The notes below the pieces were generated by a model, which was given only the letters and a program-made list of their open reading frames with translations, had not been told where the DNA came from and did no database searches. From an archaeon (GTDB lineage Archaea > B1Sed10-29 > WALL01): 61,128 nucleotides of DNA. The position numbers were made by a program, and so were the translations under genes. Of the stretch, positions 1 to 61,128 are shown in pieces (position 1 is the first letter of the stretch; every line of letters starts with the position of its first letter). The DNA lies in NCBI GenBank assembly GCA_042584585.1, contig JBHOSQ010000007.1:1-61128 (forward strand). Reading direction: 5' to 3'.

Positions 1-37
1 CCTTTATTGTACTCATACTATTGGCGGCAGTGGTGCT
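1..37. repeat. Exact 37-nt inverted copy of 849-885 at the contig edge (probable chimeric read)
   Basis: Reverse complement of 1-37 = AGCACCACTGCCGCCAATAGTATGAGTACAATAAAGG = 849-885. Confidence 0.9.
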
Positions 38-1060
38 GCCCAATGTTTCTACGGCGGGGAGCTTGCGCACGACTGCGTTGCGCTTGGCCATCCGCTGGAG
101 GCCGATTGCGAGCGTGATTGTGACGATTGCGGGTAGGCCTTCGGGGATTGAGGACACCGCGAGGCTGACGGCGACGAGGAATAGTTCTATGACATCGGTG
201 GTGGCGAGTTGGGCGAACAAGAGGCCGAAGTCGCCGGTGAACGCCAATAGGTAGCCGATTATTTGTGGGGACTCGAATATCTCGAGGGCGAAGAGGAGGC
301 TGCATATGGCAAGTATTACCAGGCCGAGCTTTTTGCCGAGCTCATTGAGCCGTGTCTGCATTGGGGATTCGGTGTCCTGGATCCCTTGGATGAAGTGCGC
401 GATTTTTCCTATTTCGGTGTCCATTCCCGTTCCGGTTATGACGGCGTGGCCGTGGCCGTACGTGACAATAGTGTGCATGTAAACCATGGACGTGCGGTCG
501 GCCATGTGGTCTTCTTTGTGGACGTGCTTTGAGTCCTTGTGCTTGGATACTGACTCTCCGGTGAGCGCAGACTGCTGGCACCGCAGGTTCATCGCGCTTA
601 TTACGCGGGCGTCGGCGGGGACTGAGTCGCCGGTTTCGAGCACGATTATGTCGCCGGGCACTAGCTCGCTGGCGGGAATTATTTTTTCTTTGCCGCCGCG
701 GATGACGACTGCGTGCGGCGATGCCATGGACTCGAGCGCTTCCATGGCTTTTTCGGCGCGGTATTCCTGGATGGTGCCGAACGCTGCGTTGAAGATTACG
801 ATTGCGGAGATTACGACCGCGTCAATTATTTCACCTAGGAGAAAAGAGAGCACCACTGCCGCCAATAGTATGAGTACAATAAAGGACTTGAACTGGCCGA
901 AGAAGATTTCGGTGATTGATGCACGGCGGTGCTTGGCGAACTCGTTTTTTCCGTGCCGGGCGAGGCGCTTGGCTGCCTCGGCTTTGCTGAGGCCTTTGGG
1001 GCTCGTGTGGAGTGAAGCCATCACGGCTTTTGCGCTTTCGGCGTGGTAGTGCATATGCAT
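1..1060 (-). CDS. Cation-transporting P-type ATPase (type II, Ca2+-ATPase-like), 5' part; runs off the left edge
   Basis: Translated by hand (absent from ORF track): MHMHYHAESAKAVMASLHTSPKGLSKAEAAKRLARHGKNE..., with TGES actuator motif, IPEGLP TM4 motif and VRKLPAVETLGSTT just before the expected DKTGT. ATG overlaps the stop of the upstream gene (TAATG). Confidence 0.9.
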   Translation of the reverse strand, partial: MHMHYHAESAKAVMASLHTSPKGLSKAEAAKRLARHGKNEFAKHRRASITEIFFGQFKSFIVLILLAAVVLSFLLGEIIDAVVISAIVIFNAAFGTIQEYRAEKAMEALESMASPHAVVIRGGKEKIIPASELVPGDIIVLETGDSVPADARVISAMNLRCQQSALTGESVSKHKDSKHVHKEDHMADRTSMVYMHTIVTYGHGHAVITGTGMDTEIGKIAHFIQGIQDTESPMQTRLNELGKKLGLVILAICSLLFALEIFESPQIIGYLLAFTGDFGLLFAQLATTDVIELFLVAVSLAVSSIPEGLPAIVTITLAIGLQRMAKRNAVVRKLPAVETLGSTTAANSMSTIK

Positions 1061-1455
1061 TAACCCTTGAGGCGGTCGAACGCGTCCTTGAGCATTTGCT
1101 CGTGGCGCTTTTCGTCCTCAATTATTTTGGTGAGCAATTCGGCGTATTCCGGGTCCTCGATGAACGCAAGCTGTTCTTCGTAGATTTTGCGGACTCCACG
1201 CTCTTCCTTCATGCCGATTTCAAGCAGGTTGCCAAGCGCGATGTCATTTAGGCCCTTGTCCTGCGTCTCGACGCCCATGGTCTTCTTCAGGAGAAGGCGG
1301 CGGAACGAGTTGGCGTGCTCCATGCTTTCGTTGATTAGCTGCATGAAGATTTGGCGCGTTGTTTGGTCGTTGATTTGCTCGACGTACTGTTTGTACAGGT
1401 CGATTACCGCGAGCTCTTTGCCCAAATCGCTCTTTAGGGCTTCAACTGTATCCAT
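1060..1455 (-). CDS. Ferritin-like / rubrerythrin-type di-iron four-helix protein
   Basis: Two E..Y helices and two ExxH motifs (ESMEH, EKRH). Confidence 0.8.
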   Translation of the reverse strand: MDTVEALKSDLGKELAVIDLYKQYVEQINDQTTRQIFMQLINESMEHANSFRRLLLKKTMGVETQDKGLNDIALGNLLEIGMKEERGVRKIYEEQLAFIEDPEYAELLTKIIEDEKRHEQMLKDAFDRLKG

Positions 1456-1521
1456 AGGGGGAATACCACCCCAACGCTAAAAAAGCTAACGCTTTTATTC
1501 GGGGCGGGAGTCATTGGACAC

Positions 1522-1992
1522 ATGAAGACGAGTGTGAAGGCTGGAGTCACTTTCGGGTTGACGTCGGGAATAATCACGACACTGGGGCTCATGGTCGGCC
1601 TGCACTCCGGAACGCACTCGCAAATCGTGGTGCTGGGCGGTATACTCACGATTGCTGTGGCGGACGCCATGTCTGACGCGCTGGGGATGCACGTCTCGAC
1701 CGAGGCTGAGGGCCACAAGAGCCGCGAGGTGTGGGAAGCGACCCTCTCCACGTTTGCCGCAAAGCTGTTTTTCGCGCTGACGTTTTTGGTGCCCGTGCTG
1801 CTGCTGGAATTGTACACTGCGATAGTCGCCAGCATTGTGTGGGGGCTGTCGGCACTGGCCGTGTTGAGCTATTTCATCGCGAAGCAGGACGGCACGAGCC
1901 CCACAAGGGTTGTGGGGGAGCACCTCGCTATTGCTGTGGTGGTGATAGTTGTGACTCACTTCGTTGGGGAATGGGTTGCCACGCTGATGTAG
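1522..1992 (+). CDS. VIT1/CCC1 family Fe/Mn transporter
   Basis: FGLTSGIITTLGLMVG and IAVADAMSDALGMHVS motifs; about 5 TM segments. Confidence 0.85.
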   Translation: MKTSVKAGVTFGLTSGIITTLGLMVGLHSGTHSQIVVLGGILTIAVADAMSDALGMHVSTEAEGHKSREVWEATLSTFAAKLFFALTFLVPVLLLELYTAIVASIVWGLSALAVLSYFIAKQDGTSPTRVVGEHLAIAVVVIVVTHFVGEWVATLM

Positions 1993-1996
1993 TGTT

Positions 1997-2263
1997 TCAC
2001 GGCTCGGTTACTTCGGTGTTTTCGGGTGCAGTGGGCTCTGGCTTGCCCGCCGTGATGTCGATTACGCGCTGTTGGCCGTCTGAAGTGAAGTAAATCACGT
2101 GAACGACGCCGAAAGCCTTTCCGCCGTCGACCCATTGCTGGAGCGACGCGAGAGAATTCGTGTCCTTGACGCTGACGCCTCCCTCAAAAATGATTTCAGC
2201 TACTTTGAAGTTGTTGGTCTTCAGCATCTGATAAGTCGTCTTGACTTCACTTTCCATGGTCAT
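1997..2263 (-). CDS. Hypothetical protein (88 aa)
   Basis: ORF following pps in the same orientation; start trimmed to ATG 2263 (MTMESEVK). Confidence 0.55.
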   Translation of the reverse strand: MTMESEVKTTYQMLKTNNFKVAEIIFEGGVSVKDTNSLASLQQWVDGGKAFGVVHVIYFTSDGQQRVIDITAGKPEPTAPENTEVTEP

Positions 2264-2297
2264 TTGGGACACCCAGCAATAGAAAAGCGGTTCTTGT

Positions 2298-3014
2298 TTA
2301 AATAGGTTTTGTGAGGTTCCGCGACATTGTTTCCATCGAGCCCCGCAAGTTCTCGGAGTTGTCGAATCCCCGCCAAACCGGCTTTTTCTTTGCCAACTCA
2401 ATCAGTAGGGGGACGGCGCGCGTTATATTATCTATTATAGTGATGTCGGCCTGCTGCGCCGTGCGGGACAGCGGGTTCAGGTCCAGTGCGATGACAAACT
2501 TGCCCATTTTCTTCAAGTGCTCGGTGCGGTCCCCGTCCTCTAGGGGCACAAGCACGGTGTCGCGGGAATAGATGCCACGGGAGTCTACCTTGCGGCGCTC
2601 GCTCGTTAGGGACGGGATTTCCGCGTCCGCGCGCACCCCAAGGACTTCTTTTGCGCCCGCCTCCAAAAAGCGCTCTTCCATTTTTTTCATTCGCTCGGGG
2701 GTGCGATAAAACAAGTTGATTTCGATTGGAATGTTAAGCGCTTCGCTGAGCGCGACGTATTCTTCGGCGCACAAGGCGGCGACGTTTCCGTTCGCGGACA
2801 AAACGGAGGTTGTGGACAAAAGTTTGGCGGCCGCAGCCTCGCACGCGGCGCGGGCGTATTCCGTGGTCTGCTCGCCGATTAAGTAGTCGAACGCTTCGCC
2901 CCGGCCGTGGGCGATCATGCCGGTCGGAGTGGTGTATCCCTTGGCAATGCCTTCCTCGATTTTGTGCCGGTCCTCAAGGGACTGGAACCGGGGGTGGTCT
3001 TTCGGTACGGTCAT
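2298..3014 (-). CDS. pps: 4-phosphopantoate--beta-alanine ligase (archaeal phosphopantothenate synthetase)
   Basis: HPRFQSL, AHGRGEAFDYLIGE, VPLEDGDRTE and DLNPLSRTA motifs. Confidence 0.92.
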   Translation of the reverse strand: MTVPKDHPRFQSLEDRHKIEEGIAKGYTTPTGMIAHGRGEAFDYLIGEQTTEYARAACEAAAAKLLSTTSVLSANGNVAALCAEEYVALSEALNIPIEINLFYRTPERMKKMEERFLEAGAKEVLGVRADAEIPSLTSERRKVDSRGIYSRDTVLVPLEDGDRTEHLKKMGKFVIALDLNPLSRTAQQADITIIDNITRAVPLLIELAKKKPVWRGFDNSENLRGSMETMSRNLTKPI

Positions 3015-3400
3015 TGGTTCACCAGGAAGTGGGCGGCCTGGACTGCCCGTTCCGCGTAGTCGTCGACACGGTCCTGCGCGACCTCAAGCGATGCGTCGGG
3101 GCCGATTATTCCGAGGGCCACGGGCTTGTTGAACTCCAGTGACAGGTCTGCGGCGAGGCGCGCGGTGTTTTCGGCGACGATTACGTCGTGTGCGGTGAGG
3201 CCTTTTTTCACGACGCCGAGCAATGCAATGGCGTCGACGGACGGAAGCATTTTTTTGGTTTGGAGGGGCATGTCGTATACACCGGGGACCCACTGAACAG
3301 TGGTTTCGATTCCAAGTTCTTTGGCGGTTTTTTCGGCGACTTCGAGCATGCGGCTCGTCATGTCTTTGTTGAATTCTGCGACGATGATTCCGAGTTTCAT
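3011..3400 (-). CDS. ribH: 6,7-dimethyl-8-ribityllumazine synthase
   Basis: MKLGIIVAEFN, VPGVYDMPL, ALLGVVKKGLTAHD, KPVALGIIGP; true start at ATG 3400. Confidence 0.93.
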   Translation of the reverse strand: MKLGIIVAEFNKDMTSRMLEVAEKTAKELGIETTVQWVPGVYDMPLQTKKMLPSVDAIALLGVVKKGLTAHDVIVAENTARLAADLSLEFNKPVALGIIGPDASLEVAQDRVDDYAERAVQAAHFLVNQ

Positions 3401-3873
3401 TCTGTTTTCACCGGCCCTTCGTTGTCGAATCCTTGGCGCTCGCCTGTGCCGGCGCGCTTTGTTAATTCTTCGGGCTTGTTGAGCAGCCAGTAGGCGTTGA
3501 TTGCGTGCTTGTACGCACGGTCCTTGCAGATTTGGTAGAACTTGAGCTCGTCTTTGGCTTCGTCGCGGTGGATGATGACGTCGATGACGTGCTTCCCGGT
3601 CTTGAGCATTACGCCTTGCAGGCCGGTGCATGCCTCGTGGACGCAGGTGTAGTCCACGGGTTCTCCGCCGCCCATGCCGAGGGTCAGCACGATGTCGCAC
3701 CCGTCTTTTTCGATGAGGTTCAGGGCCGCGACGGGCATGTCCTTGACTCCTGGGACTGTGCGCCTAATTACTTCTGGCTCCCAGCCGACGTCCTGGATTG
3801 CCTGCACCACGAAAGGGTACATGTCGACGCGGGCGAACATGGTGTCTACTACACCTACTTTTTGGTCTGCCAT
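3397..3873 (-). CDS. ribC: Archaeal-type riboflavin synthase
   Basis: VGVVDTMFARVDM, RRTVPGVKDMPVAA, AGTGERQGF; coupled to ribH. Confidence 0.92.
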   Translation of the reverse strand: MADQKVGVVDTMFARVDMYPFVVQAIQDVGWEPEVIRRTVPGVKDMPVAALNLIEKDGCDIVLTLGMGGGEPVDYTCVHEACTGLQGVMLKTGKHVIDVIIHRDEAKDELKFYQICKDRAYKHAINAYWLLNKPEELTKRAGTGERQGFDNEGPVKTE

Positions 3874-3942
3874 GACTATGGTTGAGAAAAACGAGGTTTA
3901 TATCGGTTATGTTTATAAGTTCGTTGATTGTTGGTAATCCCT

Positions 3943-4641
3943 ATGGTTTCGCTTATCCCGATAGTGCTGGCGGCGGTGCTGACGCTTGTCCATTACTTTA
4001 GTGAGCGGACTGCGAACCGAGTCAAAAAGTTCCACAACGAAATCATGAGCTTTTCGGCCGGGATATTCATCACTTACATAATCCTTGAGGTTCTGCCGGA
4101 ACTTACCCTCGGCACGAGTTTCATCGGGGAAAACGTTTACCTGCTGCTGCTGATTGGGTTCACTGCGTTCCACGTCGCCGAAAAATACGTCTACCAGCAC
4201 GTGCAGAACAAAAAGAGGCTCCTCAAGGACTTGGCGCACCTGCACATCGCGGGGTTCATCGCGGACTCGTTCATACTGGGTTTTGCGCTTGTCATGTTTT
4301 TCGGCATTCCAATGACCGGCGGCAAGCTGGGCTACCTTGTGTTCATCCCGTTCCTGCTGCACACCCTGTCGTCCTCGATTTCGGTGAGGCACATCCACGA
4401 GCACTTCAAGAGCAACAAAATGGAAGAGCTAATGCTTTCATTGTCCACTGTGTTCGGCGCCGTCGTGGCAACCGTGCTCGGGCTGAAGGCAGTGGCGTTC
4501 TACGCGGTGTTCAGCCTCGTCATGGGTGTGTTGCTTTATGTGGTAATCAGGGACTTAGTGCCCGACAACCAAGAGGGCAGGCCGATGTACTTTCTTTTGG
4601 GAATATCGGTTTCACTGGTGTTGATTGCGCTGGCGGGATAA
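3943..4641 (+). CDS. ZIP-like metal transporter (divergent)
   Basis: About 8 TM segments; SFSAGIFITYIILEVLPE, FHVAEKYVYQH, LLYVVIRDLVP. Confidence 0.7.
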   Translation: MVSLIPIVLAAVLTLVHYFSERTANRVKKFHNEIMSFSAGIFITYIILEVLPELTLGTSFIGENVYLLLLIGFTAFHVAEKYVYQHVQNKKRLLKDLAHLHIAGFIADSFILGFALVMFFGIPMTGGKLGYLVFIPFLLHTLSSSISVRHIHEHFKSNKMEELMLSLSTVFGAVVATVLGLKAVAFYAVFSLVMGVLLYVVIRDLVPDNQEGRPMYFLLGISVSLVLIALAG

Positions 4642-4657
4642 CTACTTTACTAAGAAT

Positions 4658-4698
4658 TGGCCTCTAGGGGGGCGTCGATTGACGCCCCCTAAGTCCTT
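4658..4698. repeat. 41-bp GC-rich hairpin element, copy A
   Basis: TGGCCTCTAGGGGGGCGTC-GATT-GACGCCCCCTAAGTCCTT; 34/41 identical to 12317-12357. Confidence 0.8.
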
Positions 4699-5420
4699 CA
4701 CTTGCCTCGGTAAAAAGCGACTTTTGACAGTGCGAACCACGGCAGCAGCGCGAAGATTGCCACGAGGCCCGCCACGGGAATGGCGAGGAGCGCGAGGAAC
4801 AGGGCGCCCATCATGCACACGAGTGCGATTAGTTGCCAGAAGTGCTTGACCGTGAACTGAAAAGACGCTTTCCACGCCTCGAGTGGGGGCGTCGCCTTGA
4901 ACACCGTGATTGGCGGAGCCACCATCAGGAAGAACAGTAGGACAAGTGCGAACGGCGCCGCGACGAGTAATGCGCCGACGGACGACGTCAGAAAGTATGG
5001 CACGCCAAAAATGATTGCGAGTGCGAGGGTGATTGCGTACGTGAGGAGCGCCGCGTTTTTTCCTTCTCGGCTGGCGAACCTGAAGATGGTCATGAAGTCC
5101 GGCCTTTCGTCTGCGCGGACGTGCTTTTTCTTGCTGGCCTCGTCGTAGCTTATGCCGTAGGCCTGGGACACGAAGCGGATGTATCCCGCACAGAACACTC
5201 CTGCGACGCCGAGCGCCACGATGGTGAACAGGGAAAAGAACGACAGCGAAATGAACACCAGTAGGGAATCGGTGAACACGAACAAGCCGAGCAGCGGCAG
5301 GAACGCGAACATTACCAGGAGCACAAGTGCCACAAGGAGGATTGCTGTGCCGATTATGAGCCTCGCCGCGTTTGCCTGGTATGCCTTCCATGCTTTTTTC
5401 ATTGCCTTCATTGCGTCCAT
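4698..5420 (-). CDS. Hypothetical multi-pass membrane protein
   Basis: About 6 hydrophobic segments; PLEAWKASFQFT motif typical of DUF975-like membrane domains. Confidence 0.7.
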   Translation of the reverse strand: MDAMKAMKKAWKAYQANAARLIIGTAILLVALVLLVMFAFLPLLGLFVFTDSLLVFISLSFFSLFTIVALGVAGVFCAGYIRFVSQAYGISYDEASKKKHVRADERPDFMTIFRFASREGKNAALLTYAITLALAIIFGVPYFLTSSVGALLVAAPFALVLLFFLMVAPPITVFKATPPLEAWKASFQFTVKHFWQLIALVCMMGALFLALLAIPVAGLVAIFALLPWFALSKVAFYRGK

Positions 5421-5494
5421 TGAGTACACCTCGCATAATGCTTCGTAAGGAATTTATTTAAAGATTTATATAGGGCGGATGGTTTAGTACCGGC

Positions 5495-5731
5495 ATGGCA
5501 ACAGTTATTGTGTATTCTACCCCCACCTGCCCCTGGTGCCACCGCGCCAAGGACTACTTCACGGAAAAAGGCGTCGAGTTCACGGACTACGACGTAGCCG
5601 CAGACCAGGCAAAGGCCCAGGAAATGATTGAAAAGTCCGGCCAGCGTGGAGTACCTGTAATCGACATTGATGGAACCATAATCGTCGGGTTCGACCAGCC
5701 AAAGATTGATGAGTTATTGGGGCTCAAGTAA
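5495..5731 (+). CDS. Glutaredoxin-like protein (NrdH/YruB type)
   Basis: YSTPTCPWC, GQRGVPVIDI, IVGFD. Confidence 0.92.
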   Translation: MATVIVYSTPTCPWCHRAKDYFTEKGVEFTDYDVAADQAKAQEMIEKSGQRGVPVIDIDGTIIVGFDQPKIDELLGLK

Positions 5732-6750
5732 TGGACAGGATGACCGAGCTCGTCAGGAAGCTCGCAGGCGTCTACGGCCCGAGCGGCGGCGAAGAGCACG
5801 TGCGCAAGCTAATCAAGAAAGAGATAAGGCCATTTGTGGACAAGATCACGGTTGACTCGTTCGGCAACTTGATTGCCAGGCAAAACGGCAGGGGCCCGCG
5901 GGTCTTGATCTTCGCGCACATGGACGAAATCGGTTTGATGGTCAAGGGGATTGAGGACAACGGAAGAATTATTTTTTCGCGTATCGGGGGGATTGAGCCC
6001 GAGACTTTGCTCGCGCAGCAGGTGCACATCGTTGCCTCGAAAAACAAAATTGTGCACGGCGTGATTTCTTCGAAGAACCTTCACGAAGGATTGGTGACGG
6101 AAGAGTTTCCGTCCGTCGAGCAAATGTACATTGACATCGGGCTGAACAGCAGGAAAGAAGTCAAGAAGCTCGGGATTGGCGCCGGCGACTACGTTGTTCC
6201 GCGCCGCGCGTTCGCGACGCTTGGGAAGGAAAACATTGTGTCGGGCAAGGCAATGGACAACCGCGTCGGATGCGCCGCGGCAATCGAGCTCGCGAGAAAG
6301 ATGCGGAAGAAGAAGAGGAACATTTCGTACGTGTTCACTGCGCAGGAAGAAATGGGGATGTACGGCGCGCGCGTTTCCGCGTTCGCGCTTGAGGGCGACT
6401 TCGCAATCAATGTCGACACGACTCCGGCACAGGACCACGGCAAGACCGGAAAAGGAATGAGCAACGGCCCGTACTTGACTTACAAGGACGAAGAGTTCAT
6501 TGCGAACACGGTGCTCATGAAAAAGGTCGAGCGGCTGCTGAAAAAGAAGAAGATTGGATACCAAATCGAGGTGAGCGACACGGGCACCACGGACGCGCTC
6601 GCCATTTCGTTGAGCAAGGGCGGCATGCCGACCATCGTTATTTCCATTCCGGTGAGGAACATTCACTCCACTATTTCTATCGCGGACATAAACGACGTGA
6701 AAGGCACTGTAAAGGCCATTGAGGCCATAGCCACGGACCCCCCAGTCTAG
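5731..6750 (+). CDS. M42 family metallo-aminopeptidase (TET-like)
   Basis: GPSGGEE, AHMDEIG, KAMDNRVG, QEEMG, GTTDA, RNIHS motifs. Confidence 0.93.
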   Translation: MDRMTELVRKLAGVYGPSGGEEHVRKLIKKEIRPFVDKITVDSFGNLIARQNGRGPRVLIFAHMDEIGLMVKGIEDNGRIIFSRIGGIEPETLLAQQVHIVASKNKIVHGVISSKNLHEGLVTEEFPSVEQMYIDIGLNSRKEVKKLGIGAGDYVVPRRAFATLGKENIVSGKAMDNRVGCAAAIELARKMRKKKRNISYVFTAQEEMGMYGARVSAFALEGDFAINVDTTPAQDHGKTGKGMSNGPYLTYKDEEFIANTVLMKKVERLLKKKKIGYQIEVSDTGTTDALAISLSKGGMPTIVISIPVRNIHSTISIADINDVKGTVKAIEAIATDPPV

Positions 6751-6841
6751 CCCTGCTGCTGCTGGAGGGAGATAAAAGAAAGAGAAAAAGCGCCTTACAA
6801 GGGGGTTCAAAAAGGCCGTTCTAAGGAGAACAACGGAAGAA

Positions 6842-7156
6842 TTACTTCTTCCTTCGGGTTGTCTTCCTCTTCGTGGTCTTTCGCTTTGTAGTCTTTCGCT
6901 TGGTGGTCTTCCGCTTGGTTGTCTTTTTCTTTGTGACCTTGCGCTTGGTCTTCCTCTTGGTCGCCTTCTTCTTGGTGACCTTCTTCTTAGTGACCTTGCG
7001 CTTGGTGGTCTTCTTCTTAGTGACCTTGCGCTTGGTCTTCCTCTTTGTGACCTTGCGCTTTGTTACCTTGCGCGTGGTCTTCTTCTTTGTGACCTTGCGC
7101 TTGGTGGTCTTCTTTTTGGTTGCGGTTTTCCTCCGAGCTTTTTTCTTAACTGCCAT
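6842..7156 (-). CDS. Histone H1-like Lys/Arg/Thr-rich repeat protein
   Basis: 104 aa of KKVTK/RKVTK/KRKTT pentapeptides; strong SD (AGGAGG) and TATA upstream. Confidence 0.75.
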   Translation of the reverse strand: MAVKKKARRKTATKKKTTKRKVTKKKTTRKVTKRKVTKRKTKRKVTKKKTTKRKVTKKKVTKKKATKRKTKRKVTKKKTTKRKTTKRKTTKRKTTKRKTTRRKK

Positions 7157-7222
7157 ATGACATTCCTCCTATCAAAATTATTGCTTAAACCCAATTATTC
7201 CGGCGTTTGTATTTAAAGGTTC

Positions 7223-7918
7223 CTATCTTTTCGGGCAAAAACCGGGATTATTCACAAAATAGAAGAGTTCCGGTTTTTCACAAAACATTTCGTACATTGT
7301 TTTGTTTTTGGTGTGGAACGGACAGTTTTTCTCCCCTGGCTCGGCAAGTGTCATGGAAACGCCCTCGTAGCGGGGGTTTTCAACCCATCCGGTGTCCAGT
7401 TTGTAGTAGGCCGCGCCCTGTTTTTCCATGAACGGGCCGTAGTCGGAAGAAAACTCGGGTGAAACAAAATTTGACATGACGAGTGTTTTGTCCGAAGAAT
7501 TTATCGTTACGTGGCCAAAGTCGGGCGGGACAATTACTTTGTCTCCCTCAGTTGCTTTGTAGACGACGACTTCGTTTTTGTTTTGGAACAAGTAGTGCGC
7601 TTCGCCTTCGATGACTTCGTAAATTTCCGGGTAAGTTTGTTCGCCCTGAAGTGCGTGGTAGTGCCCCTTTGTTTTTACGAACTCTGGGCCGTACTTCGCC
7701 GCGGGAATCACGGTGATATCGTAGCGGACTTTGTGTTGCTCCATTAACTCGGTGTGTTCGGGAAGGTTGATGCTGCGGTACATGTAATAAACTTCTTCAG
7801 GTCCTGTTGCCTCGGGGTCGTAGAGCACCGGGCGCATCTGCTCGAGTGTGCGTATCTCGGGCGTCGCCTTCTCGCCCATGAAATAAAGGGCTTTTTCGCT
7901 GTCATTCCATTCCCACAT
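7223..7918 (-). CDS. pgi: Cupin-type glucose-6-phosphate isomerase
   Basis: YYMYR, RYDITVI, KTKGHYH, YPEIYEVIEG, VPPDFGHVTIN, SDYGP. Confidence 0.88.
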   Translation of the reverse strand: MWEWNDSEKALYFMGEKATPEIRTLEQMRPVLYDPEATGPEEVYYMYRSINLPEHTELMEQHKVRYDITVIPAAKYGPEFVKTKGHYHALQGEQTYPEIYEVIEGEAHYLFQNKNEVVVYKATEGDKVIVPPDFGHVTINSSDKTLVMSNFVSPEFSSDYGPFMEKQGAAYYKLDTGWVENPRYEGVSMTLAEPGEKNCPFHTKNKTMYEMFCEKPELFYFVNNPGFCPKR

Positions 7919-7924
7919 TGGGCA

Positions 7925-8566
7925 TCACTTGTGCTTTTCCTTGTACACCTTATAAGAATATACTACTGACGACAGCACGAGGAACAGTAAAACACCTACT
8001 GGCACCAGGATTGAGCCCCCCAGAAGGCCCCAGGCTGCGAATACGAAGCCGCTGAGCATGAATGCCTTGCCCCCGAACTCGTGCGTCTTTTTCCACACGG
8101 CGTCGTCAGAGAGTGCCCACGGCGTGCGGATGCCGATGAAGTAGTTGCGCTTGACGTCGGGAAGGATGTAGCCGATGTATGCCATGAGCCCTCCGATTAG
8201 GAACGGCATCACTATTCCCATGGGGACTTCGGTGCCCATGGCCGTAAGAAGAATGACCGCGTGCATCACGCCAAAGAACAGGACCATCGAGAACTTGAAG
8301 CCGAACCCGTGCTTTTTGTAGAAGTCGGACACGTTTTGTTTTTTGACTGCGAGTTTGGGTATCGCGAGGAACATAGCGTAGACGCCGAGCGCGATTATGG
8401 GCATCATGAAGATTGTTTCGCGCGAGCCGTAGCCGTCCACTTCTCCTTTGGCGTTCCAGTGCATCGGCACTTTGTCGGGCATGCCGGACAATAAGACAAT
8501 TGCCGACACGAACATCAGCGCGATGAGCGCGAGTGTAATGTATTCTTTTTTGTCCACAAGCATCAC
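7925..8566 (-). CDS. SdpI/DUF1648 family membrane protein
   Basis: PDKVPMHWNAKGEVDGY and RNYFIGIRTPWALSDDAVWKKTH. Confidence 0.9.
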   Translation of the reverse strand: MMLVDKKEYITLALIALMFVSAIVLLSGMPDKVPMHWNAKGEVDGYGSRETIFMMPIIALGVYAMFLAIPKLAVKKQNVSDFYKKHGFGFKFSMVLFFGVMHAVILLTAMGTEVPMGIVMPFLIGGLMAYIGYILPDVKRNYFIGIRTPWALSDDAVWKKTHEFGGKAFMLSGFVFAAWGLLGGSILVPVGVLLFLVLSSVVYSYKVYKEKHK

Positions 8567-8620
8567 CTTTTTAAGGACTATTGCTTAATTCGCTTTCCAT
8601 ATAAAATAAGTGGTGGAAAA

Positions 8621-10639
8621 ATGCGAAAGAGACTAAGGGGGGCCATCAATCCATTGTTTAGTGGAATAGGAAGTAACGAGCCTGGCTTAGTCGTCAAGTT
8701 TTATGCGAATCGTGTTTTGAAAAAGTGTGTTAAAAAAGGGCGCTTGGACAAAGAGAGCTTTGACAAATTGAAGGCGCTTAACAACCTGCGGGTCAATCGT
8801 GTTGTTGCGAGGTACATTCGGTTGCTTAAGCCGAAGAGAGTGGTGATAAGCGATGGCTCTCCGGAAGACATTGAGCGGATTCGGCGGAAGGCAATAAAAA
8901 ACGAAGAAGAGCTTCAGCTGGCGAGCAAGAAGCACACCGTCCACTACGATGGGCCTCAGGACCCGGCGCGTGCGGTACAGCAGACCGCGATAGTCGTGGA
9001 GAAGGGGATGAAGATTCCGTTCATAAGGACACGGGAGGAAGAAGATGCATTGGGGGAGGCGCACGATAGGCTGGACGGGATAATGAAGGGCAAGACTATG
9101 TACGTCCAGTTTCACTTGCTTGGCCCGGTGGGATGCAAGCACGCCATGCCCTGCATGCAAATCACTGACTCTGCGTATGTCCTACACAACGAAAACAAGT
9201 TGTACAACTCAGGGTACGAGGCGTTCAGGGGGAGGAGCAAGCCGTTCAACAAGCTTGTCCACAGCGCTGGAAGGCTGGTGAGGCTTGTCGACAAAATTAG
9301 CAAGGACATTTCCAAGCGCGGTATATACATCGACCTCGCCCGCAACACGGTCGTGAGCGTAAACACGCAGTACGGCGGTAACTCCATCGGCCTGAAAAAG
9401 CTGGCCATGCGGCTCGGCATATCCAAAGCGGACAGGGAGGGAGACTGGCTGATTGAGCACATGTTCTTGATGGCTTTGCCGGGAAAGAACGGCCGAAAGA
9501 CTTATTTTGCGGGGGCGTTCCCGTCCGCGTGCGGCAAGACGTCCACTGCGATGGTTGAGAGTGGAAAAATAATTGGGGACGACATTGCAATACTTTGGCC
9601 GGGAAAAGACGGCAAGCTGCACGGAGCAAACACCGAGATAGGGGTGTTTGGGATTATTGAGGGCGTCAACAAAAAAGACGACCCCATCATGTGGAAAGCC
9701 ATTCACGACAAAAACAACGAAGTAATCTTTTCCAATGTCCTGATGACGGAGGGCGGAAAACCGTATTGGCACAAAAGCGGGAAGCCGGTTCCACGCAAGG
9801 GGACAAACCTGTATGGCGAGTGGAACAGCACGAAAAAAGACAGGGACGGCAAGCTTATCCCGGCTTCACACAAAAACGCGAGGGTGACCGTTGGGCTGGA
9901 GGATTTGGACAACGTGGACTTGGAGGGGCTGCGGAACCCGGGTGGCGTGCCACTCGACGTGATTCTTTATGGGGGAAGAGACTACGAGGCCGCGGTGCCT
10001 GTGCAGGAGTCTTTTGGCTGGGAGCATGGGATGATGGCTTACGGGGCCGCGCTTGAGTCACAAGCCACAACCGCAACCCTCGGCCAGACAGGGATAAAGT
10101 TTGACCCGATGTCAATGATTGACTTCTTGCCCATTCCATTGGGGAGATACCTCAAGAACAACTTGAGAATCGGGAGAATCACGAAAAACCCGCCAAAGAT
10201 ATTTGGCGTCAACTATTTCCTTCAAGACCCCAAGGCCGCAGAAGATGCTCCGGAGGACAAGAAGTGGCTCAACTCAAAAAACGACAAGTTGGTGTGGCTG
10301 CGCTGGGCGGAGGCCCGCGTCCACGGGGAAGCCGGCGCAATAGTTGCACCGACCGGGCGGATACCAAAGTACGAAGACTTGAAGCGCTTGTTCAAGAAAG
10401 AGCTTGGCGTGGACTACAAAAAAGCGGACTACGAAAAGCAGTTCACGATTCGGGTCAACGAAACCCTCACAAAAATCCGGCGAGTCCGCAAAAAATACCG
10501 GGAAGAAGTGAAGGACACACCAAAAACCTTGTTCACAGTACTTGGCGAACAGGAAGAGCGGCTGGTCAAGGCCAGGAAAAAATACAAGGCGGACTATATC
10601 ACGCCGAAAATGCTTGTCGCCAACAAGATCAAAGCCTAG
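8621..10639 (+). CDS. pckG: GTP-dependent phosphoenolpyruvate carboxykinase
   Basis: YGGNSIGLKK, WLIEHM, GAFPSACGKT, IGDDIA, NVLMT, FGVNYF. Confidence 0.93.
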   Translation: MRKRLRGAINPLFSGIGSNEPGLVVKFYANRVLKKCVKKGRLDKESFDKLKALNNLRVNRVVARYIRLLKPKRVVISDGSPEDIERIRRKAIKNEEELQLASKKHTVHYDGPQDPARAVQQTAIVVEKGMKIPFIRTREEEDALGEAHDRLDGIMKGKTMYVQFHLLGPVGCKHAMPCMQITDSAYVLHNENKLYNSGYEAFRGRSKPFNKLVHSAGRLVRLVDKISKDISKRGIYIDLARNTVVSVNTQYGGNSIGLKKLAMRLGISKADREGDWLIEHMFLMALPGKNGRKTYFAGAFPSACGKTSTAMVESGKIIGDDIAILWPGKDGKLHGANTEIGVFGIIEGVNKKDDPIMWKAIHDKNNEVIFSNVLMTEGGKPYWHKSGKPVPRKGTNLYGEWNSTKKDRDGKLIPASHKNARVTVGLEDLDNVDLEGLRNPGGVPLDVILYGGRDYEAAVPVQESFGWEHGMMAYGAALESQATTATLGQTGIKFDPMSMIDFLPIPLGRYLKNNLRIGRITKNPPKIFGVNYFLQDPKAAEDAPEDKKWLNSKNDKLVWLRWAEARVHGEAGAIVAPTGRIPKYEDLKRLFKKELGVDYKKADYEKQFTIRVNETLTKIRRVRKKYREEVKDTPKTLFTVLGEQEERLVKARKKYKADYITPKMLVANKIKA

Positions 10640-11441
10640 CCGCTTCTTGCTTCAGTTCTTTTGCTTTTCTGGGGGACAGCTTGGCGCGTGCCTTGAGCTT
10701 GGCTTCGCTGAGCCCACGCAACTGCTTTATCGTTACAATGTTTGCCTTCAGCAAGTTCTCGCGGCTGCGCTCGTCAAGCGACTGGAGTATGGTCACGGGG
10801 TAAAGCTTTTGCCTGTCGATTAATTCTTCGAGGCTTCCCTTCACCGGGTAGTTCCAGCCGAGGAGCTTCAGGCCCCTGCATTGGGAGTAGTCAATCAAGT
10901 CGCCTGTGAACTTTGTGTTGGTGACGAGCCACGGCTCCGTGAACTTTTCCTGACCCTCCGTCAAGTCAAGGAATCGGGCGAACGTGTACAACCCGGTCTG
11001 CACGTGGCACCGCACGCCTTGGTGATTGTGGAACTTGCACTCGATCATGGCGCGCTCGCCGGACTTGGCGGCGTCGACGTCGACCTCGTGCTTGACGCAG
11101 CGACCGTGGAGAATTTGGCTGGTCGTGCACTGGTAGCCCAGTACGGTGAAGAGCGCGGCGGTGTATTGCTCGAACGCGTACCCCGCTGGGCCGAGCCGGA
11201 ACATTGCCCGCTTCAGGTCGAACCTGGACGCAAGCGCGGGCCGCTCCTTGTTCAGCTGCTTGAACGTCATCGCAAAAATCTTTTTGGTGCTCATGCCTGG
11301 CTTGACGCGGGAAGCGATGTTTTTCACTATTTTGTCTGCGGTGTCTTCGCCCGCGCCCGCACGCATCAAGGCGTGGTGGACTTTTGACGGGTCGAATGCC
11401 TCGACCTCGCCCGACGCCTTGACAATCAAAACCTTGCGCAT
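10629..11441 (-). CDS. ATP-cone domain fused to Mrr-like PD-(D/E)xK restriction endonuclease domain
   Basis: N-terminal IVKASGEVEAFDPSKV (ATP cone); GYAFEQY...HEVDV...MIECKFH...VTNTKFT (Mrr_cat-like). Confidence 0.8.
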   Translation of the reverse strand: MRKVLIVKASGEVEAFDPSKVHHALMRAGAGEDTADKIVKNIASRVKPGMSTKKIFAMTFKQLNKERPALASRFDLKRAMFRLGPAGYAFEQYTAALFTVLGYQCTTSQILHGRCVKHEVDVDAAKSGERAMIECKFHNHQGVRCHVQTGLYTFARFLDLTEGQEKFTEPWLVTNTKFTGDLIDYSQCRGLKLLGWNYPVKGSLEELIDRQKLYPVTILQSLDERSRENLLKANIVTIKQLRGLSEAKLKARAKLSPRKAKELKQEAARL

Positions 11442-11510
11442 GAATAGCGCTACTGCGTGGTTGTAAAAAAGGGTTTCGGTCGCCTGACATGCGGGAAGGC
11501 GGGTCGCCGT

Positions 11511-12272
11511 TCACACAATCGTGACTTTTGTCATGGTCACGGCTTCGACCGGCCGGTCGCTTTCGCCTGTTTTTACTGCGCCAATGGCGTCAAGCACGTC
11601 TATTCCCTCGACGACCGCGCCGAACACGGCGTGGTGGTTGTCTAGCCACGGAGTCGGGGCAAGCGTGATAAAGAACTGTGAGCCGCCAGTGTTGGGCCCC
11701 GCGTTGGCCATGGACAAAATGCCTTTGGCGTCGTGCGTTAGTTCGGAGTGGAACTCGTCGTCAATGTTGTAGCCGGGCCCCCCGGTGCCGTCCCCCTTGG
11801 GGTCGCCACCCTGTATCATGAAGCCCTCGATGACGCGGTGGAACACGAGCCCGTTGTAGAACCCTTTTTCGATTAGGTCAATAAAGTTTTTCGTTGTCCG
11901 TGGCGCGCGCTGCTCGTAGAGCTCGATTTTCATCGTGCCCATGTTGGTTTCAATAACTGCAAATCTGTTTGGCATTTGTTCACCTTCTGGAATCCATTCG
12001 CTTGTACCTAAGTCATCAGGGCTGGGTGTTGCTGCTAGCCCATCTGGGGGAGTGATGCCGGTACTGGCATCACTCCCAGATTCTGTGTTCTGGACGCACT
12101 TTACGGTGGAACTTGTTACGGCTAGCTTTTCCGTGCCTTCGGGACATTGGGCGAGGTAAGTCGAGTTTTGTGTGCATGTTTCTCCGGTCCCGCAATTGAA
12201 GTACGTGACAGGCGCTTCTTCGACACATCCCGCGAGTAACACAAGCAACAGTATGACAGCAAGCCGCTTCAT
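11511..12272 (-). CDS. Cyclophilin-type peptidyl-prolyl isomerase with N-terminal lipoprotein signal and Cys-containing linker
   Basis: LLAGC lipobox; FHRVIEGFMIQGGDP, SMANAGPNTGGSQFFIT. Confidence 0.92.
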   Translation of the reverse strand: MKRLAVILLLVLLAGCVEEAPVTYFNCGTGETCTQNSTYLAQCPEGTEKLAVTSSTVKCVQNTESGSDASTGITPPDGLAATPSPDDLGTSEWIPEGEQMPNRFAVIETNMGTMKIELYEQRAPRTTKNFIDLIEKGFYNGLVFHRVIEGFMIQGGDPKGDGTGGPGYNIDDEFHSELTHDAKGILSMANAGPNTGGSQFFITLAPTPWLDNHHAVFGAVVEGIDVLDAIGAVKTGESDRPVEAVTMTKVTIV

Positions 12273-12316
12273 GGAGCCGTTAATACGAAGAAGTGGTTTA
12301 AAAGCATAAGGTTTTC

Positions 12317-12357
12317 TGGCCTATGGGGGGGCGCCAATTGGCGCCCCCCTAGTCCTT
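12317..12357. repeat. 41-bp GC-rich hairpin element, copy B
   Basis: TGGCCTATGGGGGGGCGCC-AATT-GGCGCCCCCCTAGTCCTT. Confidence 0.8.
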
Positions 12358-12400
12358 GCCGAGCGGAAGGCTTTTTTATATGAAGCGAATAATTCGTTGC

Positions 12401-12646
12401 ATGGCAAAGAAAAAGGCTCGTAAACGGTCTTCGTCGAAGACAAAGACCAAGCCAGCTATGGTGCCCAGGGTGTGGGAGGCGATTCTGGTGTTTGTTGCGG
12501 TGGCTGTGTACGCGTGGTTCGTGGTGAACATGGTCTTGAACCCGTCGCTCTTGCTGGACCCCGTGTTCGCGCTTGTTGTTGGCGTGTGTGGCTTTTCCCT
12601 GCTGTTCATCGCGTGCTTTTACGCGTACAAACTGTGGGTGAAATAG
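12401..12646 (+). CDS. Small 2-TM membrane protein with basic N-terminus
   Basis: MAKKKARK... followed by two hydrophobic helices; TATA (TTTTATA) about 20 nt upstream. Confidence 0.65.
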   Translation: MAKKKARKRSSSKTKTKPAMVPRVWEAILVFVAVAVYAWFVVNMVLNPSLLLDPVFALVVGVCGFSLLFIACFYAYKLWVK

Positions 12647-12649
12647 GGG

Positions 12650-12799
12650 ATGTCCACGTGCCCCAAGTGCGACAAAGAAGTCAGTGAAGGACAGCTGAAG
12701 CACTGCACGTGGTGTGGTGTGGTCACTGGATGCCTCAACTGCGAGACTTTCGGCGGCAAATACTGCTCCGAAGAATGCAAGCAAAAGGCTGGCGGGTAG
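12650..12799 (+). CDS. 49-aa Cys-rich double zinc-finger microprotein
   Basis: Hand translation: MSTCPKCDKEVSEGQLKHCTWCGVVTGCLNCETFGGKYCSEECKQKAGG; four Cys pairs; starts 3 nt after the upstream stop. Confidence 0.7.
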   Translation: MSTCPKCDKEVSEGQLKHCTWCGVVTGCLNCETFGGKYCSEECKQKAGG

Positions 12800-12812
12800 G
12801 CGGCGAGAGAAG

Positions 12813-13115
12813 TCAGAGGCCCTGAAGCTTTTCGTACAGCGCGTCTTCGCAGTCGTTTAGGGTATCAAAGGTCTTTAGCCCAGGGTAGCCGTATGGGCCA
12901 CAGAACTTTTTGGTGTTGCACGCGGTGGAGTCGTGGTCGAGCCACACGCGGGTCTCGCACGTGCCAGGCGGCAGCGGGGGCTCTATTTCGGGCGTGGTCG
13001 TGGGAATCGTGATGTCTTTTGGGCCTGCCACTGCTTCGGCGGGGCCTGCGTCTATCGCGGTGCATCCTGCGACGAGCACCAGTGCGGCGGCCAAAAGCAG
13101 CGCGGAATAGTTCAT
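12813..13115 (-). CDS. Putative lipoprotein with 4 Cys in mature domain
   Basis: MNYSALLLAAALVLVAGC lipobox, Pro/Thr linker, small Cys domain. Confidence 0.7.
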   Translation of the reverse strand: MNYSALLLAAALVLVAGCTAIDAGPAEAVAGPKDITIPTTTPEIEPPLPPGTCETRVWLDHDSTACNTKKFCGPYGYPGLKTFDTLNDCEDALYEKLQGL

Positions 13116-13204
13116 GGGGATGGCTACTCGCCACTGGTTTAAAAAACTGACCGCACCCAAACTATTTTAAGCGGGTTCTGTCAAATAAAGCCAGGGTTTT
13201 TACC

Positions 13205-14278
13205 ATTAAGGCAGTACTAGTGCTGGAAGACGGAAGTGTCTGGGAAGGCAAGGGCTTTGGCGCACTCGCCACGGTTTCTGGAGAAGTTGTGTTCAACACG
13301 GGCATGGTCGGCTACACCGAGTCAATCACTGACCCATCCTACTACGGCCAAATCCTGTGCCAGACCTACCCCTTGATTGGCAACTACGGCGTGTCCAGCA
13401 AGGGCTTTGAGTCCGATGGCCCGAAAATCACGGGCCACGTCGTCAGTGAATTGTGCAACCAGCCGTCGCACTCCACGTCAGAAAAGACTTTGGACGCGTG
13501 GCTCAAGGAAAACAATGTCCCTGGCATCAGCGGCATCGACACCCGTGCCTTGACGAAGCGGCTTCGCGTGCACGGAGTCATGCGCGGGATAGTCCAGACG
13601 TTCGAGGGCCGTGTGGACGTGGAAGCGCTGAAGGAAGACGCGAAGTACATTCCCGACCCCAACACGCGGAACCTCGTGGCGGAAGTCACTGTGAAAGAGA
13701 CAAAAGTGTACGGCGACGGGGACAAGACCGTTGTGTTAATCGATTGCGGCGCCAAGGAAAACATTGTGCATGCATTGGTGCGGCGCGGGGCCAAGGTCGT
13801 TCGGGTTCCGGCAAGCGCGACGCGCAAGGAAATAATGTCGCACAACCCCGGTGGCGTGATGGTCTCGAACGGGCCGGGCGACCCCAAGCAATGCAGGGAC
13901 ACCATCAACACGGTCAAGGGATTGATGGACGAGGAAGTGCCGCTGTTCGGGATTTGCCTCGGCAACCAAATACTTGCGTTGGCGTCGGGGGCTGACACTT
14001 ACAAGCTTAAGTTCGGGCACCGCAGCCAAAACCAGCCGTGTTTGGAGGCGGGCACGAAGAGGGCGTTCATCACGACCCAGAACCATGGGTTTGCGGTTGA
14101 CGTGGACTCGCTGCCAAAGGACTGGCGGATTTGGTTCACGAACGCCAACGACGGGACGAACGAGGGAAACATCCACCGCAGCAAGCCGTGGATGAGCGTG
14201 CAGTTCCACCCCGAGGCACGGCCCGGGCCGGTGGACACTGAGTTCTTGTTCGACAAGTTCCTGGAGGGAGTGAAATGA
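13205..14278 (+). CDS. carA: Carbamoyl-phosphate synthase small subunit (start probably ATT 13205; first canonical start GTG 13220)
   Basis: KAVLVLEDG, GEVVFNTGMVGY, SNGPGDP, FGICLG, QNHGF, VQFHPE. Confidence 0.95.
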   Translation: MKAVLVLEDGSVWEGKGFGALATVSGEVVFNTGMVGYTESITDPSYYGQILCQTYPLIGNYGVSSKGFESDGPKITGHVVSELCNQPSHSTSEKTLDAWLKENNVPGISGIDTRALTKRLRVHGVMRGIVQTFEGRVDVEALKEDAKYIPDPNTRNLVAEVTVKETKVYGDGDKTVVLIDCGAKENIVHALVRRGAKVVRVPASATRKEIMSHNPGGVMVSNGPGDPKQCRDTINTVKGLMDEEVPLFGICLGNQILALASGADTYKLKFGHRSQNQPCLEAGTKRAFITTQNHGFAVDVDSLPKDWRIWFTNANDGTNEGNIHRSKPWMSVQFHPEARPGPVDTEFLFDKFLEGVK

Positions 14279-17200
14279 AAAAGGTTTTGCTCCTCGGCAG
14301 CGGCGCGCTGAAGATCGGTGAGGCCGGAGAGTTTGACTACTCGGGCAGCCAGGCAATTAAGGCCTTGAAGGAAGAGGACATTGAAGTCGTCCTCATCAAC
14401 CCGAACATCGCGACGGTGCAGACGTCAAAAGGGCTGGCAGATCGGGTTTACTTTTTGCCGGTGACTCCGGAGTTCGTCGAGAAAGTGATTGAGAAGGAAA
14501 AGCCTGACTCGATTTTGCTGTCGTTCGGGGGACAGACCGCACTGAACTGCGGCGTGGATTTGTGGAAGAACGGCGTGCTGGAAAAGCACGGCGTGAAGGT
14601 CTTGGGCACTCCCGTGGAAGCGATTGAAAACACCGAGGACAGGGAATTGTTCAACCAGTTGCTGGCCGAGGTAGACTTGAAGACCGCGCGCGGGGTTGCG
14701 GTCAAAAATGTGGAGGACGGCGCCAAGGCGGCGAACGAGATTGGCTACCCGGTCATGACGCGGGTTGCGTACGCGCTCGGTGGAAAAGGGAGCGGGGTCG
14801 CGCGCGACGAAAAGGAGTTGCGGGAGAGCCTAAAGCAGGCGTTCACGTCCGCGCCGCAGATATTGATTGAGGAGTACTTGGGGGGATGGAAAGAGATTGA
14901 GTACGAGGTGGTGCGGGACTGTGAGGGCAACTGCATTACCGTGTGCAACATGGAGAACTTTGACCCCATGGGAATCCACACTGGGGAAAGCATTGTGGTC
15001 GCGCCGTCGCAGACACTGACGAACGACGAGTACCACATGCTTAGGGAAGTTTCGATAAGGGCCATCCAGCGGATAGGGATTGTCGGCGAGGGAAACATTC
15101 AGTTCGCGCTTAACCCGGAGAACGGGGATTACAGGATTATTGAGGTCAATGCCCGGTTGTCGCGGAGCTCTGCGCTGGCGAGCAAGGCGACCGGCTACCC
15201 GCTGGCGTTTGTCGCGGCGAAGCTGGGTTTGGGGTATACGCTGCCCGAGCTCACGAACTCCGTGACGCAGAGCACGGCGGCGTGCTTTGAGCCCGCGCTG
15301 GACTACATCGTGGTCAAGATGCCGCGGTGGGACTTGAAGAAGTTCAGGCGCGTGTCGACACGGATTGGCTCCGAGATGAAGTCCGTGGGCGAAGTGATGG
15401 CGATTGGCAGGACGTTTGAGGAAGCGCTGCAGAAGGCGGCGAGGATGCTTCACATCGGGATGTATGGTGTGGTGTGCAACGAGAATTATTCTTTCACCAG
15501 CCTGGAGGAGGAGCTGGAATACCCGTCTGACGAGAGGCTGTTCGGCGTGGCCGAGGCGATGCGGAAGGGCAGGTCAATCGAGGAAATCCACGGGCTCTCG
15601 AAGATCAACCGGTGGTTCCTTTACAAGATAAAGGGCATTGTGGACATGGAGGCGCAGCTGTCGAAGTACAAATTGGACGAGCTGACGCGGGCCGTGCTTC
15701 TTGATGCGAAGCAGAAAGGGTTTTCGGACAAGCAAATCGCAATCATTACCGGGACGGACGAGTTGGCGGCGAGGGAGCGGCGGCTTTTCCTTGGCGTGAC
15801 GCCGGTGGTGAAGCAGATTGACACTTTGGCGGCGGAGTATCCCGCGAAGACCAATTACTTGTACGTGACGTACAGCGGGATCGAGGACGACGTCGAGTTC
15901 GGCGGCGAAAACAAGGTCATGGTCCTAGGATCCGGGCCGTACAGCATCGGGTCGTCGGTGGAGTTCGACTGGTGCTGTGTGAGCGCGGTCGAGACCTTGA
16001 AGCGCTTGGGCTACACGACGCTGATGGTAAACTATAACCCGGAGACCGTGTCGACTGATTACGATATTTGTGACAAGCTTTATTTTGACGAGCTCAGCTT
16101 CGAGCGCGTGATGGACATTTACGAAAAAGAAAGCCCGAAGGGCGTGTTGCTGTCGATGGGTGGGCAAATCCCCAACAATATTGCGCTGAAGTGCCACAAG
16201 GCAGGTGTAAAGGTCCTTGGCACTTCTCCCGAAGACATTGACCGCGCGGAGGACCGAAACAAGTTTTCGAAGCTTTTGGACACGCTTGGCGTGGACCAGC
16301 CACAGTGGAAGGAATTGAAGACCATGGGCGAGGCAAAGGGATTCGCCGACGCGGTTGGTTACCCCGTGCTGGTGAGGCCGTCGTATGTGTTGAGCGGCGC
16401 GGCGATGACCGTGGTGCTTGACGACGATGACCTGGAAAAGTACTTGGCCAAGGCGTCGACTGTTTCGCCGGACCACCCCGTGGTAATCAGCAAGTTCATT
16501 CTGAACGCCAAGGAAATCGAGATGGACGCGGTGGCGAACAAGGGCGAAGTGGTTACGTCCGCGATTGTGGAGCACATCGAGAACGCGGGCGTGCACTCGG
16601 GCGATGCCACGATGGTTATGCCCCCGCAGAAGACTTACATTGAGACCGTGCGGCGCATCAGGAAAACGGGCGAAAAGATTGCCAAGGCGCTGAGCATTAC
16701 GGGGCCGTTTAACATTCAGTTCATCGCGAAGGACAACGACATCAAGGTGATTGAGTGCAACTTGCGCTCGTCGAGGTCGTTCCCGTTCGTGTCGAAGGTG
16801 TCTGGCGTGAACTTTGTGGAGCTCGCGACGAAGGCCATGGTCGGCCGGAACGTGAAGAGCACTAAGTCGACGCTTGACATGGACTACGTCGGGGTGAAGG
16901 CGCCGCAGTTTTCGTTCTCGCGGCTTAAGGGGGCTGACCCGGTGACTGGCGTGGAAATGGCGTCTACCGGTGAGGTGGGGTGCCTGGGGGACAATGTTTA
17001 CGAGGCTTTCCTGAAGTCGATTCTGTCGACGGGGTACAAGCTGCCGAAGGAAAACGTGCTAATCAGCCTTGGGGGCGAGGAGAACAAGCACCGGTTCCTG
17101 AAGTATACGGCGAGGCTGAAGAAAATGGGGTTCAGCATCTTCGCGACCGAGCACACGAGCGAGTTCTTGAGCGAGCACGGGGTGGAGAACACGATGGTGT

Positions 17201-17445
17201 ACAAGGCGCACGAGGACAAGGCGCCGAACACCATGGACTACATCAAGAACGGAAAGATTGAGCTGGTGGTGTCTATCCCGGACTCTAGGAAACAGAATGC
17301 TTTTGACAGCGCTTATTCACTAAGGAGGACCGCGGCAGACTTTTCCGTGCCCTTGGTGACGAACCTCCAGATTGCGAAGCTGTTCGTTACCGCGCTTGTG
17401 AGCAAAACCACTCTTGAGGTAAAGCCTTGGAGCGACTACAGCTAA
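14275..17445 (+). CDS. carB: Carbamoyl-phosphate synthase large subunit
   Basis: [37 protein letters not shown], two ATP-grasp halves and MGS domain. Confidence 0.97.
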
Positions 17446-19601
17446 AGCTTTTTCACTTTGAGCAGCAGCGAGTTCGTGACCACTGACACTGAGCTCAGGG
17501 CCATGGCTGCCCCCGCAAGCATTGGGTTCAGCATGCCCAGTGCCGCAACGGGTATGCCAATTGAATTATAGAAAAGCGCCCAGAACATGTTCTGCCTGAT
17601 TTTCGACATCGTCATTCGGCTCAAGCGGATTGCTTTCGGCACGTCCAGCAAGTCGTCCTTCATCAGCACAATATTGCCGGTCTCCATCGCCACGTCGGTC
17701 CCGCTGCCCATCGCAATTCCGATGTCCGCCTGCGCAAGCGCAGGGGCGTCGTTGATTCCGTCGCCAACCATCGCGACCTTGCCTTTTGCCTGGAGCTTCT
17801 TGACGTAGCCCGCCTTTTCCCCGGGCAAGACACTGGCAAACACGTTTTTGATGCCTGCCTGCTTGGCGATTGCATTCGCCGTGCGCTCATTGTCCCCAGT
17901 AATCAAGTATACGTCCACCTTCATTGCCTGCAGCGCTTCCACAGCCCTTCTTGAAGTGGCTTTGATTGTGTCCGCGACCGCCACGGCGCCCAGCACGCTC
18001 TTGCCGCTCGCCAGAACCATCGCAGTCTTCCCCTCTCCCTCCAGGCGGCGCACGTCTGCACGCACAGGCGCGGTGTCAATACCATGCTTTTCCATGAGCT
18101 TTTCGTTCCCGAACAAGTACACGGCCTTGCCAAGCTTGGCGGAAACGCCGTGTCCGGGCACTGCCTCAAAATTAGTGGCCTTGCCCAAAACAATCTTCCG
18201 CTGCTTGGCCTCGTTGACTATTGCCTCGGCCAGCGGGTGCTCGGACAATTGCTCGATGCTCGCCGCGGCCTGAAGCACTTTCTTTTCGTCGCCCAGGACG
18301 TCAGTGACTGCCGGCACGCCTTCGGTAATTGTCCCTGTCTTGTCGAAAATAACGTATTTTATTTCGTGCGCGGTCTCAAGCGCGTCGCCGCCCTTGATGA
18401 GGATTCCGTTCTTCGCCCCTTTGCCGGTGCCGACCATAATGGCGGTGGGCGTGGCAAGGCCAAGCGCGCACGGGCACGCCACGACCAAAACAGCGACGGA
18501 CGCCAGCAACGCAAAGGAGAAGGGCTTGCCCATCACGAAGAACCATGCGGAAAAGGTCAGCACCGCGATTGCAATAACTGCCGGCACGAAGTAGGACGAC
18601 ACGACGTCCGCAAAGCGCTGGATTGGTGCCTTGCGGGTCTGTGCGTCCTCGATTAATTGGATTATGTGGGCGAGTGTCGTGTCCGTGCCCACTTTTTCTG
18701 CGCGAAACCTGAAGCTGCCTACCTTGTTCATGGTCGCGCCGACCACCAAGTCGCCCACTCCCTTTTCGACGGGAATGCTTTCCCCGGTAATCATGCTTTC
18801 GTCGACTGCGGAGTGGCCCTCGACTATGGTGCCGCCGACCGGGACTTTTTCTCCGGGCCGCACGAGCACAATGTCGCCAACGACAACGTCGTCGACGGGA
18901 ATGCGCATTTCCTTGCCCCCCCGCAAAACTGTCGCGATTTTCGGCGACAAGCCCATCAGGCGCTTGATTGCCTCGGACGTTTTTCCTTTGGCGATTTCTT
19001 CGAGCAGCTTGCCGAAGACGATGAACGTGATTAGGATTGCTGATGCCTCGAAGTATTGGCCCATCCCCGGCGAGAACAGGACCAGGTAAACGCTGTAAAA
19101 GTACGCGGCGGTCGTGCCCATTGCAATCAAGGAGTCCATGTTCGCGCTGCGGTTCTTCAGCGCAGCCCACGTGCCCTTGTAGAACTGCCAGCCCACGATG
19201 AACTGTACCGGGGTGGCAAGCGCCCACAAAATGTAGTCCTCGTACGGGACTTCTATCCCGAGCCACATGAACACCATGCCGATTATGAACGCCGGCACGG
19301 CAAACGCGAGGCTGAAGAAGAAGCGATGCTTCAGGCGCTTCAGCTCTGTTTCCCGGCGCTTCGTTTCCTTGTCGAGTGTTGGCGCGCCGGTGATGACTGA
19401 CGCTGTGTAGCCTGCGCCGATAATGGTATCGAGAATGCTTTTTTCGGTGGCCTTGGCGGGGTCGAAAGAAACCGTGGCCTTGTTGGTCGCTAGGTTGACG
19501 ACCGCGCTTTCCACGCCGCCGAGCTTCCCCAGCCGCTTTTCAACTAGGACTACGCAGCTCTGGCAGTGCATGCCGCCAACAGTAACGTCAAGCTTTTTCA
19601 T
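17442..19601 (-). CDS. copA: Copper-translocating P1B-type ATPase
   Basis: [33 protein letters not shown] and MALSS motifs. Confidence 0.95.
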
Positions 19602-19604
19602 TTT

Positions 19605-21089
19605 TTATCCACCGCATCCGCATCCACTGGGGGTGCCTCCACCGCACGTCGGGGAGCCGCAGCTTCCGCCACAGGAACCAGCCTTTGGCGTTGGGACAAT
19701 AGCCACTATTTCTTCTGCGGCTTCGGGTTCCACCTCGTTGCCAATCAGCTCTATGTCGTCCTTGATTATAAACACTCCGGGGATCATGCCCATCCAGCAG
19801 CTCCAAGAAATGACTCCTTCTTTGTCTGGGGTGAACTCTATTGTTTGCTCGCCGCGGACTATGTCAAACTCCAGGCCGTACTTGGGGACTTGTATGGCGT
19901 TGTTGCAGCCGTTGATTTCTTTGCCGTCGATTATCCACTTGACTGGCACGCCTGCCTTAAGCACGAACTTGTCTGGCTTCCAGCCGTACCGGTTGACTTC
20001 CATCCGGATTACTTGGTAATCGCCCTCGAATTGTATGGGCGCCTCGGGCGCGTCGCCCTTTGATATTGACGCGGAGGTCACGAGTGAGTTGGTGTCGAAG
20101 CCCGTTCCGGTCAAGGCAAGCCCATTGTTTACCATCAAAAGCCCGAACACGATTACGAGCGCTCCCGACGCCTTCAGGATTTTGTGCGTCATTTTTGTGG
20201 ACATGAAACTGGCGAACAGCCCGAACCCAAGCATAACCGGAAGCGTGCCGAGGCCGAACACGAACAAGAGCTTCGCACCCTCGACCATGCTGCCCGTTCC
20301 CGCGGCCATGATGTAAATCGCCTGCAGCGGGCCACACGCAATCATGAGGCCGTTCAGCAGCCCAATCACTAGGGGGCTGCTGTGCTGCTTTGTTTCCTTG
20401 CCCACGAATTTGCTGACAAAGCCAGGGGTGCTTAGCCGGATTCTTCGGAGGACGGGGATGGGGTAAAGCATGTTGACGCCGAACACGATTAGGAATAGGC
20501 CCGCGATAATGCCGGCGACGCCGCGCATCAGGGGGGTGAACGCGACTATCGAGCCCAAGAGCCCGAAGCCCGCGCCAATCACGGTGTACGACACTGTTTT
20601 TCCCAGGCCGTACATGAAGTGTGGCTTGTACGGCTTTTTGCCTTCGCGCGCGCTTTTGGCGGTGTAGCTGACGACGAATCCGCCGCACATGCCGACGCAG
20701 TGGATGCCCGTCAATAAGCCCACCAAAAACAAGAGGCCGAGGCCCATGTCGTGGCTTATTGCCGGCAGTTGTATTGTTTCTTCAATAGCGAGCACGAAGT
20801 ACGCGACAAGCGCAAGACCGGTGGCGCCCGCTGCGGCGCCGAGCACTTTGGCGTCTAGGCCAGACACTTTGTCCGTGTCGGGTGCGGAGCATTCGTAACC
20901 TTTTGCCTCGATTGCGCTGAATATTTTTGTGGTGCTTGTGTGGCGCGGGTCGAAGGTGACGCTCACTTCTTCGGTCGCGTAGTCGGCAGAAGCTTTTTTC
21001 ACTCCATTTATTTTCAGCGCGGCTTTGGTTATCAGTTTTTCACAGCTCGGGCAGTGCATGCCGCTTGCCTTGAATCGCTTTGTCTTCAT
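19605..21089 (-). CDS. HMA + DsbD_2/TauE-like membrane domain + cupredoxin-like domain with Cys/Gly tail
   Basis: GMHCPSC; HCVGMCGG and ACGPLQ; WSCWMGM; tail SCGGSCGSPTCGGGTPSGCGCGG. Confidence 0.85.
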   Translation of the reverse strand: MKTKRFKASGMHCPSCEKLITKAALKINGVKKASADYATEEVSVTFDPRHTSTTKIFSAIEAKGYECSAPDTDKVSGLDAKVLGAAAGATGLALVAYFVLAIEETIQLPAISHDMGLGLLFLVGLLTGIHCVGMCGGFVVSYTAKSAREGKKPYKPHFMYGLGKTVSYTVIGAGFGLLGSIVAFTPLMRGVAGIIAGLFLIVFGVNMLYPIPVLRRIRLSTPGFVSKFVGKETKQHSSPLVIGLLNGLMIACGPLQAIYIMAAGTGSMVEGAKLLFVFGLGTLPVMLGFGLFASFMSTKMTHKILKASGALVIVFGLLMVNNGLALTGTGFDTNSLVTSASISKGDAPEAPIQFEGDYQVIRMEVNRYGWKPDKFVLKAGVPVKWIIDGKEINGCNNAIQVPKYGLEFDIVRGEQTIEFTPDKEGVISWSCWMGMIPGVFIIKDDIELIGNEVEPEAAEEIVAIVPTPKAGSCGGSCGSPTCGGGTPSGCGCGG

Positions 21090-21094
21090 GCCAT

Positions 21095-21298
21095 CTACTC
21101 CAGGGTGTAGCCCTCTTGCTCAATGGCTGACTTGATTTGCTCCGGGGTTACTTTGCTTTCGTCGACGTCCACGGTGACAAAGCCTGATTCCCAGTCGGCT
21201 TCAACATCATTCACGCCCGGCAGCTCTTCCAGCGCGTCCGTGACGAGCATTTCGCAGCTGGAGCAATGCATTCCCTTGGTCCTGACTCTTAGTTCCAT
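21095..21298 (-). CDS. copZ: Copper chaperone (HMA domain)
   Basis: GMHCSSC, 67 aa, first gene of the cop operon. Confidence 0.88.
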   Translation of the reverse strand: MELRVRTKGMHCSSCEMLVTDALEELPGVNDVEADWESGFVTVDVDESKVTPEQIKSAIEQEGYTLE

Positions 21299-21353
21299 GG
21301 GCTAACTAGCCGTGAAACGCCTTATATAAGAACGAGTGAAACTAGTTACAGCA

Positions 21354-21806
21354 CTAGTTTTGTAGTATGACGACGTTGGTCATGCCGCGGCGCTTTCTCT
21401 CGACGAGGCCCTTGCCCTCCAGCTTGTCGAGGATGCGGGTCATCTTTACTTTGGTCAGCCCCGTTTTTTCGACGAGCTCTGACTGGAAGATTGTGCCGCC
21501 TGCAGAAGTAACTGTGTCGAAAACTTTTTTCTCGTCGGGCAGCAGGCCCTTCGGAGCGCGCTTCTTTTTGGTGGCTGCTGTGCCGGAGTCGGAATAAATG
21601 AGATATCCCGCGACCACAATCACTAGGCCTATGAGCGCAATGCTGACATTGGTCTGGAACTGGATGCTTCCCCACATCGGACAGCTAGGGCCGTGGCTAC
21701 AGGACTCATTGACGATGCTGGTGAGTGCAGAATTAAACGAATAAGTCATGAACCCCATCAGCACGACGATGCCGAGAAGGACGAGCCCGACTGACCTGTT
21801 CCTCAT
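21354..21806 (-). CDS. Membrane-anchored MarR-like winged-HTH regulator
   Basis: Two TM helices flanking CSHGPSCPM loop; C-terminal IFQSELVEKTGLTKVKMTRILDKLEGKGLVERKRRG. Confidence 0.82.
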   Translation of the reverse strand: MRNRSVGLVLLGIVVLMGFMTYSFNSALTSIVNESCSHGPSCPMWGSIQFQTNVSIALIGLVIVVAGYLIYSDSGTAATKKKRAPKGLLPDEKKVFDTVTSAGGTIFQSELVEKTGLTKVKMTRILDKLEGKGLVERKRRGMTNVVILQN

Positions 21807-21844
21807 AGAGCTATCGTTAGACGGGAAGGAGTTTATAACAGTAA

Positions 21845-22429
21845 CTAGGAGAGCTCTTGCTGTGCCTGCGTGGAATAGCTGTTGGCGATGGCCGCAAGGT
21901 CTTCCGACGTAACCCAATTAGCCTTGTTCGCCGTCTCGTACGTGGCGAGGCAGGCGTTGTAGGGCGCTAGGTTCGGGAGCCAGCACGCTTCGTACGCGGC
22001 GAGCCACTTCCCGATTTTAATTGAGGTGTCGGTGTAGCCCAGGCCAATGGCGCACCGCTGGGCCGAGCCGAAGTACGCTTTTGCGTACGGGAAGTTTTCC
22101 GCCTGGTTTTCGAGCCCCCGCTCGATGCCCCACTTGATGCACGCGTGGTGCTGCTGGGCGTGCCTGAAGCAGTCGGTCATCAAATAGATTTCCGCGGCGG
22201 TGAGTGAGTCGTATTCTTTTTCGCAGGAATACGCCCACGCGGTCGGGGCGGGCACAGCGGTCGGGATTACTGTGGGTGTGGGGGTTGGAAACGGGGTGGG
22301 CACCGGCACGTCAAAGGTTGGTGCTGGCGTGGGCGTTGGCCCGATGCCAATCAGGTGTAGGGGCGGCCCTGCGGATATTTCGACACATCCTGCTAAAAGC
22401 AGCAGTGCGAAGAGTAGGGCCAGCTTCAT
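21845..22429 (-). CDS. Putative lipoprotein with PT linker and Cys-rich helical domain
   Basis: LLLAGC lipobox, PTPTP repeats, 6 Cys in the C-terminal domain. Confidence 0.7.
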   Translation of the reverse strand: MKLALLFALLLLAGCVEISAGPPLHLIGIGPTPTPAPTFDVPVPTPFPTPTPTVIPTAVPAPTAWAYSCEKEYDSLTAAEIYLMTDCFRHAQQHHACIKWGIERGLENQAENFPYAKAYFGSAQRCAIGLGYTDTSIKIGKWLAAYEACWLPNLAPYNACLATYETANKANWVTSEDLAAIANSYSTQAQQELS

Positions 22430-22430
22430 T

Positions 22431-22913
22431 TCATACCTCTGCTAGGATGACGACGTAGTTTTTCCCGTAGTGCTTTGCGCATGACGGGCACGTCGTGTAA
22501 AAGAAATACATTTTTTTGCTTGTCTTGCCTTTTTTGCCTACCCACGCCTGCATGGCCTTGACCCAGTTGCCCATGTTTTTGTACTCGCCCTCGAAGACCT
22601 TGGTGAGGAACGTGCCCGAGATTTTTGTCATGTTCGCGTTTGGGACTTCTTTGGTGACGTGGATGTAGACGTCACTGCCGAACAAAGAGTTTTCGTCCGA
22701 AAGCATGAGCGGCTTCGGGGGAACTGCCCCGGCGGCAGCAATCTTTTCGACGTTTCTCACCATTACCTGCCCGAAGTTTAGGGGGATATGCAGAAAGCTG
22801 ATTACGTGGTCTTTGATGAATAGCTTGTTCTTGAACACTATCTCTTTTTCGTCCCACGGCTTGGGGTCGAAGCGCTGGCAGCATCCAGTCTCTGAGTCGT
22901 ATAGCTTGTCCAT
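22431..22913 (-). CDS. Conserved GyrI-like protein (often annotated 'hydrolase')
   Basis: GCCQRFDPKPWD N-terminus; FLTKVFEG; YTTCPSCAKHYGKNYVV C-terminus. Confidence 0.7.
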   Translation of the reverse strand: MDKLYDSETGCCQRFDPKPWDEKEIVFKNKLFIKDHVISFLHIPLNFGQVMVRNVEKIAAAGAVPPKPLMLSDENSLFGSDVYIHVTKEVPNANMTKISGTFLTKVFEGEYKNMGNWVKAMQAWVGKKGKTSKKMYFFYTTCPSCAKHYGKNYVVILAEV

Positions 22914-22944
22914 GATTACCACGACTCGGTTCGGGTATAAAAAC

Positions 22945-23319
22945 CTAGTCCACGACTATCCGCCTGAGCAGCGGCAGGCTGAGCACTCCGAACGGCAGCG
23001 AAAAGAAGATTGCCAGGGGGAGCAGGGCCTTGAGGGCCTTGCGGCCGACGGGGGTGCCGAGCCTTCGGTTGATGAGTGCCGCCAGTATCACCAGAACAAC
23101 GGCTGTGGTGAGCAAAGTGGTGGGCAAAGCGCCCCTGATGCCAAGCACCCGGTAAATGGGGTAAGTGATGGCTGCCCCGAGGAGCGTGGTGCACACGACG
23201 TTTATCAGCGCCAGGATGTACACGCCGTTTTTCTTTGGCGTGACAGAGCGAATCCATTTGATTATCCAGGATTGCTTTGCCTTGGCCAATTTTTCCTTCA
23301 TTAGCTTTTTGAACGGCAC
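22945..23319 (-). CDS. Hypothetical basic membrane protein
   Basis: Three hydrophobic segments; same strand as neighbours. Confidence 0.55.
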   Translation of the reverse strand: MPFKKLMKEKLAKAKQSWIIKWIRSVTPKKNGVYILALINVVCTTLLGAAITYPIYRVLGIRGALPTTLLTTAVVLVILAALINRRLGTPVGRKALKALLPLAIFFSLPFGVLSLPLLRRIVVD

Positions 23320-23344
23320 GACGCAACAAAACCAGCCAGAGTAT

Positions 23345-23914
23345 TTATATCATTCCCAGGAAGTACTCGTGCATTCTTGTGTCGCTCGTCAGCTCGGGGT
23401 GGAAGGAAAGGGCCAATAAGTTGTCTTGGCGCGCGGCAACGATTTTGTTTTCGAACTCGCACAGCACTTCGACGCCGTCTTCGGCGTGCTCGATTACGGG
23501 CGCTCGGATAAATACCCCGGGAAAGCTTCCGATGGGCTTGACGTCAAGCGTTGCCTCGAACGACTCGCGCTGCCTGCCGAACGCGTTGCGGTTTACTGTG
23601 GTGTCCATGAGGCCAAGTAGCTCCTGGCCAGTTTTTTTGACTTGCTCGTTCCCTTGCTTGGCGAGGACAATCATTCCCGCGCACGTCCCCATCACGGGCA
23701 TGCCGCTTTTCGCGCGCTTGATTATTTCGTCTCGGAGCCCGAACTGGGAAATGAGCCTGCTGATTGTGGTGCTTTCGCCGCCGGGAATAATAAGCGCATC
23801 CGCCGATTCAAGGGCTTCAGTGGTTTTGACCTCGACGCCTTTCGCGCCGGCGCTGCTAATCGCGTGTAAATGCTCTACTACCGCGCCTTGTACCGCCAAT
23901 ACCCCAACAGCCAA
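23345..23914 (-). CDS. pdxT: PLP synthase glutaminase subunit
   Basis: GVLAVQG, IPGGESTT, GTCAG, RNAFGRQ, FIRAP, FHPE. Confidence 0.95.
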   Translation of the reverse strand: MAVGVLAVQGAVVEHLHAISSAGAKGVEVKTTEALESADALIIPGGESTTISRLISQFGLRDEIIKRAKSGMPVMGTCAGMIVLAKQGNEQVKKTGQELLGLMDTTVNRNAFGRQRESFEATLDVKPIGSFPGVFIRAPVIEHAEDGVEVLCEFENKIVAARQDNLLALSFHPELTSDTRMHEYFLGMI

Positions 23915-23915
23915 C

Positions 23916-24800
23916 TCAATTACCCCGAGACTGCATCTTCTCCGAGTCCGGGATTTTGTTTGCCTCGATGCCTTTCATGGCCTCGCCCAGGTTTCTCGAG
24001 ACTTTGGCGACTACCTCTGGCTTTTCGTAGTTCATGGTCGCTTCCACGATTGCCTTCGCGCGCTGTTCGGGGTTGTCCGCCTTGAAGATTCCAGAGCCAA
24101 CAAAAATGCCATCAGCGCCGAGCAGCATCATGAGTGCCGCGTCCGATGGAGTGGCGATTCCGCCGGCGGCAAAGTTGACGACCGGCAGGCGCTGGAGCCC
24201 CGCGACTTCTTCGACGAGCTCGACGGGCACACGGTATTCCTCTGCCTTTTGCTTGAGGAATTCCTTGTCCTTGTTTTTCAGCTCGGCGATTTGCTTGTTC
24301 ATTAGCTTCATGTGCCTGACCGCTTCCGCGACATCGCCGGTTCCCGGCTCGCCTTTGGTGCGGATCATTGCGGCTCCTTCGTTGATTCGCCTCAGTGCTT
24401 CGCCAAGGTTTCGTGCGCCGCATACGAATGGAATGGTGAACTTTTCTTTGTCGATGTGCTCGTCGTCGACCGGTGAGAGGACTTCGCTTTCGTCAATCAT
24501 GTCGACGCCAAGCGTTTGCAGCACTTGGGCCTCGGCGAGGTGGCCGATTCGGGCCTTGGCCATGACCGGGATTGTGACTGCGTTGACTATTTGCTCGACT
24601 ATTGCGGGGTCCGCCATTCTTGCGACTCCGCCGCTGGCACGTATGTCCGCGGGGACACGCTCGAGGGCCATCACCGCGACTGCGCCTGCTTCTTCAGCGA
24701 TTTTGGCTTGCTCGGCGTTGGTGACGTCCATCACAACACCACGCTTAACCATTTTTGCAAATCCGCGCTTTAGGTTAGTTGTTCCTTGCTCGGCTTCCAT
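23916..24800 (-). CDS. pdxS: PLP synthase lyase subunit
   Basis: [39 protein letters not shown]. Confidence 0.96.
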
Positions 24801-24870
24801 AATATTCACCTTCGCGTGAAGGGGAGTTGTGTGCCTACTGGCATATAAAACCTTTCCAGAAGCTGAATGA

Positions 24871-24886
24871 AAAAACTAAAAAAAAG
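24871..24886 (-). terminator. Oligo-T tract downstream of the CxxC-x17-CxxC gene
   Basis: Minus strand reads CTTTTTTTTAGTTTTT, typical of archaeal intrinsic termination. Confidence 0.45.
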
Positions 24887-24924
24887 TAAGAGAGGGAGGG
24901 ATACTGCCCCCCCGGGTTTAAGCC

Positions 24925-25218
24925 TTAGTCGTCACGTTTTGGCTTGTGCTTTGCGTAGCAGTCCCTGCAATAAACTGGCCTGCCTTCGGTTGGCTTGAAG
25001 GGCACGTCACAGTCTTTGCCGCAATCGGCACAAACTGCTTTGTACGTCTGTCGTGGGGCGCCGTAACCGCCGCCGCCACCGCCGCCTCTTCCGCCGCCGT
25101 AGCCACCGCCACCGCCGCCTCTTCCGCCGCCGTAGCCACCGCCACCGCCGCCTCTGTGGCCGCCGGAGCCGCCACCGCCTCTGTGGCCGCCGGAGCCGCC
25201 ACCTCTGTCATTATACAT
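24925..25218 (-). CDS. Gly/RGG-rich protein with CxxC-x17-CxxC zinc domain
   Basis: RGGGGSGGH and YGGGRGGGGG repeats; AVCADCGKDCDVPFKPTEGRPVYCRDC. Confidence 0.88.
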   Translation of the reverse strand: MYNDRGGGSGGHRGGGGSGGHRGGGGGGYGGGRGGGGGGYGGGRGGGGGGGYGAPRQTYKAVCADCGKDCDVPFKPTEGRPVYCRDCYAKHKPKRDD

Positions 25219-25343
25219 CTATATTCGCCTCTTAATTAAACCGGCCAAAGCCGGATAAGGAGTTATTGCAGCAGACGGGGTATAAAAGGGTGGGTGCTTG
25301 GCAATGCCCCCCAGTATTCGCGGGCCTGAAGTGCTTTCTGGGG

Positions 25344-25469
25344 TTATATCAAACAGGTTATGCACGGGATTGCGCCTTGCTCGTTGAGCAGGAGGAGCAG
25401 CCCGATTATCGCCAGCGCGACTATTACCCACATGAAGATTGCTGCGCCTTCGGGGATGTCGTTTGCCAT
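25344..25469 (-). CDS. 41-aa single-TM microprotein ending in CxxC
   Basis: Hand translation: MANDIPEGAAIFMWVIVALAIIGLLLLLNEQGAIPCITCLI; TATA-like TTTTATTAA upstream. Confidence 0.55.
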   Translation of the reverse strand: MANDIPEGAAIFMWVIVALAIIGLLLLLNEQGAIPCITCLI

Positions 25470-25554
25470 GCTGTCGCTAACGCGTTAATAAAATAAAAGG
25501 GGGTGTGGTAGCGCTTGCGCTACAAGTCCCTGAAGAAATAGCCTAAGAAAGAGT

Positions 25555-25746
25555 TTAAACTTTCTTTACTTTTACTGCACGGGGCCCCTTGGGGCTGTCT
25601 TCGGCTTCGAATTCAACCGCGTCGCCTTCGTTCAATGTCGTGCCTTCTTCAAGGTCGTTCATGTGAACGAAAATGTCGTTGCCGTCTTCTTTTTCAATAA
25701 AGCCAAAGCCTTTCGTGGTGTTAAACCATTTTACTGTACCTTTCAT
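25555..25746 (-). CDS. cspA: Cold-shock protein
   Basis: [14 protein letters not shown] (RNP1), DIFVH (RNP2), KGPRA. Confidence 0.95.
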
Positions 25747-25850
25747 GTAAATTCCTCTAAGAGGGTATATGGGCTATTAGAGAACTACTAGGGTATATAA
25801 AGGCATTAGATAAAAGGGGCGGATGAAAGGGAAAAGGAGTGGATATAGCC

Positions 25851-26099
25851 CTAGCTCAGGCCAAAGAAGAGGAGTATGGCCGAGATAACCAAGAAAGCGA
25901 TGCCTGTAGCCCAGTTGGTTTTGCCCCAGTATTTTTTCTGGAATATGCTGTAGGCAGACAGGTGTTTGACCGGCGGGAAGATTTTTTCCAAGCGTGCTAT
26001 TGTCCTGAGCTGCCACTCCAGCACTTGCTTTGGAAAAACGAGCACTAACGCGCCCGCCACGAAAAAGATGCCTGCCCTAATCAGCATGGGGATGTCCAT
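25851..26099 (-). CDS. Small 2-TM hypothetical protein
   Basis: 82-aa ORF with two hydrophobic helices, just downstream of tRNA-Leu. Confidence 0.55.
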   Translation of the reverse strand: MDIPMLIRAGIFFVAGALVLVFPKQVLEWQLRTIARLEKIFPPVKHLSAYSIFQKKYWGKTNWATGIAFLVISAILLFFGLS

Positions 26100-26133
26100 A
26101 GCTAGGGCTTAATCAACTGTTTAATAAAAAGAG

Positions 26134-26257
26134 TGCGGGGGAAGGGATTTGAACCCCAGTAGGCACTAAGCCAATGGATATCCCGGGAAAAGAGACGGGC
26201 ATTTGTCTCCAAGACCCCTTGAGTCCATCCCGTTTGACCAGACTCCGGCACCCCCGC
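26134..26257 (-). tRNA. tRNA-Leu(CAA) with 38-nt intron at canonical 37/38 position (intron 26180-26217)
   Basis: Acceptor GCGGGGG/CCCCCGC; anticodon arm ATGGA-CTCAAG^A-TCCAT; long variable arm; GTTCAAATC T-loop; CCA not encoded. Confidence 0.92.
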
Positions 26258-26266
26258 ACGTAAATG

Positions 26267-26563
26267 TTAATCGAATAATGCGATGCCAGTCGCGACGCTT
26301 TCTTCCTCGCTTTTGACTGCCTTCGAGACGTTGTCGAACTCGTTGCTTTCTACCCGGGACACTCCCTCAATCAATACCTCGGCCTCGTGCTCGTCAAAGA
26401 ACTCGTCAGGCGCGTCCACGTACAAAAAGTACTGGTCGATGTCGAACCCCAAGCCCCTTGCGGAACGCATTGTGTATCCGTTCCTGGCCCAGTGGTCCGC
26501 AGCCGTTGCCTGGCGAATCGCGCTGACTTTAGCCGAGTCCACCTTGTATATCTTAATTGTCAT
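26267..26563 (-). CDS. Hypothetical protein (98 aa)
   Basis: Compact ORF with plausible composition (HWARNGY, EEESVATGIALFD). Confidence 0.7.
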   Translation of the reverse strand: MTIKIYKVDSAKVSAIRQATAADHWARNGYTMRSARGLGFDIDQYFLYVDAPDEFFDEHEAEVLIEGVSRVESNEFDNVSKAVKSEEESVATGIALFD

Positions 26564-26605
26564 GGGAATCCCTGACTATTATTCAGAAAGGTGTATATAA
26601 AGCCT

Positions 26606-27061
26606 TCACGGCTCTTTGAAGAACCCAGCGGCCTTCAGGAAACGCGGAGTCCGCATCAATGGCTTCAAAAACTTCGTGAACTTCTCGCCCCGGGCCGCAA
26701 TCCTCTCGGTCTCGACACCGCCGTGGAGAATGTCCTGCACCAAATGGAAGTACCGCTCCATTTTCCCGAACGCCGCGACGATTTCGATCAAGCGGAACGC
26801 CAAGTAAAACGGGAACACCGCCAAGATGTCGAGCCAATACTTCTTGACGAAAGGCCTTGGCTTCGGGAGGCGGTGGTACTTGAACGCAAGGTCAACCACG
26901 AACAGCGCGATGACGAGCATGTCCGCGATCTCGATGTAAAGCGAGTACGGCTTTACCTCGTCGTGGAAAAATATTTCGGCGATAATGATTATCAAGAGCA
27001 GCACGAGTGCCGGGGGAATCGCCTGGTCGACCAATTTCTCCATTTTTTTCCGTGACATCAT
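26606..27061 (-). CDS. Stand-alone voltage-sensor-like (Ion_trans S1-S4) membrane protein without pore
   Basis: S2-like IADMLVIALFVVDL, S3-like KKYWLDILAVFPF, basic periodic segment KFTKFLKPLMRTPRFLK; true start ATG 27061/27058. Confidence 0.65.
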   Translation of the reverse strand: MMSRKKMEKLVDQAIPPALVLLLIIIIAEIFFHDEVKPYSLYIEIADMLVIALFVVDLAFKYHRLPKPRPFVKKYWLDILAVFPFYLAFRLIEIVAAFGKMERYFHLVQDILHGGVETERIAARGEKFTKFLKPLMRTPRFLKAAGFFKEP

Positions 27062-27648
27062 AGGTACGCAGCCACCACCCAAAATAACATGACAAACCAT
27101 AAAAACCCAAGGTTTCGCACCGTCGAAAACACGCCCATAATCATGGCGCCGAGGTAAAGGGGCAAGAAAATGAACGGGACGGTGGCGAGCCAAAACACGC
27201 CCTGCACCACTCCGTCCTGCATCGACGCCTTGCGCGAATAAAACGAAGAGAGGTTGTGCATGGCGTTCGACGCGTCCTTGGAAGAAGGAAAGCAGTGCGC
27301 CGCGATTGACAGCGCCAAGTAATACAACACAAGGATTTGGAACCAGTCCTGCCACGCCGAGCGGTAAGTTAGGCCCACCGCGCCGGTCTTGGCAAGGAAA
27401 AGGAAGGCGATTGTCGCGAGCGTGCCGAACAGGAACGGCGCCGACGAAATCAAGTAGCCGCGGATGCCGGGGACTTGCTCGTGCGTGATCGCGGCCTGCT
27501 TTTCGCCCCAAAACTTTCCGCCCGTGACGCGCGAGCCCATCAAAATGCTCATCACGAAGTGGCTTAACTCGTGGAACACGACGCCGGGAAACAGCACGAT
27601 GTTCCAGTTCAAGGACTCCTTCACGATGTACGTGACGCGCGTGGGCAT
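27058..27648 (-). CDS. Membrane zinc metalloprotease (M50/DUF3267-like)
   Basis: PGVVFHELSH, ISSAPF, HCFPSSKD. Confidence 0.8.
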   Translation of the reverse strand: MPTRVTYIVKESLNWNIVLFPGVVFHELSHFVMSILMGSRVTGGKFWGEKQAAITHEQVPGIRGYLISSAPFLFGTLATIAFLFLAKTGAVGLTYRSAWQDWFQILVLYYLALSIAAHCFPSSKDASNAMHNLSSFYSRKASMQDGVVQGVFWLATVPFIFLPLYLGAMIMGVFSTVRNLGFLWFVMLFWVVAAYL

Positions 27649-27670
27649 TAAAGAGAAAAAAGAAAACCAG

Positions 27671-28561
27671 CTATAAAAGGTCTACCCTGCCGAGCACCCT
27701 GAGCCCGCCGGGCTTCGCGTTGTGCGCGATTATCCCGGTGCCGTCAAGCGCCCACTCTTTTTCGGAAGTGATTTTGTTCCCGTCCAGGTGCACGCCACCC
27801 CACTGCAAGCCAAGGCAAAGGTGCAAGTCGTGCGGCAGTTCTTTCGCAAATGGCGACAGCGTTACTTTGGCCTCGAATTCCTTGGCAGATGGGATTGGCT
27901 CGGCGGACAACAAAGTGCCGCGCGGCACGTCCTCCACGGACACGCCTTTCATCGACAGGCCAACGCGGTCATTGGGCTCCGCGGTCTTGAAGTTCTTGTC
28001 CTGCTTTTGTATTGATTTCACGGTTGCTTCTTTGCCGGACGGGTAAGCCGTTAATTTATCGTACACGTTAAGGCTTCCGCTTTGAACCAAACCAAGCACA
28101 ACGGTGCCAACGCTTTTCACGTCGAACGAGGCGTCCACAATGACTTTGGTCGGGCCGTCGGGGGGAGAAATGGGAAAGTTTTTGATTTCTTCGCGGATTG
28201 ACACTTCGTCGTCCGGGACTCGTGCCCATTGCGACAACGAAGTTGTTTTTGTGATTGCGTCGAGCGTGCCCAGGTCAGCGTCCTCGGACACTGCAAAGAA
28301 GCCGGGCTTGCCGAGCAAGTCGAGGAGGACAATTGTCTCACCCAGGGTAGAGCCCTGGAGCGCGGGGGTGTAGTGCACGACCGCGGCATTGGACATCATC
28401 GCGGGCATTATGAGTGAATGGATTTTTTCGGGGTACATCGAGGGCGCGGCAAACGAGAAAACGCCTTCGCTGCTGGAGTGGCTCGCGAGCAATACGTCGG
28501 TCTCGGAAGACTTTTTCCCCAGCGGAACCCACGGGCCGTAGAAAGCGATGTTGAGGTTCAT
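27671..28561 (-). CDS. Archaeal SelB-like / EF-Tu domain II protein with degenerate G domain
   Basis: VDASFDVKSVGTVVLGLVQSG, VKSIQKQD, DRVGLSMKG; no GxxxxGK(S/T). Confidence 0.8.
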   Translation of the reverse strand: MNLNIAFYGPWVPLGKKSSETDVLLASHSSSEGVFSFAAPSMYPEKIHSLIMPAMMSNAAVVHYTPALQGSTLGETIVLLDLLGKPGFFAVSEDADLGTLDAITKTTSLSQWARVPDDEVSIREEIKNFPISPPDGPTKVIVDASFDVKSVGTVVLGLVQSGSLNVYDKLTAYPSGKEATVKSIQKQDKNFKTAEPNDRVGLSMKGVSVEDVPRGTLLSAEPIPSAKEFEAKVTLSPFAKELPHDLHLCLGLQWGGVHLDGNKITSEKEWALDGTGIIAHNAKPGGLRVLGRVDLL

Positions 28562-28791
28562 CCCATGCACTCCGGCCACGGCTTGTTTTTGACTGCCCCG
28601 CGGAACTGGTAGAGCACGCAGCGGTCCAGCTTTCCGCCCATTTTTCTCTTCAGCTTTTCGTAGAGCTTTTCGGGATTGGTTTTCTTTAGCTGCGCGGGAG
28701 TGCGGATGCCCATTGAGTAAAGCCTTTCCGCGGTAACCGGGCCGATGTTGATGGCCGTCTGCAAGGCCTTAAGGGATTCTTTTTTCGTCAC
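28558..28791 (-). CDS. Helix-hairpin-helix protein (Cdd1/TfoX_C-like)
   Basis: NIGPVTAERLYSMGIRTPAQL...PEKLY...DRCVLYQFRGAV. Confidence 0.75.
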   Translation of the reverse strand: MTKKESLKALQTAINIGPVTAERLYSMGIRTPAQLKKTNPEKLYEKLKRKMGGKLDRCVLYQFRGAVKNKPWPECMG

Positions 28792-29525
28792 GCGCCGGCC
28801 ACCCATTTTATCGCGAGCATGAACGCGAGCCCGGCGAGGAACAAGGCAAAGTGCTTCACGGCCTTCTGGTCGTCTTTTTCCTTGTGCAGCTCTGGGACCA
28901 GGTCAGAGGTCGCGATGTAGATGAACCCACCCGCGGCGAAAGGGAGTAGGGGCGCGGGGTCGAACGACGCGGCGAGGAAGAACCCCACGAGGCCACCGAC
29001 GACGCACGCGAGCTGCGACAGGAAGTTGTAGAGCAGCGCCTTGTTTTTGTCCATTCCGCCGTAGACGAGGATGCCGAAGTCTCCTAGTTCCTGAGGGATT
29101 TCGTGCGCGATAATCATGAGTGTGGTTATCAGCCCGAAGGGGATTGACACGAGGAAGCTTGCGGCAATCACGAGGCCGTCGATGAAGTTGTGGATTCCGT
29201 CGCCGAACAGTATCAGGTACGAGACGGGGTGGACTTTGCAGCCGTGCTCGTGGCAGTGGTGCCAGTGCAGGTAGCGCTCCATGATGAAGAACACGCAGAA
29301 GCCCGCGATGACGAGGAGGAAGGCCGTGTCGACGGCAATGGCGTCGAGCGATTCAGCAATCAAGTGGAAGAACGCGCCGCCGAGGAGCGCGCCGGCCGAG
29401 AACGCGACTAGGAACATAAGGAGTTTTTTGAGTGTTTTTGGCTTTAGGCCGAGCGTGAACGCGCCGGCGAACGCGACTAGGCCGTTCACGAGCGTGGCGA
29501 GCAATATCCAGTATAAAACTTCCAT
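28788..29525 (-). CDS. ZIP family zinc transporter
   Basis: HWHHCHEH loop, GDGIHNFIDG, HEIPQELGDFG, GGFIYIATSDLVPE. Confidence 0.93.
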   Translation of the reverse strand: MEVLYWILLATLVNGLVAFAGAFTLGLKPKTLKKLLMFLVAFSAGALLGGAFFHLIAESLDAIAVDTAFLLVIAGFCVFFIMERYLHWHHCHEHGCKVHPVSYLILFGDGIHNFIDGLVIAASFLVSIPFGLITTLMIIAHEIPQELGDFGILVYGGMDKNKALLYNFLSQLACVVGGLVGFFLAASFDPAPLLPFAAGGFIYIATSDLVPELHKEKDDQKAVKHFALFLAGLAFMLAIKWVAGA

Positions 29526-29567
29526 GGGTGTTGTTAGCCAGTGGGGCTATATATTTGCATCAGGCAC

Positions 29568-29849
29568 CTAGCATTTCCCCTCAATCCGAATGGCTTTCCC
29601 GTTCACCATGGCGTCCGCGACTTTTTCGCGCGCGGAGCCGATGATACGGTTGAAAGTGGGCTGAGAGACGCCCATTTTGGATGCGCACTCCGACTGCGGG
29701 AGCCCTTTTGCGTCCGCGAGGCGCAGCGCCTCGAATTCCTCGAGCTCCAGCGCCACTTCTTCCAGCGAAATGAGGGGGACCCCGCGCGGCTTGAAATACA
29801 CCGCGCCGGGCTCCCCGTGAATCATCCTGTGCTTCCTCGGCCTTGACAT
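29568..29849 (-). CDS. DUF134 (UPF0251) HTH protein
   Basis: MSRPRKHR, FKPRGVP, EEFEALRLAD, MGVSQPTF, GKAIRIEG. Confidence 0.92.
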   Translation of the reverse strand: MSRPRKHRMIHGEPGAVYFKPRGVPLISLEEVALELEEFEALRLADAKGLPQSECASKMGVSQPTFNRIIGSAREKVADAMVNGKAIRIEGKC

Positions 29850-30038
29850 TTACTTCAGCTCCTTGAGGCGCGCGTCGATGGCTGCCTTCTGCTTCTCGAG
29901 CATTTCGGCCTCTTCTTCATTGGACAGGGTGGCTGCCGGCCAGCACAGCGGGCCGAACTGCCTGCGTGCGCAGCGGCCACGACCGCGGCCGGTAATTTGT
30001 CCCCTGCCGAAGGGGCCAGTTCCGTCTTCGTATGGCAT
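29850..30038 (-). CDS. DUF5320 family protein
   Basis: MPYEDGTGPFGRGQITGRGRGRC and C-terminal coiled coil; SD GGAGGTGA. Confidence 0.85.
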   Translation of the reverse strand: MPYEDGTGPFGRGQITGRGRGRCARRQFGPLCWPAATLSNEEEAEMLEKQKAAIDARLKELK

Positions 30039-30055
30039 TTTTACATCACCTCCAT

Positions 30056-30130
30056 TTAAATTATTATCCATTACTAGTTATGGATTATTATTCATTCACC
30101 CCTATATAAGACTTTCGGATTATTATTCAT
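30056..30130 (-). promoter_or_regulatory. Promoter of DUF5320-DUF134 operon with three 16-bp pseudo-palindromic boxes around a TATA box
   Basis: TTAAATTATTATCCAT (30056-71), ATGGATTATTATTCAT (30080-95), TCGGATTATTATTCAT (30115-30); TATA (minus CTTATATAGG) at 30101-30110. Confidence 0.65.
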
Positions 30131-30203
30131 AAAAGCCTTTAAAATTCCACGAAACTGCCGTTTGTCTGGTGCTTATAAATATAGTTGTGCAGTAATTATT
30201 GGC

Positions 30204-31739
30204 ATGGTGGGGAAGAAGCCCAAGGCAAAGCCAAAGGCAGTTGAGATTCCGGAAGTGGCGCCCATGGGCAAGGCACCTGTGGACCACGTGCTTGCGAAGG
30301 CGTTCATGGAAGTAAATGCCCAGCTGGACTTGGCGCTACCAAACGTGCACCGGAGGGTCTTGCTTAACATCAAGAGTCCCAAGACGGCGGGCGACACAGA
30401 GCTTAGGGGGATTGGCTACGTAGATGTTCCGAAGATTTCCAAGAACATTTTGACGCAGAAGGGGGGGAAGGACATATTGACCCAAAGCGTTGAGGCCGAT
30501 GGCTTGTTGACGGCGTCGCCGACCTTGAGGAAAAGGATTTATGCGGCGCAGAGGCTTGAGCCGAAAGACGTGGAAGAAATCATGAAGCAGGTCAACGTGG
30601 CGGTTATGCGGCAGCACAAGGAGGCCGGGCTGGACGACAGGGTGCTGAACGGGGAGTGGACCGACCATTACATTCGCATGGACTTGAGCGAGTCCAACAT
30701 CATTGGGTTTGTGCACGCGCTGCACGCGGGTGGCCTCAACGACAACAAGGGAATCGACGCGGGACAGCAAACGATTCTGTTCGACAACATTAACTCGCCT
30801 GGCGGTGGATTGATTACGCCGGAGGACGTGCTGCTCGAGAACGAAATGCTCAAGGAGTTCGTGAACGGCCACGTGGAGCAGGGGAGCTACAAAATTGTTT
30901 CCGAGGACCGGCTGCAGCAAGTGTTCGGCGGGCTGATGAAATTGGCCAAGAAGAAGCGCAAGGGAGGGTGCGCGGACTTCGACGCATTGCTTTACATCGC
31001 GAAGCTTGGGGGGAAGGACGAGTTCGCGGAAAAGTTTGCGGAAAAGCACGGCGTCGGAAAAGAAAAGGTGTTGAAGGTGCTTGCGGGGCTGCCTGACTTT
31101 GAGGCCACGCACGCGTTTGTTTCGCTGCCGGCTGAGGAAAGGCTTGGCGGCAAAATAATCGACTCCAAAATCCAGCAGCACGCGACGCGTGAGACGCTCA
31201 AGGAGTATGGCATGAGGCACCTGATTGACAAGATGTCGCTTCACTTGTATGATTTGCCGAGCTACAGGGGCGTCCACTCGAGGCACTTCGAGGTGATGCT
31301 TAGCCCCACGGACCATTCCACGGACGATGTGGCGGACGCAAAGATACAGATTCTCACGAAGGGGAAGCGGGGGTTGAGGGACGTTAAGCGCCTGGAGAAG
31401 GACGCGGAAAGGGCAGGCAAGCGGGTGAAGAAGCAGCCGTTGACTGCGGACGAGTCTTTTGAGTTGCACAGGTTTGTGCGGCTTGCGGAGGCGTATCCCC
31501 GGGTCTTGAACAAGGCGAGGGAAAAGATTGACGTGAAGGTGCTGCCGCAGTACATGGACGAGCTCATGGAGGCGCATGAGTTCGCGAAGGCCGAGCTGGG
31601 CGACGAGGGCATGAAGGACACTCGGTACAGGACTGCGGTGAAGCTCGCGAACGGCATTGTCAAGGACATTTTGAATTGGGCGAACGTAAGGGTTTCGCCG
31701 GGAAAGGCTCCGAACGGATTGGTGCCGAAGCGGGAATAA
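30204..31739 (+). CDS. Hypothetical protein, possible degenerate RelA/SpoT-like nucleotidyltransferase fold
   Basis: 511-aa ORF with its own TATA; motifs IKSPKT, LPDFEATH, PSYRGVH, AKIQILT in RelA_SpoT order. Confidence 0.55.
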   Translation: MVGKKPKAKPKAVEIPEVAPMGKAPVDHVLAKAFMEVNAQLDLALPNVHRRVLLNIKSPKTAGDTELRGIGYVDVPKISKNILTQKGGKDILTQSVEADGLLTASPTLRKRIYAAQRLEPKDVEEIMKQVNVAVMRQHKEAGLDDRVLNGEWTDHYIRMDLSESNIIGFVHALHAGGLNDNKGIDAGQQTILFDNINSPGGGLITPEDVLLENEMLKEFVNGHVEQGSYKIVSEDRLQQVFGGLMKLAKKKRKGGCADFDALLYIAKLGGKDEFAEKFAEKHGVGKEKVLKVLAGLPDFEATHAFVSLPAEERLGGKIIDSKIQQHATRETLKEYGMRHLIDKMSLHLYDLPSYRGVHSRHFEVMLSPTDHSTDDVADAKIQILTKGKRGLRDVKRLEKDAERAGKRVKKQPLTADESFELHRFVRLAEAYPRVLNKAREKIDVKVLPQYMDELMEAHEFAKAELGDEGMKDTRYRTAVKLANGIVKDILNWANVRVSPGKAPNGLVPKRE

Positions 31740-31779
31740 AGGGCTACGATTTATTAAGCGAGCTTACCCTAATTGTTTT

Positions 31780-32634
31780 ATGGCCGACCTAAACAAAATC
31801 AAGGCTGAAATCTCTGTTATTCGGGATGCGTGGGAGGCTTACAAGACCAAGCCATCCACCAAAGCCGCCAAAGACGCGGTGGATTTGGCCATGCAAACAC
31901 ACAAAAATCTCAAGAAAATATTGGACTACAGCTCAAAGGACCTTGATTACGACGAGGGGCACTTGATACATAAGGCCAAAAACTCTGCCCAGTATTTGGC
32001 GTACGGGCTCAGCATCTTTGTGGACGGGATTGGCAATGAAGAAGACTACGAGCTTATCGACAATCACTTTGGCTTTATCGACAGCATGTTCGAGCGTATG
32101 GGGGAAGAATTCAATCCCGTGGAAAACGACTTGCACGAATTGATTAAGGGTGTAGTGGCCGACAAGAACGACAACATAAAGATAACACTTAATCTGGACG
32201 AGCTGCCGCAGAAGGCACAATTTGACCGAAAGATGATTACGGACGCGGTTGAAGAGTTAGTGGACAACGCGATGAAGAACCTAAAGGAAAGCAAGACAAA
32301 AAATCCTGAGATAACTATTGGCTGCTGGGAGAAAGGGGGCTACGTCAGCGTGCAAATTCAGGACAACGGAACCGGGCTTCCCGAGGAGATCAAGGACAAG
32401 CTCTTCAAAGAAAAAGTCACTGGAAGGAAAGAGGCTGGCGGCACTGGGGTTGGCCTGGGTTTGGTAAAGAAAGCAATTGAGATGCATCACCATGTTGGGA
32501 CGGACGTACTGAAGGACGGGCACTTGTCAATCAAAAACGCTGGAGAACATTTTGAGGGAATGCCGGGGACTATTGCTCACTTCCGGATACCCAAAAAGTA
32601 CACTCACGTTAAACCCAAGGGCGCTAAGCCCTGA
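31780..32634 (+). CDS. Cytoplasmic histidine kinase-like protein (HATPase_c), no sensor or TM domain
   Basis: H-box-like LIHKAKNS; N box EELVDNAMKN; G1 QDNGTG; G2 GGTGVGLGLV. Confidence 0.85.
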   Translation: MADLNKIKAEISVIRDAWEAYKTKPSTKAAKDAVDLAMQTHKNLKKILDYSSKDLDYDEGHLIHKAKNSAQYLAYGLSIFVDGIGNEEDYELIDNHFGFIDSMFERMGEEFNPVENDLHELIKGVVADKNDNIKITLNLDELPQKAQFDRKMITDAVEELVDNAMKNLKESKTKNPEITIGCWEKGGYVSVQIQDNGTGLPEEIKDKLFKEKVTGRKEAGGTGVGLGLVKKAIEMHHHVGTDVLKDGHLSIKNAGEHFEGMPGTIAHFRIPKKYTHVKPKGAKP

Positions 32635-32668
32635 AACACTTATATACTCCTTTTGAATAGCCATTTGT

Positions 32669-34030
32669 ATGGGTAAAGGGGTTGCGGGAATCCTTGCGGT
32701 AGTATTGCTTATAGCCATTATTTTTCTCGCGTCAGTGACATTGTTCTACTGGCTCGCCGGCCAAATCACTACCCAGCCAGTCTCAAACACGCCAATGCCC
32801 ATTGTGGGAAACGTGCTGTCCGCCAGCGCGGGATACATCGAGGTCGCGATAGCCAACCTGGGCAGCCAGCCCCTGCCACAAGGAAACAGCTTCGTAGTCG
32901 CCGAAAACATGGCCGAGACCGTGATAACACAAAAAATCAAGCCCGGCGAACAAAGAGTGTTTTGGTTCTGGGGCAGGTACGACAAAAACGATGGGTACAT
33001 GGGGTTCGACGACCGAGCCACTATTTACGACCCCGAGGCCGGGACCTCCGCGCCCACGCTCGGGATTCCAGCCGTCGAGACAAGAGAAGTCACTGCGTAC
33101 GAAGTGTTTTCGACCGAGGGGTTCGAGCCCAGCATGAGCGTCACCGAAGACAACAGCGGCGTGCTGTGGCTCGTGTTCACTTCCAACGAGTCCATCGGCA
33201 GCCACGACATCTGGATAATGAACTCGACTGACAACGGCGGGAACTGGAACAATCCATACGCAATCGCGGTACAGGGAGTCATGGAACAGGAGGACTCGCC
33301 GCAAATCGCTTACAACGGGACTTACTACGTGCTTTACAGGTCGTGGTACGGCGACAACAACATGACCCTCACTTATTCCACCAGCGCGGAAGAAGGAACG
33401 TGGTCCACACCAGAAAAGTCAAACATTCCCGTGACGGATGTCGACCCCAACGAATACGGGTACAGCCCCACGAACAAGCGGGGCTTCGCGTTCATACTTG
33501 ACGACAACAACTTGTTCTGGGCCTCATACATCGATGGCACGGACGTTGTGGTGCGAAACTCGACAGACGCATTGGGCTGGAACACGGAAATCGTGGTAAA
33601 CGACTCGGCAAGCCCCGGAAAAGTCTCAATGATGCAGGACCGCAACGGAAAGTATTGGGTAGCATACGTCGGCGCGGACAACACCACGATTGAAGTCGCT
33701 TCCTCTGATGACGCAAATACGTGGGGCCAGCCCGCGGTGGTCAGCGACGAGGACTACAGCCACGCGTGCACGGGCCCGGCACTGATGCAGGACAACCACG
33801 ACAGCTACTTCCTGTTCGCGGACAACAGTGGCTGCACCGAAATATTCGTCAAGGCGTCGAGGGACGGCGTGCTGTGGAGCCGCGCGTCGTGGCTCCCGAA
33901 CGCGACGATGAGCGACAGGCACCCGTCTGTGATGCAGGCGTCCGACGAGAGCTATTTGATGGCGTTCGCCGACGCGGACAGCATTCACGTAAGAACAAGC
34001 AGCGACCCAATGATTTGGGTTGAGCGCTAG
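32669..34030 (+). CDS. Archaeal pilin-like (class III signal) protein with sialidase-like Asp-box beta-propeller
   Basis: MGKG/VAGILAVVLLIAI; Asp boxes STDNGGNW, SSDDANTW, SRDGVLW. Confidence 0.75.
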   Translation: MGKGVAGILAVVLLIAIIFLASVTLFYWLAGQITTQPVSNTPMPIVGNVLSASAGYIEVAIANLGSQPLPQGNSFVVAENMAETVITQKIKPGEQRVFWFWGRYDKNDGYMGFDDRATIYDPEAGTSAPTLGIPAVETREVTAYEVFSTEGFEPSMSVTEDNSGVLWLVFTSNESIGSHDIWIMNSTDNGGNWNNPYAIAVQGVMEQEDSPQIAYNGTYYVLYRSWYGDNNMTLTYSTSAEEGTWSTPEKSNIPVTDVDPNEYGYSPTNKRGFAFILDDNNLFWASYIDGTDVVVRNSTDALGWNTEIVVNDSASPGKVSMMQDRNGKYWVAYVGADNTTIEVASSDDANTWGQPAVVSDEDYSHACTGPALMQDNHDSYFLFADNSGCTEIFVKASRDGVLWSRASWLPNATMSDRHPSVMQASDESYLMAFADADSIHVRTSSDPMIWVER

Positions 34031-34758
34031 ACGCCGAGCAGGAAAGAAAGGGTTGAGTAAGCGACTATTCCAAACAACAGCCCCAGCGAAGCGAACTGCA
34101 TTCCGCCATGCTTTTTGGCGAGGGGAATGAGCTCGTCAAGTGCCACGAACACCATTGCGCCCGCGGCGAAGGCAAGCATCAATGGGTTCAGCCCGGGGAT
34201 TGCAGCGAAGAACGCGAGGCCCAACAGGGCCCCCGCGGGCTCGGCGAGTGCGGAGAGCGCGGCAAGCTTGAAGAGCTCTTTTTTCTTGTGTGCTATGATG
34301 AGTGGCACCCCCAAGGCGAATTCCTCGGGAATGTTGTGCAGTGCTATTCCAATGGCGATTGCGATTCCTGCCGCCGGGTTCACCATGAACGCAACGGCCA
34401 TGGCGAATCCCTCCGGGAAATCATGTATAATCAAGCCGAGGGCGACCATGTAACTGGTCTTGAGGCACTCGTCTTCCTTGCACGACTCCTTGATGAAGTG
34501 CATGTGGGGGTACAGGAAGTCGAAGGACCACACGATGAGGAACCCAATCGAGAAAACGGACAGGGTCAAGAGCTCGTGGACCTGTGCGTTCACCATGGGC
34601 ATGATTTCAAAGAAGCTGATTGCCATCATCACGCCGCTGGAGAACCCAATGCCAATGGCCGCGAGCCTCTTTAGGTTTGTAAACACTTTGGCGAGCCACA
34701 CGCCAATGAACGTGGTCAAGCCGGACAAAAACGCGATTATTAGGACTTCGAGCATCAT
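34027..34758 (-). CDS. ZIP family (ZupT/GufA) transporter
   Basis: HDFPEG, ALHNIPEE, LAEPAGA, AGAMVFVALDELIP. Confidence 0.92.
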   Translation of the reverse strand: MMLEVLIIAFLSGLTTFIGVWLAKVFTNLKRLAAIGIGFSSGVMMAISFFEIMPMVNAQVHELLTLSVFSIGFLIVWSFDFLYPHMHFIKESCKEDECLKTSYMVALGLIIHDFPEGFAMAVAFMVNPAAGIAIAIGIALHNIPEEFALGVPLIIAHKKKELFKLAALSALAEPAGALLGLAFFAAIPGLNPLMLAFAAGAMVFVALDELIPLAKKHGGMQFASLGLLFGIVAYSTLSFLLGV

Positions 34759-34759
34759 G

Positions 34760-34999
34760 CTACTCTTCCCATTTCAACTTGTGCTTGTGCTTTCCAACGA
34801 TGCTGAACGCCTCGTCCATTTGGGAGGTCTGGTCGCCCTTGATTTTCTTGTGGACTTTTTTGAGTGCTTGGGCGGGCAGCTTTGTCAAGGGCTTTTCCTC
34901 TGGCTTGGACCCTTCCTCTTTCTCTTCGTCTTTTTTCTTTTTCTTTTTCTTGCCGCCGGCAAAGAGGCGCCGCATCATGAACAAGCCGCGCATAGCCAT
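34760..34999 (-). CDS. Small highly charged hypothetical protein
   Basis: 79-aa ORF tightly packed between same-strand genes; poly-Lys run. Confidence 0.5.
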   Translation of the reverse strand: MAMRGLFMMRRLFAGGKKKKKKKDEEKEEGSKPEEKPLTKLPAQALKKVHKKIKGDQTSQMDEAFSIVGKHKHKLKWEE

Positions 35000-35003
35000 G
35001 TGA

Positions 35004-35951
35004 TCACAACCGCGCCGACAATTCTTTGATCATGTCCTTGGTCATCGAGGTGATGTCGTAGTCCGGCTTCCAGCCCCACTCTTCACGAGCGGCAGAGTCG
35101 TCGATGGACTTTGGCCACGACTCGGCGATTGCCTGGCGGAAGTCCGGCTCGTACGTTACCTTGAACTCAGGCAATTCCTTCTGGATTTCCGCGGCGAGTT
35201 CCGCGGGCGAGAAGCTCATGGCCGCGAGGTTGAAGTCCGCGTGGTGACTCAAGGCGTTTATGTCAGCGTCCGCCAAGTCGATGATTGCCTTGAGCGCGTC
35301 GGGCATGTACATCATGGGGAGCGTCGCGTCTTCCTTGAGGAAGCACTTGTAGGGCTCGCCCTTCACGGCGTGGTAAAAAATGTCGACCGCGTAGTCAGTC
35401 GTGCCGCCGCCGGGCTCCGTCCCGCTGCTGATGATACCGGGGTAGCGCACGCTTCGTGAGTCGACGCCGAACTTTTGGAAGTAGTAGTTGCCCATCAATT
35501 CACCATGAACCTTGGAAATGCCGTACATGGTGGTTGGCTTCAAAACGGTCTCGTTGGGAGTGTTGTCCCTCGGTGTCTCCGGGCCGAACACGGCGATGGA
35601 GCTGGGGTACATTATTCTCTCCAATTGTTTTTCGCGGGCGATTTCGAGAATGTTGTAAAGGCTTTGGTTGTTCACGAAGTACGCGAGTTGCGGCTTTTGT
35701 TCGCCGACTGCCGAGAGGAGGGAGGCAAGGTGATAAATCGTGTCGATTCCGTGCTCGTCGACAACGGCCTCGATTTGTTCTTTGTTGGTGGTGTCGATTG
35801 TGACGAACGGTCCCGCGTTCTTCAATTCTTCGGTTGGCGCTTTGCGGTGGCCGGCGGCCACAACGTTGTCGTTGCCGTATTTTTCCCTCAAGCGGGGGAC
35901 TAGTTCGGACCCGATTTGCCCAACTGCTCCAGTAACCAGTATTTTTTTCAT
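35004..35951 (-). CDS. L-threonine 3-dehydrogenase (extended SDR / epimerase family)
   Basis: ILVTGAVGQIG, LLSAVGE, PSSIAVFG, YGISK, PGGGTTDY, PMMYMPD. Confidence 0.88.
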   Translation of the reverse strand: MKKILVTGAVGQIGSELVPRLREKYGNDNVVAAGHRKAPTEELKNAGPFVTIDTTNKEQIEAVVDEHGIDTIYHLASLLSAVGEQKPQLAYFVNNQSLYNILEIAREKQLERIMYPSSIAVFGPETPRDNTPNETVLKPTTMYGISKVHGELMGNYYFQKFGVDSRSVRYPGIISSGTEPGGGTTDYAVDIFYHAVKGEPYKCFLKEDATLPMMYMPDALKAIIDLADADINALSHHADFNLAAMSFSPAELAAEIQKELPEFKVTYEPDFRQAIAESWPKSIDDSAAREEWGWKPDYDITSMTKDMIKELSARL

Positions 35952-35986
35952 GGGAAACACCCTGCGACTATTGATGCCGACGTTAT

Positions 35987-36676
35987 TTAAAGCTTTTTCC
36001 GCAATCTTTTTTGCACTTTTTCGCCTGTTAGTTCACGGAGCGCGTCCGCGGCAATCCACCGCGCGGAACGAGAGTCTATTTTCTTTATGTCTTTGGCCGC
36101 GCGAATCGCTTTTTTGTTGAGCGCGAGGTTTCTTTTGCCGATTTGGCGGAGCGCCCAGTTGACCGCTTTTTTTACGTAGTTTCTTTCGTCCGTGGAGTAG
36201 CGCTTGATGATTGGAAAGAATTGCTCGAGCTTTTTGTCGCTGGCTGCCTTGTCGTGGACTGCGAGTGCCGCCATCATCGCGAAGCCCGCCCGGCGCACGA
36301 ACTCTTCGTCGCGCCTCGCCCACTCACGGGCTTTTTTGTAGGCGAACGGGGTCTTGTCGAACAAGTAGCCGCAGCAGACGTCACAAATGTCCCACGAATC
36401 GAAGCCCTTGACCCAGCGCTCCATCTGGGCCTCAGTGACTTTGGCTGGGTCCTCGATGTGGCACGCGAGAATGCGTGCCTCGCGGTTCTTGGTCTTCCAA
36501 AGCCCGGCGGCGAGCTTTCGGTCCGTGCCTAGTTCCTTGGCCATGCGCTTGATTTCGTAGACACTAACGCAGAATGCTTTGTCGACGTTAATTCCGTAGC
36601 GCGCCATTCCCTCGCGGCACTTCTTGTCGCCGCTCTTGGACTTCAGCTGCTTGAGGACCTGCGCAGCAGTGGGCAT
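35987..36676 (-). CDS. DNA alkylation repair protein (AlkD-like HEAT repeat)
   Basis: FDSWDICD, EEFVRRAG, DERNYVKKAVNWALRQIGK. Confidence 0.9.
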   Translation of the reverse strand: MPTAAQVLKQLKSKSGDKKCREGMARYGINVDKAFCVSVYEIKRMAKELGTDRKLAAGLWKTKNREARILACHIEDPAKVTEAQMERWVKGFDSWDICDVCCGYLFDKTPFAYKKAREWARRDEEFVRRAGFAMMAALAVHDKAASDKKLEQFFPIIKRYSTDERNYVKKAVNWALRQIGKRNLALNKKAIRAAKDIKKIDSRSARWIAADALRELTGEKVQKRLRKKL

Positions 36677-36682
36677 GGGGCT

Positions 36683-36961
36683 CTAGAACCTCATAAGCAT
36701 GAAGCCAACCACTATGATGGCGTAGTTCCACCACGGGAGCTGCGGGAGCAATCCCATTGTCGACAGCGCGAGGAGTATGCCAATGATGAACAATAGTCTG
36801 CCGAATCCCCCGCCTTCTTCGCGGAGTACTGTGTGCTCTTTCCACCAGGGCTCACAGCACTTGCCCTTGAAGTCCTTGCCCTTGAACTCTTTCTCGATTT
36901 TTCGGCCGATTGACTCGCCGATTTCGTCCCAAGTCTGTTCTTTTTTCTTTTTGGTAACCAT
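36683..36961 (-). CDS. Small membrane protein (LiaF/DUF5668-like C-terminus)
   Basis: Charged N-terminus; C-terminal GRLLFIIGILLAL...WW..IIVVG. Confidence 0.6.
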   Translation of the reverse strand: MVTKKKKEQTWDEIGESIGRKIEKEFKGKDFKGKCCEPWWKEHTVLREEGGGFGRLLFIIGILLALSTMGLLPQLPWWNYAIIVVGFMLMRF

Positions 36962-36966
36962 ATTAC

Positions 36967-37458
36967 TCACTTCGTTTTCGACATCTTGCGGAGCATGCCC
37001 TTGATTTCTTCGAGGTCTGTCTGCATGTCCGCGATTTCGTGCTCTGCCTTCTTGTTGATTAAGTGGTCGCGCTCTTCTTTCTTGCGGTCGCGTGCCGCGG
37101 AGCGGTTCTGGCTCATGAGGATTACCGGCGCTTGGATGGCCGCGAGGCAGGAAAGGGTTAGGTTAAGCAGGATGAATGGGTACGGGTCGAACGCGTCGCC
37201 GACGCTGGCGAGCCAAATGTTCAAGCCGAGCCAAACCACTAAATAGAAAAAGAAGAGCATGATGAAGCTCCAGCTGCCACCGACTTCCGCGACGAGGTCC
37301 GCGACTTTTTCGCCTTTCGTGCGCTTGTGAAGTGAGTGGTACTCCGTGACGTAGACTTTTTTGTGTGACGCGTCGACCTCAATCTTGGTTTTTGCCGTTG
37401 GGTCGTGGGGGGTGACGTCCATCACTTTTGTCTTCACGGGAGGCTGGGGGCTTGCCAT
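36967..37458 (-). CDS. DUF1003 membrane protein
   Basis: GGSWSFI, FDPYPFILLNL, QAPVILMSQNR. Confidence 0.92.
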   Translation of the reverse strand: MASPQPPVKTKVMDVTPHDPTAKTKIEVDASHKKVYVTEYHSLHKRTKGEKVADLVAEVGGSWSFIMLFFFYLVVWLGLNIWLASVGDAFDPYPFILLNLTLSCLAAIQAPVILMSQNRSAARDRKKEERDHLINKKAEHEIADMQTDLEEIKGMLRKMSKTK

Positions 37459-37500
37459 GAGCTAAAGACGGCTGCACAGAATAAAAAGATTCCGGCGGAA

Positions 37501-38220
37501 TCAAATCAGCGGAGGCATCTCGAACGCCTTGCACTCGTACGAGGAAAGGACTGCTTCCCACTCTTCGATGGGCATGTCCCGCTTGTTGATTTCCTGTATC
37601 GTGCTGATTACCACGAGGCGGTCGCCACACGTGTCGGCAGCGTGGCAGCTGATGGCTGGCTCGTCGTTGGACAGGATATACCCCTTGCAGAACACCCCGA
37701 AGCCCATGTACTCGTGTGGCTCTGACGGGATGCAAGCGTCCTCTGCCTGCAGGCAGTCAACGACTATCACGTTGATGAAGGTTTCGGCTGGGTCGTCGGT
37801 GATTTCTTCGTCGAATACATAACGGTTAAGGGCGTAGCTTTGGCCATCTTCCTCGTTCATCCTGAAAAAGTTGTTCGCGTCGGTCATTGGCATTCCCTCA
37901 AACGCGGGGAATTCGACGCGCACGTAATCGTCTTCGTATAGCTCGGTTGGGTAAGGGGTTGCCACCGGGGTGGCAGTTGGAGCAGGAGTTGCCGTGGGGG
38001 CTAAAGTGGGATATGGAGTAGGCACTGGGGTTGGAGTGGGTGTACTGGACTGCATACTCACGGCGTACCAACCAATCAGCACGATAGCGGCGACCACTAT
38101 GATGCCTAGTACGTAGGCTTGGTTGGTCGTCAGCTTGGATTTTGCTGTTGGTTTGCTGGTTTTCTTCGCCGTAGTCTTCGCCGAAGACGGCTTGCGTTTA
38201 GTTGCTTTCTTTTTTGGCAT
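37501..38220 (-). CDS. Membrane-anchored surface protein with PT linker and Cys-containing domain
   Basis: Basic N-tail, single TM, PTPTP/ATP repeats, acidic C-domain with 6 Cys. Confidence 0.7.
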   Translation of the reverse strand: MPKKKATKRKPSSAKTTAKKTSKPTAKSKLTTNQAYVLGIIVVAAIVLIGWYAVSMQSSTPTPTPVPTPYPTLAPTATPAPTATPVATPYPTELYEDDYVRVEFPAFEGMPMTDANNFFRMNEEDGQSYALNRYVFDEEITDDPAETFINVIVVDCLQAEDACIPSEPHEYMGFGVFCKGYILSNDEPAISCHAADTCGDRLVVISTIQEINKRDMPIEEWEAVLSSYECKAFEMPPLI

Positions 38221-38356
38221 TCAGTTCACCCAAACAAGAGCTTGTCGGCCGGTGTGGCCTTCATGCGTTGTGCAACTCGCCGGGAGTATTTAAGGATTCT
38301 GCTGCAAAGCTTTTTTATAGTTGGTTCTCGTTTATTGGGTTCGATAGGTGTTCAAA

Positions 38357-39247
38357 ATGGCAGAGCGCAAACAAGAGTCAGTAATCCAGTGGAAAGAGCA
38401 GGACGAGGGGGAAATCGTTTACAGGTATCCGGACCAGGAGTTCTTGTGGATGTCCCAGTTGACCATCAGGGAGGACCAGGTGGCCGTGTTCTACAAGGAC
38501 GGGAAAGTCCTTGACGTCCTGGAGGCGGGGCGGCACTCGATGAACACGAAGAACCTGCCGCTGCTATACAATATAATCAAGAAAATCGGGATTTTTGACG
38601 AGGCGTCGCCGTTCAAGTCGGAATTGTTTTTCGTTTCTGTCAAGAAGTTCCAGGGTAACTTCGGGCTTACGGCGCAGACCAAGGACCTGGCTCCGCTGCA
38701 GGTGCACGGCAACTTTTGGTTCACTGTCGGCGACGCCAAAAAGTTCGTGCTTGACGTGGTGGGCGGGCAGAACGCTTACACGACCGAGGGCGTGAACGAG
38801 TTCATCAAGGGTTATGTTAACGAGCACATCATGAAAGAAATTTCCAAAGAGGGCCTGGACACTGTGTTCACGAAGCTCGGGGAATTGTCGTCCAAATCAG
38901 AAAAAGGCCTTGCCAAGGACATGAAGAACATTGGATTGTCATTGATTAACCTTCGTTTTGTCGGGGTGGACACTACGCCCGAGTACCGCGAGCGGTTGTT
39001 CTACTTGATGAAGGGCATGGACGTCACGCAGTACAAGGCGTTCGAGACCATGGAAAAGGTCGGCACCGCGCCAGGGACTGGCGGAGGCGGCACCATCGGC
39101 ATGGGCATGGGGCTTGGCATGGGCATGAGCGCGGCCAAGATGCTGCAGGGCACAATGGAACAAAAGGTGGCGTGCCCGCACTGCAACACGCCGAACCCGC
39201 CGGGCGCGAAGTTTTGCAGCGGCTGCGGGAAAAAGATGAAGAAGTGA
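38357..39247 (+). CDS. SPFH (YdjI/'virion core'-like) protein with C-terminal zinc ribbon
   Basis: IVYRYP, SQLTIREDQVAVF, GRHSMNTKNLP, GMGMGLGMG, CPHC...KFCSGCG. Confidence 0.85.
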   Translation: MAERKQESVIQWKEQDEGEIVYRYPDQEFLWMSQLTIREDQVAVFYKDGKVLDVLEAGRHSMNTKNLPLLYNIIKKIGIFDEASPFKSELFFVSVKKFQGNFGLTAQTKDLAPLQVHGNFWFTVGDAKKFVLDVVGGQNAYTTEGVNEFIKGYVNEHIMKEISKEGLDTVFTKLGELSSKSEKGLAKDMKNIGLSLINLRFVGVDTTPEYRERLFYLMKGMDVTQYKAFETMEKVGTAPGTGGGGTIGMGMGLGMGMSAAKMLQGTMEQKVACPHCNTPNPPGAKFCSGCGKKMKK

Positions 39248-39251
39248 ATAC

Positions 39252-40013
39252 ATGGTTAAGCTTGTCGCGTCAGTGTGCCCTAAGTGCGGGGCGAAAGTCA
39301 AAATCCCGAAAGAAGAGGGGCGGGGCTTCTGTAACTTTTGTGGGACAGAAATTTTGATGGACGACGAAGTGATTAAGCACTCCGTCAAAATGGACAAGAG
39401 TGGGGACGAGACGACGCTGATTGACTTGGGCGAGACGGCGATGGACGCCGGCCAGTTCCAAGAGGCAATTGGGTACATGAAGCAGGCGCTGGAGATTAAC
39501 CCGAAAAACATTTCGTCGTGGATAAATTATGCGGCTAGTTGTGGTGGTTTGGCGTATGGCGAGGGCGTTGGATTGTCTTATGCCAAGCGGAGCAACACTT
39601 ATTTCATGAAGGCCATTACTATCGCGAAAAAATCCAACAAGGAAGAGGACTGGGCGCTTTTACTGAATTATTTTGACAACACCAGCAGGGACACCTTTCT
39701 CCAGGAAACGATTATCGCCATCATGGACGCGAACAGCACCAAGAAGAAGTACAAGATGATGATAAAGGCGGGACAGCACTTGCGGAACCAAGGAAAAGAA
39801 GAAGAAGCAATGCAGCTGTTCGAGGAAGCGAAGAAAATAAAGCCGGACGACAAGGAATTGGTCGAGGCGCTGAAGGAAGAAAACGCGGGCAAGGCGAAGA
39901 GTGGTGGTGGGGGATTAGGCAACACAATAATCAAGATAATCGCGTTTATCTTCGGGTTGTTTTTGCTTTGGACGTTCGTTAGTTTTATAGCGTTCCTTAT
40001 GTTCGGCTACTGA
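39252..40013 (+). CDS. Zinc ribbon + TPR protein with C-terminal TM anchor
   Basis: CPKCGA...CNFCG; TPR (LGETAMDAGQFQEAIGYMKQALEINP); hydrophobic tail. Confidence 0.8.
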   Translation: MVKLVASVCPKCGAKVKIPKEEGRGFCNFCGTEILMDDEVIKHSVKMDKSGDETTLIDLGETAMDAGQFQEAIGYMKQALEINPKNISSWINYAASCGGLAYGEGVGLSYAKRSNTYFMKAITIAKKSNKEEDWALLLNYFDNTSRDTFLQETIIAIMDANSTKKKYKMMIKAGQHLRNQGKEEEAMQLFEEAKKIKPDDKELVEALKEENAGKAKSGGGGLGNTIIKIIAFIFGLFLLWTFVSFIAFLMFGY

Positions 40014-40017
40014 GCCA

Positions 40018-40464
40018 TTACATCGGCGGGAGTGCCGGGGTGTACGATAGCATCATCAGTAGAACCATCAAGAACCCAATGACAATTGTGGCCATGTTCA
40101 TTTTGAGGCTTGCCATCATTGCTTCCTTCAGTGGAAACGCTTTTTTGTTGAAGTGGTGCAGCACGCCGCCCTCAAACAAAATGATTGGGATTTCGAGTAG
40201 CCACATGCTTAGTTCTCCGCCGCCGTACACGATTGCCTCGAAGAACAGGAATCCGATGATGAGGTACGAAAGGATGTTTGCGCCGATTAGAGAGAGATAA
40301 GTCTTGATGACCGCTTTTTTCTTGTACAAGAAGTAGAAAACGCCGATTTCGACCACGATGTTGAACAGTAGGAACGGCATGAACATGCTTTCCCCGAGGG
40401 TGGGGAGCACGTTCGCGAGCGCCGGCACGAGCAATAACAGCAGGGAAGTCAAAAAGCGTTTCAT
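40018..40464 (-). CDS. Hypothetical membrane protein
   Basis: Signal-like N-terminus and four TM segments. Confidence 0.65.
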   Translation of the reverse strand: MKRFLTSLLLLLVPALANVLPTLGESMFMPFLLFNIVVEIGVFYFLYKKKAVIKTYLSLIGANILSYLIIGFLFFEAIVYGGGELSMWLLEIPIILFEGGVLHHFNKKAFPLKEAMMASLKMNMATIVIGFLMVLLMMLSYTPALPPM

Positions 40465-40516
40465 AATTCCTCTAACGAAGAACTACTATTTAAATCCCAA
40501 GCGCTTTTTTGCATGC

Positions 40517-40984
40517 ATGAAGGTGAAGAGCTGGAGACACTTGATTGGCTTCGTTGTCTTGAGCCAACTGGCGGGCGTCATCGGGTCAGTTTTCACGGTT
40601 GGCTCGGTTGGCACTTGGTACACTGCCCTTGTGAGGCCGGAGCTGGCTCCGCCGAACTGGGTGTTCGGCCCGGTGTGGATAACCCTATACTTCTTGATGG
40701 GCATTGCCGCGTACTTGGTGTGGCAAAAAGGCAAAAAGCCCGAAGCCGCCCTGCAATTGTTCGGGCTTCAGCTCGTGCTGAACACAATGTGGTCAATAAT
40801 CTTTTTCGGAATGCACAACCTTGCGCTCGCGCTCGCGGAAATTGTTTTGTTGTGGGGTGCAATCGTGCTGACAACCAAAGAGTTTTACCGCGTGGACAAG
40901 CACGCGGCGTACTTAATGGCGCCGTACATTCTGTGGGTTTCGTTCGCGGCGCTCCTTAACTATTGGTTCTGGGTGCTGAATTGA
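40517..40984 (+). CDS. tspO: TspO/MBR tryptophan-rich sensory protein
   Basis: WYTALVRPELAPPNWVFGPVW, QLVLNTMWS, PYILWVSFA. Confidence 0.92.
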   Translation: MKVKSWRHLIGFVVLSQLAGVIGSVFTVGSVGTWYTALVRPELAPPNWVFGPVWITLYFLMGIAAYLVWQKGKKPEAALQLFGLQLVLNTMWSIIFFGMHNLALALAEIVLLWGAIVLTTKEFYRVDKHAAYLMAPYILWVSFAALLNYWFWVLN

Positions 40985-41052
40985 AGGCGACTTTCGCGGG
41001 CGGGTGCTTTTGGTGCATCGAGGCCGATGTGGACGGGCCCGCGTTTGGGTAA
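40981..41052 (+). pseudogene. msrA: Truncated methionine sulfoxide reductase A remnant (23 codons)
   Basis: TTG start overlapping the tspO stop; MKATFAGGCFWCIEADVDGPAFG-stop, containing the MsrA GCFW motif. Confidence 0.8.
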
Positions 41053-41160
41053 GAAGCCCATTGGGTTTTGGATTCTGGGGCATAAAACCGGGTTTTTGCG
41101 GCTAAATGACGCCTAGGCTTATTAAGAGTGGTTAACCCGAAGCAATAGAGGAAGAGATAG

Positions 41161-42438
41161 ATGGATAATTTCGAGAAATTGGGTATTGACCCGCCTGTAC
41201 TGAAGATAATCAAAAAACAGGGCTTGGTCGAGCCCACAGAGATTCAAGTGAAATCAATCCCGTTGGGCTTGGAGGGGAAAGATATCGTGGCTATGTCAGC
41301 CACTGGTTCCGGAAAGACCCTGGTTTTTGCCACGATTTTGATTCACAATATTGATAGGGAGCGGGACATTCAGGCCGTGATTTTGACTCCTACTAGGGAG
41401 TTGACCGAGCAAGTGGCTCGGGCGGTCAGGGGTTTTGCCAAGTCCAAGAAGTTGGAAGTTGCCGAGATAATTGGTGGCGTGGCCATGGGCCCGCAGGTCA
41501 GTAAGCTTAAGACCGCGGACATTGTGGTTGGAACGCCGGGTAGGGTGTTGGACCACCTCACGAGGAGGACTATGCGGCTGAATTCTGTCAAGGTCCTTAT
41601 TTTGGACGAGGCCGACAGGATGTTTGACATGGGCTTTATCCGGGACGTCGAAAAGATAATGGGCTATTGCCCGTACAACAAGCAAACAATGCTTTTTTCT
41701 GCGACGATTAACGACGCGGTCATGCGGTTGTCCGAAAAGCATATGCATAAGCCTGTGACGGTTAGTGTGCAGAACTTTGTTGACCCAAGTAAATTGAAGC
41801 AAGTGTATTACGAGGTCGACAAGGGGCTTAAGTTTTCTTTGCTGGTCCACTTGATTAAAGCGGAAAAGCGCGGTTTGGTGATGGTGTTTTGTAACACCCG
41901 GAGGACCGTTGATTTTGTTCAAAAGAATTTGGCTGCCAACGGGGTGGAGGCGCATGCTTTGCACGGGGGCATGCCCCAGAACAAGCGGAGCAAAGTGATT
42001 AAGGATTTTCACTCGAACACGGTCCACGTTTTGGTGTGTACCGACGTGGCTGCCCGGGGGCTGGACATCAAGGGCGTGGAGCACATCTATAACTACAATC
42101 TTCCGCGTGACCCCACCGACTACATTCACCGGATTGGCCGGACGGCTAGGGCTGGTGAAGCAGGCAAAGCGATTAGCCTGTTGATTGCGGAAGAGCACAC
42201 AGAGTTTCGCGGAGTGGTTAACAAAACCAACGTTAAGATTGAAGAGATTGAGGCACCTGAAGTGCAAAGGGCGGACGTGAAGAGGCTAAAGCCAACCGGC
42301 AGGTCGGGGTATGGGGGAAGGCCAGGTGGTCGGCCAATGGGCCGGGGAAAACCAAGTGGCTCAAAACGGAAGCACGACCAGACCCGGAGTTATAGCCCGA
42401 AGCATTCGCCGCAGCGCAGGTCCAAGCCAAGGCGCTAA
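41161..42438 (+). CDS. DEAD-box RNA helicase
   Basis: ATGSGKT, PTRELT, TPGR, DEAD, SAT, ARGLD, HRIGRTARAG; basic RGG tail. Confidence 0.95.
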   Translation: MDNFEKLGIDPPVLKIIKKQGLVEPTEIQVKSIPLGLEGKDIVAMSATGSGKTLVFATILIHNIDRERDIQAVILTPTRELTEQVARAVRGFAKSKKLEVAEIIGGVAMGPQVSKLKTADIVVGTPGRVLDHLTRRTMRLNSVKVLILDEADRMFDMGFIRDVEKIMGYCPYNKQTMLFSATINDAVMRLSEKHMHKPVTVSVQNFVDPSKLKQVYYEVDKGLKFSLLVHLIKAEKRGLVMVFCNTRRTVDFVQKNLAANGVEAHALHGGMPQNKRSKVIKDFHSNTVHVLVCTDVAARGLDIKGVEHIYNYNLPRDPTDYIHRIGRTARAGEAGKAISLLIAEEHTEFRGVVNKTNVKIEEIEAPEVQRADVKRLKPTGRSGYGGRPGGRPMGRGKPSGSKRKHDQTRSYSPKHSPQRRSKPRR

Positions 42439-42539
42439 GACAACACTGCGGGGGAGAGAAAAGGTCCTCAGGAGCCTCAAGGGTTTTATAGTATATCCTG
42501 TTTAATTGGAGTATGGTTGAAAAGCCAAGAGAGGATACT

Positions 42540-42914
42540 ATGACAGGTCATGGAACATTTATTTGGAATGAACTTGACACTCCAGACCAAAAAAAGTGTG
42601 GAGAGTTTTACTGCAAACTCATAGGTTGGACCAAAAAAGAAATAGACGCAGGCCCAATGGGGACTTACACTACATTTCAACAGAAGGGGAGAGATGTTGC
42701 TGGAATGATGAATCCCACCGGTCCAATTGACGCTCCCCGATGGAGTGCATACATAGCTGTAAATGATATTGATGAATGTGCTGCAAAAGTAGAGGCTCTT
42801 GGAGGAAATATGTTAGTGAAACCTCATGACATCCCGGATGTTGGACGGGTTTGCATGATTGCAGATCCAGTGGGTGCAGCTGTTTGTTTAATGCAACCGA
42901 TTTCAAAAAAATAA
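42540..42914 (+). CDS. VOC/glyoxalase family protein (AT-rich)
   Basis: GTFIWNELDTPD, FYCKLIGW, WSAYIAV, DIPDVGR, ADPVGA. Confidence 0.88.
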   Translation: MTGHGTFIWNELDTPDQKKCGEFYCKLIGWTKKEIDAGPMGTYTTFQQKGRDVAGMMNPTGPIDAPRWSAYIAVNDIDECAAKVEALGGNMLVKPHDIPDVGRVCMIADPVGAAVCLMQPISKK

Positions 42915-42934
42915 AATCTTCATCTCTGCCATAA

Positions 42935-43007
42935 AGCCTCGGGAGGAATTTGAATCCCCGACCTTTCGCTTACGAGGCGAACGCTCTACCAGCTGAGCTA
43001 CCGAGGC
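42935..43007 (-). tRNA. tRNA-Thr(CGT)
   Basis: GCCTCGG/CCGAGGC acceptor; anticodon arm TTCGC-CTCGTAA-GCGAA; TTCAAAT T-loop; no intron; CCA not encoded. Confidence 0.95.
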
Positions 43008-43042
43008 ACGGGAGAAAGTTTTTCTTTGTTTTGTTTAAAAAG

Positions 43043-43567
43043 CTATTCGCAAATCTCTATATACCTGCGCCGAATCTCGCTCCAGAGCTCTTTGCCTTTG
43101 TCGGTCTGGATCGACTGCTCGCTTGACCCAAAGAATTCTTCCAGGTCCTCGCACGTGCGTTTGCTTTGCTTGTACTCCAGTGCCTGCAAAACCATTTCCA
43201 CTTTGTCCAGGTCGTGGACCAATTTGGCTTCGGGGGTTTGGTTTGCTTCGTATTCTTTCCACAGCTCGAACAACTCGGGCTGGGAAGCGAATAGTTTCTT
43301 GGCGGCCTCGTTGTCCTTGGCCTTTTTTTCTTCGCCGGGAATCGAGCCAAGTGGAATGTCGCCAGTGATCACTTCGGGCAAGTCGTGGACGAGAGCCATG
43401 CCGACGCACCTCAAAGTGTTTTCTTTGCAGTAGTGAAGCGCCATCAACGCAACCCGGTACGCGTGGTCCGTAACGGTCTCAGGGTTCTCGACGCCGCGGA
43501 GCGCCCACCCCGTGCGCGGCACTTCCTTTAGCTTGCCTACCCCTGAAAAGAAGTCCAGGTCCTTCAC
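43043..43567 (-). CDS. HD-domain phosphohydrolase (HDDC2/YfbR-like)
   Basis: LKEVPRTGW, ETVTDH, LVHDLPE, TGDIP, DLDKVE; start GTG 43567. Confidence 0.88.
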   Translation of the reverse strand: MKDLDFFSGVGKLKEVPRTGWALRGVENPETVTDHAYRVALMALHYCKENTLRCVGMALVHDLPEVITGDIPLGSIPGEEKKAKDNEAAKKLFASQPELFELWKEYEANQTPEAKLVHDLDKVEMVLQALEYKQSKRTCEDLEEFFGSSEQSIQTDKGKELWSEIRRRYIEICE

Positions 43568-44079
43568 TGGTGTTTCCTCCCGAAGTATTCTTTTAGGTAT
43601 TGGTCGAGTGGGTGAGCCGCTTCCACGGAACGGATTTCTTTTTCTTCTTTTTCGCCGCGCTTCTTGACGGTTACTTTTCCGTAGATGCTCCTTCTCCACG
43701 ACAAGTCAGGCGTGCGGATTCCGATTTCGTTGTCCTTGTAGTAGTCAATCGTTACTTTGCCGCTTTCGTGTGAGACTTCGACGCTCGCGTGCCCGCTTTT
43801 CGGGTTTTCCGTGAGCTCGGCAGTTATTCCTTGCGAGCGGAGCAGGCCAACGAGTGCCCCAGCCTGCTGGGAGGGGTCGCCCGCGCCCAAGTCGTCGTAT
43901 GCGTCAATCAAGAAGGGTGCAACGCCCTTGTCGGCGTACTCCATTTTTTCTTGGATGTGAATTGCCAACGAAAGCAGCTTTTGCTCGAATGGCGCCGTGG
44001 GATGGACAATCTCGTCCGCAAAGTGCTTGAACTCGTGGCGGTTTATCCCACCAATTCTTTCTTCAGGCATTTTGGGCAT
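43564..44079 (-). CDS. Transglutaminase-like fold protein lacking the catalytic Cys
   Basis: GDPSQQAGALVGLLRSQGITA...GHASVEV...TIDY matches GDC..A..L..LLRS.GI.A...HA..EV...D with Cys replaced by Pro. Confidence 0.55.
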   Translation of the reverse strand: MPKMPEERIGGINRHEFKHFADEIVHPTAPFEQKLLSLAIHIQEKMEYADKGVAPFLIDAYDDLGAGDPSQQAGALVGLLRSQGITAELTENPKSGHASVEVSHESGKVTIDYYKDNEIGIRTPDLSWRRSIYGKVTVKKRGEKEEKEIRSVEAAHPLDQYLKEYFGRKHQ

Positions 44080-44142
44080 AATCATTGTTTTGAAGCCACG
44101 ACAATAAAAGCTTTTTAAAGAAAGGGTTGCAATAATTAGTAC

Positions 44143-44412
44143 ATGGCCAAGGTAGTTGAAGAAAAGAAGGAAGAACGGGGTAAGCTCCCCCCTGGGTTTC
44201 CAACTCCACTACGGGAGATAGTTTCCATAACCCCAAAAAAGATTCTGGAGAACATGAGGACGTTTAGAGTGGGGGAAAAGGTTCAGCGATACTTCTCGAG
44301 CGGGAAGGGGTTCAGGTACAGCTTGGACACAAACGACAAAAGAGTAATCGAGTGGATGGGCCCAGTGAAGCAGATGGAACAGAAAAAGGGCATGTTGGGC
44401 TACTTGGACTAA
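44143..44412 (+). CDS. Hypothetical protein (89 aa)
   Basis: ORF with TATA (TTTTTAAA) about 25 nt upstream. Confidence 0.55.
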   Translation: MAKVVEEKKEERGKLPPGFPTPLREIVSITPKKILENMRTFRVGEKVQRYFSSGKGFRYSLDTNDKRVIEWMGPVKQMEQKKGMLGYLD

Positions 44413-44415
44413 GGC

Positions 44416-44793
44416 CTAGTAAGCCTCTATTTCCCTTACTGGAATCCCGAGCGACTTTATTTCCGCGATTTCTTTTTCAGCCATTTTGCCGCGCTTAAGC
44501 ACAACAATTTCTTTTACTTTTTCCCGCTTGGCAATCATGGGAATCTTTTCTTTGATGCTGCCCCACTCGTTGTAAATCTTTGAGCGCTTGCCGAACGAGT
44601 GAAGCATTTCGTCGATTTCTTTGAGCATTGTTTCCTTGTCGTCCAAGTTGGCCTGCATCTCCCCCGCCGTTAGGCCGGACGACTGGTCAATCAAGTAAAC
44701 GACGACGGTCAAGTCGGCCTGCCCGGCAGCCTCCAACAAAAACGATTTTTTCCACTCCAAGCCAGTAATGACAGGGATAAGAACGTTAGGCAA
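44416..44793 (-). CDS. UspA-like alpha/beta protein
   Basis: Start TTG 44793: MPNVLIPV...VVVYLID...WGSIKEKIPMIAKREKVKEIVV. Confidence 0.55.
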   Translation of the reverse strand: MPNVLIPVITGLEWKKSFLLEAAGQADLTVVVYLIDQSSGLTAGEMQANLDDKETMLKEIDEMLHSFGKRSKIYNEWGSIKEKIPMIAKREKVKEIVVLKRGKMAEKEIAEIKSLGIPVREIEAY

Positions 44794-45484
44794 GCGCGTA
44801 CACGCCCTCGCGCTTTTCGATGACGTCGCCCGACTCGCGGAGCACTTCGATGACCGTCCGCACAAGGCCTTCTTCCTCGCCGCACGCCGAAACTATTTCG
44901 GGCAAAGTCTTTTCCTTGTCGAGCGCCGAAGTTATTTTTGCGCCCACTGTTTCCACGGCGTCGCTCGTGGTGATATACACTTTTTTGTCGAACCCGCGCA
45001 CGCTCACCACCTCGCCGTTTTTTACTTCGTTCTCCAGCTTGGACAACACGTCCTTCGCGCGGTCAAGCGAGTCGATGGCCAAGTATTTTTGCTGGCCGAG
45101 CGGGCTTTTGGCGGGCTTTTCGCCGGACGCGAGGAACGAATAGTGGTCCCGGGAAATCGAGTACACGCCATTGTCCTTGTATTTGCCGCCCTCGTAGAAC
45201 TGCACGGCGCCTTTTTTCACCAGGCGGCCAAGGGTTTTTTGCTCGGGGTCTGACAGCGCGTTGCGCACGGTGTCTTTGGTGCGCTGCGCGAACTTGATTT
45301 CGTTCAGCTTTTTGAGGACCGCGAGCTCGTCGCTTGAGACGGCGCTGGACTTGCGGAGCCCTGCCAGTTCCTTGTCCAGTAATTCAAAGGAAACGGCGTC
45401 GCCTTGGTCGAGGGACAGTGCCTTGGCTACGTCTTCGGGAATCACGACCCAGAGCTCTCTCCCGCGCTGCTCGACTCTTGGCAC
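44786..45484 (-). CDS. AbrB/MazE-like N-domain + winged-HTH protein
   Basis: LWVVIPEDVAKALSLDQGDAVSF; C-terminal LPEIVSACG...VIEVLRESGDVIEKREGVY. Confidence 0.7.
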   Translation of the reverse strand: MPRVEQRGRELWVVIPEDVAKALSLDQGDAVSFELLDKELAGLRKSSAVSSDELAVLKKLNEIKFAQRTKDTVRNALSDPEQKTLGRLVKKGAVQFYEGGKYKDNGVYSISRDHYSFLASGEKPAKSPLGQQKYLAIDSLDRAKDVLSKLENEVKNGEVVSVRGFDKKVYITTSDAVETVGAKITSALDKEKTLPEIVSACGEEEGLVRTVIEVLRESGDVIEKREGVYALA

Positions 45485-45537
45485 GAAGAGGGTTATGATG
45501 GGCAGGATTTATATACATTCTATTAGTATAGGAGAGC

Positions 45538-47277
45538 ATGAAGCGCGGACAGGGCTCTCTTGAGTATTTACTAATACTGGCGGCGATTTTGGCCATTGGC
45601 GTGGTCGTCGTTATTGTGGCGAACAGCATGCTTTCCGCCCCCTCCGGGCAGGTTGGGCTGCAGGAAAGCAAGTACGAATGCGCCATCGCGGGCATTGAAT
45701 TGATTGGGTACCATGCCGTGTACCAGGGCGCGACAACAATCGGGGAGACTGGGCCGAGCGCAATTACGTTCACGGACAGCATGGGCGTGCAGCAGCGGCT
45801 GCAGTACAACAACGGGCTTTTTGTTGACGAGGACCCCTTGGCCTATGGCGATGTCGCGTGCAACATTGGGGAGCACACGCTTTACGTTAACAGGGACAAC
45901 CTCGCGGCTTATTTGTCGGGTGGGTCGTACTTGTCGCTCACGCCGTACAGGCGATTGTCGCCGATGCAAATAACAGTGGTCACCAACGGCGAAATCGACG
46001 GCACGAAGTTGACGCGTGAGGGAACAAAAGCAATCAACGACGCGATTGCTGGCAAGATTGGCACGTTTGACGCCAAAACAATCGAAGACGATTACACTGA
46101 CGAAAGCGGGCTCCTTGAGGAAGAAGAGCTCGGGCTGGACATCGAAGAAGACTTGAAGCCAATGGCCGCGGGCGCTCCGGTTTCCGGCGGGCCGGTGATG
46201 TGCGGCGACACGTTCACTTTGAGCGAGGGGGAGAGCGCGTACTTCCCGGGCTTCAGCATGAAGTTTTGGAGCGTCAATTCCACTTACGTCCCGTCGAGCC
46301 CGTACATAATTTATCTTGAGTACGGTGGAACTAACGACACCCTAAGCGCAGGAGAAGAGGTGCTTGGCGCGCACAGGTTCCATGTGTCCAGTACCAGTCA
46401 CGGGGGAACGACTCCTTCGTCCGCGACCTTCACGGTCACTAGAATTCACCAGGCCGCGAAAGACGTTACTTTCGAACTTGACACGAAGTGCATGCCCGAG
46501 GCAACGGGTATAGTGGACATTGTCCTCACGCGGAGCGGCACTGTTGACACTCCTGGGCAGTCACCAATTGTGAGCTACACTCTCGACGAGACGCCGAAGT
46601 CTACTAAGACTGGGCTGGCGGAATGGACTGATGACTTAGGCTACTCCGTGAAGATTGAGAGCAGCGGCTACGCGGGCACAACCGGGCTAAGCATTGCCGA
46701 GTTCACTGTGATGGACACTAACGCAAACAGCATCGCGCCGGAGTGCGGCGACGAGTTCGCGTTGGTGAACGGCCAGACCGCGCGCATTCTCGCGGGCAGC
46801 ATAAAGCTCTTGAACGTCGCCAAATCTAACACACCCGGAAAGCCGGGAAACGCGACAATCGACTTCGCCGGCACGACCCACACCCTTGATGTTACCGGAA
46901 CAAAACGGATTGGCGCGTATGACGTGACCATAACTGAAGGCGGCTACAGCGGCGTGAGCAAGCATTCGGACGCAACGTTCAAGGCAACGCGGGTGCACTC
47001 GATTGTGCTTGGGGAAACGTTCGAGCTGGACAGCAAGTGCATGATGAAGGCCGAGACCCCTGCGATGAACATGTCGTTCACCAAGGTTGTCAAGACCGGG
47101 GACCCCAAGGCCCCCAATATTGTCGAGTACTTCGTGAACGGCGCGATTCCGCCAATCCACGCGGGCGTCGGCGCCATTAACTCGACGGGCGGGTACGACA
47201 TCGGGGTGATGTCTGCGAGCGCTGACGGGACGACTGGGCTTGCCAAGGCAACGTTTAACGTGACCCTGTCCGTTTAA
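45538..47277 (+). CDS. Class III signal peptide surface protein A: conserved N-module + four ~90-aa beta-rich repeats (ABAB)
   Basis: MKRG/QGSLEYLLILAAILAI; repeats CGDTFTL/CGDEFAL and TFELDTKC/TFELDSKC. Confidence 0.85.
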   Translation: MKRGQGSLEYLLILAAILAIGVVVVIVANSMLSAPSGQVGLQESKYECAIAGIELIGYHAVYQGATTIGETGPSAITFTDSMGVQQRLQYNNGLFVDEDPLAYGDVACNIGEHTLYVNRDNLAAYLSGGSYLSLTPYRRLSPMQITVVTNGEIDGTKLTREGTKAINDAIAGKIGTFDAKTIEDDYTDESGLLEEEELGLDIEEDLKPMAAGAPVSGGPVMCGDTFTLSEGESAYFPGFSMKFWSVNSTYVPSSPYIIYLEYGGTNDTLSAGEEVLGAHRFHVSSTSHGGTTPSSATFTVTRIHQAAKDVTFELDTKCMPEATGIVDIVLTRSGTVDTPGQSPIVSYTLDETPKSTKTGLAEWTDDLGYSVKIESSGYAGTTGLSIAEFTVMDTNANSIAPECGDEFALVNGQTARILAGSIKLLNVAKSNTPGKPGNATIDFAGTTHTLDVTGTKRIGAYDVTITEGGYSGVSKHSDATFKATRVHSIVLGETFELDSKCMMKAETPAMNMSFTKVVKTGDPKAPNIVEYFVNGAIPPIHAGVGAINSTGGYDIGVMSASADGTTGLAKATFNVTLSV

Positions 47278-47331
47278 CGGGGTTATTTTAAATATCTGCA
47301 AAGCAATAGCTATAGCCAAGGTGGTTTTTCT

Positions 47332-50300
47332 ATGAAAAAGGCACAAGGCTCTCTCGAATACTTATTGATTCTCGCGGCAATCCTCGCGATTGGCGTGGTA
47401 GTGATTCTCATCGCGAACACCGTCATTGCTGGCCCAGCGGCACAGACCGGGGTCCAGGAAGGCAAGTACGCGTGCGCGATTGCGGGTTTTGAGCTCGTTG
47501 GCTACAACTCAGTGTACCACGGAGTGGACTCCATCGGGGAGACCGGGCCATCAGCCATAAAGTACACCAGCCCAAGCGGCGTGGAAATGAACCTACCATT
47601 CCCCACAGACCCTTACGTGGTCGAGGGAGAGGAAGAAGGCGGAGAACTTGATATCAATGAATTCGCCGAATACGCGTGTACATTGCCCGGTACCGACGCC
47701 ACAGGTGGGAGAGAGGGATACAAAATTTATGTTAACTACGAGGACCCAGTGGTTTACCTCGAGGGGTCGTGGATAGCGGCCACACCCGGCGGAAGGATTT
47801 CCCGGCTTGAGGTAAGCGCGGCAACGGACGTTAACGGCTTAACCCTATCGAAAAACGACCTCGTTCAAATGGACGCCACCTTAAGAGCCATTGCAGAGAA
47901 AGAGGGAGTAGACACTGGCAAGACCGGCACGGGATTCATGAATTCGTTAACCGAAAAAATCGGTGTCGCCCCGGCAGCAGGTGCGCCGGCAACCATCAAA
48001 ATCGCGGAAGCCAGCAAAGGCATCACCATCGACCAACTAGAGCAATTCGGCGTAGACAAGCCAATCACACTCACGACTGCGGCGGACGGCACGCTTCAGG
48101 GAAGCAAAATCACGGGCATAACCACCCCCAGCGGCATTGGGGACTTTTCTGGAATCACAAGCGTTGTTTACGGCCAAAAGTATAGCGTGGGCGAGTCGTT
48201 CACGTGGAGCGGGGCCAAGGTAACAGTCGAGGCGATTAACCCGGCCAGCTCAAAGAGCAGTGCGTACGTCAGCTTTGACGTCGACTCGACGAGTGGCAGC
48301 ACACAGTACGCCGACGGGTCCTCGTGCGACACCAGTACCGGCGAGGCTTACTGCAAGATTGAGCTGGCCAACGACTGGCTTGCGTACAACTGGGACTGGG
48401 ACAACAGCAACGCAAACTCCATTACATTGGTTTCTGACTTGACGTTCGTGGAAAAGACTGGGCTGCTTGACGCCGAGACCAAGCCCATGAGCGGCGGGGC
48501 AGACGGGTGCTTGCTCACTCCGTTGTTTAAGACCGCGACGTTCACCGCCAGCGGAAACACGTTCAAGATTGACGATGCTGCGTTCATTTCGAACGCTCCC
48601 GCGACCAGTTTTGTGCAGATTGACGGCAAAAAGTATTACTTCACGAACTACCAGGCAGTATCCAACCCGGAAGCGGTTTACAACGGGTTCGTCACGAACC
48701 CGGCGTTCCCAATTCAGGCGATTAAGCAGACGTTTGCGCTGCCGGTGCCGTTGACTGCGAAGACCACTTCGTTGACTGGGCTTGGCACGCTTCCGCTGGA
48801 CGCCAGCACCTTGGGCACCAGCAGCTCTGGGAGCACTGGCACGGACGACGCCAACACCGGGATAACGACTTACGGCGGGAAGACGGGCGCCGTGCAAATA
48901 GACACTGGCTCGGTGATTAGCACCGTCAATGTGGCTGTCGAGATTCACTTGGACTACACTGACGCCGTGTACATCAATGACGGCGCGTGCGGCGGCGGAG
49001 CGTCCGGCACGCCGGCGGCAATGGCTGCGCTGGAGGCGGGAAACTGCTTCAAGCTGGGTGGCAATACGTTCGAAATCTACAGCATATACTTCAAATCCTC
49101 GGACATGCCAAACTACCGTGGGAGCTACATTAAGCTGAAGACGCCAAGCGCGATAACACCCACAATCTACACAATGTCCAATGCAGTGGCAGTCACCAAC
49201 CCAACCAGCACGACGTACACAGGATTCAACAGCGCGGCAAGCGGAGCCGCAGTCACCAAAGACACACTGTCGCTAAGCAGCCCCATCGGCGCAATCACCG
49301 CCGTCACCCACATGACAAACGGCGACTTCATGAGCACGACCACAAACGACGTGGCATACATTGAAGGCGCGACAAAGGTGACGTGCCCTGCAACGCCGCA
49401 GCCGATTGGTGGCACGACTGTGCTGACGCCGGGGCTTGGCAATAATTTCTTGATTAAGGACGGCGAGACTGCGCAGTTCACGAGCATGTCAATAATGCTT
49501 TGGGACGTCGCGCAGGGGACTCCCCCCGCGCCGTTCGTGACGAATGGGATAGCAAACTACAGCATTCCTGTTGGCACAACCAAGACCATTTCCAACCACA
49601 ACGTGACCGTGACGAACGCGTCGGCGACCGGTGGCATTTCACCGGGCTGGGCGTTGATGACGGTCATCAGCTCTTCGATATGCGGCAACGGCGTTATCGA
49701 GGGCTGGGAAGCGTGTGACACCGGCACTTCGAACAGCAACACGACTGCCAACGCGTGCAGGCTGAACTGCGTGAACTACTACTGCGGCGATGGGGTCAAG
49801 GACCCGGCGGGCGGTGAAGAGTGTGACGACGGCGGCCGCGCCAACGGAGACGGTTGCGACCAGTCCTGCAAGGTTGAGGCTGCCACGTCAGTATCACAGC
49901 AGAGGCAGTTTGGGCAAGTGGCTTCCGCGTATCTGGTGTTGAACGCCAGCACGGGTTCGTTTAACGACGGCACGTCGTATCGCCTGTCGGAGACAATCAC
50001 AGTGGGCTCAAATGTTATCTTGAACAACGGGACTACAGGCCCGTACTTCACGAACACGGGGAGTCAGATGATTAAGTACCATCTTGACTTCATCGACAAC
50101 TTGTTGTATTCCAACTGGACGTATTCGTCGAGCAATCCGACTACCATGCTGCTTTTGGGAGAGACTTACACAGTCGGCAACATTACCGTCAACACCCTAA
50201 ATATCAAGAAACAGGGGTGGAGTAACTGGCTCACTCTGGTTGACAATGACTACTTTTCGGCTGCCCACATCTGGAAGGTCAACATACAGCTTTCCGGCAG

Positions 50301-51408
50301 CAGCAATGAGTACATTGACTACATCGACCTCTACCTGAACAAGAACTACGCCACGGCCGACAACGTGAACAAGATAACCGGACCACACAGCTACTTCACG
50401 GTCGAGGGCACATCGGACGCCAAAATCACGCTCACGCTTGGGACGCCAATAGCTCCAACTCCAACCGCGACGCCCACACCGACTCCAACGGCGACGCCTA
50501 CCCCAACGCCTGCGCCACCAGTGTGCGGCAATGGAGTGCTTGAAGGGCTTGAGCAGTGTGACGACGGGAACAACAACAGCAATGACTGGTGCCTCAGCAC
50601 GTGCAAGAACAGCACGTGCGGCGACGGGTTCAGGTGGTACGGGGTCGAGCAGTGCGACAACGGCACTTTGAACAGCAACACTGTCGCGAACAGGTGCAGG
50701 ACTGACTGTACGAACCCCGCCTGCGGCGACGGAGTAGTGGACATTTACGAAGAGTGTGACGATGGCGGCACCGCCAACAACGACGGGTGCAACCAGTACT
50801 GCAAGAAAGAAACCGCGACCCCAACGCCGACAGCGACGCCGACCCCAACTCCATCGGCGACACCAACGCCCATCCCGGCTTTCTGCGGTGACGCAAAAGT
50901 AGAGGGCGCCGAGCAGTGTGACGACGGCAACCTCCAGACCAACGACGACTGCGTGAACTGCAAGTGGGCCGTTTGTGGAGATGGGTTCTTGTTCACCAAC
51001 GGCGGAAGCGAGCAGTGCGAGCCACCGAACACCGCAACGTGCGACCCGGCCTGCAGGACCAAGCCAACCTGCACCAACAAGTGCATCAACGGCGACAAGC
51101 GCTGCACAACCAACGGCCTCGGCGTCGAGACGTGCAAGGACTGGAACAACGACGGGTGCACCGAGTGGCTGGCCACCCAGACGTGCGGCACCGGAAGCTG
51201 TGAAGGCACGTGCCTGTTTGTGTGCATCAATGGCGGAAACAGAATGTGCACCATATCGAGCGGCACAGCCGCGTGCGAGACAGTCGCGTGCGACTGCTGC
51301 GCTGGAGTGCCGATAGTCACGGCCCAGCCCACAGCGATGCCGACGCTGGCGCCAATCGCGCCGACCACACAGCCAATCGCGCCAACGCCGTGGTACCAAT
51401 TCTGGTAA
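47332..51408 (+). CDS. Class III signal peptide surface protein B (1358 aa): N-module, beta domains, S-layer-like segment, DUF4215-type Cys repeats, PT linkers
   Basis: MKKA/QGSLEYLLIL; CGNG/CGDG...E.CDDG repeats; MLLLGETYTV segment; PTPTATP linkers. Confidence 0.85.
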   Translation: MKKAQGSLEYLLILAAILAIGVVVILIANTVIAGPAAQTGVQEGKYACAIAGFELVGYNSVYHGVDSIGETGPSAIKYTSPSGVEMNLPFPTDPYVVEGEEEGGELDINEFAEYACTLPGTDATGGREGYKIYVNYEDPVVYLEGSWIAATPGGRISRLEVSAATDVNGLTLSKNDLVQMDATLRAIAEKEGVDTGKTGTGFMNSLTEKIGVAPAAGAPATIKIAEASKGITIDQLEQFGVDKPITLTTAADGTLQGSKITGITTPSGIGDFSGITSVVYGQKYSVGESFTWSGAKVTVEAINPASSKSSAYVSFDVDSTSGSTQYADGSSCDTSTGEAYCKIELANDWLAYNWDWDNSNANSITLVSDLTFVEKTGLLDAETKPMSGGADGCLLTPLFKTATFTASGNTFKIDDAAFISNAPATSFVQIDGKKYYFTNYQAVSNPEAVYNGFVTNPAFPIQAIKQTFALPVPLTAKTTSLTGLGTLPLDASTLGTSSSGSTGTDDANTGITTYGGKTGAVQIDTGSVISTVNVAVEIHLDYTDAVYINDGACGGGASGTPAAMAALEAGNCFKLGGNTFEIYSIYFKSSDMPNYRGSYIKLKTPSAITPTIYTMSNAVAVTNPTSTTYTGFNSAASGAAVTKDTLSLSSPIGAITAVTHMTNGDFMSTTTNDVAYIEGATKVTCPATPQPIGGTTVLTPGLGNNFLIKDGETAQFTSMSIMLWDVAQGTPPAPFVTNGIANYSIPVGTTKTISNHNVTVTNASATGGISPGWALMTVISSSICGNGVIEGWEACDTGTSNSNTTANACRLNCVNYYCGDGVKDPAGGEECDDGGRANGDGCDQSCKVEAATSVSQQRQFGQVASAYLVLNASTGSFNDGTSYRLSETITVGSNVILNNGTTGPYFTNTGSQMIKYHLDFIDNLLYSNWTYSSSNPTTMLLLGETYTVGNITVNTLNIKKQGWSNWLTLVDNDYFSAAHIWKVNIQLSGSSNEYIDYIDLYLNKNYATADNVNKITGPHSYFTVEGTSDAKITLTLGTPIAPTPTATPTPTPTATPTPTPAPPVCGNGVLEGLEQCDDGNNNSNDWCLSTCKNSTCGDGFRWYGVEQCDNGTLNSNTVANRCRTDCTNPACGDGVVDIYEECDDGGTANNDGCNQYCKKETATPTPTATPTPTPSATPTPIPAFCGDAKVEGAEQCDDGNLQTNDDCVNCKWAVCGDGFLFTNGGSEQCEPPNTATCDPACRTKPTCTNKCINGDKRCTTNGLGVETCKDWNNDGCTEWLATQTCGTGSCEGTCLFVCINGGNRMCTISSGTAACETVACDCCAGVPIVTAQPTAMPTLAPIAPTTQPIAPTPWYQFW

Positions 51409-51467
51409 GGCCCCTCGGCAGGCTTTACCCCCACCCCCTTTTTATTTAGTTTTCCCTAACGAATAGT

Positions 51468-52658
51468 GTGCAGAGCATATGCATTAAGTGCAAGGGGACT
51501 AGGTTTCTCTGCGGCAAGCCCGTGTGCCCACGCGTGGAAAAGGCCAGGGTACTGGGCAAGTACAAGCCAGTCAAAAAAGAGATTAGCGGCGAGTCGCCCA
51601 GCGTGTTCGTGGGAAGGTACGGGTACCCGCGCGTGCAGGCAGGGCCAATGATTTCTCCGTACGGCGAGGCGAGCGATTCTCCAGAGGAGTGGTATGGCAC
51701 TCCACTGACAGAAATCATGGAGATGAGATACCGGCTCGTGCGGACCAAGGAGCCTCTTTCTGTTTTCGCGACGAACCCGTCCCGGGACTTGCAGGAGATG
51801 CAGGACATTTCGATGAGCGTGCGCAGCGTTGACACGGAGGCAAAGTTTTCTCGGGTCAGCGCCATGCCTTCGTTTGACTCGAGCCACGCGCCTTTTGGCC
51901 AAACGGGCGTGCTCGAAAAGTTTCGGACAACGGAAAACGCGAAGATCCCGCGAAAAGTGGACGCCGTTGTCAGCGACGAATTGAAGGCGGCGGACCAAAT
52001 CCAGAAGATGTACGACAAGGACGTCGCCGTCAGTCAATTATCAAGAATCATGTCCGTGGGGTTGTTGGGCATCGAAAAGAAGATGGTGCCGACGCGGTGG
52101 AGCATCACTGCGACGGACGACACGATTGGCAAGCAAATGATTGAGGAAATCAAGGACTATCGGGACTTGGACGAGCACTTGCTGTTCAGCAATACGTATT
52201 TGGGGAATCACTTTGAAGTTCTTCTCGTGCCGGGGAATTGGTGTTTCGAGAACGTGGAGGCGTGGATGCCGGGGAACATTTGGCTGGACAGCACGGCGGA
52301 CCCGGAGTTCGCGAAGGATTGGGAGCCGTACGAGGGAAGGAAGAAGTACGCGGACAGCGTGACGGGGGCGTATTATTCGGCGCGGCTCGGGGTGCTTGAA
52401 TATCTGAAGAAGATTAAGCGCCAGGCGGGCGCGATTGTGTTCAGGGAGATTACGCCGGATTACTGGACGCCGGTCGGTGTGTGGCAGATTCGCGAGAATG
52501 TGCGTGCGGCGATGAAAGAACAGCCCGTGAAGTTCCAGACACTGGCTGAAATGCTTGACGAAGTCGGCCGCAGAAGCACTAGCCGCGTGTGGGAGAAGCA
52601 GAGCGAGTTGCTGCACCGCTTCCGCTCACGAGAGATAATGCGGAAGTACTTGTCCTAA
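51468..52658 (+). CDS. nreA: Nre family DNA repair protein
   Basis: CIKCKG...LCGKPVCP, SPSVFVGRYGYP, VPTRWSITATD, GAYYSARL, PVGVWQIRE. Confidence 0.9.
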   Translation: MQSICIKCKGTRFLCGKPVCPRVEKARVLGKYKPVKKEISGESPSVFVGRYGYPRVQAGPMISPYGEASDSPEEWYGTPLTEIMEMRYRLVRTKEPLSVFATNPSRDLQEMQDISMSVRSVDTEAKFSRVSAMPSFDSSHAPFGQTGVLEKFRTTENAKIPRKVDAVVSDELKAADQIQKMYDKDVAVSQLSRIMSVGLLGIEKKMVPTRWSITATDDTIGKQMIEEIKDYRDLDEHLLFSNTYLGNHFEVLLVPGNWCFENVEAWMPGNIWLDSTADPEFAKDWEPYEGRKKYADSVTGAYYSARLGVLEYLKKIKRQAGAIVFREITPDYWTPVGVWQIRENVRAAMKEQPVKFQTLAEMLDEVGRRSTSRVWEKQSELLHRFRSREIMRKYLS

Positions 52659-53483
52659 TTACTTCTTTTTCGCGCTGTTCATGCGCCGCAAGTGCTCCAT
52701 CGTGGGCTGGTGGAACGCTTCCTTGCCGATTCGCTCGTCCTTAGGGTTGTCGATGAACGCGTAACTCCCCTTTTCGTAGCCCCCCACCTTTATTATCGGC
52801 GTATCCACGTAGCTCGAACCACCGACCGCCAGAAGGGCGTGGTCAAGCCTGTGAGCGCGCTCGAACATGTGATTGAACAAGTTTTTTTCATGGAGCTTCG
52901 AAAGCGTGTTCCTGAAGCCCATCTCGAGCATAGTCCTATCGCGGGAAGTGTCTTTTTGGATTCCCTCGGCGAGCCTCAATAGCCTCTGGTCCAAGACCTC
53001 TTGGACTTCTTTGGTGGAACCGAGTTTGGACAATACGCTGACTCCTTGTTCATGCGCGCCCCGGATATTGTCAACCTTCTCGATTTCCTTCTCGATGTCT
53101 TTGACTTGGATTTTCCTTTCCTGAAGTTCCTGGAACACAACCCGCATCTCGGGCTTGAGCTCTTCCTCATTGACTTCGGGTTCTGAGAGCAAGTCCCTGT
53201 AACTGTAAAGCTTGGCTTTTGATCTATTCAACGCCTCGCCCAACAAGTGGCTAGAGGCGACGCCGGGCTCCACGCTGATGATGTCTTTCATCTCATTAAG
53301 AATTGAATCATGGGCCTCCCACGGCTTTTCGCTGAGCCCTTCACGCACTTTACTCTGTGAGTACACGAGGTCCATAATGTGTGACTTGGCCACAGCATCC
53401 CTAATACCTGCGGCACTGTCAAGCGGTTCCGTGAGGTAAGTCTTCTCCCCCTCTTTTTCAGTGTAAGTCTTTGCTTCAGCCAA
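52659..53483 (-). CDS. Hypothetical coiled-coil protein
   Basis: 274-aa ORF, TTG start with GGTGG SD-like motif and TATA upstream. Confidence 0.65.
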   Translation of the reverse strand: MAEAKTYTEKEGEKTYLTEPLDSAAGIRDAVAKSHIMDLVYSQSKVREGLSEKPWEAHDSILNEMKDIISVEPGVASSHLLGEALNRSKAKLYSYRDLLSEPEVNEEELKPEMRVVFQELQERKIQVKDIEKEIEKVDNIRGAHEQGVSVLSKLGSTKEVQEVLDQRLLRLAEGIQKDTSRDRTMLEMGFRNTLSKLHEKNLFNHMFERAHRLDHALLAVGGSSYVDTPIIKVGGYEKGSYAFIDNPKDERIGKEAFHQPTMEHLRRMNSAKKK

Positions 53484-53590
53484 TCAAACCACCTGAATAA
53501 TTATTGCTATCTCGGTTTAAAAGGGTTTGCCTCGGCAACCCGTAGCTACTGGCTTTTATATGCTGTTTTCGTATAGTTAGTGGGGAGCAG

Positions 53591-55420
53591 ATGTATTTCT
53601 CGCACAAGAAGCCAAGGCCCCACCAGAAAGAAATGGTGGATGATGTGTACAAATGCGTCAGCGAGCGGAAGCACTTGCTCGCACACGCGCCCACGGGGAT
53701 TGGAAAGACCGCGGCCGTGCTGTCGCCAGCGATTACTTATGCATTGGAGGAAAACAAAGCCGTTTTCTTTTTGACGCCGAAAATCAGCCAACACAAAATC
53801 GCTGTCGAAGAAACAAAAGCGCTCGCAGAAAAGAACAAACTGCAGTTCACCGGCGTGGACGTCGTGGGAAGGAAGTACACTTGCGTCGACCCCATTCTTG
53901 AGTCGGCGGAGCACCACAGCTTTTACGAAATTTGTGCGCGGCGGCGGAAACAAGAGACGTGCCAATACCACAACAACGCCAAAGGCAACACGAAGCGGCA
54001 GAAGGACGCCGCGTCACTCGCGCTCCAAAAAGTTCTCGACAACTACGGCGTGATAAAAACCAATGCAGAACTGTCGGCGGAATGCGCCGAGTTCAAGTAC
54101 GCCGGGAAAAAACACCCGCTTTGCTCGTACGAAATTGCTTTGCAGATAGCGAAGCAAAGCAGCGTCATTGTCTGCGACTATTTTCACGTGCTGTACCCGT
54201 ACATCTCGGGAGGTTTCCTCAAGAACGTGAACAAGACGCTGAAGGACTCGATAGTTATTGTGGACGAGGCACAGAACGTCAGCGAAAGGATACGCAGTAT
54301 TCTCAGCCACTCGCTTGCGCCGTTTACATTGAAGCGCGCGATAAAGGAAGCGGATTTGCTGAAGTCGCCATTGAAAAATAAGCTGGAGAAACTGAAGCGG
54401 GACACAGAAGCCTTGGCGAAGAAAGAGGCGCAGGTAATCAAGCAGAATGACCTGCCGACGTGGGACGAGGACGATTTAGAGGAATTGAAGGCGCTGGGGA
54501 CTGATTACTTGGAGACGACGAACAGGATGAAGTCAGCTTGTTTGTCCATTCACGCGTTTTTGTCGATGTGGCCCGTGGAGTCACAGGAGTACTTGAGGAT
54601 GAGCAACTCCCGCGGCGTGCACCACAACTGTATGGACGCGAGTGTGGCGACCAGCGGGATTATCAACGAGGCGCATTCGGTGATTGCGATGAGCGGGACG
54701 CTCACGCCGCTGGAAATGTACAAGGACTTGCTCGGGTTTGACGAGACGAGGACGGAGTTGCGGCAGTACTTGTCGCCGTTCCCGCGGGAAAACAGGATTA
54801 ACATTATCAGTGACGCGGTGACGACGCGGTACGCGAAGCGCAGCGACGAGCAGTACCAAAAGATTGCGGGCGAGGTCACGAAAGTTGTGGACAGCGTTCC
54901 AGGCAACATAGCCGTGTTTTTTCCGTCGTACCGCGTGATGAGAGAAGTGCTGTTTAATTTCAAGCCGAACAAGCCCGTTTTTTCGCAGAAGGAGCGGAGC
55001 ACGCCGACGCAAACGGCGCAGTTGTTGTCGCAGTTCAGGAACAGCAGGCACTTCGGCGCGGTGTTGTGCGCGGTTGCGGGCGGGTCATTGGCCGAGGGGA
55101 TTGACTATCCGGGGAGGGACTTGATGGCCGCAGTGGTGGTTGGGGTGCCGTTGGCGGAGTGGAGCCTGGAAACGCAGGCATTGATTGAGTATTATGAATA
55201 CAAGTTCGGCTCGGGGTGGAATTACGGGTATTTGTATCCCGCGATGAACCGGGCGATCCAGGCCGCGGGAAGGGTTATCCGCAACGAGGACGACCGCGGC
55301 GCCATTGTTTTCCTGGACGAGCGGTTCAAGTGGGCAAATTACGCCAAATGCTTCCCGAACGACATGGATTTGGTGCTTACGAGGGACCCTGCGTATTGCG
55401 TGGGCGAGTTTTTCCAGTAG
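53591..55420 (+). CDS. xpd: XPD/Rad3-like Fe-S DNA helicase
   Basis: APTGIGKT, four Fe-S Cys, DEAQ, SGTL, FFPSY, EGIDY, QAAGRVIR, DERF. Confidence 0.9.
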   Translation: MYFSHKKPRPHQKEMVDDVYKCVSERKHLLAHAPTGIGKTAAVLSPAITYALEENKAVFFLTPKISQHKIAVEETKALAEKNKLQFTGVDVVGRKYTCVDPILESAEHHSFYEICARRRKQETCQYHNNAKGNTKRQKDAASLALQKVLDNYGVIKTNAELSAECAEFKYAGKKHPLCSYEIALQIAKQSSVIVCDYFHVLYPYISGGFLKNVNKTLKDSIVIVDEAQNVSERIRSILSHSLAPFTLKRAIKEADLLKSPLKNKLEKLKRDTEALAKKEAQVIKQNDLPTWDEDDLEELKALGTDYLETTNRMKSACLSIHAFLSMWPVESQEYLRMSNSRGVHHNCMDASVATSGIINEAHSVIAMSGTLTPLEMYKDLLGFDETRTELRQYLSPFPRENRINIISDAVTTRYAKRSDEQYQKIAGEVTKVVDSVPGNIAVFFPSYRVMREVLFNFKPNKPVFSQKERSTPTQTAQLLSQFRNSRHFGAVLCAVAGGSLAEGIDYPGRDLMAAVVVGVPLAEWSLETQALIEYYEYKFGSGWNYGYLYPAMNRAIQAAGRVIRNEDDRGAIVFLDERFKWANYAKCFPNDMDLVLTRDPAYCVGEFFQ

Positions 55421-55451
55421 CAATAAATAAGAATACTCCCTTAATTACTTC

Positions 55452-56924
55452 ATGAAACGCGCACAGGGCTCTTTGGAATACTTATTGATTCTCGCGGCTA
55501 TTCTTGCGATTGGCGTGGTAGTGGTTTTGGTGGCGAATTCGCTGCTTGGCGCGCCAGCGGCACAAACGGGGCTGCAGGAAAGCAGGTACGCGTGTGCGAT
55601 TGCCGGCGTTGAATTGATTGGCTACAACGCGGCGTACGAGGGCGCGGAAACTATTGGAGAGACGGGGCCGAGCGCAATTACGTTCACGGACAGCCAAGGA
55701 GTCCAGCAAAGGCTGCAGTACAACAACGGGCTTTTTGTTGAGGAGGACCCCATGGCCTATGGTGATCTTGCGTGCACGATAAACTCTCACACGCTTTACG
55801 TCAACCGTGACAACTTGGCGGCGTATTTGTCCGGCGGGTCACAGCTGTCGCTCACAGACGATGGGCGGCTTTCCCCGGCACAGATAACCGTGGTCACCGG
55901 CGGGGCGGTCGACGGCACACAGATAACACGGGCACAGAAAGACGACATTAACGACGTTATCGCCAGCAAGATTGGGCCGTTTGATGCGGGGGATCTTGAG
56001 GAGTTCGTTGACGAGGATGGGGTGCTGGACGAAGAAGAGACGGGAATTGACATTGAAGAAGACGTGGCGCCGCTTGGGGCTCCGGCATCGCCCGGGCAAT
56101 GCAACAAGTGCTTTATGTTGCAGGGCGGCGTGATTTATTACTCGCTTTACAACAGCGGGGAGTACAACTGTGACACAACAATTGTGTCAAGCTGTAACGA
56201 CATATGCTCACTGGGCGACATGGCCGGAACCGGCAGCAACTGCTACCAAAAGGCCACTGGGTGCAACCTTGACTACTGCACAGACGGCCCATGCGACAAG
56301 GACGGCAAGTGCGAGGCCCAGGAAGAGTCGATGTGGTGCCCAGAGGACTGCTGCGGAGAAACGTACAACAAAGGGCAGTATATGTGCAACCTGAACAGCC
56401 CGCCAAAGTACAACGTGTGCTTGGACAGTGACAACGATGGAAAGCTTGACCATGGGCCGACCCTGTCGTGTGGACCGGGCCAGGAATGCACAATCAACGG
56501 GTGCAGGCCCAAGGGGTGTTTGGACTGCTTCAATAACCAGGGCGGGGTGATGTATCAGTCCCTTTACAGTACCGGGAAATACAACTGCGACACATCAATA
56601 ACCTCGAGCTGCAACGACATATGCTCACTGGGCGACATGGCCGGAACCGGCAGCAACTGCTACCAAAAGGCTGGCGGGTGCTTCTTGGACTATTGCACGG
56701 ACGGGCCGTGCGACAAGGACGGCTACTGTGACAGTGAGGAAGAGTGGATGTGGTGCCCAGAGGACTGCTGCGGAGAAACATACAACAAAGGCCAATACTT
56801 CTGCAGCCTGAACAAGCCAGGCGAGTACAACCAATGCCAAGACGCAAACAAAGACGGCAAGCTCGAATGGGGGCCAACTGGCACATGCCTTGGCAGCAAA
56901 TGCTCAATCTATGGCTGCAGGTAG
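55452..56924 (+). CDS. Class III signal peptide surface protein C: N-module + two tandem 139-aa Cys-rich units
   Basis: MKRA/QGSLEYLLIL; N-module closely matches protein A; duplicated Cys-rich unit. Confidence 0.85.
   Translation: MKRAQGSLEYLLILAAILAIGVVVVLVANSLLGAPAAQTGLQESRYACAIAGVELIGYNAAYEGAETIGETGPSAITFTDSQGVQQRLQYNNGLFVEEDPMAYGDLACTINSHTLYVNRDNLAAYLSGGSQLSLTDDGRLSPAQITVVTGGAVDGTQITRAQKDDINDVIASKIGPFDAGDLEEFVDEDGVLDEEETGIDIEEDVAPLGAPASPGQCNKCFMLQGGVIYYSLYNSGEYNCDTTIVSSCNDICSLGDMAGTGSNCYQKATGCNLDYCTDGPCDKDGKCEAQEESMWCPEDCCGETYNKGQYMCNLNSPPKYNVCLDSDNDGKLDHGPTLSCGPGQECTINGCRPKGCLDCFNNQGGVMYQSLYSTGKYNCDTSITSSCNDICSLGDMAGTGSNCYQKAGGCFLDYCTDGPCDKDGYCDSEEEWMWCPEDCCGETYNKGQYFCSLNKPGEYNQCQDANKDGKLEWGPTGTCLGSKCSIYGCR
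56100..56921 (+). repeat. Intragenic tandem duplication, period 417 nt
   Basis: Identical 59-nt block at 56196-56254 and 56613-56671. Confidence 0.85.
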
Positions 56925-56958
56925 CAATACTTAAATACATAAATCCATTAATAGGTTC

Positions 56959-59490
56959 ATGCGACGTGGACAGGGCTCTCTCGAATACTTAATGGTTTTT
57001 GCGGCGATTTTGGCGATTGCAGTTATTGTGGTGCTTATTGCCAATGCTATGCTTGGCGCGCCATCGGAATCAGCGATTTCGGAGCAGGACAAGGCCAATT
57101 TTGCTTTGGCCGGTTTTGACTTAAGGGGCTACGACAAGCCGTTCGACCCAACTGACCCCAAGACCCTGCCACAGGCGATTGTACAGGGCGATAATACTTA
57201 TCTTTATGAAGACGACTTCGGGGACGACTCCACTAAAATCGGTGAATTGACCGACTCCAGCGGGAACACGCACTGGGTTTGGACCTGGGGCGGAGGCGGC
57301 GGGGGAGGCGGCGGTGGCTACACCGTGAAGCCGCCCACAGTGACTCCTACTCCGGAGCCGCCGACTGACTGCACGATTGACACGGATTGTGCGAGTGGCT
57401 ACTTGTGCGTCGCGGGGACGTGCAAGAAAAAGACTGACTTGAACTGCACTTCGAATGATAATTGCACTGGTGGGGAAAAGTGCGTTGACTACGACTGCGT
57501 GCCAGGGTGCGCCGACAGCATCGTGGACGCGTGGGAAGAGTGCGACCCGCCGGAAAGCGCGTGCACGCCTTTGTACGACAGTGACTGCACGTACTGTGAG
57601 GCGGACTGCACGAACATGACACTAATTGGCAACTACTGCGGCGACGGGACTGTTGAGGACATTGAGGAGTGCGACGGCACTAATTTGGACGAGCAGAACT
57701 GCACTTCGATTGGGTTCGTTGGCGGCGGGGCACTTGGCTGTGCGGACTGCCTGTTCAACACGACGCAGTGTGTCCCGGGGATTTGTGGGAACCTGGCGCT
57801 GGAAGGTGGAGAGGAGTGTGACTGGACCACGCCAAAGAACTGCACGCTGCTTGGGCACGACAACGGGACACTGGACTGCAGTGGATGCAGGTACAACGAG
57901 ACGCAGTGTTACAATTATAGTTGCGGGAACAATCTCCAGGAGCCGGGCGAAGTGTGTGACGGGACTGACACACCGGTCGGTTACGCGTGCGCGGTTGACT
58001 GCGGGAGCGAAGCCACGGTGTGCGGCGATGGCTTTGTCAACGGGACCGAGGAGTGCGACAGCACGGCGTTCTGCACGACGAGCTGTTTGTGCAAGACGGG
58101 TTATGAGTCTGTTAACGACGAGTGTGTTTGTGCTTACACGGAACTAGAGTCGTGGGCGACCGGGTTCACTGGCAGCGCAAGTAACTCCAAGTTCCAGGTC
58201 GACCCGGGCGCGGCTTTCGTGGTTGGAGACTTGGACGGCGACGGCGAGATTGAGATTATTCTCCCGGCTTACGGTGAGGGTAAGGTATACGCGTTCCATT
58301 TGAACGGGACGGAATACTGGTCGAATTCCCACGATGGCTCCTACAATTCCGACACTATGCCTGCCGTGGGAGACATTGATGACGACGGCGACCTTGAAGT
58401 TGTTTACGCGGCATGGAGTGGGAGCCTGTACGTATGGAACGGCGATGGGAGCAAGTTCTCTTCGGCGTGGCCGAAGAGCATTAAGCCGTATTACTGGCCG
58501 GTGCTTGGCGACGTTGACGGCGACGGTGATTTGGAAATTGCGGTGTCTGTCTCGGACGGGGTGGAGGTTTACCACCACACTGGCACGGCGCTGGCGAACT
58601 GGCCCAAGCAATTCAGCCTAAATAACCCAACGAACAATAATGTTGCGAACGCGAACTACAAGGCGCCGGCAATTGGTGACCTTGATGGCGACGGCGAAGT
58701 GGAGATCGTCATGACATCGACTCTGTGGATTGGCGCCATCCACGCGAACGGCACCCAAATGAGTGGCTGGCCGCCGAAGTACGGCAGTTCCTCAACAAGC
58801 TACTCACTAAGGAGCCAGCCGGTGATTGCCAATATTGACGGCGACGCTGGCCTGGAAGTGCTGGCGGGCGACGGGAGCTCGAAGATTATCCAAACAACGC
58901 CTTTCCAGAAATCCGACTACTTCGGGCAAGTTTACGCGTGGAACCCTGACGGCAGTAGGGTGACTGGCTGGCCGAAGGACACAAGCTGGTGGATGGAAGT
59001 GGGCCCGGTTGTGGCTGACCTTGACGGCGACGGGATGGCCGAGGTAATGGCCATCACGTACACCAATGGCCATCTGTTGGCCTGGCACGGGAACGGCAGT
59101 GTGGCGAGCGGGTGGAACAAAGACCAGATGCCTGTTTTCCAGCCTTATGCGGTTTCGACCGGCGACATTGACGGCGACGGCGACCTTGAAGTGCTTTCGC
59201 ACCAGGCGCGGTGGGTAAACGGCCGGTGGAAATTAGGCGTAAGCGCGTGGCACCACGACGGGACTGACGTGGACGGCTGGCCTAAAGTTACTGGCAAGGA
59301 CGGGGGCATCCCGGTTGTGCTGTATGACGTGGACGATGACTTCGCGGTCGAAGTGCTGGCGGTTACCGAGGACGGGAACGTGTATGTCTGGGACACTTGT
59401 GCCGGCGGCGGGATTACGCAGATTGGCAGCGGCATCTCTGGAGACGTAGTGACCGGGCCCGGCTCACCGAGCGGACCCATTCAGTTCTAG
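56959..59490 (+). CDS. Class III signal peptide surface protein D: divergent N-module, poly-Gly hinge, Cys repeats, FG-GAP/VCBS propeller
   Basis: MRRG/QGSLEYLMVFAAILAI; CGDG..EECDG repeats; eight D(L/I/V)DGDG-like motifs with GWP turns. Confidence 0.85.
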   Translation: MRRGQGSLEYLMVFAAILAIAVIVVLIANAMLGAPSESAISEQDKANFALAGFDLRGYDKPFDPTDPKTLPQAIVQGDNTYLYEDDFGDDSTKIGELTDSSGNTHWVWTWGGGGGGGGGGYTVKPPTVTPTPEPPTDCTIDTDCASGYLCVAGTCKKKTDLNCTSNDNCTGGEKCVDYDCVPGCADSIVDAWEECDPPESACTPLYDSDCTYCEADCTNMTLIGNYCGDGTVEDIEECDGTNLDEQNCTSIGFVGGGALGCADCLFNTTQCVPGICGNLALEGGEECDWTTPKNCTLLGHDNGTLDCSGCRYNETQCYNYSCGNNLQEPGEVCDGTDTPVGYACAVDCGSEATVCGDGFVNGTEECDSTAFCTTSCLCKTGYESVNDECVCAYTELESWATGFTGSASNSKFQVDPGAAFVVGDLDGDGEIEIILPAYGEGKVYAFHLNGTEYWSNSHDGSYNSDTMPAVGDIDDDGDLEVVYAAWSGSLYVWNGDGSKFSSAWPKSIKPYYWPVLGDVDGDGDLEIAVSVSDGVEVYHHTGTALANWPKQFSLNNPTNNNVANANYKAPAIGDLDGDGEVEIVMTSTLWIGAIHANGTQMSGWPPKYGSSSTSYSLRSQPVIANIDGDAGLEVLAGDGSSKIIQTTPFQKSDYFGQVYAWNPDGSRVTGWPKDTSWWMEVGPVVADLDGDGMAEVMAITYTNGHLLAWHGNGSVASGWNKDQMPVFQPYAVSTGDIDGDGDLEVLSHQARWVNGRWKLGVSAWHHDGTDVDGWPKVTGKDGGIPVVLYDVDDDFAVEVLAVTEDGNVYVWDTCAGGGITQIGSGISGDVVTGPGSPSGPIQF

Positions 59491-59534
59491 CAAAGGCGAT
59501 ACCTTTTTAAGCCAAGCTAGAGTATTCTGGATTG

Positions 59535-60752
59535 ATGCGGAAAATAGAGGTAGCCGTGCCCAAGGGAAAAGGCAAGTGGATTGCCTTTCGTGCCGAGAAG
59601 GCCGGTGCCAACGACGTTATTATTCTTGAGTCCCACGGCCCTGGGGCCAACAGGGAGCTTGTGACGATTACGGCCAACGAAAAAGCCGTGGACGCGATAA
59701 TCAAGAGCATCTCGGAATACGAGGACAAGAAAGGCATCAGGCCCGACATCAGGATTTGGAAGGCCGAAGAGCCGTTCGCGCAGGTCGAGAAGGAAGGCAA
59801 AGAAGAAAGGCGCATTCCGTTCGAGGAACTGAAGGCGCACGCGTACGAGTCCTCGTCGATTGACATTACTTACCTGTTATTGTGTATACTGTCAGGATTG
59901 TTGGCGGCACTGGGCTTGCTCCAGAACAGCGCGATTGTGGTTATTGGAGCCATGATAATCGCGCCACTATTGAGGCCGATTACCACGTCGTCGCTGGGGA
60001 CAGTGACCGGTGACCTGCTGATGTTCTGGCGGGGGGTGTCCGCGCTGGTGATAGGGCTTTTGCTGTCGGGAATAATCGTGTTTTTCGCCATGTTCCTGCT
60101 GCCCATGAGCCAGCCTTCAGAGCTGCTGGCGGCCATCAGCAACCTTAGCCTGCTCACGCTCGGAGTTGCGTTCATCTCCGGGATTATAGCGGCGGTGTCT
60201 CTGCTCACAGACCTCAACGAAGCCCTCGCAGGCGTCGCCATCTCGGTGTCGCTCATGCCTCCGGCGGCCGCGTTGTCCATCAACGTGTTCTTCGCCATGT
60301 TCGGAATAGTCGACTTCAGCGTCGCCATGACCACGCTGCTCGTGCTGATGGTGAACATCATCAGCATAGACATTGGGAGCGCGGTCGTGTTCTACGCTTA
60401 CGGCGTGGCGCCCAAGAAACAGGAAAAGAAGTTCTTGTCCACCCACCTCAAGATTGCAGTGGTGCTGCTGTTCATGCTCAGCCTTCCCTTCGCATACACA
60501 AGCCTCGTGTCCTACCAGAACTCGCAGGCGGAAGTGATCATCCGTGAGGCGGTCAACACCGAGGCAGCGCTCGCGGGCGGAAAAGTCGAGAGGCTGGACA
60601 TACTGTTCGACCCCATCCTGGTTGATGTGAAAATAGTTTCCACGATGCCGCCGCCGGATGGGTACAAGGAAATGGTGGAAAGCCGGATAGAAATGTTCCT
60701 CGGGCAAGGCGTCAGCGTTAGGCTTACCTATGTCCAAGCCGAAGCGGTATAG
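59535..60752 (+). CDS. TIGR00341/DUF389 membrane protein
   Basis: GLLQNSAIVVIGAMIIAPLL, AGVAISVSLMPP. Confidence 0.88.
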   Translation: MRKIEVAVPKGKGKWIAFRAEKAGANDVIILESHGPGANRELVTITANEKAVDAIIKSISEYEDKKGIRPDIRIWKAEEPFAQVEKEGKEERRIPFEELKAHAYESSSIDITYLLLCILSGLLAALGLLQNSAIVVIGAMIIAPLLRPITTSSLGTVTGDLLMFWRGVSALVIGLLLSGIIVFFAMFLLPMSQPSELLAAISNLSLLTLGVAFISGIIAAVSLLTDLNEALAGVAISVSLMPPAAALSINVFFAMFGIVDFSVAMTTLLVLMVNIISIDIGSAVVFYAYGVAPKKQEKKFLSTHLKIAVVLLFMLSLPFAYTSLVSYQNSQAEVIIREAVNTEAALAGGKVERLDILFDPILVDVKIVSTMPPPDGYKEMVESRIEMFLGQGVSVRLTYVQAEAV

Positions 60753-60784
60753 GCTTAAATACCCTGGCTTCGTTATAAACTCAG

Positions 60785-61099
60785 ATGGTGTTTTGCGGAC
60801 TTTGCAAACTAGGCAAGGAGCCAAAGCAAAACTGGTTCATCCAGGAGCACGGAGCTGATTCTCCCGTCAACAAGTTCAAGATTTGTGACGAGTGCGCAGC
60901 CTTGCTCATGCGCGGCATGGCCAAAAAAGTTATGGGCGTAAGGGAAGGGACTTCCCTGCCGGACCCACTCATCATCAGCAAAACAGGCGTCATTGACGAG
61001 ATAGTTCTCAACAACGAAAACGCCCTCGACATCACCATCGCAATCGACATAGGCAAGGCTCGCCGCTGGGTCGAAAAAGAAATCGAAGACACCGAATAG
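60785..61099 (+). CDS. Hypothetical zinc-finger protein
   Basis: CGLC...CDEC; TATA-like motifs upstream. Confidence 0.6.
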   Translation: MVFCGLCKLGKEPKQNWFIQEHGADSPVNKFKICDECAALLMRGMAKKVMGVREGTSLPDPLIISKTGVIDEIVLNNENALDITIAIDIGKARRWVEKEIEDTE

Positions 61100-61128
61100 C
61101 TCACTCTACTTCTAGGTAAGCGGTCGCC

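Follow-up and report, generated by a model that had tools for sequence, protein, structure and literature searches.

Modular pilins, in which an effector module is grafted onto a carrier pilin, are known in bacteria, PilB and PilC of Streptococcus sanguinis being examples (Raynaud et al. 2021; PMC8179133); the word 'archaea' does not occur in the main text of that paper. The Epd pilus of Methanococcus maripaludis includes EppA-processed pilin-like proteins of the DUF361 (PF04021) type, among them the larger MMP0600, MMP0601 and MMP0709, and EppA-type signals are described as a short basic leader ending in Gly or Ala, a Gln at +1, a Glu at +5 and ~20-25 hydrophobic residues (PMC3875500). The bindosome of Sulfolobales comprises class III substrate-binding proteins, sugar-binding ones among them, which have a highly conserved N-terminus and are not known to form long filaments (PMC13705601). 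Censuses of archaeal type IV pili have noted large class III 'adhesin-like' proteins and predicted DUF2341 'PilY-like' adhesins in pilus loci (PMC4858521, PMC13705601). The four genes described here had been put forward as the best candidate for an undescribed system, a term that is too strong in view of these publications.

We analyzed a stretch of 61,128 nucleotides (the window; its contig is C7) from a DPANN archaeon with a tiny, Iainarchaeia/Diapherotrites-like genome of ~1 Mb, assembled as 32 contigs and 84% complete. Four plus-strand open reading frames were confirmed: gene A (45538-47277, 579 aa), gene B (47332-51408, 1358 aa), gene C (55452-56924, 490 aa) and gene D (56959-59490, 843 aa), each encoding a predicted modular pilin. 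The span 45538-59490, given for the family in the preliminary description, does hold these four genes but also three unrelated ones, which encode Nre, a hypothetical protein and an XPD-type helicase. The class III signals reported for A-D were borne out by Pfam scanning, in which PF04021 (Class_IIIsignal) matched all four proteins at residues 2-26 (E 3e-7 to 5e-5); gene D scored 23.6 bits in one scan (cut-off 23.7) and 29.0, above the cut-off, in the whole-genome scan. In all four, a 4-aa leader whose last residue is G or A precedes the +1 Gln, the +5 Glu and ~25 aa of hydrophobic sequence, so that PF04021 and motif reading together find in A-D every element of the EppA-type signal. No other Pfam family matched the N-termini of A-D, and these lack the bacterial N-terminal methylation motif (IPR012902); the proteins are therefore an archaeal analogue outside the published InterPro-defined set.

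Across the genome, exactly eight open reading frames scored above the PF04021 cut-off: A-D, a small pilin of 121 aa on contig C5 and three large proteins on contig C9 with the same N-terminus as A-D. The -1 G/A, +1 Q and +5 E residues, the features reported for EppA substrates of M. maripaludis (PMC3875500), were present in all eight, and residues 1-62 were 53-81% identical to those of A, with 21 invariant columns. The helix of A-D is nearly identical to that of the C5 pilin, and the helices of the remaining class III-like open reading frames (C3:54680, C3:42496 and C5:14542) are clearly different from those of the A-D family.

Downstream of the helix, the single conserved adaptor claimed in the preliminary description gave way to two head classes: type 1, in A-C, of ~200 aa with an acidic linker, and type 2, in D, of ~115 aa followed by a Gly run. 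In gene A, the leader (residues 1-4) precedes an alpha1 helix (residues 5-50, 45550-45687), a pilin head reaching residue ~135 (45688-45942), an acidic linker reaching residue 215 (45943-46182) and the payload (46183-47274). The type-1 module of B covers residues 36-222 and is followed by a 1126-aa mosaic payload. In D, the type-2 head covers residues 30-119; a Gly run and Pro-Thr linker come next (57286-57360), then Cys-rich repeats (57361-58143) and, last, a region of FG-GAP repeats (58144-59487). The module said to be shared by all four holds for A-C: in the 180 aa that follow the helix, A and C show 71% identity, and B is 36% identical to A; D has only the signal, the helix and ~25 further residues in common with them. 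At the DNA level, A and C are 74% similar for 621 nt from the ATG, after which the similarity ends, and B and C are 77% similar over 218 nt. The K of the motif Q(E/D)xKYxCAIAGxELxGY is R in C, and the LYVN strand attributed to A-C reads IYVN in B. The type-1 head is very rare, and the type-2 head of D is common to three C9 genes and to relatives. Full-length matches to a type-2 head profile came from 13 distinct proteins (267-1569 aa), of which 6 lay outside the training alignment.

Small pilins of this order, 105-135 aa long, can be aligned with residues 36 to ~125 of A-C, the two Cys and the (L/I)YVN strand included. AlphaFold2 (AF2) modeling of residues 1-150 of A from a 26-row alignment (pLDDT 76.4, pTM 0.60) predicted helices at 6-32 and 36-50 followed by seven strands, a helix-plus-beta-sheet lollipop layout; a model of the whole type-1 module from four sequences was poor (pLDDT 48). 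The best Foldseek match of the pilin-module model in the PDB had an E value of 0.35, and profile searches of PDB sequences with the module returned chance matches only; the 'pilin fold' is therefore put forward from the predicted layout of helix and strands and from homology with small pilins that are themselves uncharacterised. By the alignment, the adaptor, previously proposed as a constant docking module, is homologous to the small pilins of this order; we read it as a pilin domain and not as a new kind of docking module.

As the preliminary description had stated, the window encodes no prepilin peptidase or assembly ATPase: contig C7 gave no match to PF01478, PF00437 or PF00482. The machinery that it proposed to look for elsewhere in the genome was found on contig C5, where profile searches identified an ATPase (1-1470), a TadC (1474-2745) and a second TadC (2747-3604), followed by the 121-aa pilin (3658-4023; PF04021) and an A24 peptidase (4270-5148; PF01478 and Arc_PepC). 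A second A24 peptidase lies on C3, and the genome totals are four ATPase/TadC sets and two A24 peptidases; the C5 operon and the C3 peptidase mean that processing machinery exists here, and a cognate A24 peptidase, an assembly ATPase and a platform protein are all present. The C5 gene order was partly recovered in 10 of 11 loci searched, which come from relatives of the same genus, family and order, some pairs being copies of one place. N-terminal similarity alone would assign A-D to the C5 set.

The C5 set resembles the Epd system of M. maripaludis, whose signals likewise have Gly at the end of a short leader, Gln at +1 and Glu at +5, and which also has a dedicated A24 peptidase with two platform genes, and a small major pilin with larger pilin-like proteins scattered over the chromosome (PMC3875500). 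The two differ in that the heads and payloads are unrelated in sequence, the payloads here are rich in Cys and much larger (up to 1569 aa), and the small pilin gene here is part of the ATPase-platform-peptidase operon. We lean towards a filament system of the Epd/EppA-like archaeal type IV kind, and our favored reading, with a probability of about 0.55, is that A-D are type IV pilins of modular build whose adhesin domains are displayed on the C5-encoded filament, probably at its tip. Each precursor starts with the 4-residue leader and the hydrophobic alpha1 helix. A small pilin head comes next, and a flexible linker, either acidic with a Pro/Ala/Gly end or a run of Gly, joins it to a large extracellular payload. 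Cleavage by the A24 peptidase after the -1 G/A would expose the +1 Gln, the helix would anchor the subunit in the membrane, and the C5 ATPase and platform would polymerize chiefly the small pilin. The bulky modular pilins would be incorporated rarely, most likely as initiating subunits, and would therefore be found at the filament tip. Payloads of 30-150 kDa cannot fit in the filament body without long linkers, and a tip location may be argued by analogy with PilB (PMC8179133).

A possible but less probable explanation is that the class III signal and helix serve only for export and anchoring, A-D being surface-anchored proteins that still function in adhesion or ligand capture; after cleavage they would stay membrane-bound or form short pseudopilus- or bindosome-like stubs, and would decorate the cell surface instead of a long pilus. 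Class III signals with conserved N-termini do occur on archaeal substrate-binding proteins (PMC13705601). All but one of the eight family members are large, an unusual ratio of minor to major pilins, and class III-type frames of at least 300 aa made up 34 of 107 matches, in 16 of 30 other genomes of the class (counted from the table of matches), which suggests a general export route. Against this explanation, a complete pilin head, superfluous for a mere anchor, lies between helix and payload, the helix with its +5 Glu is near-identical to that of the operon pilin, and A-D contain no substrate-binding-protein or ABC-transporter domain at E <= 0.01. The bindosome resembles the A-D family in that diverse proteins with a conserved class III N-terminus are believed to dock onto a single base machinery, but its proteins bind solutes and are coupled to ABC transporters (PMC13705601), whereas A-D carry a pilin head. 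With no substrate-binding family detected and with Nre, XPD, DUF389 and HD proteins as neighbors, A-D were rejected as bindosome-type proteins.

The payload of A consists of two beta-rich units of ~180 aa each that are 31% identical to each other, and that of C is made of two tandem copies, 72% identical, of a Cys-rich unit of ~137 aa (13% Cys), both much as first described; neither matched a Pfam family. The DUF4215 repeats ascribed to the mosaic of B were recovered (DUF4215/myxo_disulf_rpt Cys repeats, with Pro-Thr linkers and a Cys-rich C-terminus), but its supposed S-layer-like portion found no S-layer family in Pfam or NCBIfam at E <= 0.01. The FG-GAP repeats of D, also expected, were matched by Pfam. 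The statement that the payloads are unrelated is true of their overall architectures and not of their parts: they are mosaics that have some Cys-rich repeats in common, B sharing them with D and with the 668-aa and 1569-aa C9 proteins (C9_668 and C9_1569), and D with C9_1569. Payloads on type-2 heads include FG-GAP, beta-helix/NosD with MopE, DUF4215-like, fn3 or DUF2341 domains, or no Pfam family; P0015, a relative with the same head, carries DUF2341. Tabulation of relatives thus gave many payloads on these heads and no single fixed one. C9_1569 also gave a weak Glyco_hydro_16 match, and a class III protein on C3 contains Laminin_G_3. By their family descriptions, repeats of the FG-GAP, DUF4215 and beta-helix kinds are characteristic of binding proteins. 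An adhesive function of A-D is suggested by domain types alone, and the Cys-rich, beta-propeller or beta-rich domains at the tip would bind surfaces or partner cells.

Payload content also bears on the proposal that A-D are envelope or S-layer-type structural proteins or secreted enzymes, with pilin likeness limited to the signal and no role in adhesion. This proposal draws on a ~190-aa unit common to B and P0004, which the preliminary description took as S-layer-like, on the Glyco_hydro_16 and Laminin_G_3 matches above, and on the frequent presence of S-layer-like proteins in archaeal type IV filament loci (PMC4858521). We consider it quite unlikely: A-D contain no S-layer, enzyme or transmembrane-anchor family at E <= 0.01, their repeats are of the binding-protein types just named, and their presence, absence or replacement among congeneric genomes is unlike that of an essential envelope protein.

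This variation was located in two slots, which in relatives are empty or occupied by other genes. The A-B slot, of 5.9 kb, lies between a conserved hypothetical gene (44786-45484, minus strand) and the gene for Nre (PF04894 and PF04895; 51468-52658, plus strand), which is outside the pilin family. The two border genes adjoin each other in four of the five relatives searched (G001, G003, G004 and G005), the matches being separated by 75-226 bp, and in the fifth, G002, the slot holds two different modular pilins of 1018 and 502 aa. The C-D slot lies between genes for an XPD/Rad3-type helicase (53591-55420, plus strand), also outside the pilin family, and a DUF389 membrane protein (59532-60752, plus strand), which are 39 bp apart in G002. 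A hypothetical gene unrelated to the pilin family (52659-53483, minus strand) lies between Nre and the helicase. Synteny of the flanks with G002, at 72-88% protein identity, argues against an artefact, whether spurious open reading frames or a chimeric metagenome assembly in which a recurring pilin 5' end was fused to unrelated DNA. An assembler can in theory be misled by repeated 5' ends, and this assembly has 32 contigs and is 84% complete, but the 5' repeats are only 63-79% identical in DNA and thus too divergent to collapse, the frames are open over 490-1358 codons, and independent genomes and metagenome proteins have the same head-plus-payload architecture as A-D. An artefact is therefore highly improbable.

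Compared with S. sanguinis PilB and PilC, A-D as modular pilins are alike in that a short linker joins a grafted effector to the pilin module, with many architectures on one carrier principle, and also in the proposed tip location and adhesion and in some overlapping module types such as lectin-like or repeat domains (PMC8179133). They have the arrangement by which Raynaud et al. recognized such proteins, an N-terminal pilin module, a linker and an extra module not peculiar to type IV filament biology, namely DUF4215 in B, FG-GAP in D and modules outside any Pfam family in A and C, with Beta_helix/NosD/MopE, fn3 and DUF2341 in relatives. They differ in their archaeal PF04021/EppA-type signal with +1 Gln and a 4-aa leader, where PilB and PilC have the bacterial N-methylation motif, in a head with no detectable sequence relation to bacterial pilins, and in number, the 1-Mb genome having seven paralogues of which several occupy variable slots. 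The minor pilins CofB and TcpB of type IVb systems also join additional beta-rich domains to a pilin module through a flexible linker, and they are tip-located and initiate the filament (PMC8179133), as proposed here for A-D. These proteins are, however, bacterial and trimeric, with one per system (PMC8179133), whereas A-D form a family of alternatives, and no sequence relation between them was found. PilY1/PilC, the tip adhesins of bacterial T4aP, are likewise large and tip-displayed, with a beta-propeller that recalls the FG-GAP region of D (PMC4858521, PMC13705601), but PilY1 is a non-pilin that docks through minor pilins. A-D carry a pilin module of their own at the start, gave no PilY1/PilC-family match at E <= 0.01 and have propeller-type matches only in D, all to FG-GAP families; this identity was rejected.

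Each of the four genes is preceded by a promoter-like element on the plus strand. Sequence reading placed an element 30 nt upstream of the gene A ATG (45508-45515), which we take to be TATA-box-like by the archaeal TATA consensus. A TATA-box-like element 46 nt upstream of gene B (47286-47294) sits in a promoter-like block of ~32 nt that is near-identical upstream of the C9 668-aa and 1569-aa genes, and A/T-rich TATA-like elements lie 30 nt upstream of gene C (55422-55431) and 29 nt upstream of gene D (56930-56944). With its own promoter-like element for each gene, the cell could therefore pick among at least seven payloads. A diversity-generating retroelement was rejected as a source of variation: PF00078 was absent from the 84%-complete genome, and all direct repeats in 43000-61128 are intragenic protein repeats or shared 5' ends, with no template/variable pair among them.

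Overall, the interchangeable pilin-adhesin interpretation of the preliminary description kept its machinery and payload diversity and lost its single adaptor and the novelty of module and system; the outcomes it had named as counting against it (a module of an already characterised family, one fixed payload in relatives, a genome lacking class III processing machinery) did not fully come true. Taken further, and only tentatively, the seven individually promoted modular pilins may be a swappable repertoire of tip adhesins that sets which partner cells or surfaces can be attached, with head-plus-payload cassettes gained, lost or replaced at a few intergenic hot spots. On this doubtful extension, the hot spots would be the 44786 hypothetical gene/Nre and XPD/DUF389 junctions, and the exchange could be likened to that of phage receptor-binding proteins. 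A-D would extend to an archaeon the modular pilin design described in bacteria, and, if the repertoire reading is true, the partner range of Iainarchaeia would evolve by cassette turnover on a constant pilus machine.

Genes A (45538-47277, 579 aa), B (47332-51408, 1358 aa), C (55452-56924, 490 aa) and D (56959-59490, 843 aa) were found as open reading frames on the + strand of the window, at exactly the positions reported in the preliminary description. They form two tandem pairs, separated by genes for Nre, a hypothetical protein and an XPD-type helicase that are unrelated to pilins. Each of the four proteins begins with a 4-residue leader ending in Gly or Ala, followed by Gln at +1, Glu at +5 and a stretch of ~25 hydrophobic residues, and each is matched by Pfam PF04021 (Class_IIIsignal). 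The account of EppA, the pilin-specific peptidase of Methanococcus maripaludis, in PMC3875500 describes substrates with a short leader ending in Gly, Gln at +1 and Glu at +5.

We searched the whole assembly of this archaeon (G000; 1,016,689 bp in 32 contigs, 84% complete), in which the window is contig C7 and whose class has genome sizes of 0.3-1.3 Mb, for further members. The genome scan with PF04021 found exactly eight ORFs above the cut-off, in agreement with a six-frame scan: A-D, three tandem genes on contig C9 and a 121-aa protein on contig C5 (C5:3658-4023). The C9 genes (C9:26818-34671, positions 5819-13672 of locus L030) constitute a second cluster, outside the window, and encode type-2 modular pilins of 290, 668 and 1569 aa, the largest of which contains 10% Cys and a weak Glyco_hydro_16 match. 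The first 62 residues of the eight proteins are 53-81% identical to those of A and share 21 invariant columns, and the seven large proteins together occupy 5797 codons, or ~1.7% of the 1.02-Mb assembly. Three additional class III-like ORFs (C3:54680, C3:42496 and C5:14542) have helices clearly unlike that of the family, and C5 contains four more PF04021 matches, all weak and under the cut-off.

A TATA-like, A/T-rich element, so called on the basis of the archaeal TATA-box consensus, was located 29-50 nt upstream of each of the eight genes. A block of ~32 nt, consisting of the TATA-like word and downstream bases, is nearly identical before B (window 47262-47331) and before two of the three C9 genes, the second and the third (L030, about 6690-6750 and 8900-8962), which suggests either shared regulation or a promoter-plus-5' cassette that was duplicated.

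The shared N-terminal "adaptor" of the preliminary description is a pilin domain, and it occurs in two classes, here called heads. The type-1 head, carried by A, B and C, extends from residue 36 to ~215, with 71% identity between A and C and 36% between B and A. Its first ~90 residues can be aligned with 105-135-aa pilins of the order, including a first Cys that directly follows the helix, a second that precedes the (L/I)YVN strand, and the strand itself; past this region comes an acidic linker, helical in part, that ends in a Pro/Ala/Gly stretch. The type-2 head, found in D, the three C9 proteins and relatives, comprises ~90 residues past the helix, without Cys and with a Gly run at the end. 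The module previously assigned to all four proteins is therefore confined to A-C, since D carries the type-2 head and shares with them the signal, the helix and ~25 residues.

An AF2 model of residues 1-150 of A, built from a 26-row alignment of heads and small pilins, showed helices at 6-32 and 36-50 followed by seven strands, the usual pilin layout (pLDDT 76.4, pTM 0.60). A Foldseek search of the pilin-module model against the PDB returned nothing significant (best E = 0.35), and PDB sequence profiles for the type-1 module gave chance matches only (GPCRs and antibodies), so the assignment to the pilin fold rests on this layout and on family context. No known family was found for the type-1 module: Pfam and NCBIfam gave only PF04021 there, and the ESM Atlas yielded no usable match in a feature search and TM scores of at most 0.32 in a structure search.

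The type-1 head is rare. Among 5.8 billion proteins searched by a word index it was recovered in A and C only, and a type-1 profile run against 1.84 billion representatives recovered A, C and two others, namely the foreign protein P0004 (699 aa, E 6e-41) and P0005 (E 2.6e-4), a spurious repeat protein, with gene B itself absent from these results. The full type-1 module was found in 0 of 40 related genomes; its first 30-90 positions alone matched small ORFs in 6 of the 40. Full-length matches to the type-2 profile came from 13 distinct proteins, 267-1569 aa long, of which six had not been part of the training set; the 13 derive from G000, G002 of the same genus, G004 of the same family and other sources.

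Behind the heads lie payloads of several architectures. That of A consists of two ~180-aa units with 31% mutual identity, and that of C of a ~137-aa tandem duplicate, the copies of which are 72% identical and contain 13% Cys. The payload of B is a mosaic of DUF4215/myxo_disulf_rpt repeats and Pro-Thr linkers, in which the proposed "S-layer-like" part found no support in Pfam or NCBIfam, and in D, Cys-rich repeats precede FG-GAP repeats. In relatives the same heads are joined to right-handed beta-helix/NosD and MopE motifs, to fn3, to DUF2341 or to sequence without a Pfam family. The payloads had been called unrelated. Their architectures do differ, but BLASTP detected Cys-rich repeats common to several of them, linking those of B to D, to the 668- and 1569-aa C9 proteins and to the 1018-aa protein of G002; D and the 1569-aa protein are 37% identical over 250 aa, and B and P0004 34-37% over ~190 aa. 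Identical repeat types were found behind both head classes. As judged from sequence comparison, the payloads are mosaics drawn from one repeat pool.

Proteins with such N-termini extend beyond this genus. A profile of the 62 N-terminal residues matched in 30 of the 31 genomes of the class (E <= 1e-5). Outside G000, 34 of the 107 matches lay in open frames of at least 300 aa, spread over 16 genomes, the frame lengths being counted from stop to stop and some cut by contig ends; G000 tops the class, with seven of nine matches in such frames. By these predicted frames, large class III proteins are thus common in the class. Genomes G014-G028, from other families of the class, contain many class III-type N-termini on frames of 300-780 aa, with heads whose opening Cys-rich motifs resemble neither type 1 nor type 2. 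Across the class, large pilin-fused proteins seem to be general.

The A-B and C-D pairs occupy two chromosomal slots that we compared among relatives. G002 is syntenic with the window, with flanking proteins 72-88% identical. In the window, the first slot, between a conserved hypothetical gene (44786-45484, - strand) and Nre, holds A and B in 5.9 kb. The same slot in G002 contains two different type-2 modular pilins (1018 and 502 aa), and in G001, a member of the genus, and in G003, G004 and G005, members of the family, it is empty, the border genes lying 75-226 bp apart. G004, which represents a different genus of the family, encodes a 269-aa type-2 pilin directly downstream of Nre (G004:C3:2331-3140, locus L086). 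The C-terminal domain of this pilin, ~130 aa, is found again at the end of P0014, a protein of 608 aa. The second slot, between XPD and a DUF389 gene, holds C and D in the window; its borders are 39 bp apart in G002, and G001 has two PIN-domain genes past XPD (G001:C23:17-1065, locus L083) and no pilin genes before the contig ends. Since the contents of the slots differ among relatives, both pairs are lineage-specific occupants of variable slots.

We considered how this variation might arise. Recent gene conversion among the paralogues was rejected because their 5' ends share 63-79% identity and are in no case near-identical; A and C have no similarity upstream of the genes. DGR-type diversification was likewise rejected, because no reverse transcriptase was found in the 84% complete G000 assembly. 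The sole possible mobile-element signature seen at the slots is a tRNA-Thr (CGT) gene at 42935-43007 (- strand), 2.5 kb upstream of A, which lies past conserved HD, transglutaminase-like and hypothetical genes. In this region, a 173-aa ORF (43564-44085, - strand) shares ~135 nt with the start of the HD-domain gene, has a weak transglutaminase-core match (21.7 bits against a cut-off of 23) and is 72% identical in G002.

A compact type IV filament operon is located at C5:1-5148 (locus L029). It comprises an ATPase gene within which the contig begins (C5:1-1470), two TadC-like platform genes (C5:1474-2745 and C5:2747-3604), the gene for the 121-aa pilin, whose helix is common to A-D, and an A24 peptidase gene (C5:4270-5148) matching PF01478 and Arc_PepC. 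The genome thus has the processing machinery on which the preliminary interpretation depended. A tblastn search with the five proteins partly recovered this gene order in 10 of 11 loci of relatives from the same genus, family and order, some pairs of which are copies of one place. The common helix suggests that A-D belong with the C5 set; because G000 contains three further ATPase/TadC sets and a second peptidase, we make this link by inference. Elsewhere on C5 (C5:10152-14542, locus L029), a 1140-aa PKD/Ig-repeat protein adjoins a class III-like protein of 296 aa whose helix is divergent. Locus L031 on contig C3 (C3:42496-46137 and C3:51774-55132) has a second ATPase-TadC-TadC set, accompanied by a 150-aa pilin whose helix belongs to another class, and, 9 kb upstream, a class III-like protein of 1213 aa that carries a Laminin_G_3 (ConA-like lectin) domain. 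The C3 locus may be a separate filament system having its own large subunit.

The observation behind the preliminary description was therefore confirmed, and its interpretation as a pilus-borne adhesin system was supported in part. In the mechanism that we propose, the C5 peptidase would cut A-D and the cut subunits would wait in the membrane, while the C5 ATPase and platform would build a filament mainly of the 121-aa pilin. The bulky modular pilins would enter rarely, most plausibly as first subunits that would come to lie at the tip; PMC8179133 describes filament growth as running from tip to base and PilB as compatible with the tip alone. The payloads of the modular pilins would bind surfaces or partner cells. 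We assign this mechanism as a whole a probability of about 0.55. The main rival, in which the proteins would be displayed on the cell surface without a long filament, as PMC13705601 proposes for bindosome proteins, appears rather unlikely.

The design of A-D has precedents. Bacterial modular pilins, described in PMC8179133 and PMC10191384 as more than 1,200 proteins in 264 architectures, combine a carrier pilin with a grafted effector module, the same design as in A-D. The archaeal sources point the same way: M. maripaludis has DUF361 pilin-like proteins of larger size (PMC3875500), archaeal T4P loci encode large proteins described as class III or "adhesin-like" (PMC4858521; PMC13705601), and DPANN islands hold divergent pilins (PMC6393860). 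A-D therefore follow a design already published and do not represent a new principle. What is lineage-specific is the two private head families, the seven-gene repertoire in a 1-Mb genome and the hot-spot turnover between congeners. In the literature searched, we found no description of modular pilins in Iainarchaeia/Diapherotrites. The 2026 census reports such filaments as widespread in archaea except Asgard and DPANN (PMC13705601), and both the nearly class-wide class III-type N-termini (30/31 genomes) and the partly recovered operon order (10/11 loci) bear on its DPANN exception.

Presence, absence and replacement of these genes among congeners offer a handle on the evolution of attachment specificity. 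DPANN archaea, with their tiny genomes, are believed to rely on contact with surfaces or other cells; the Diapherotrites have been proposed to be less host-dependent than other DPANN. If the proteins were shown to be on pili, the bacterial "modular pilin" principle would reach the archaea, and A-D and their relatives would be concrete attachment-factor candidates for a DPANN lineage.
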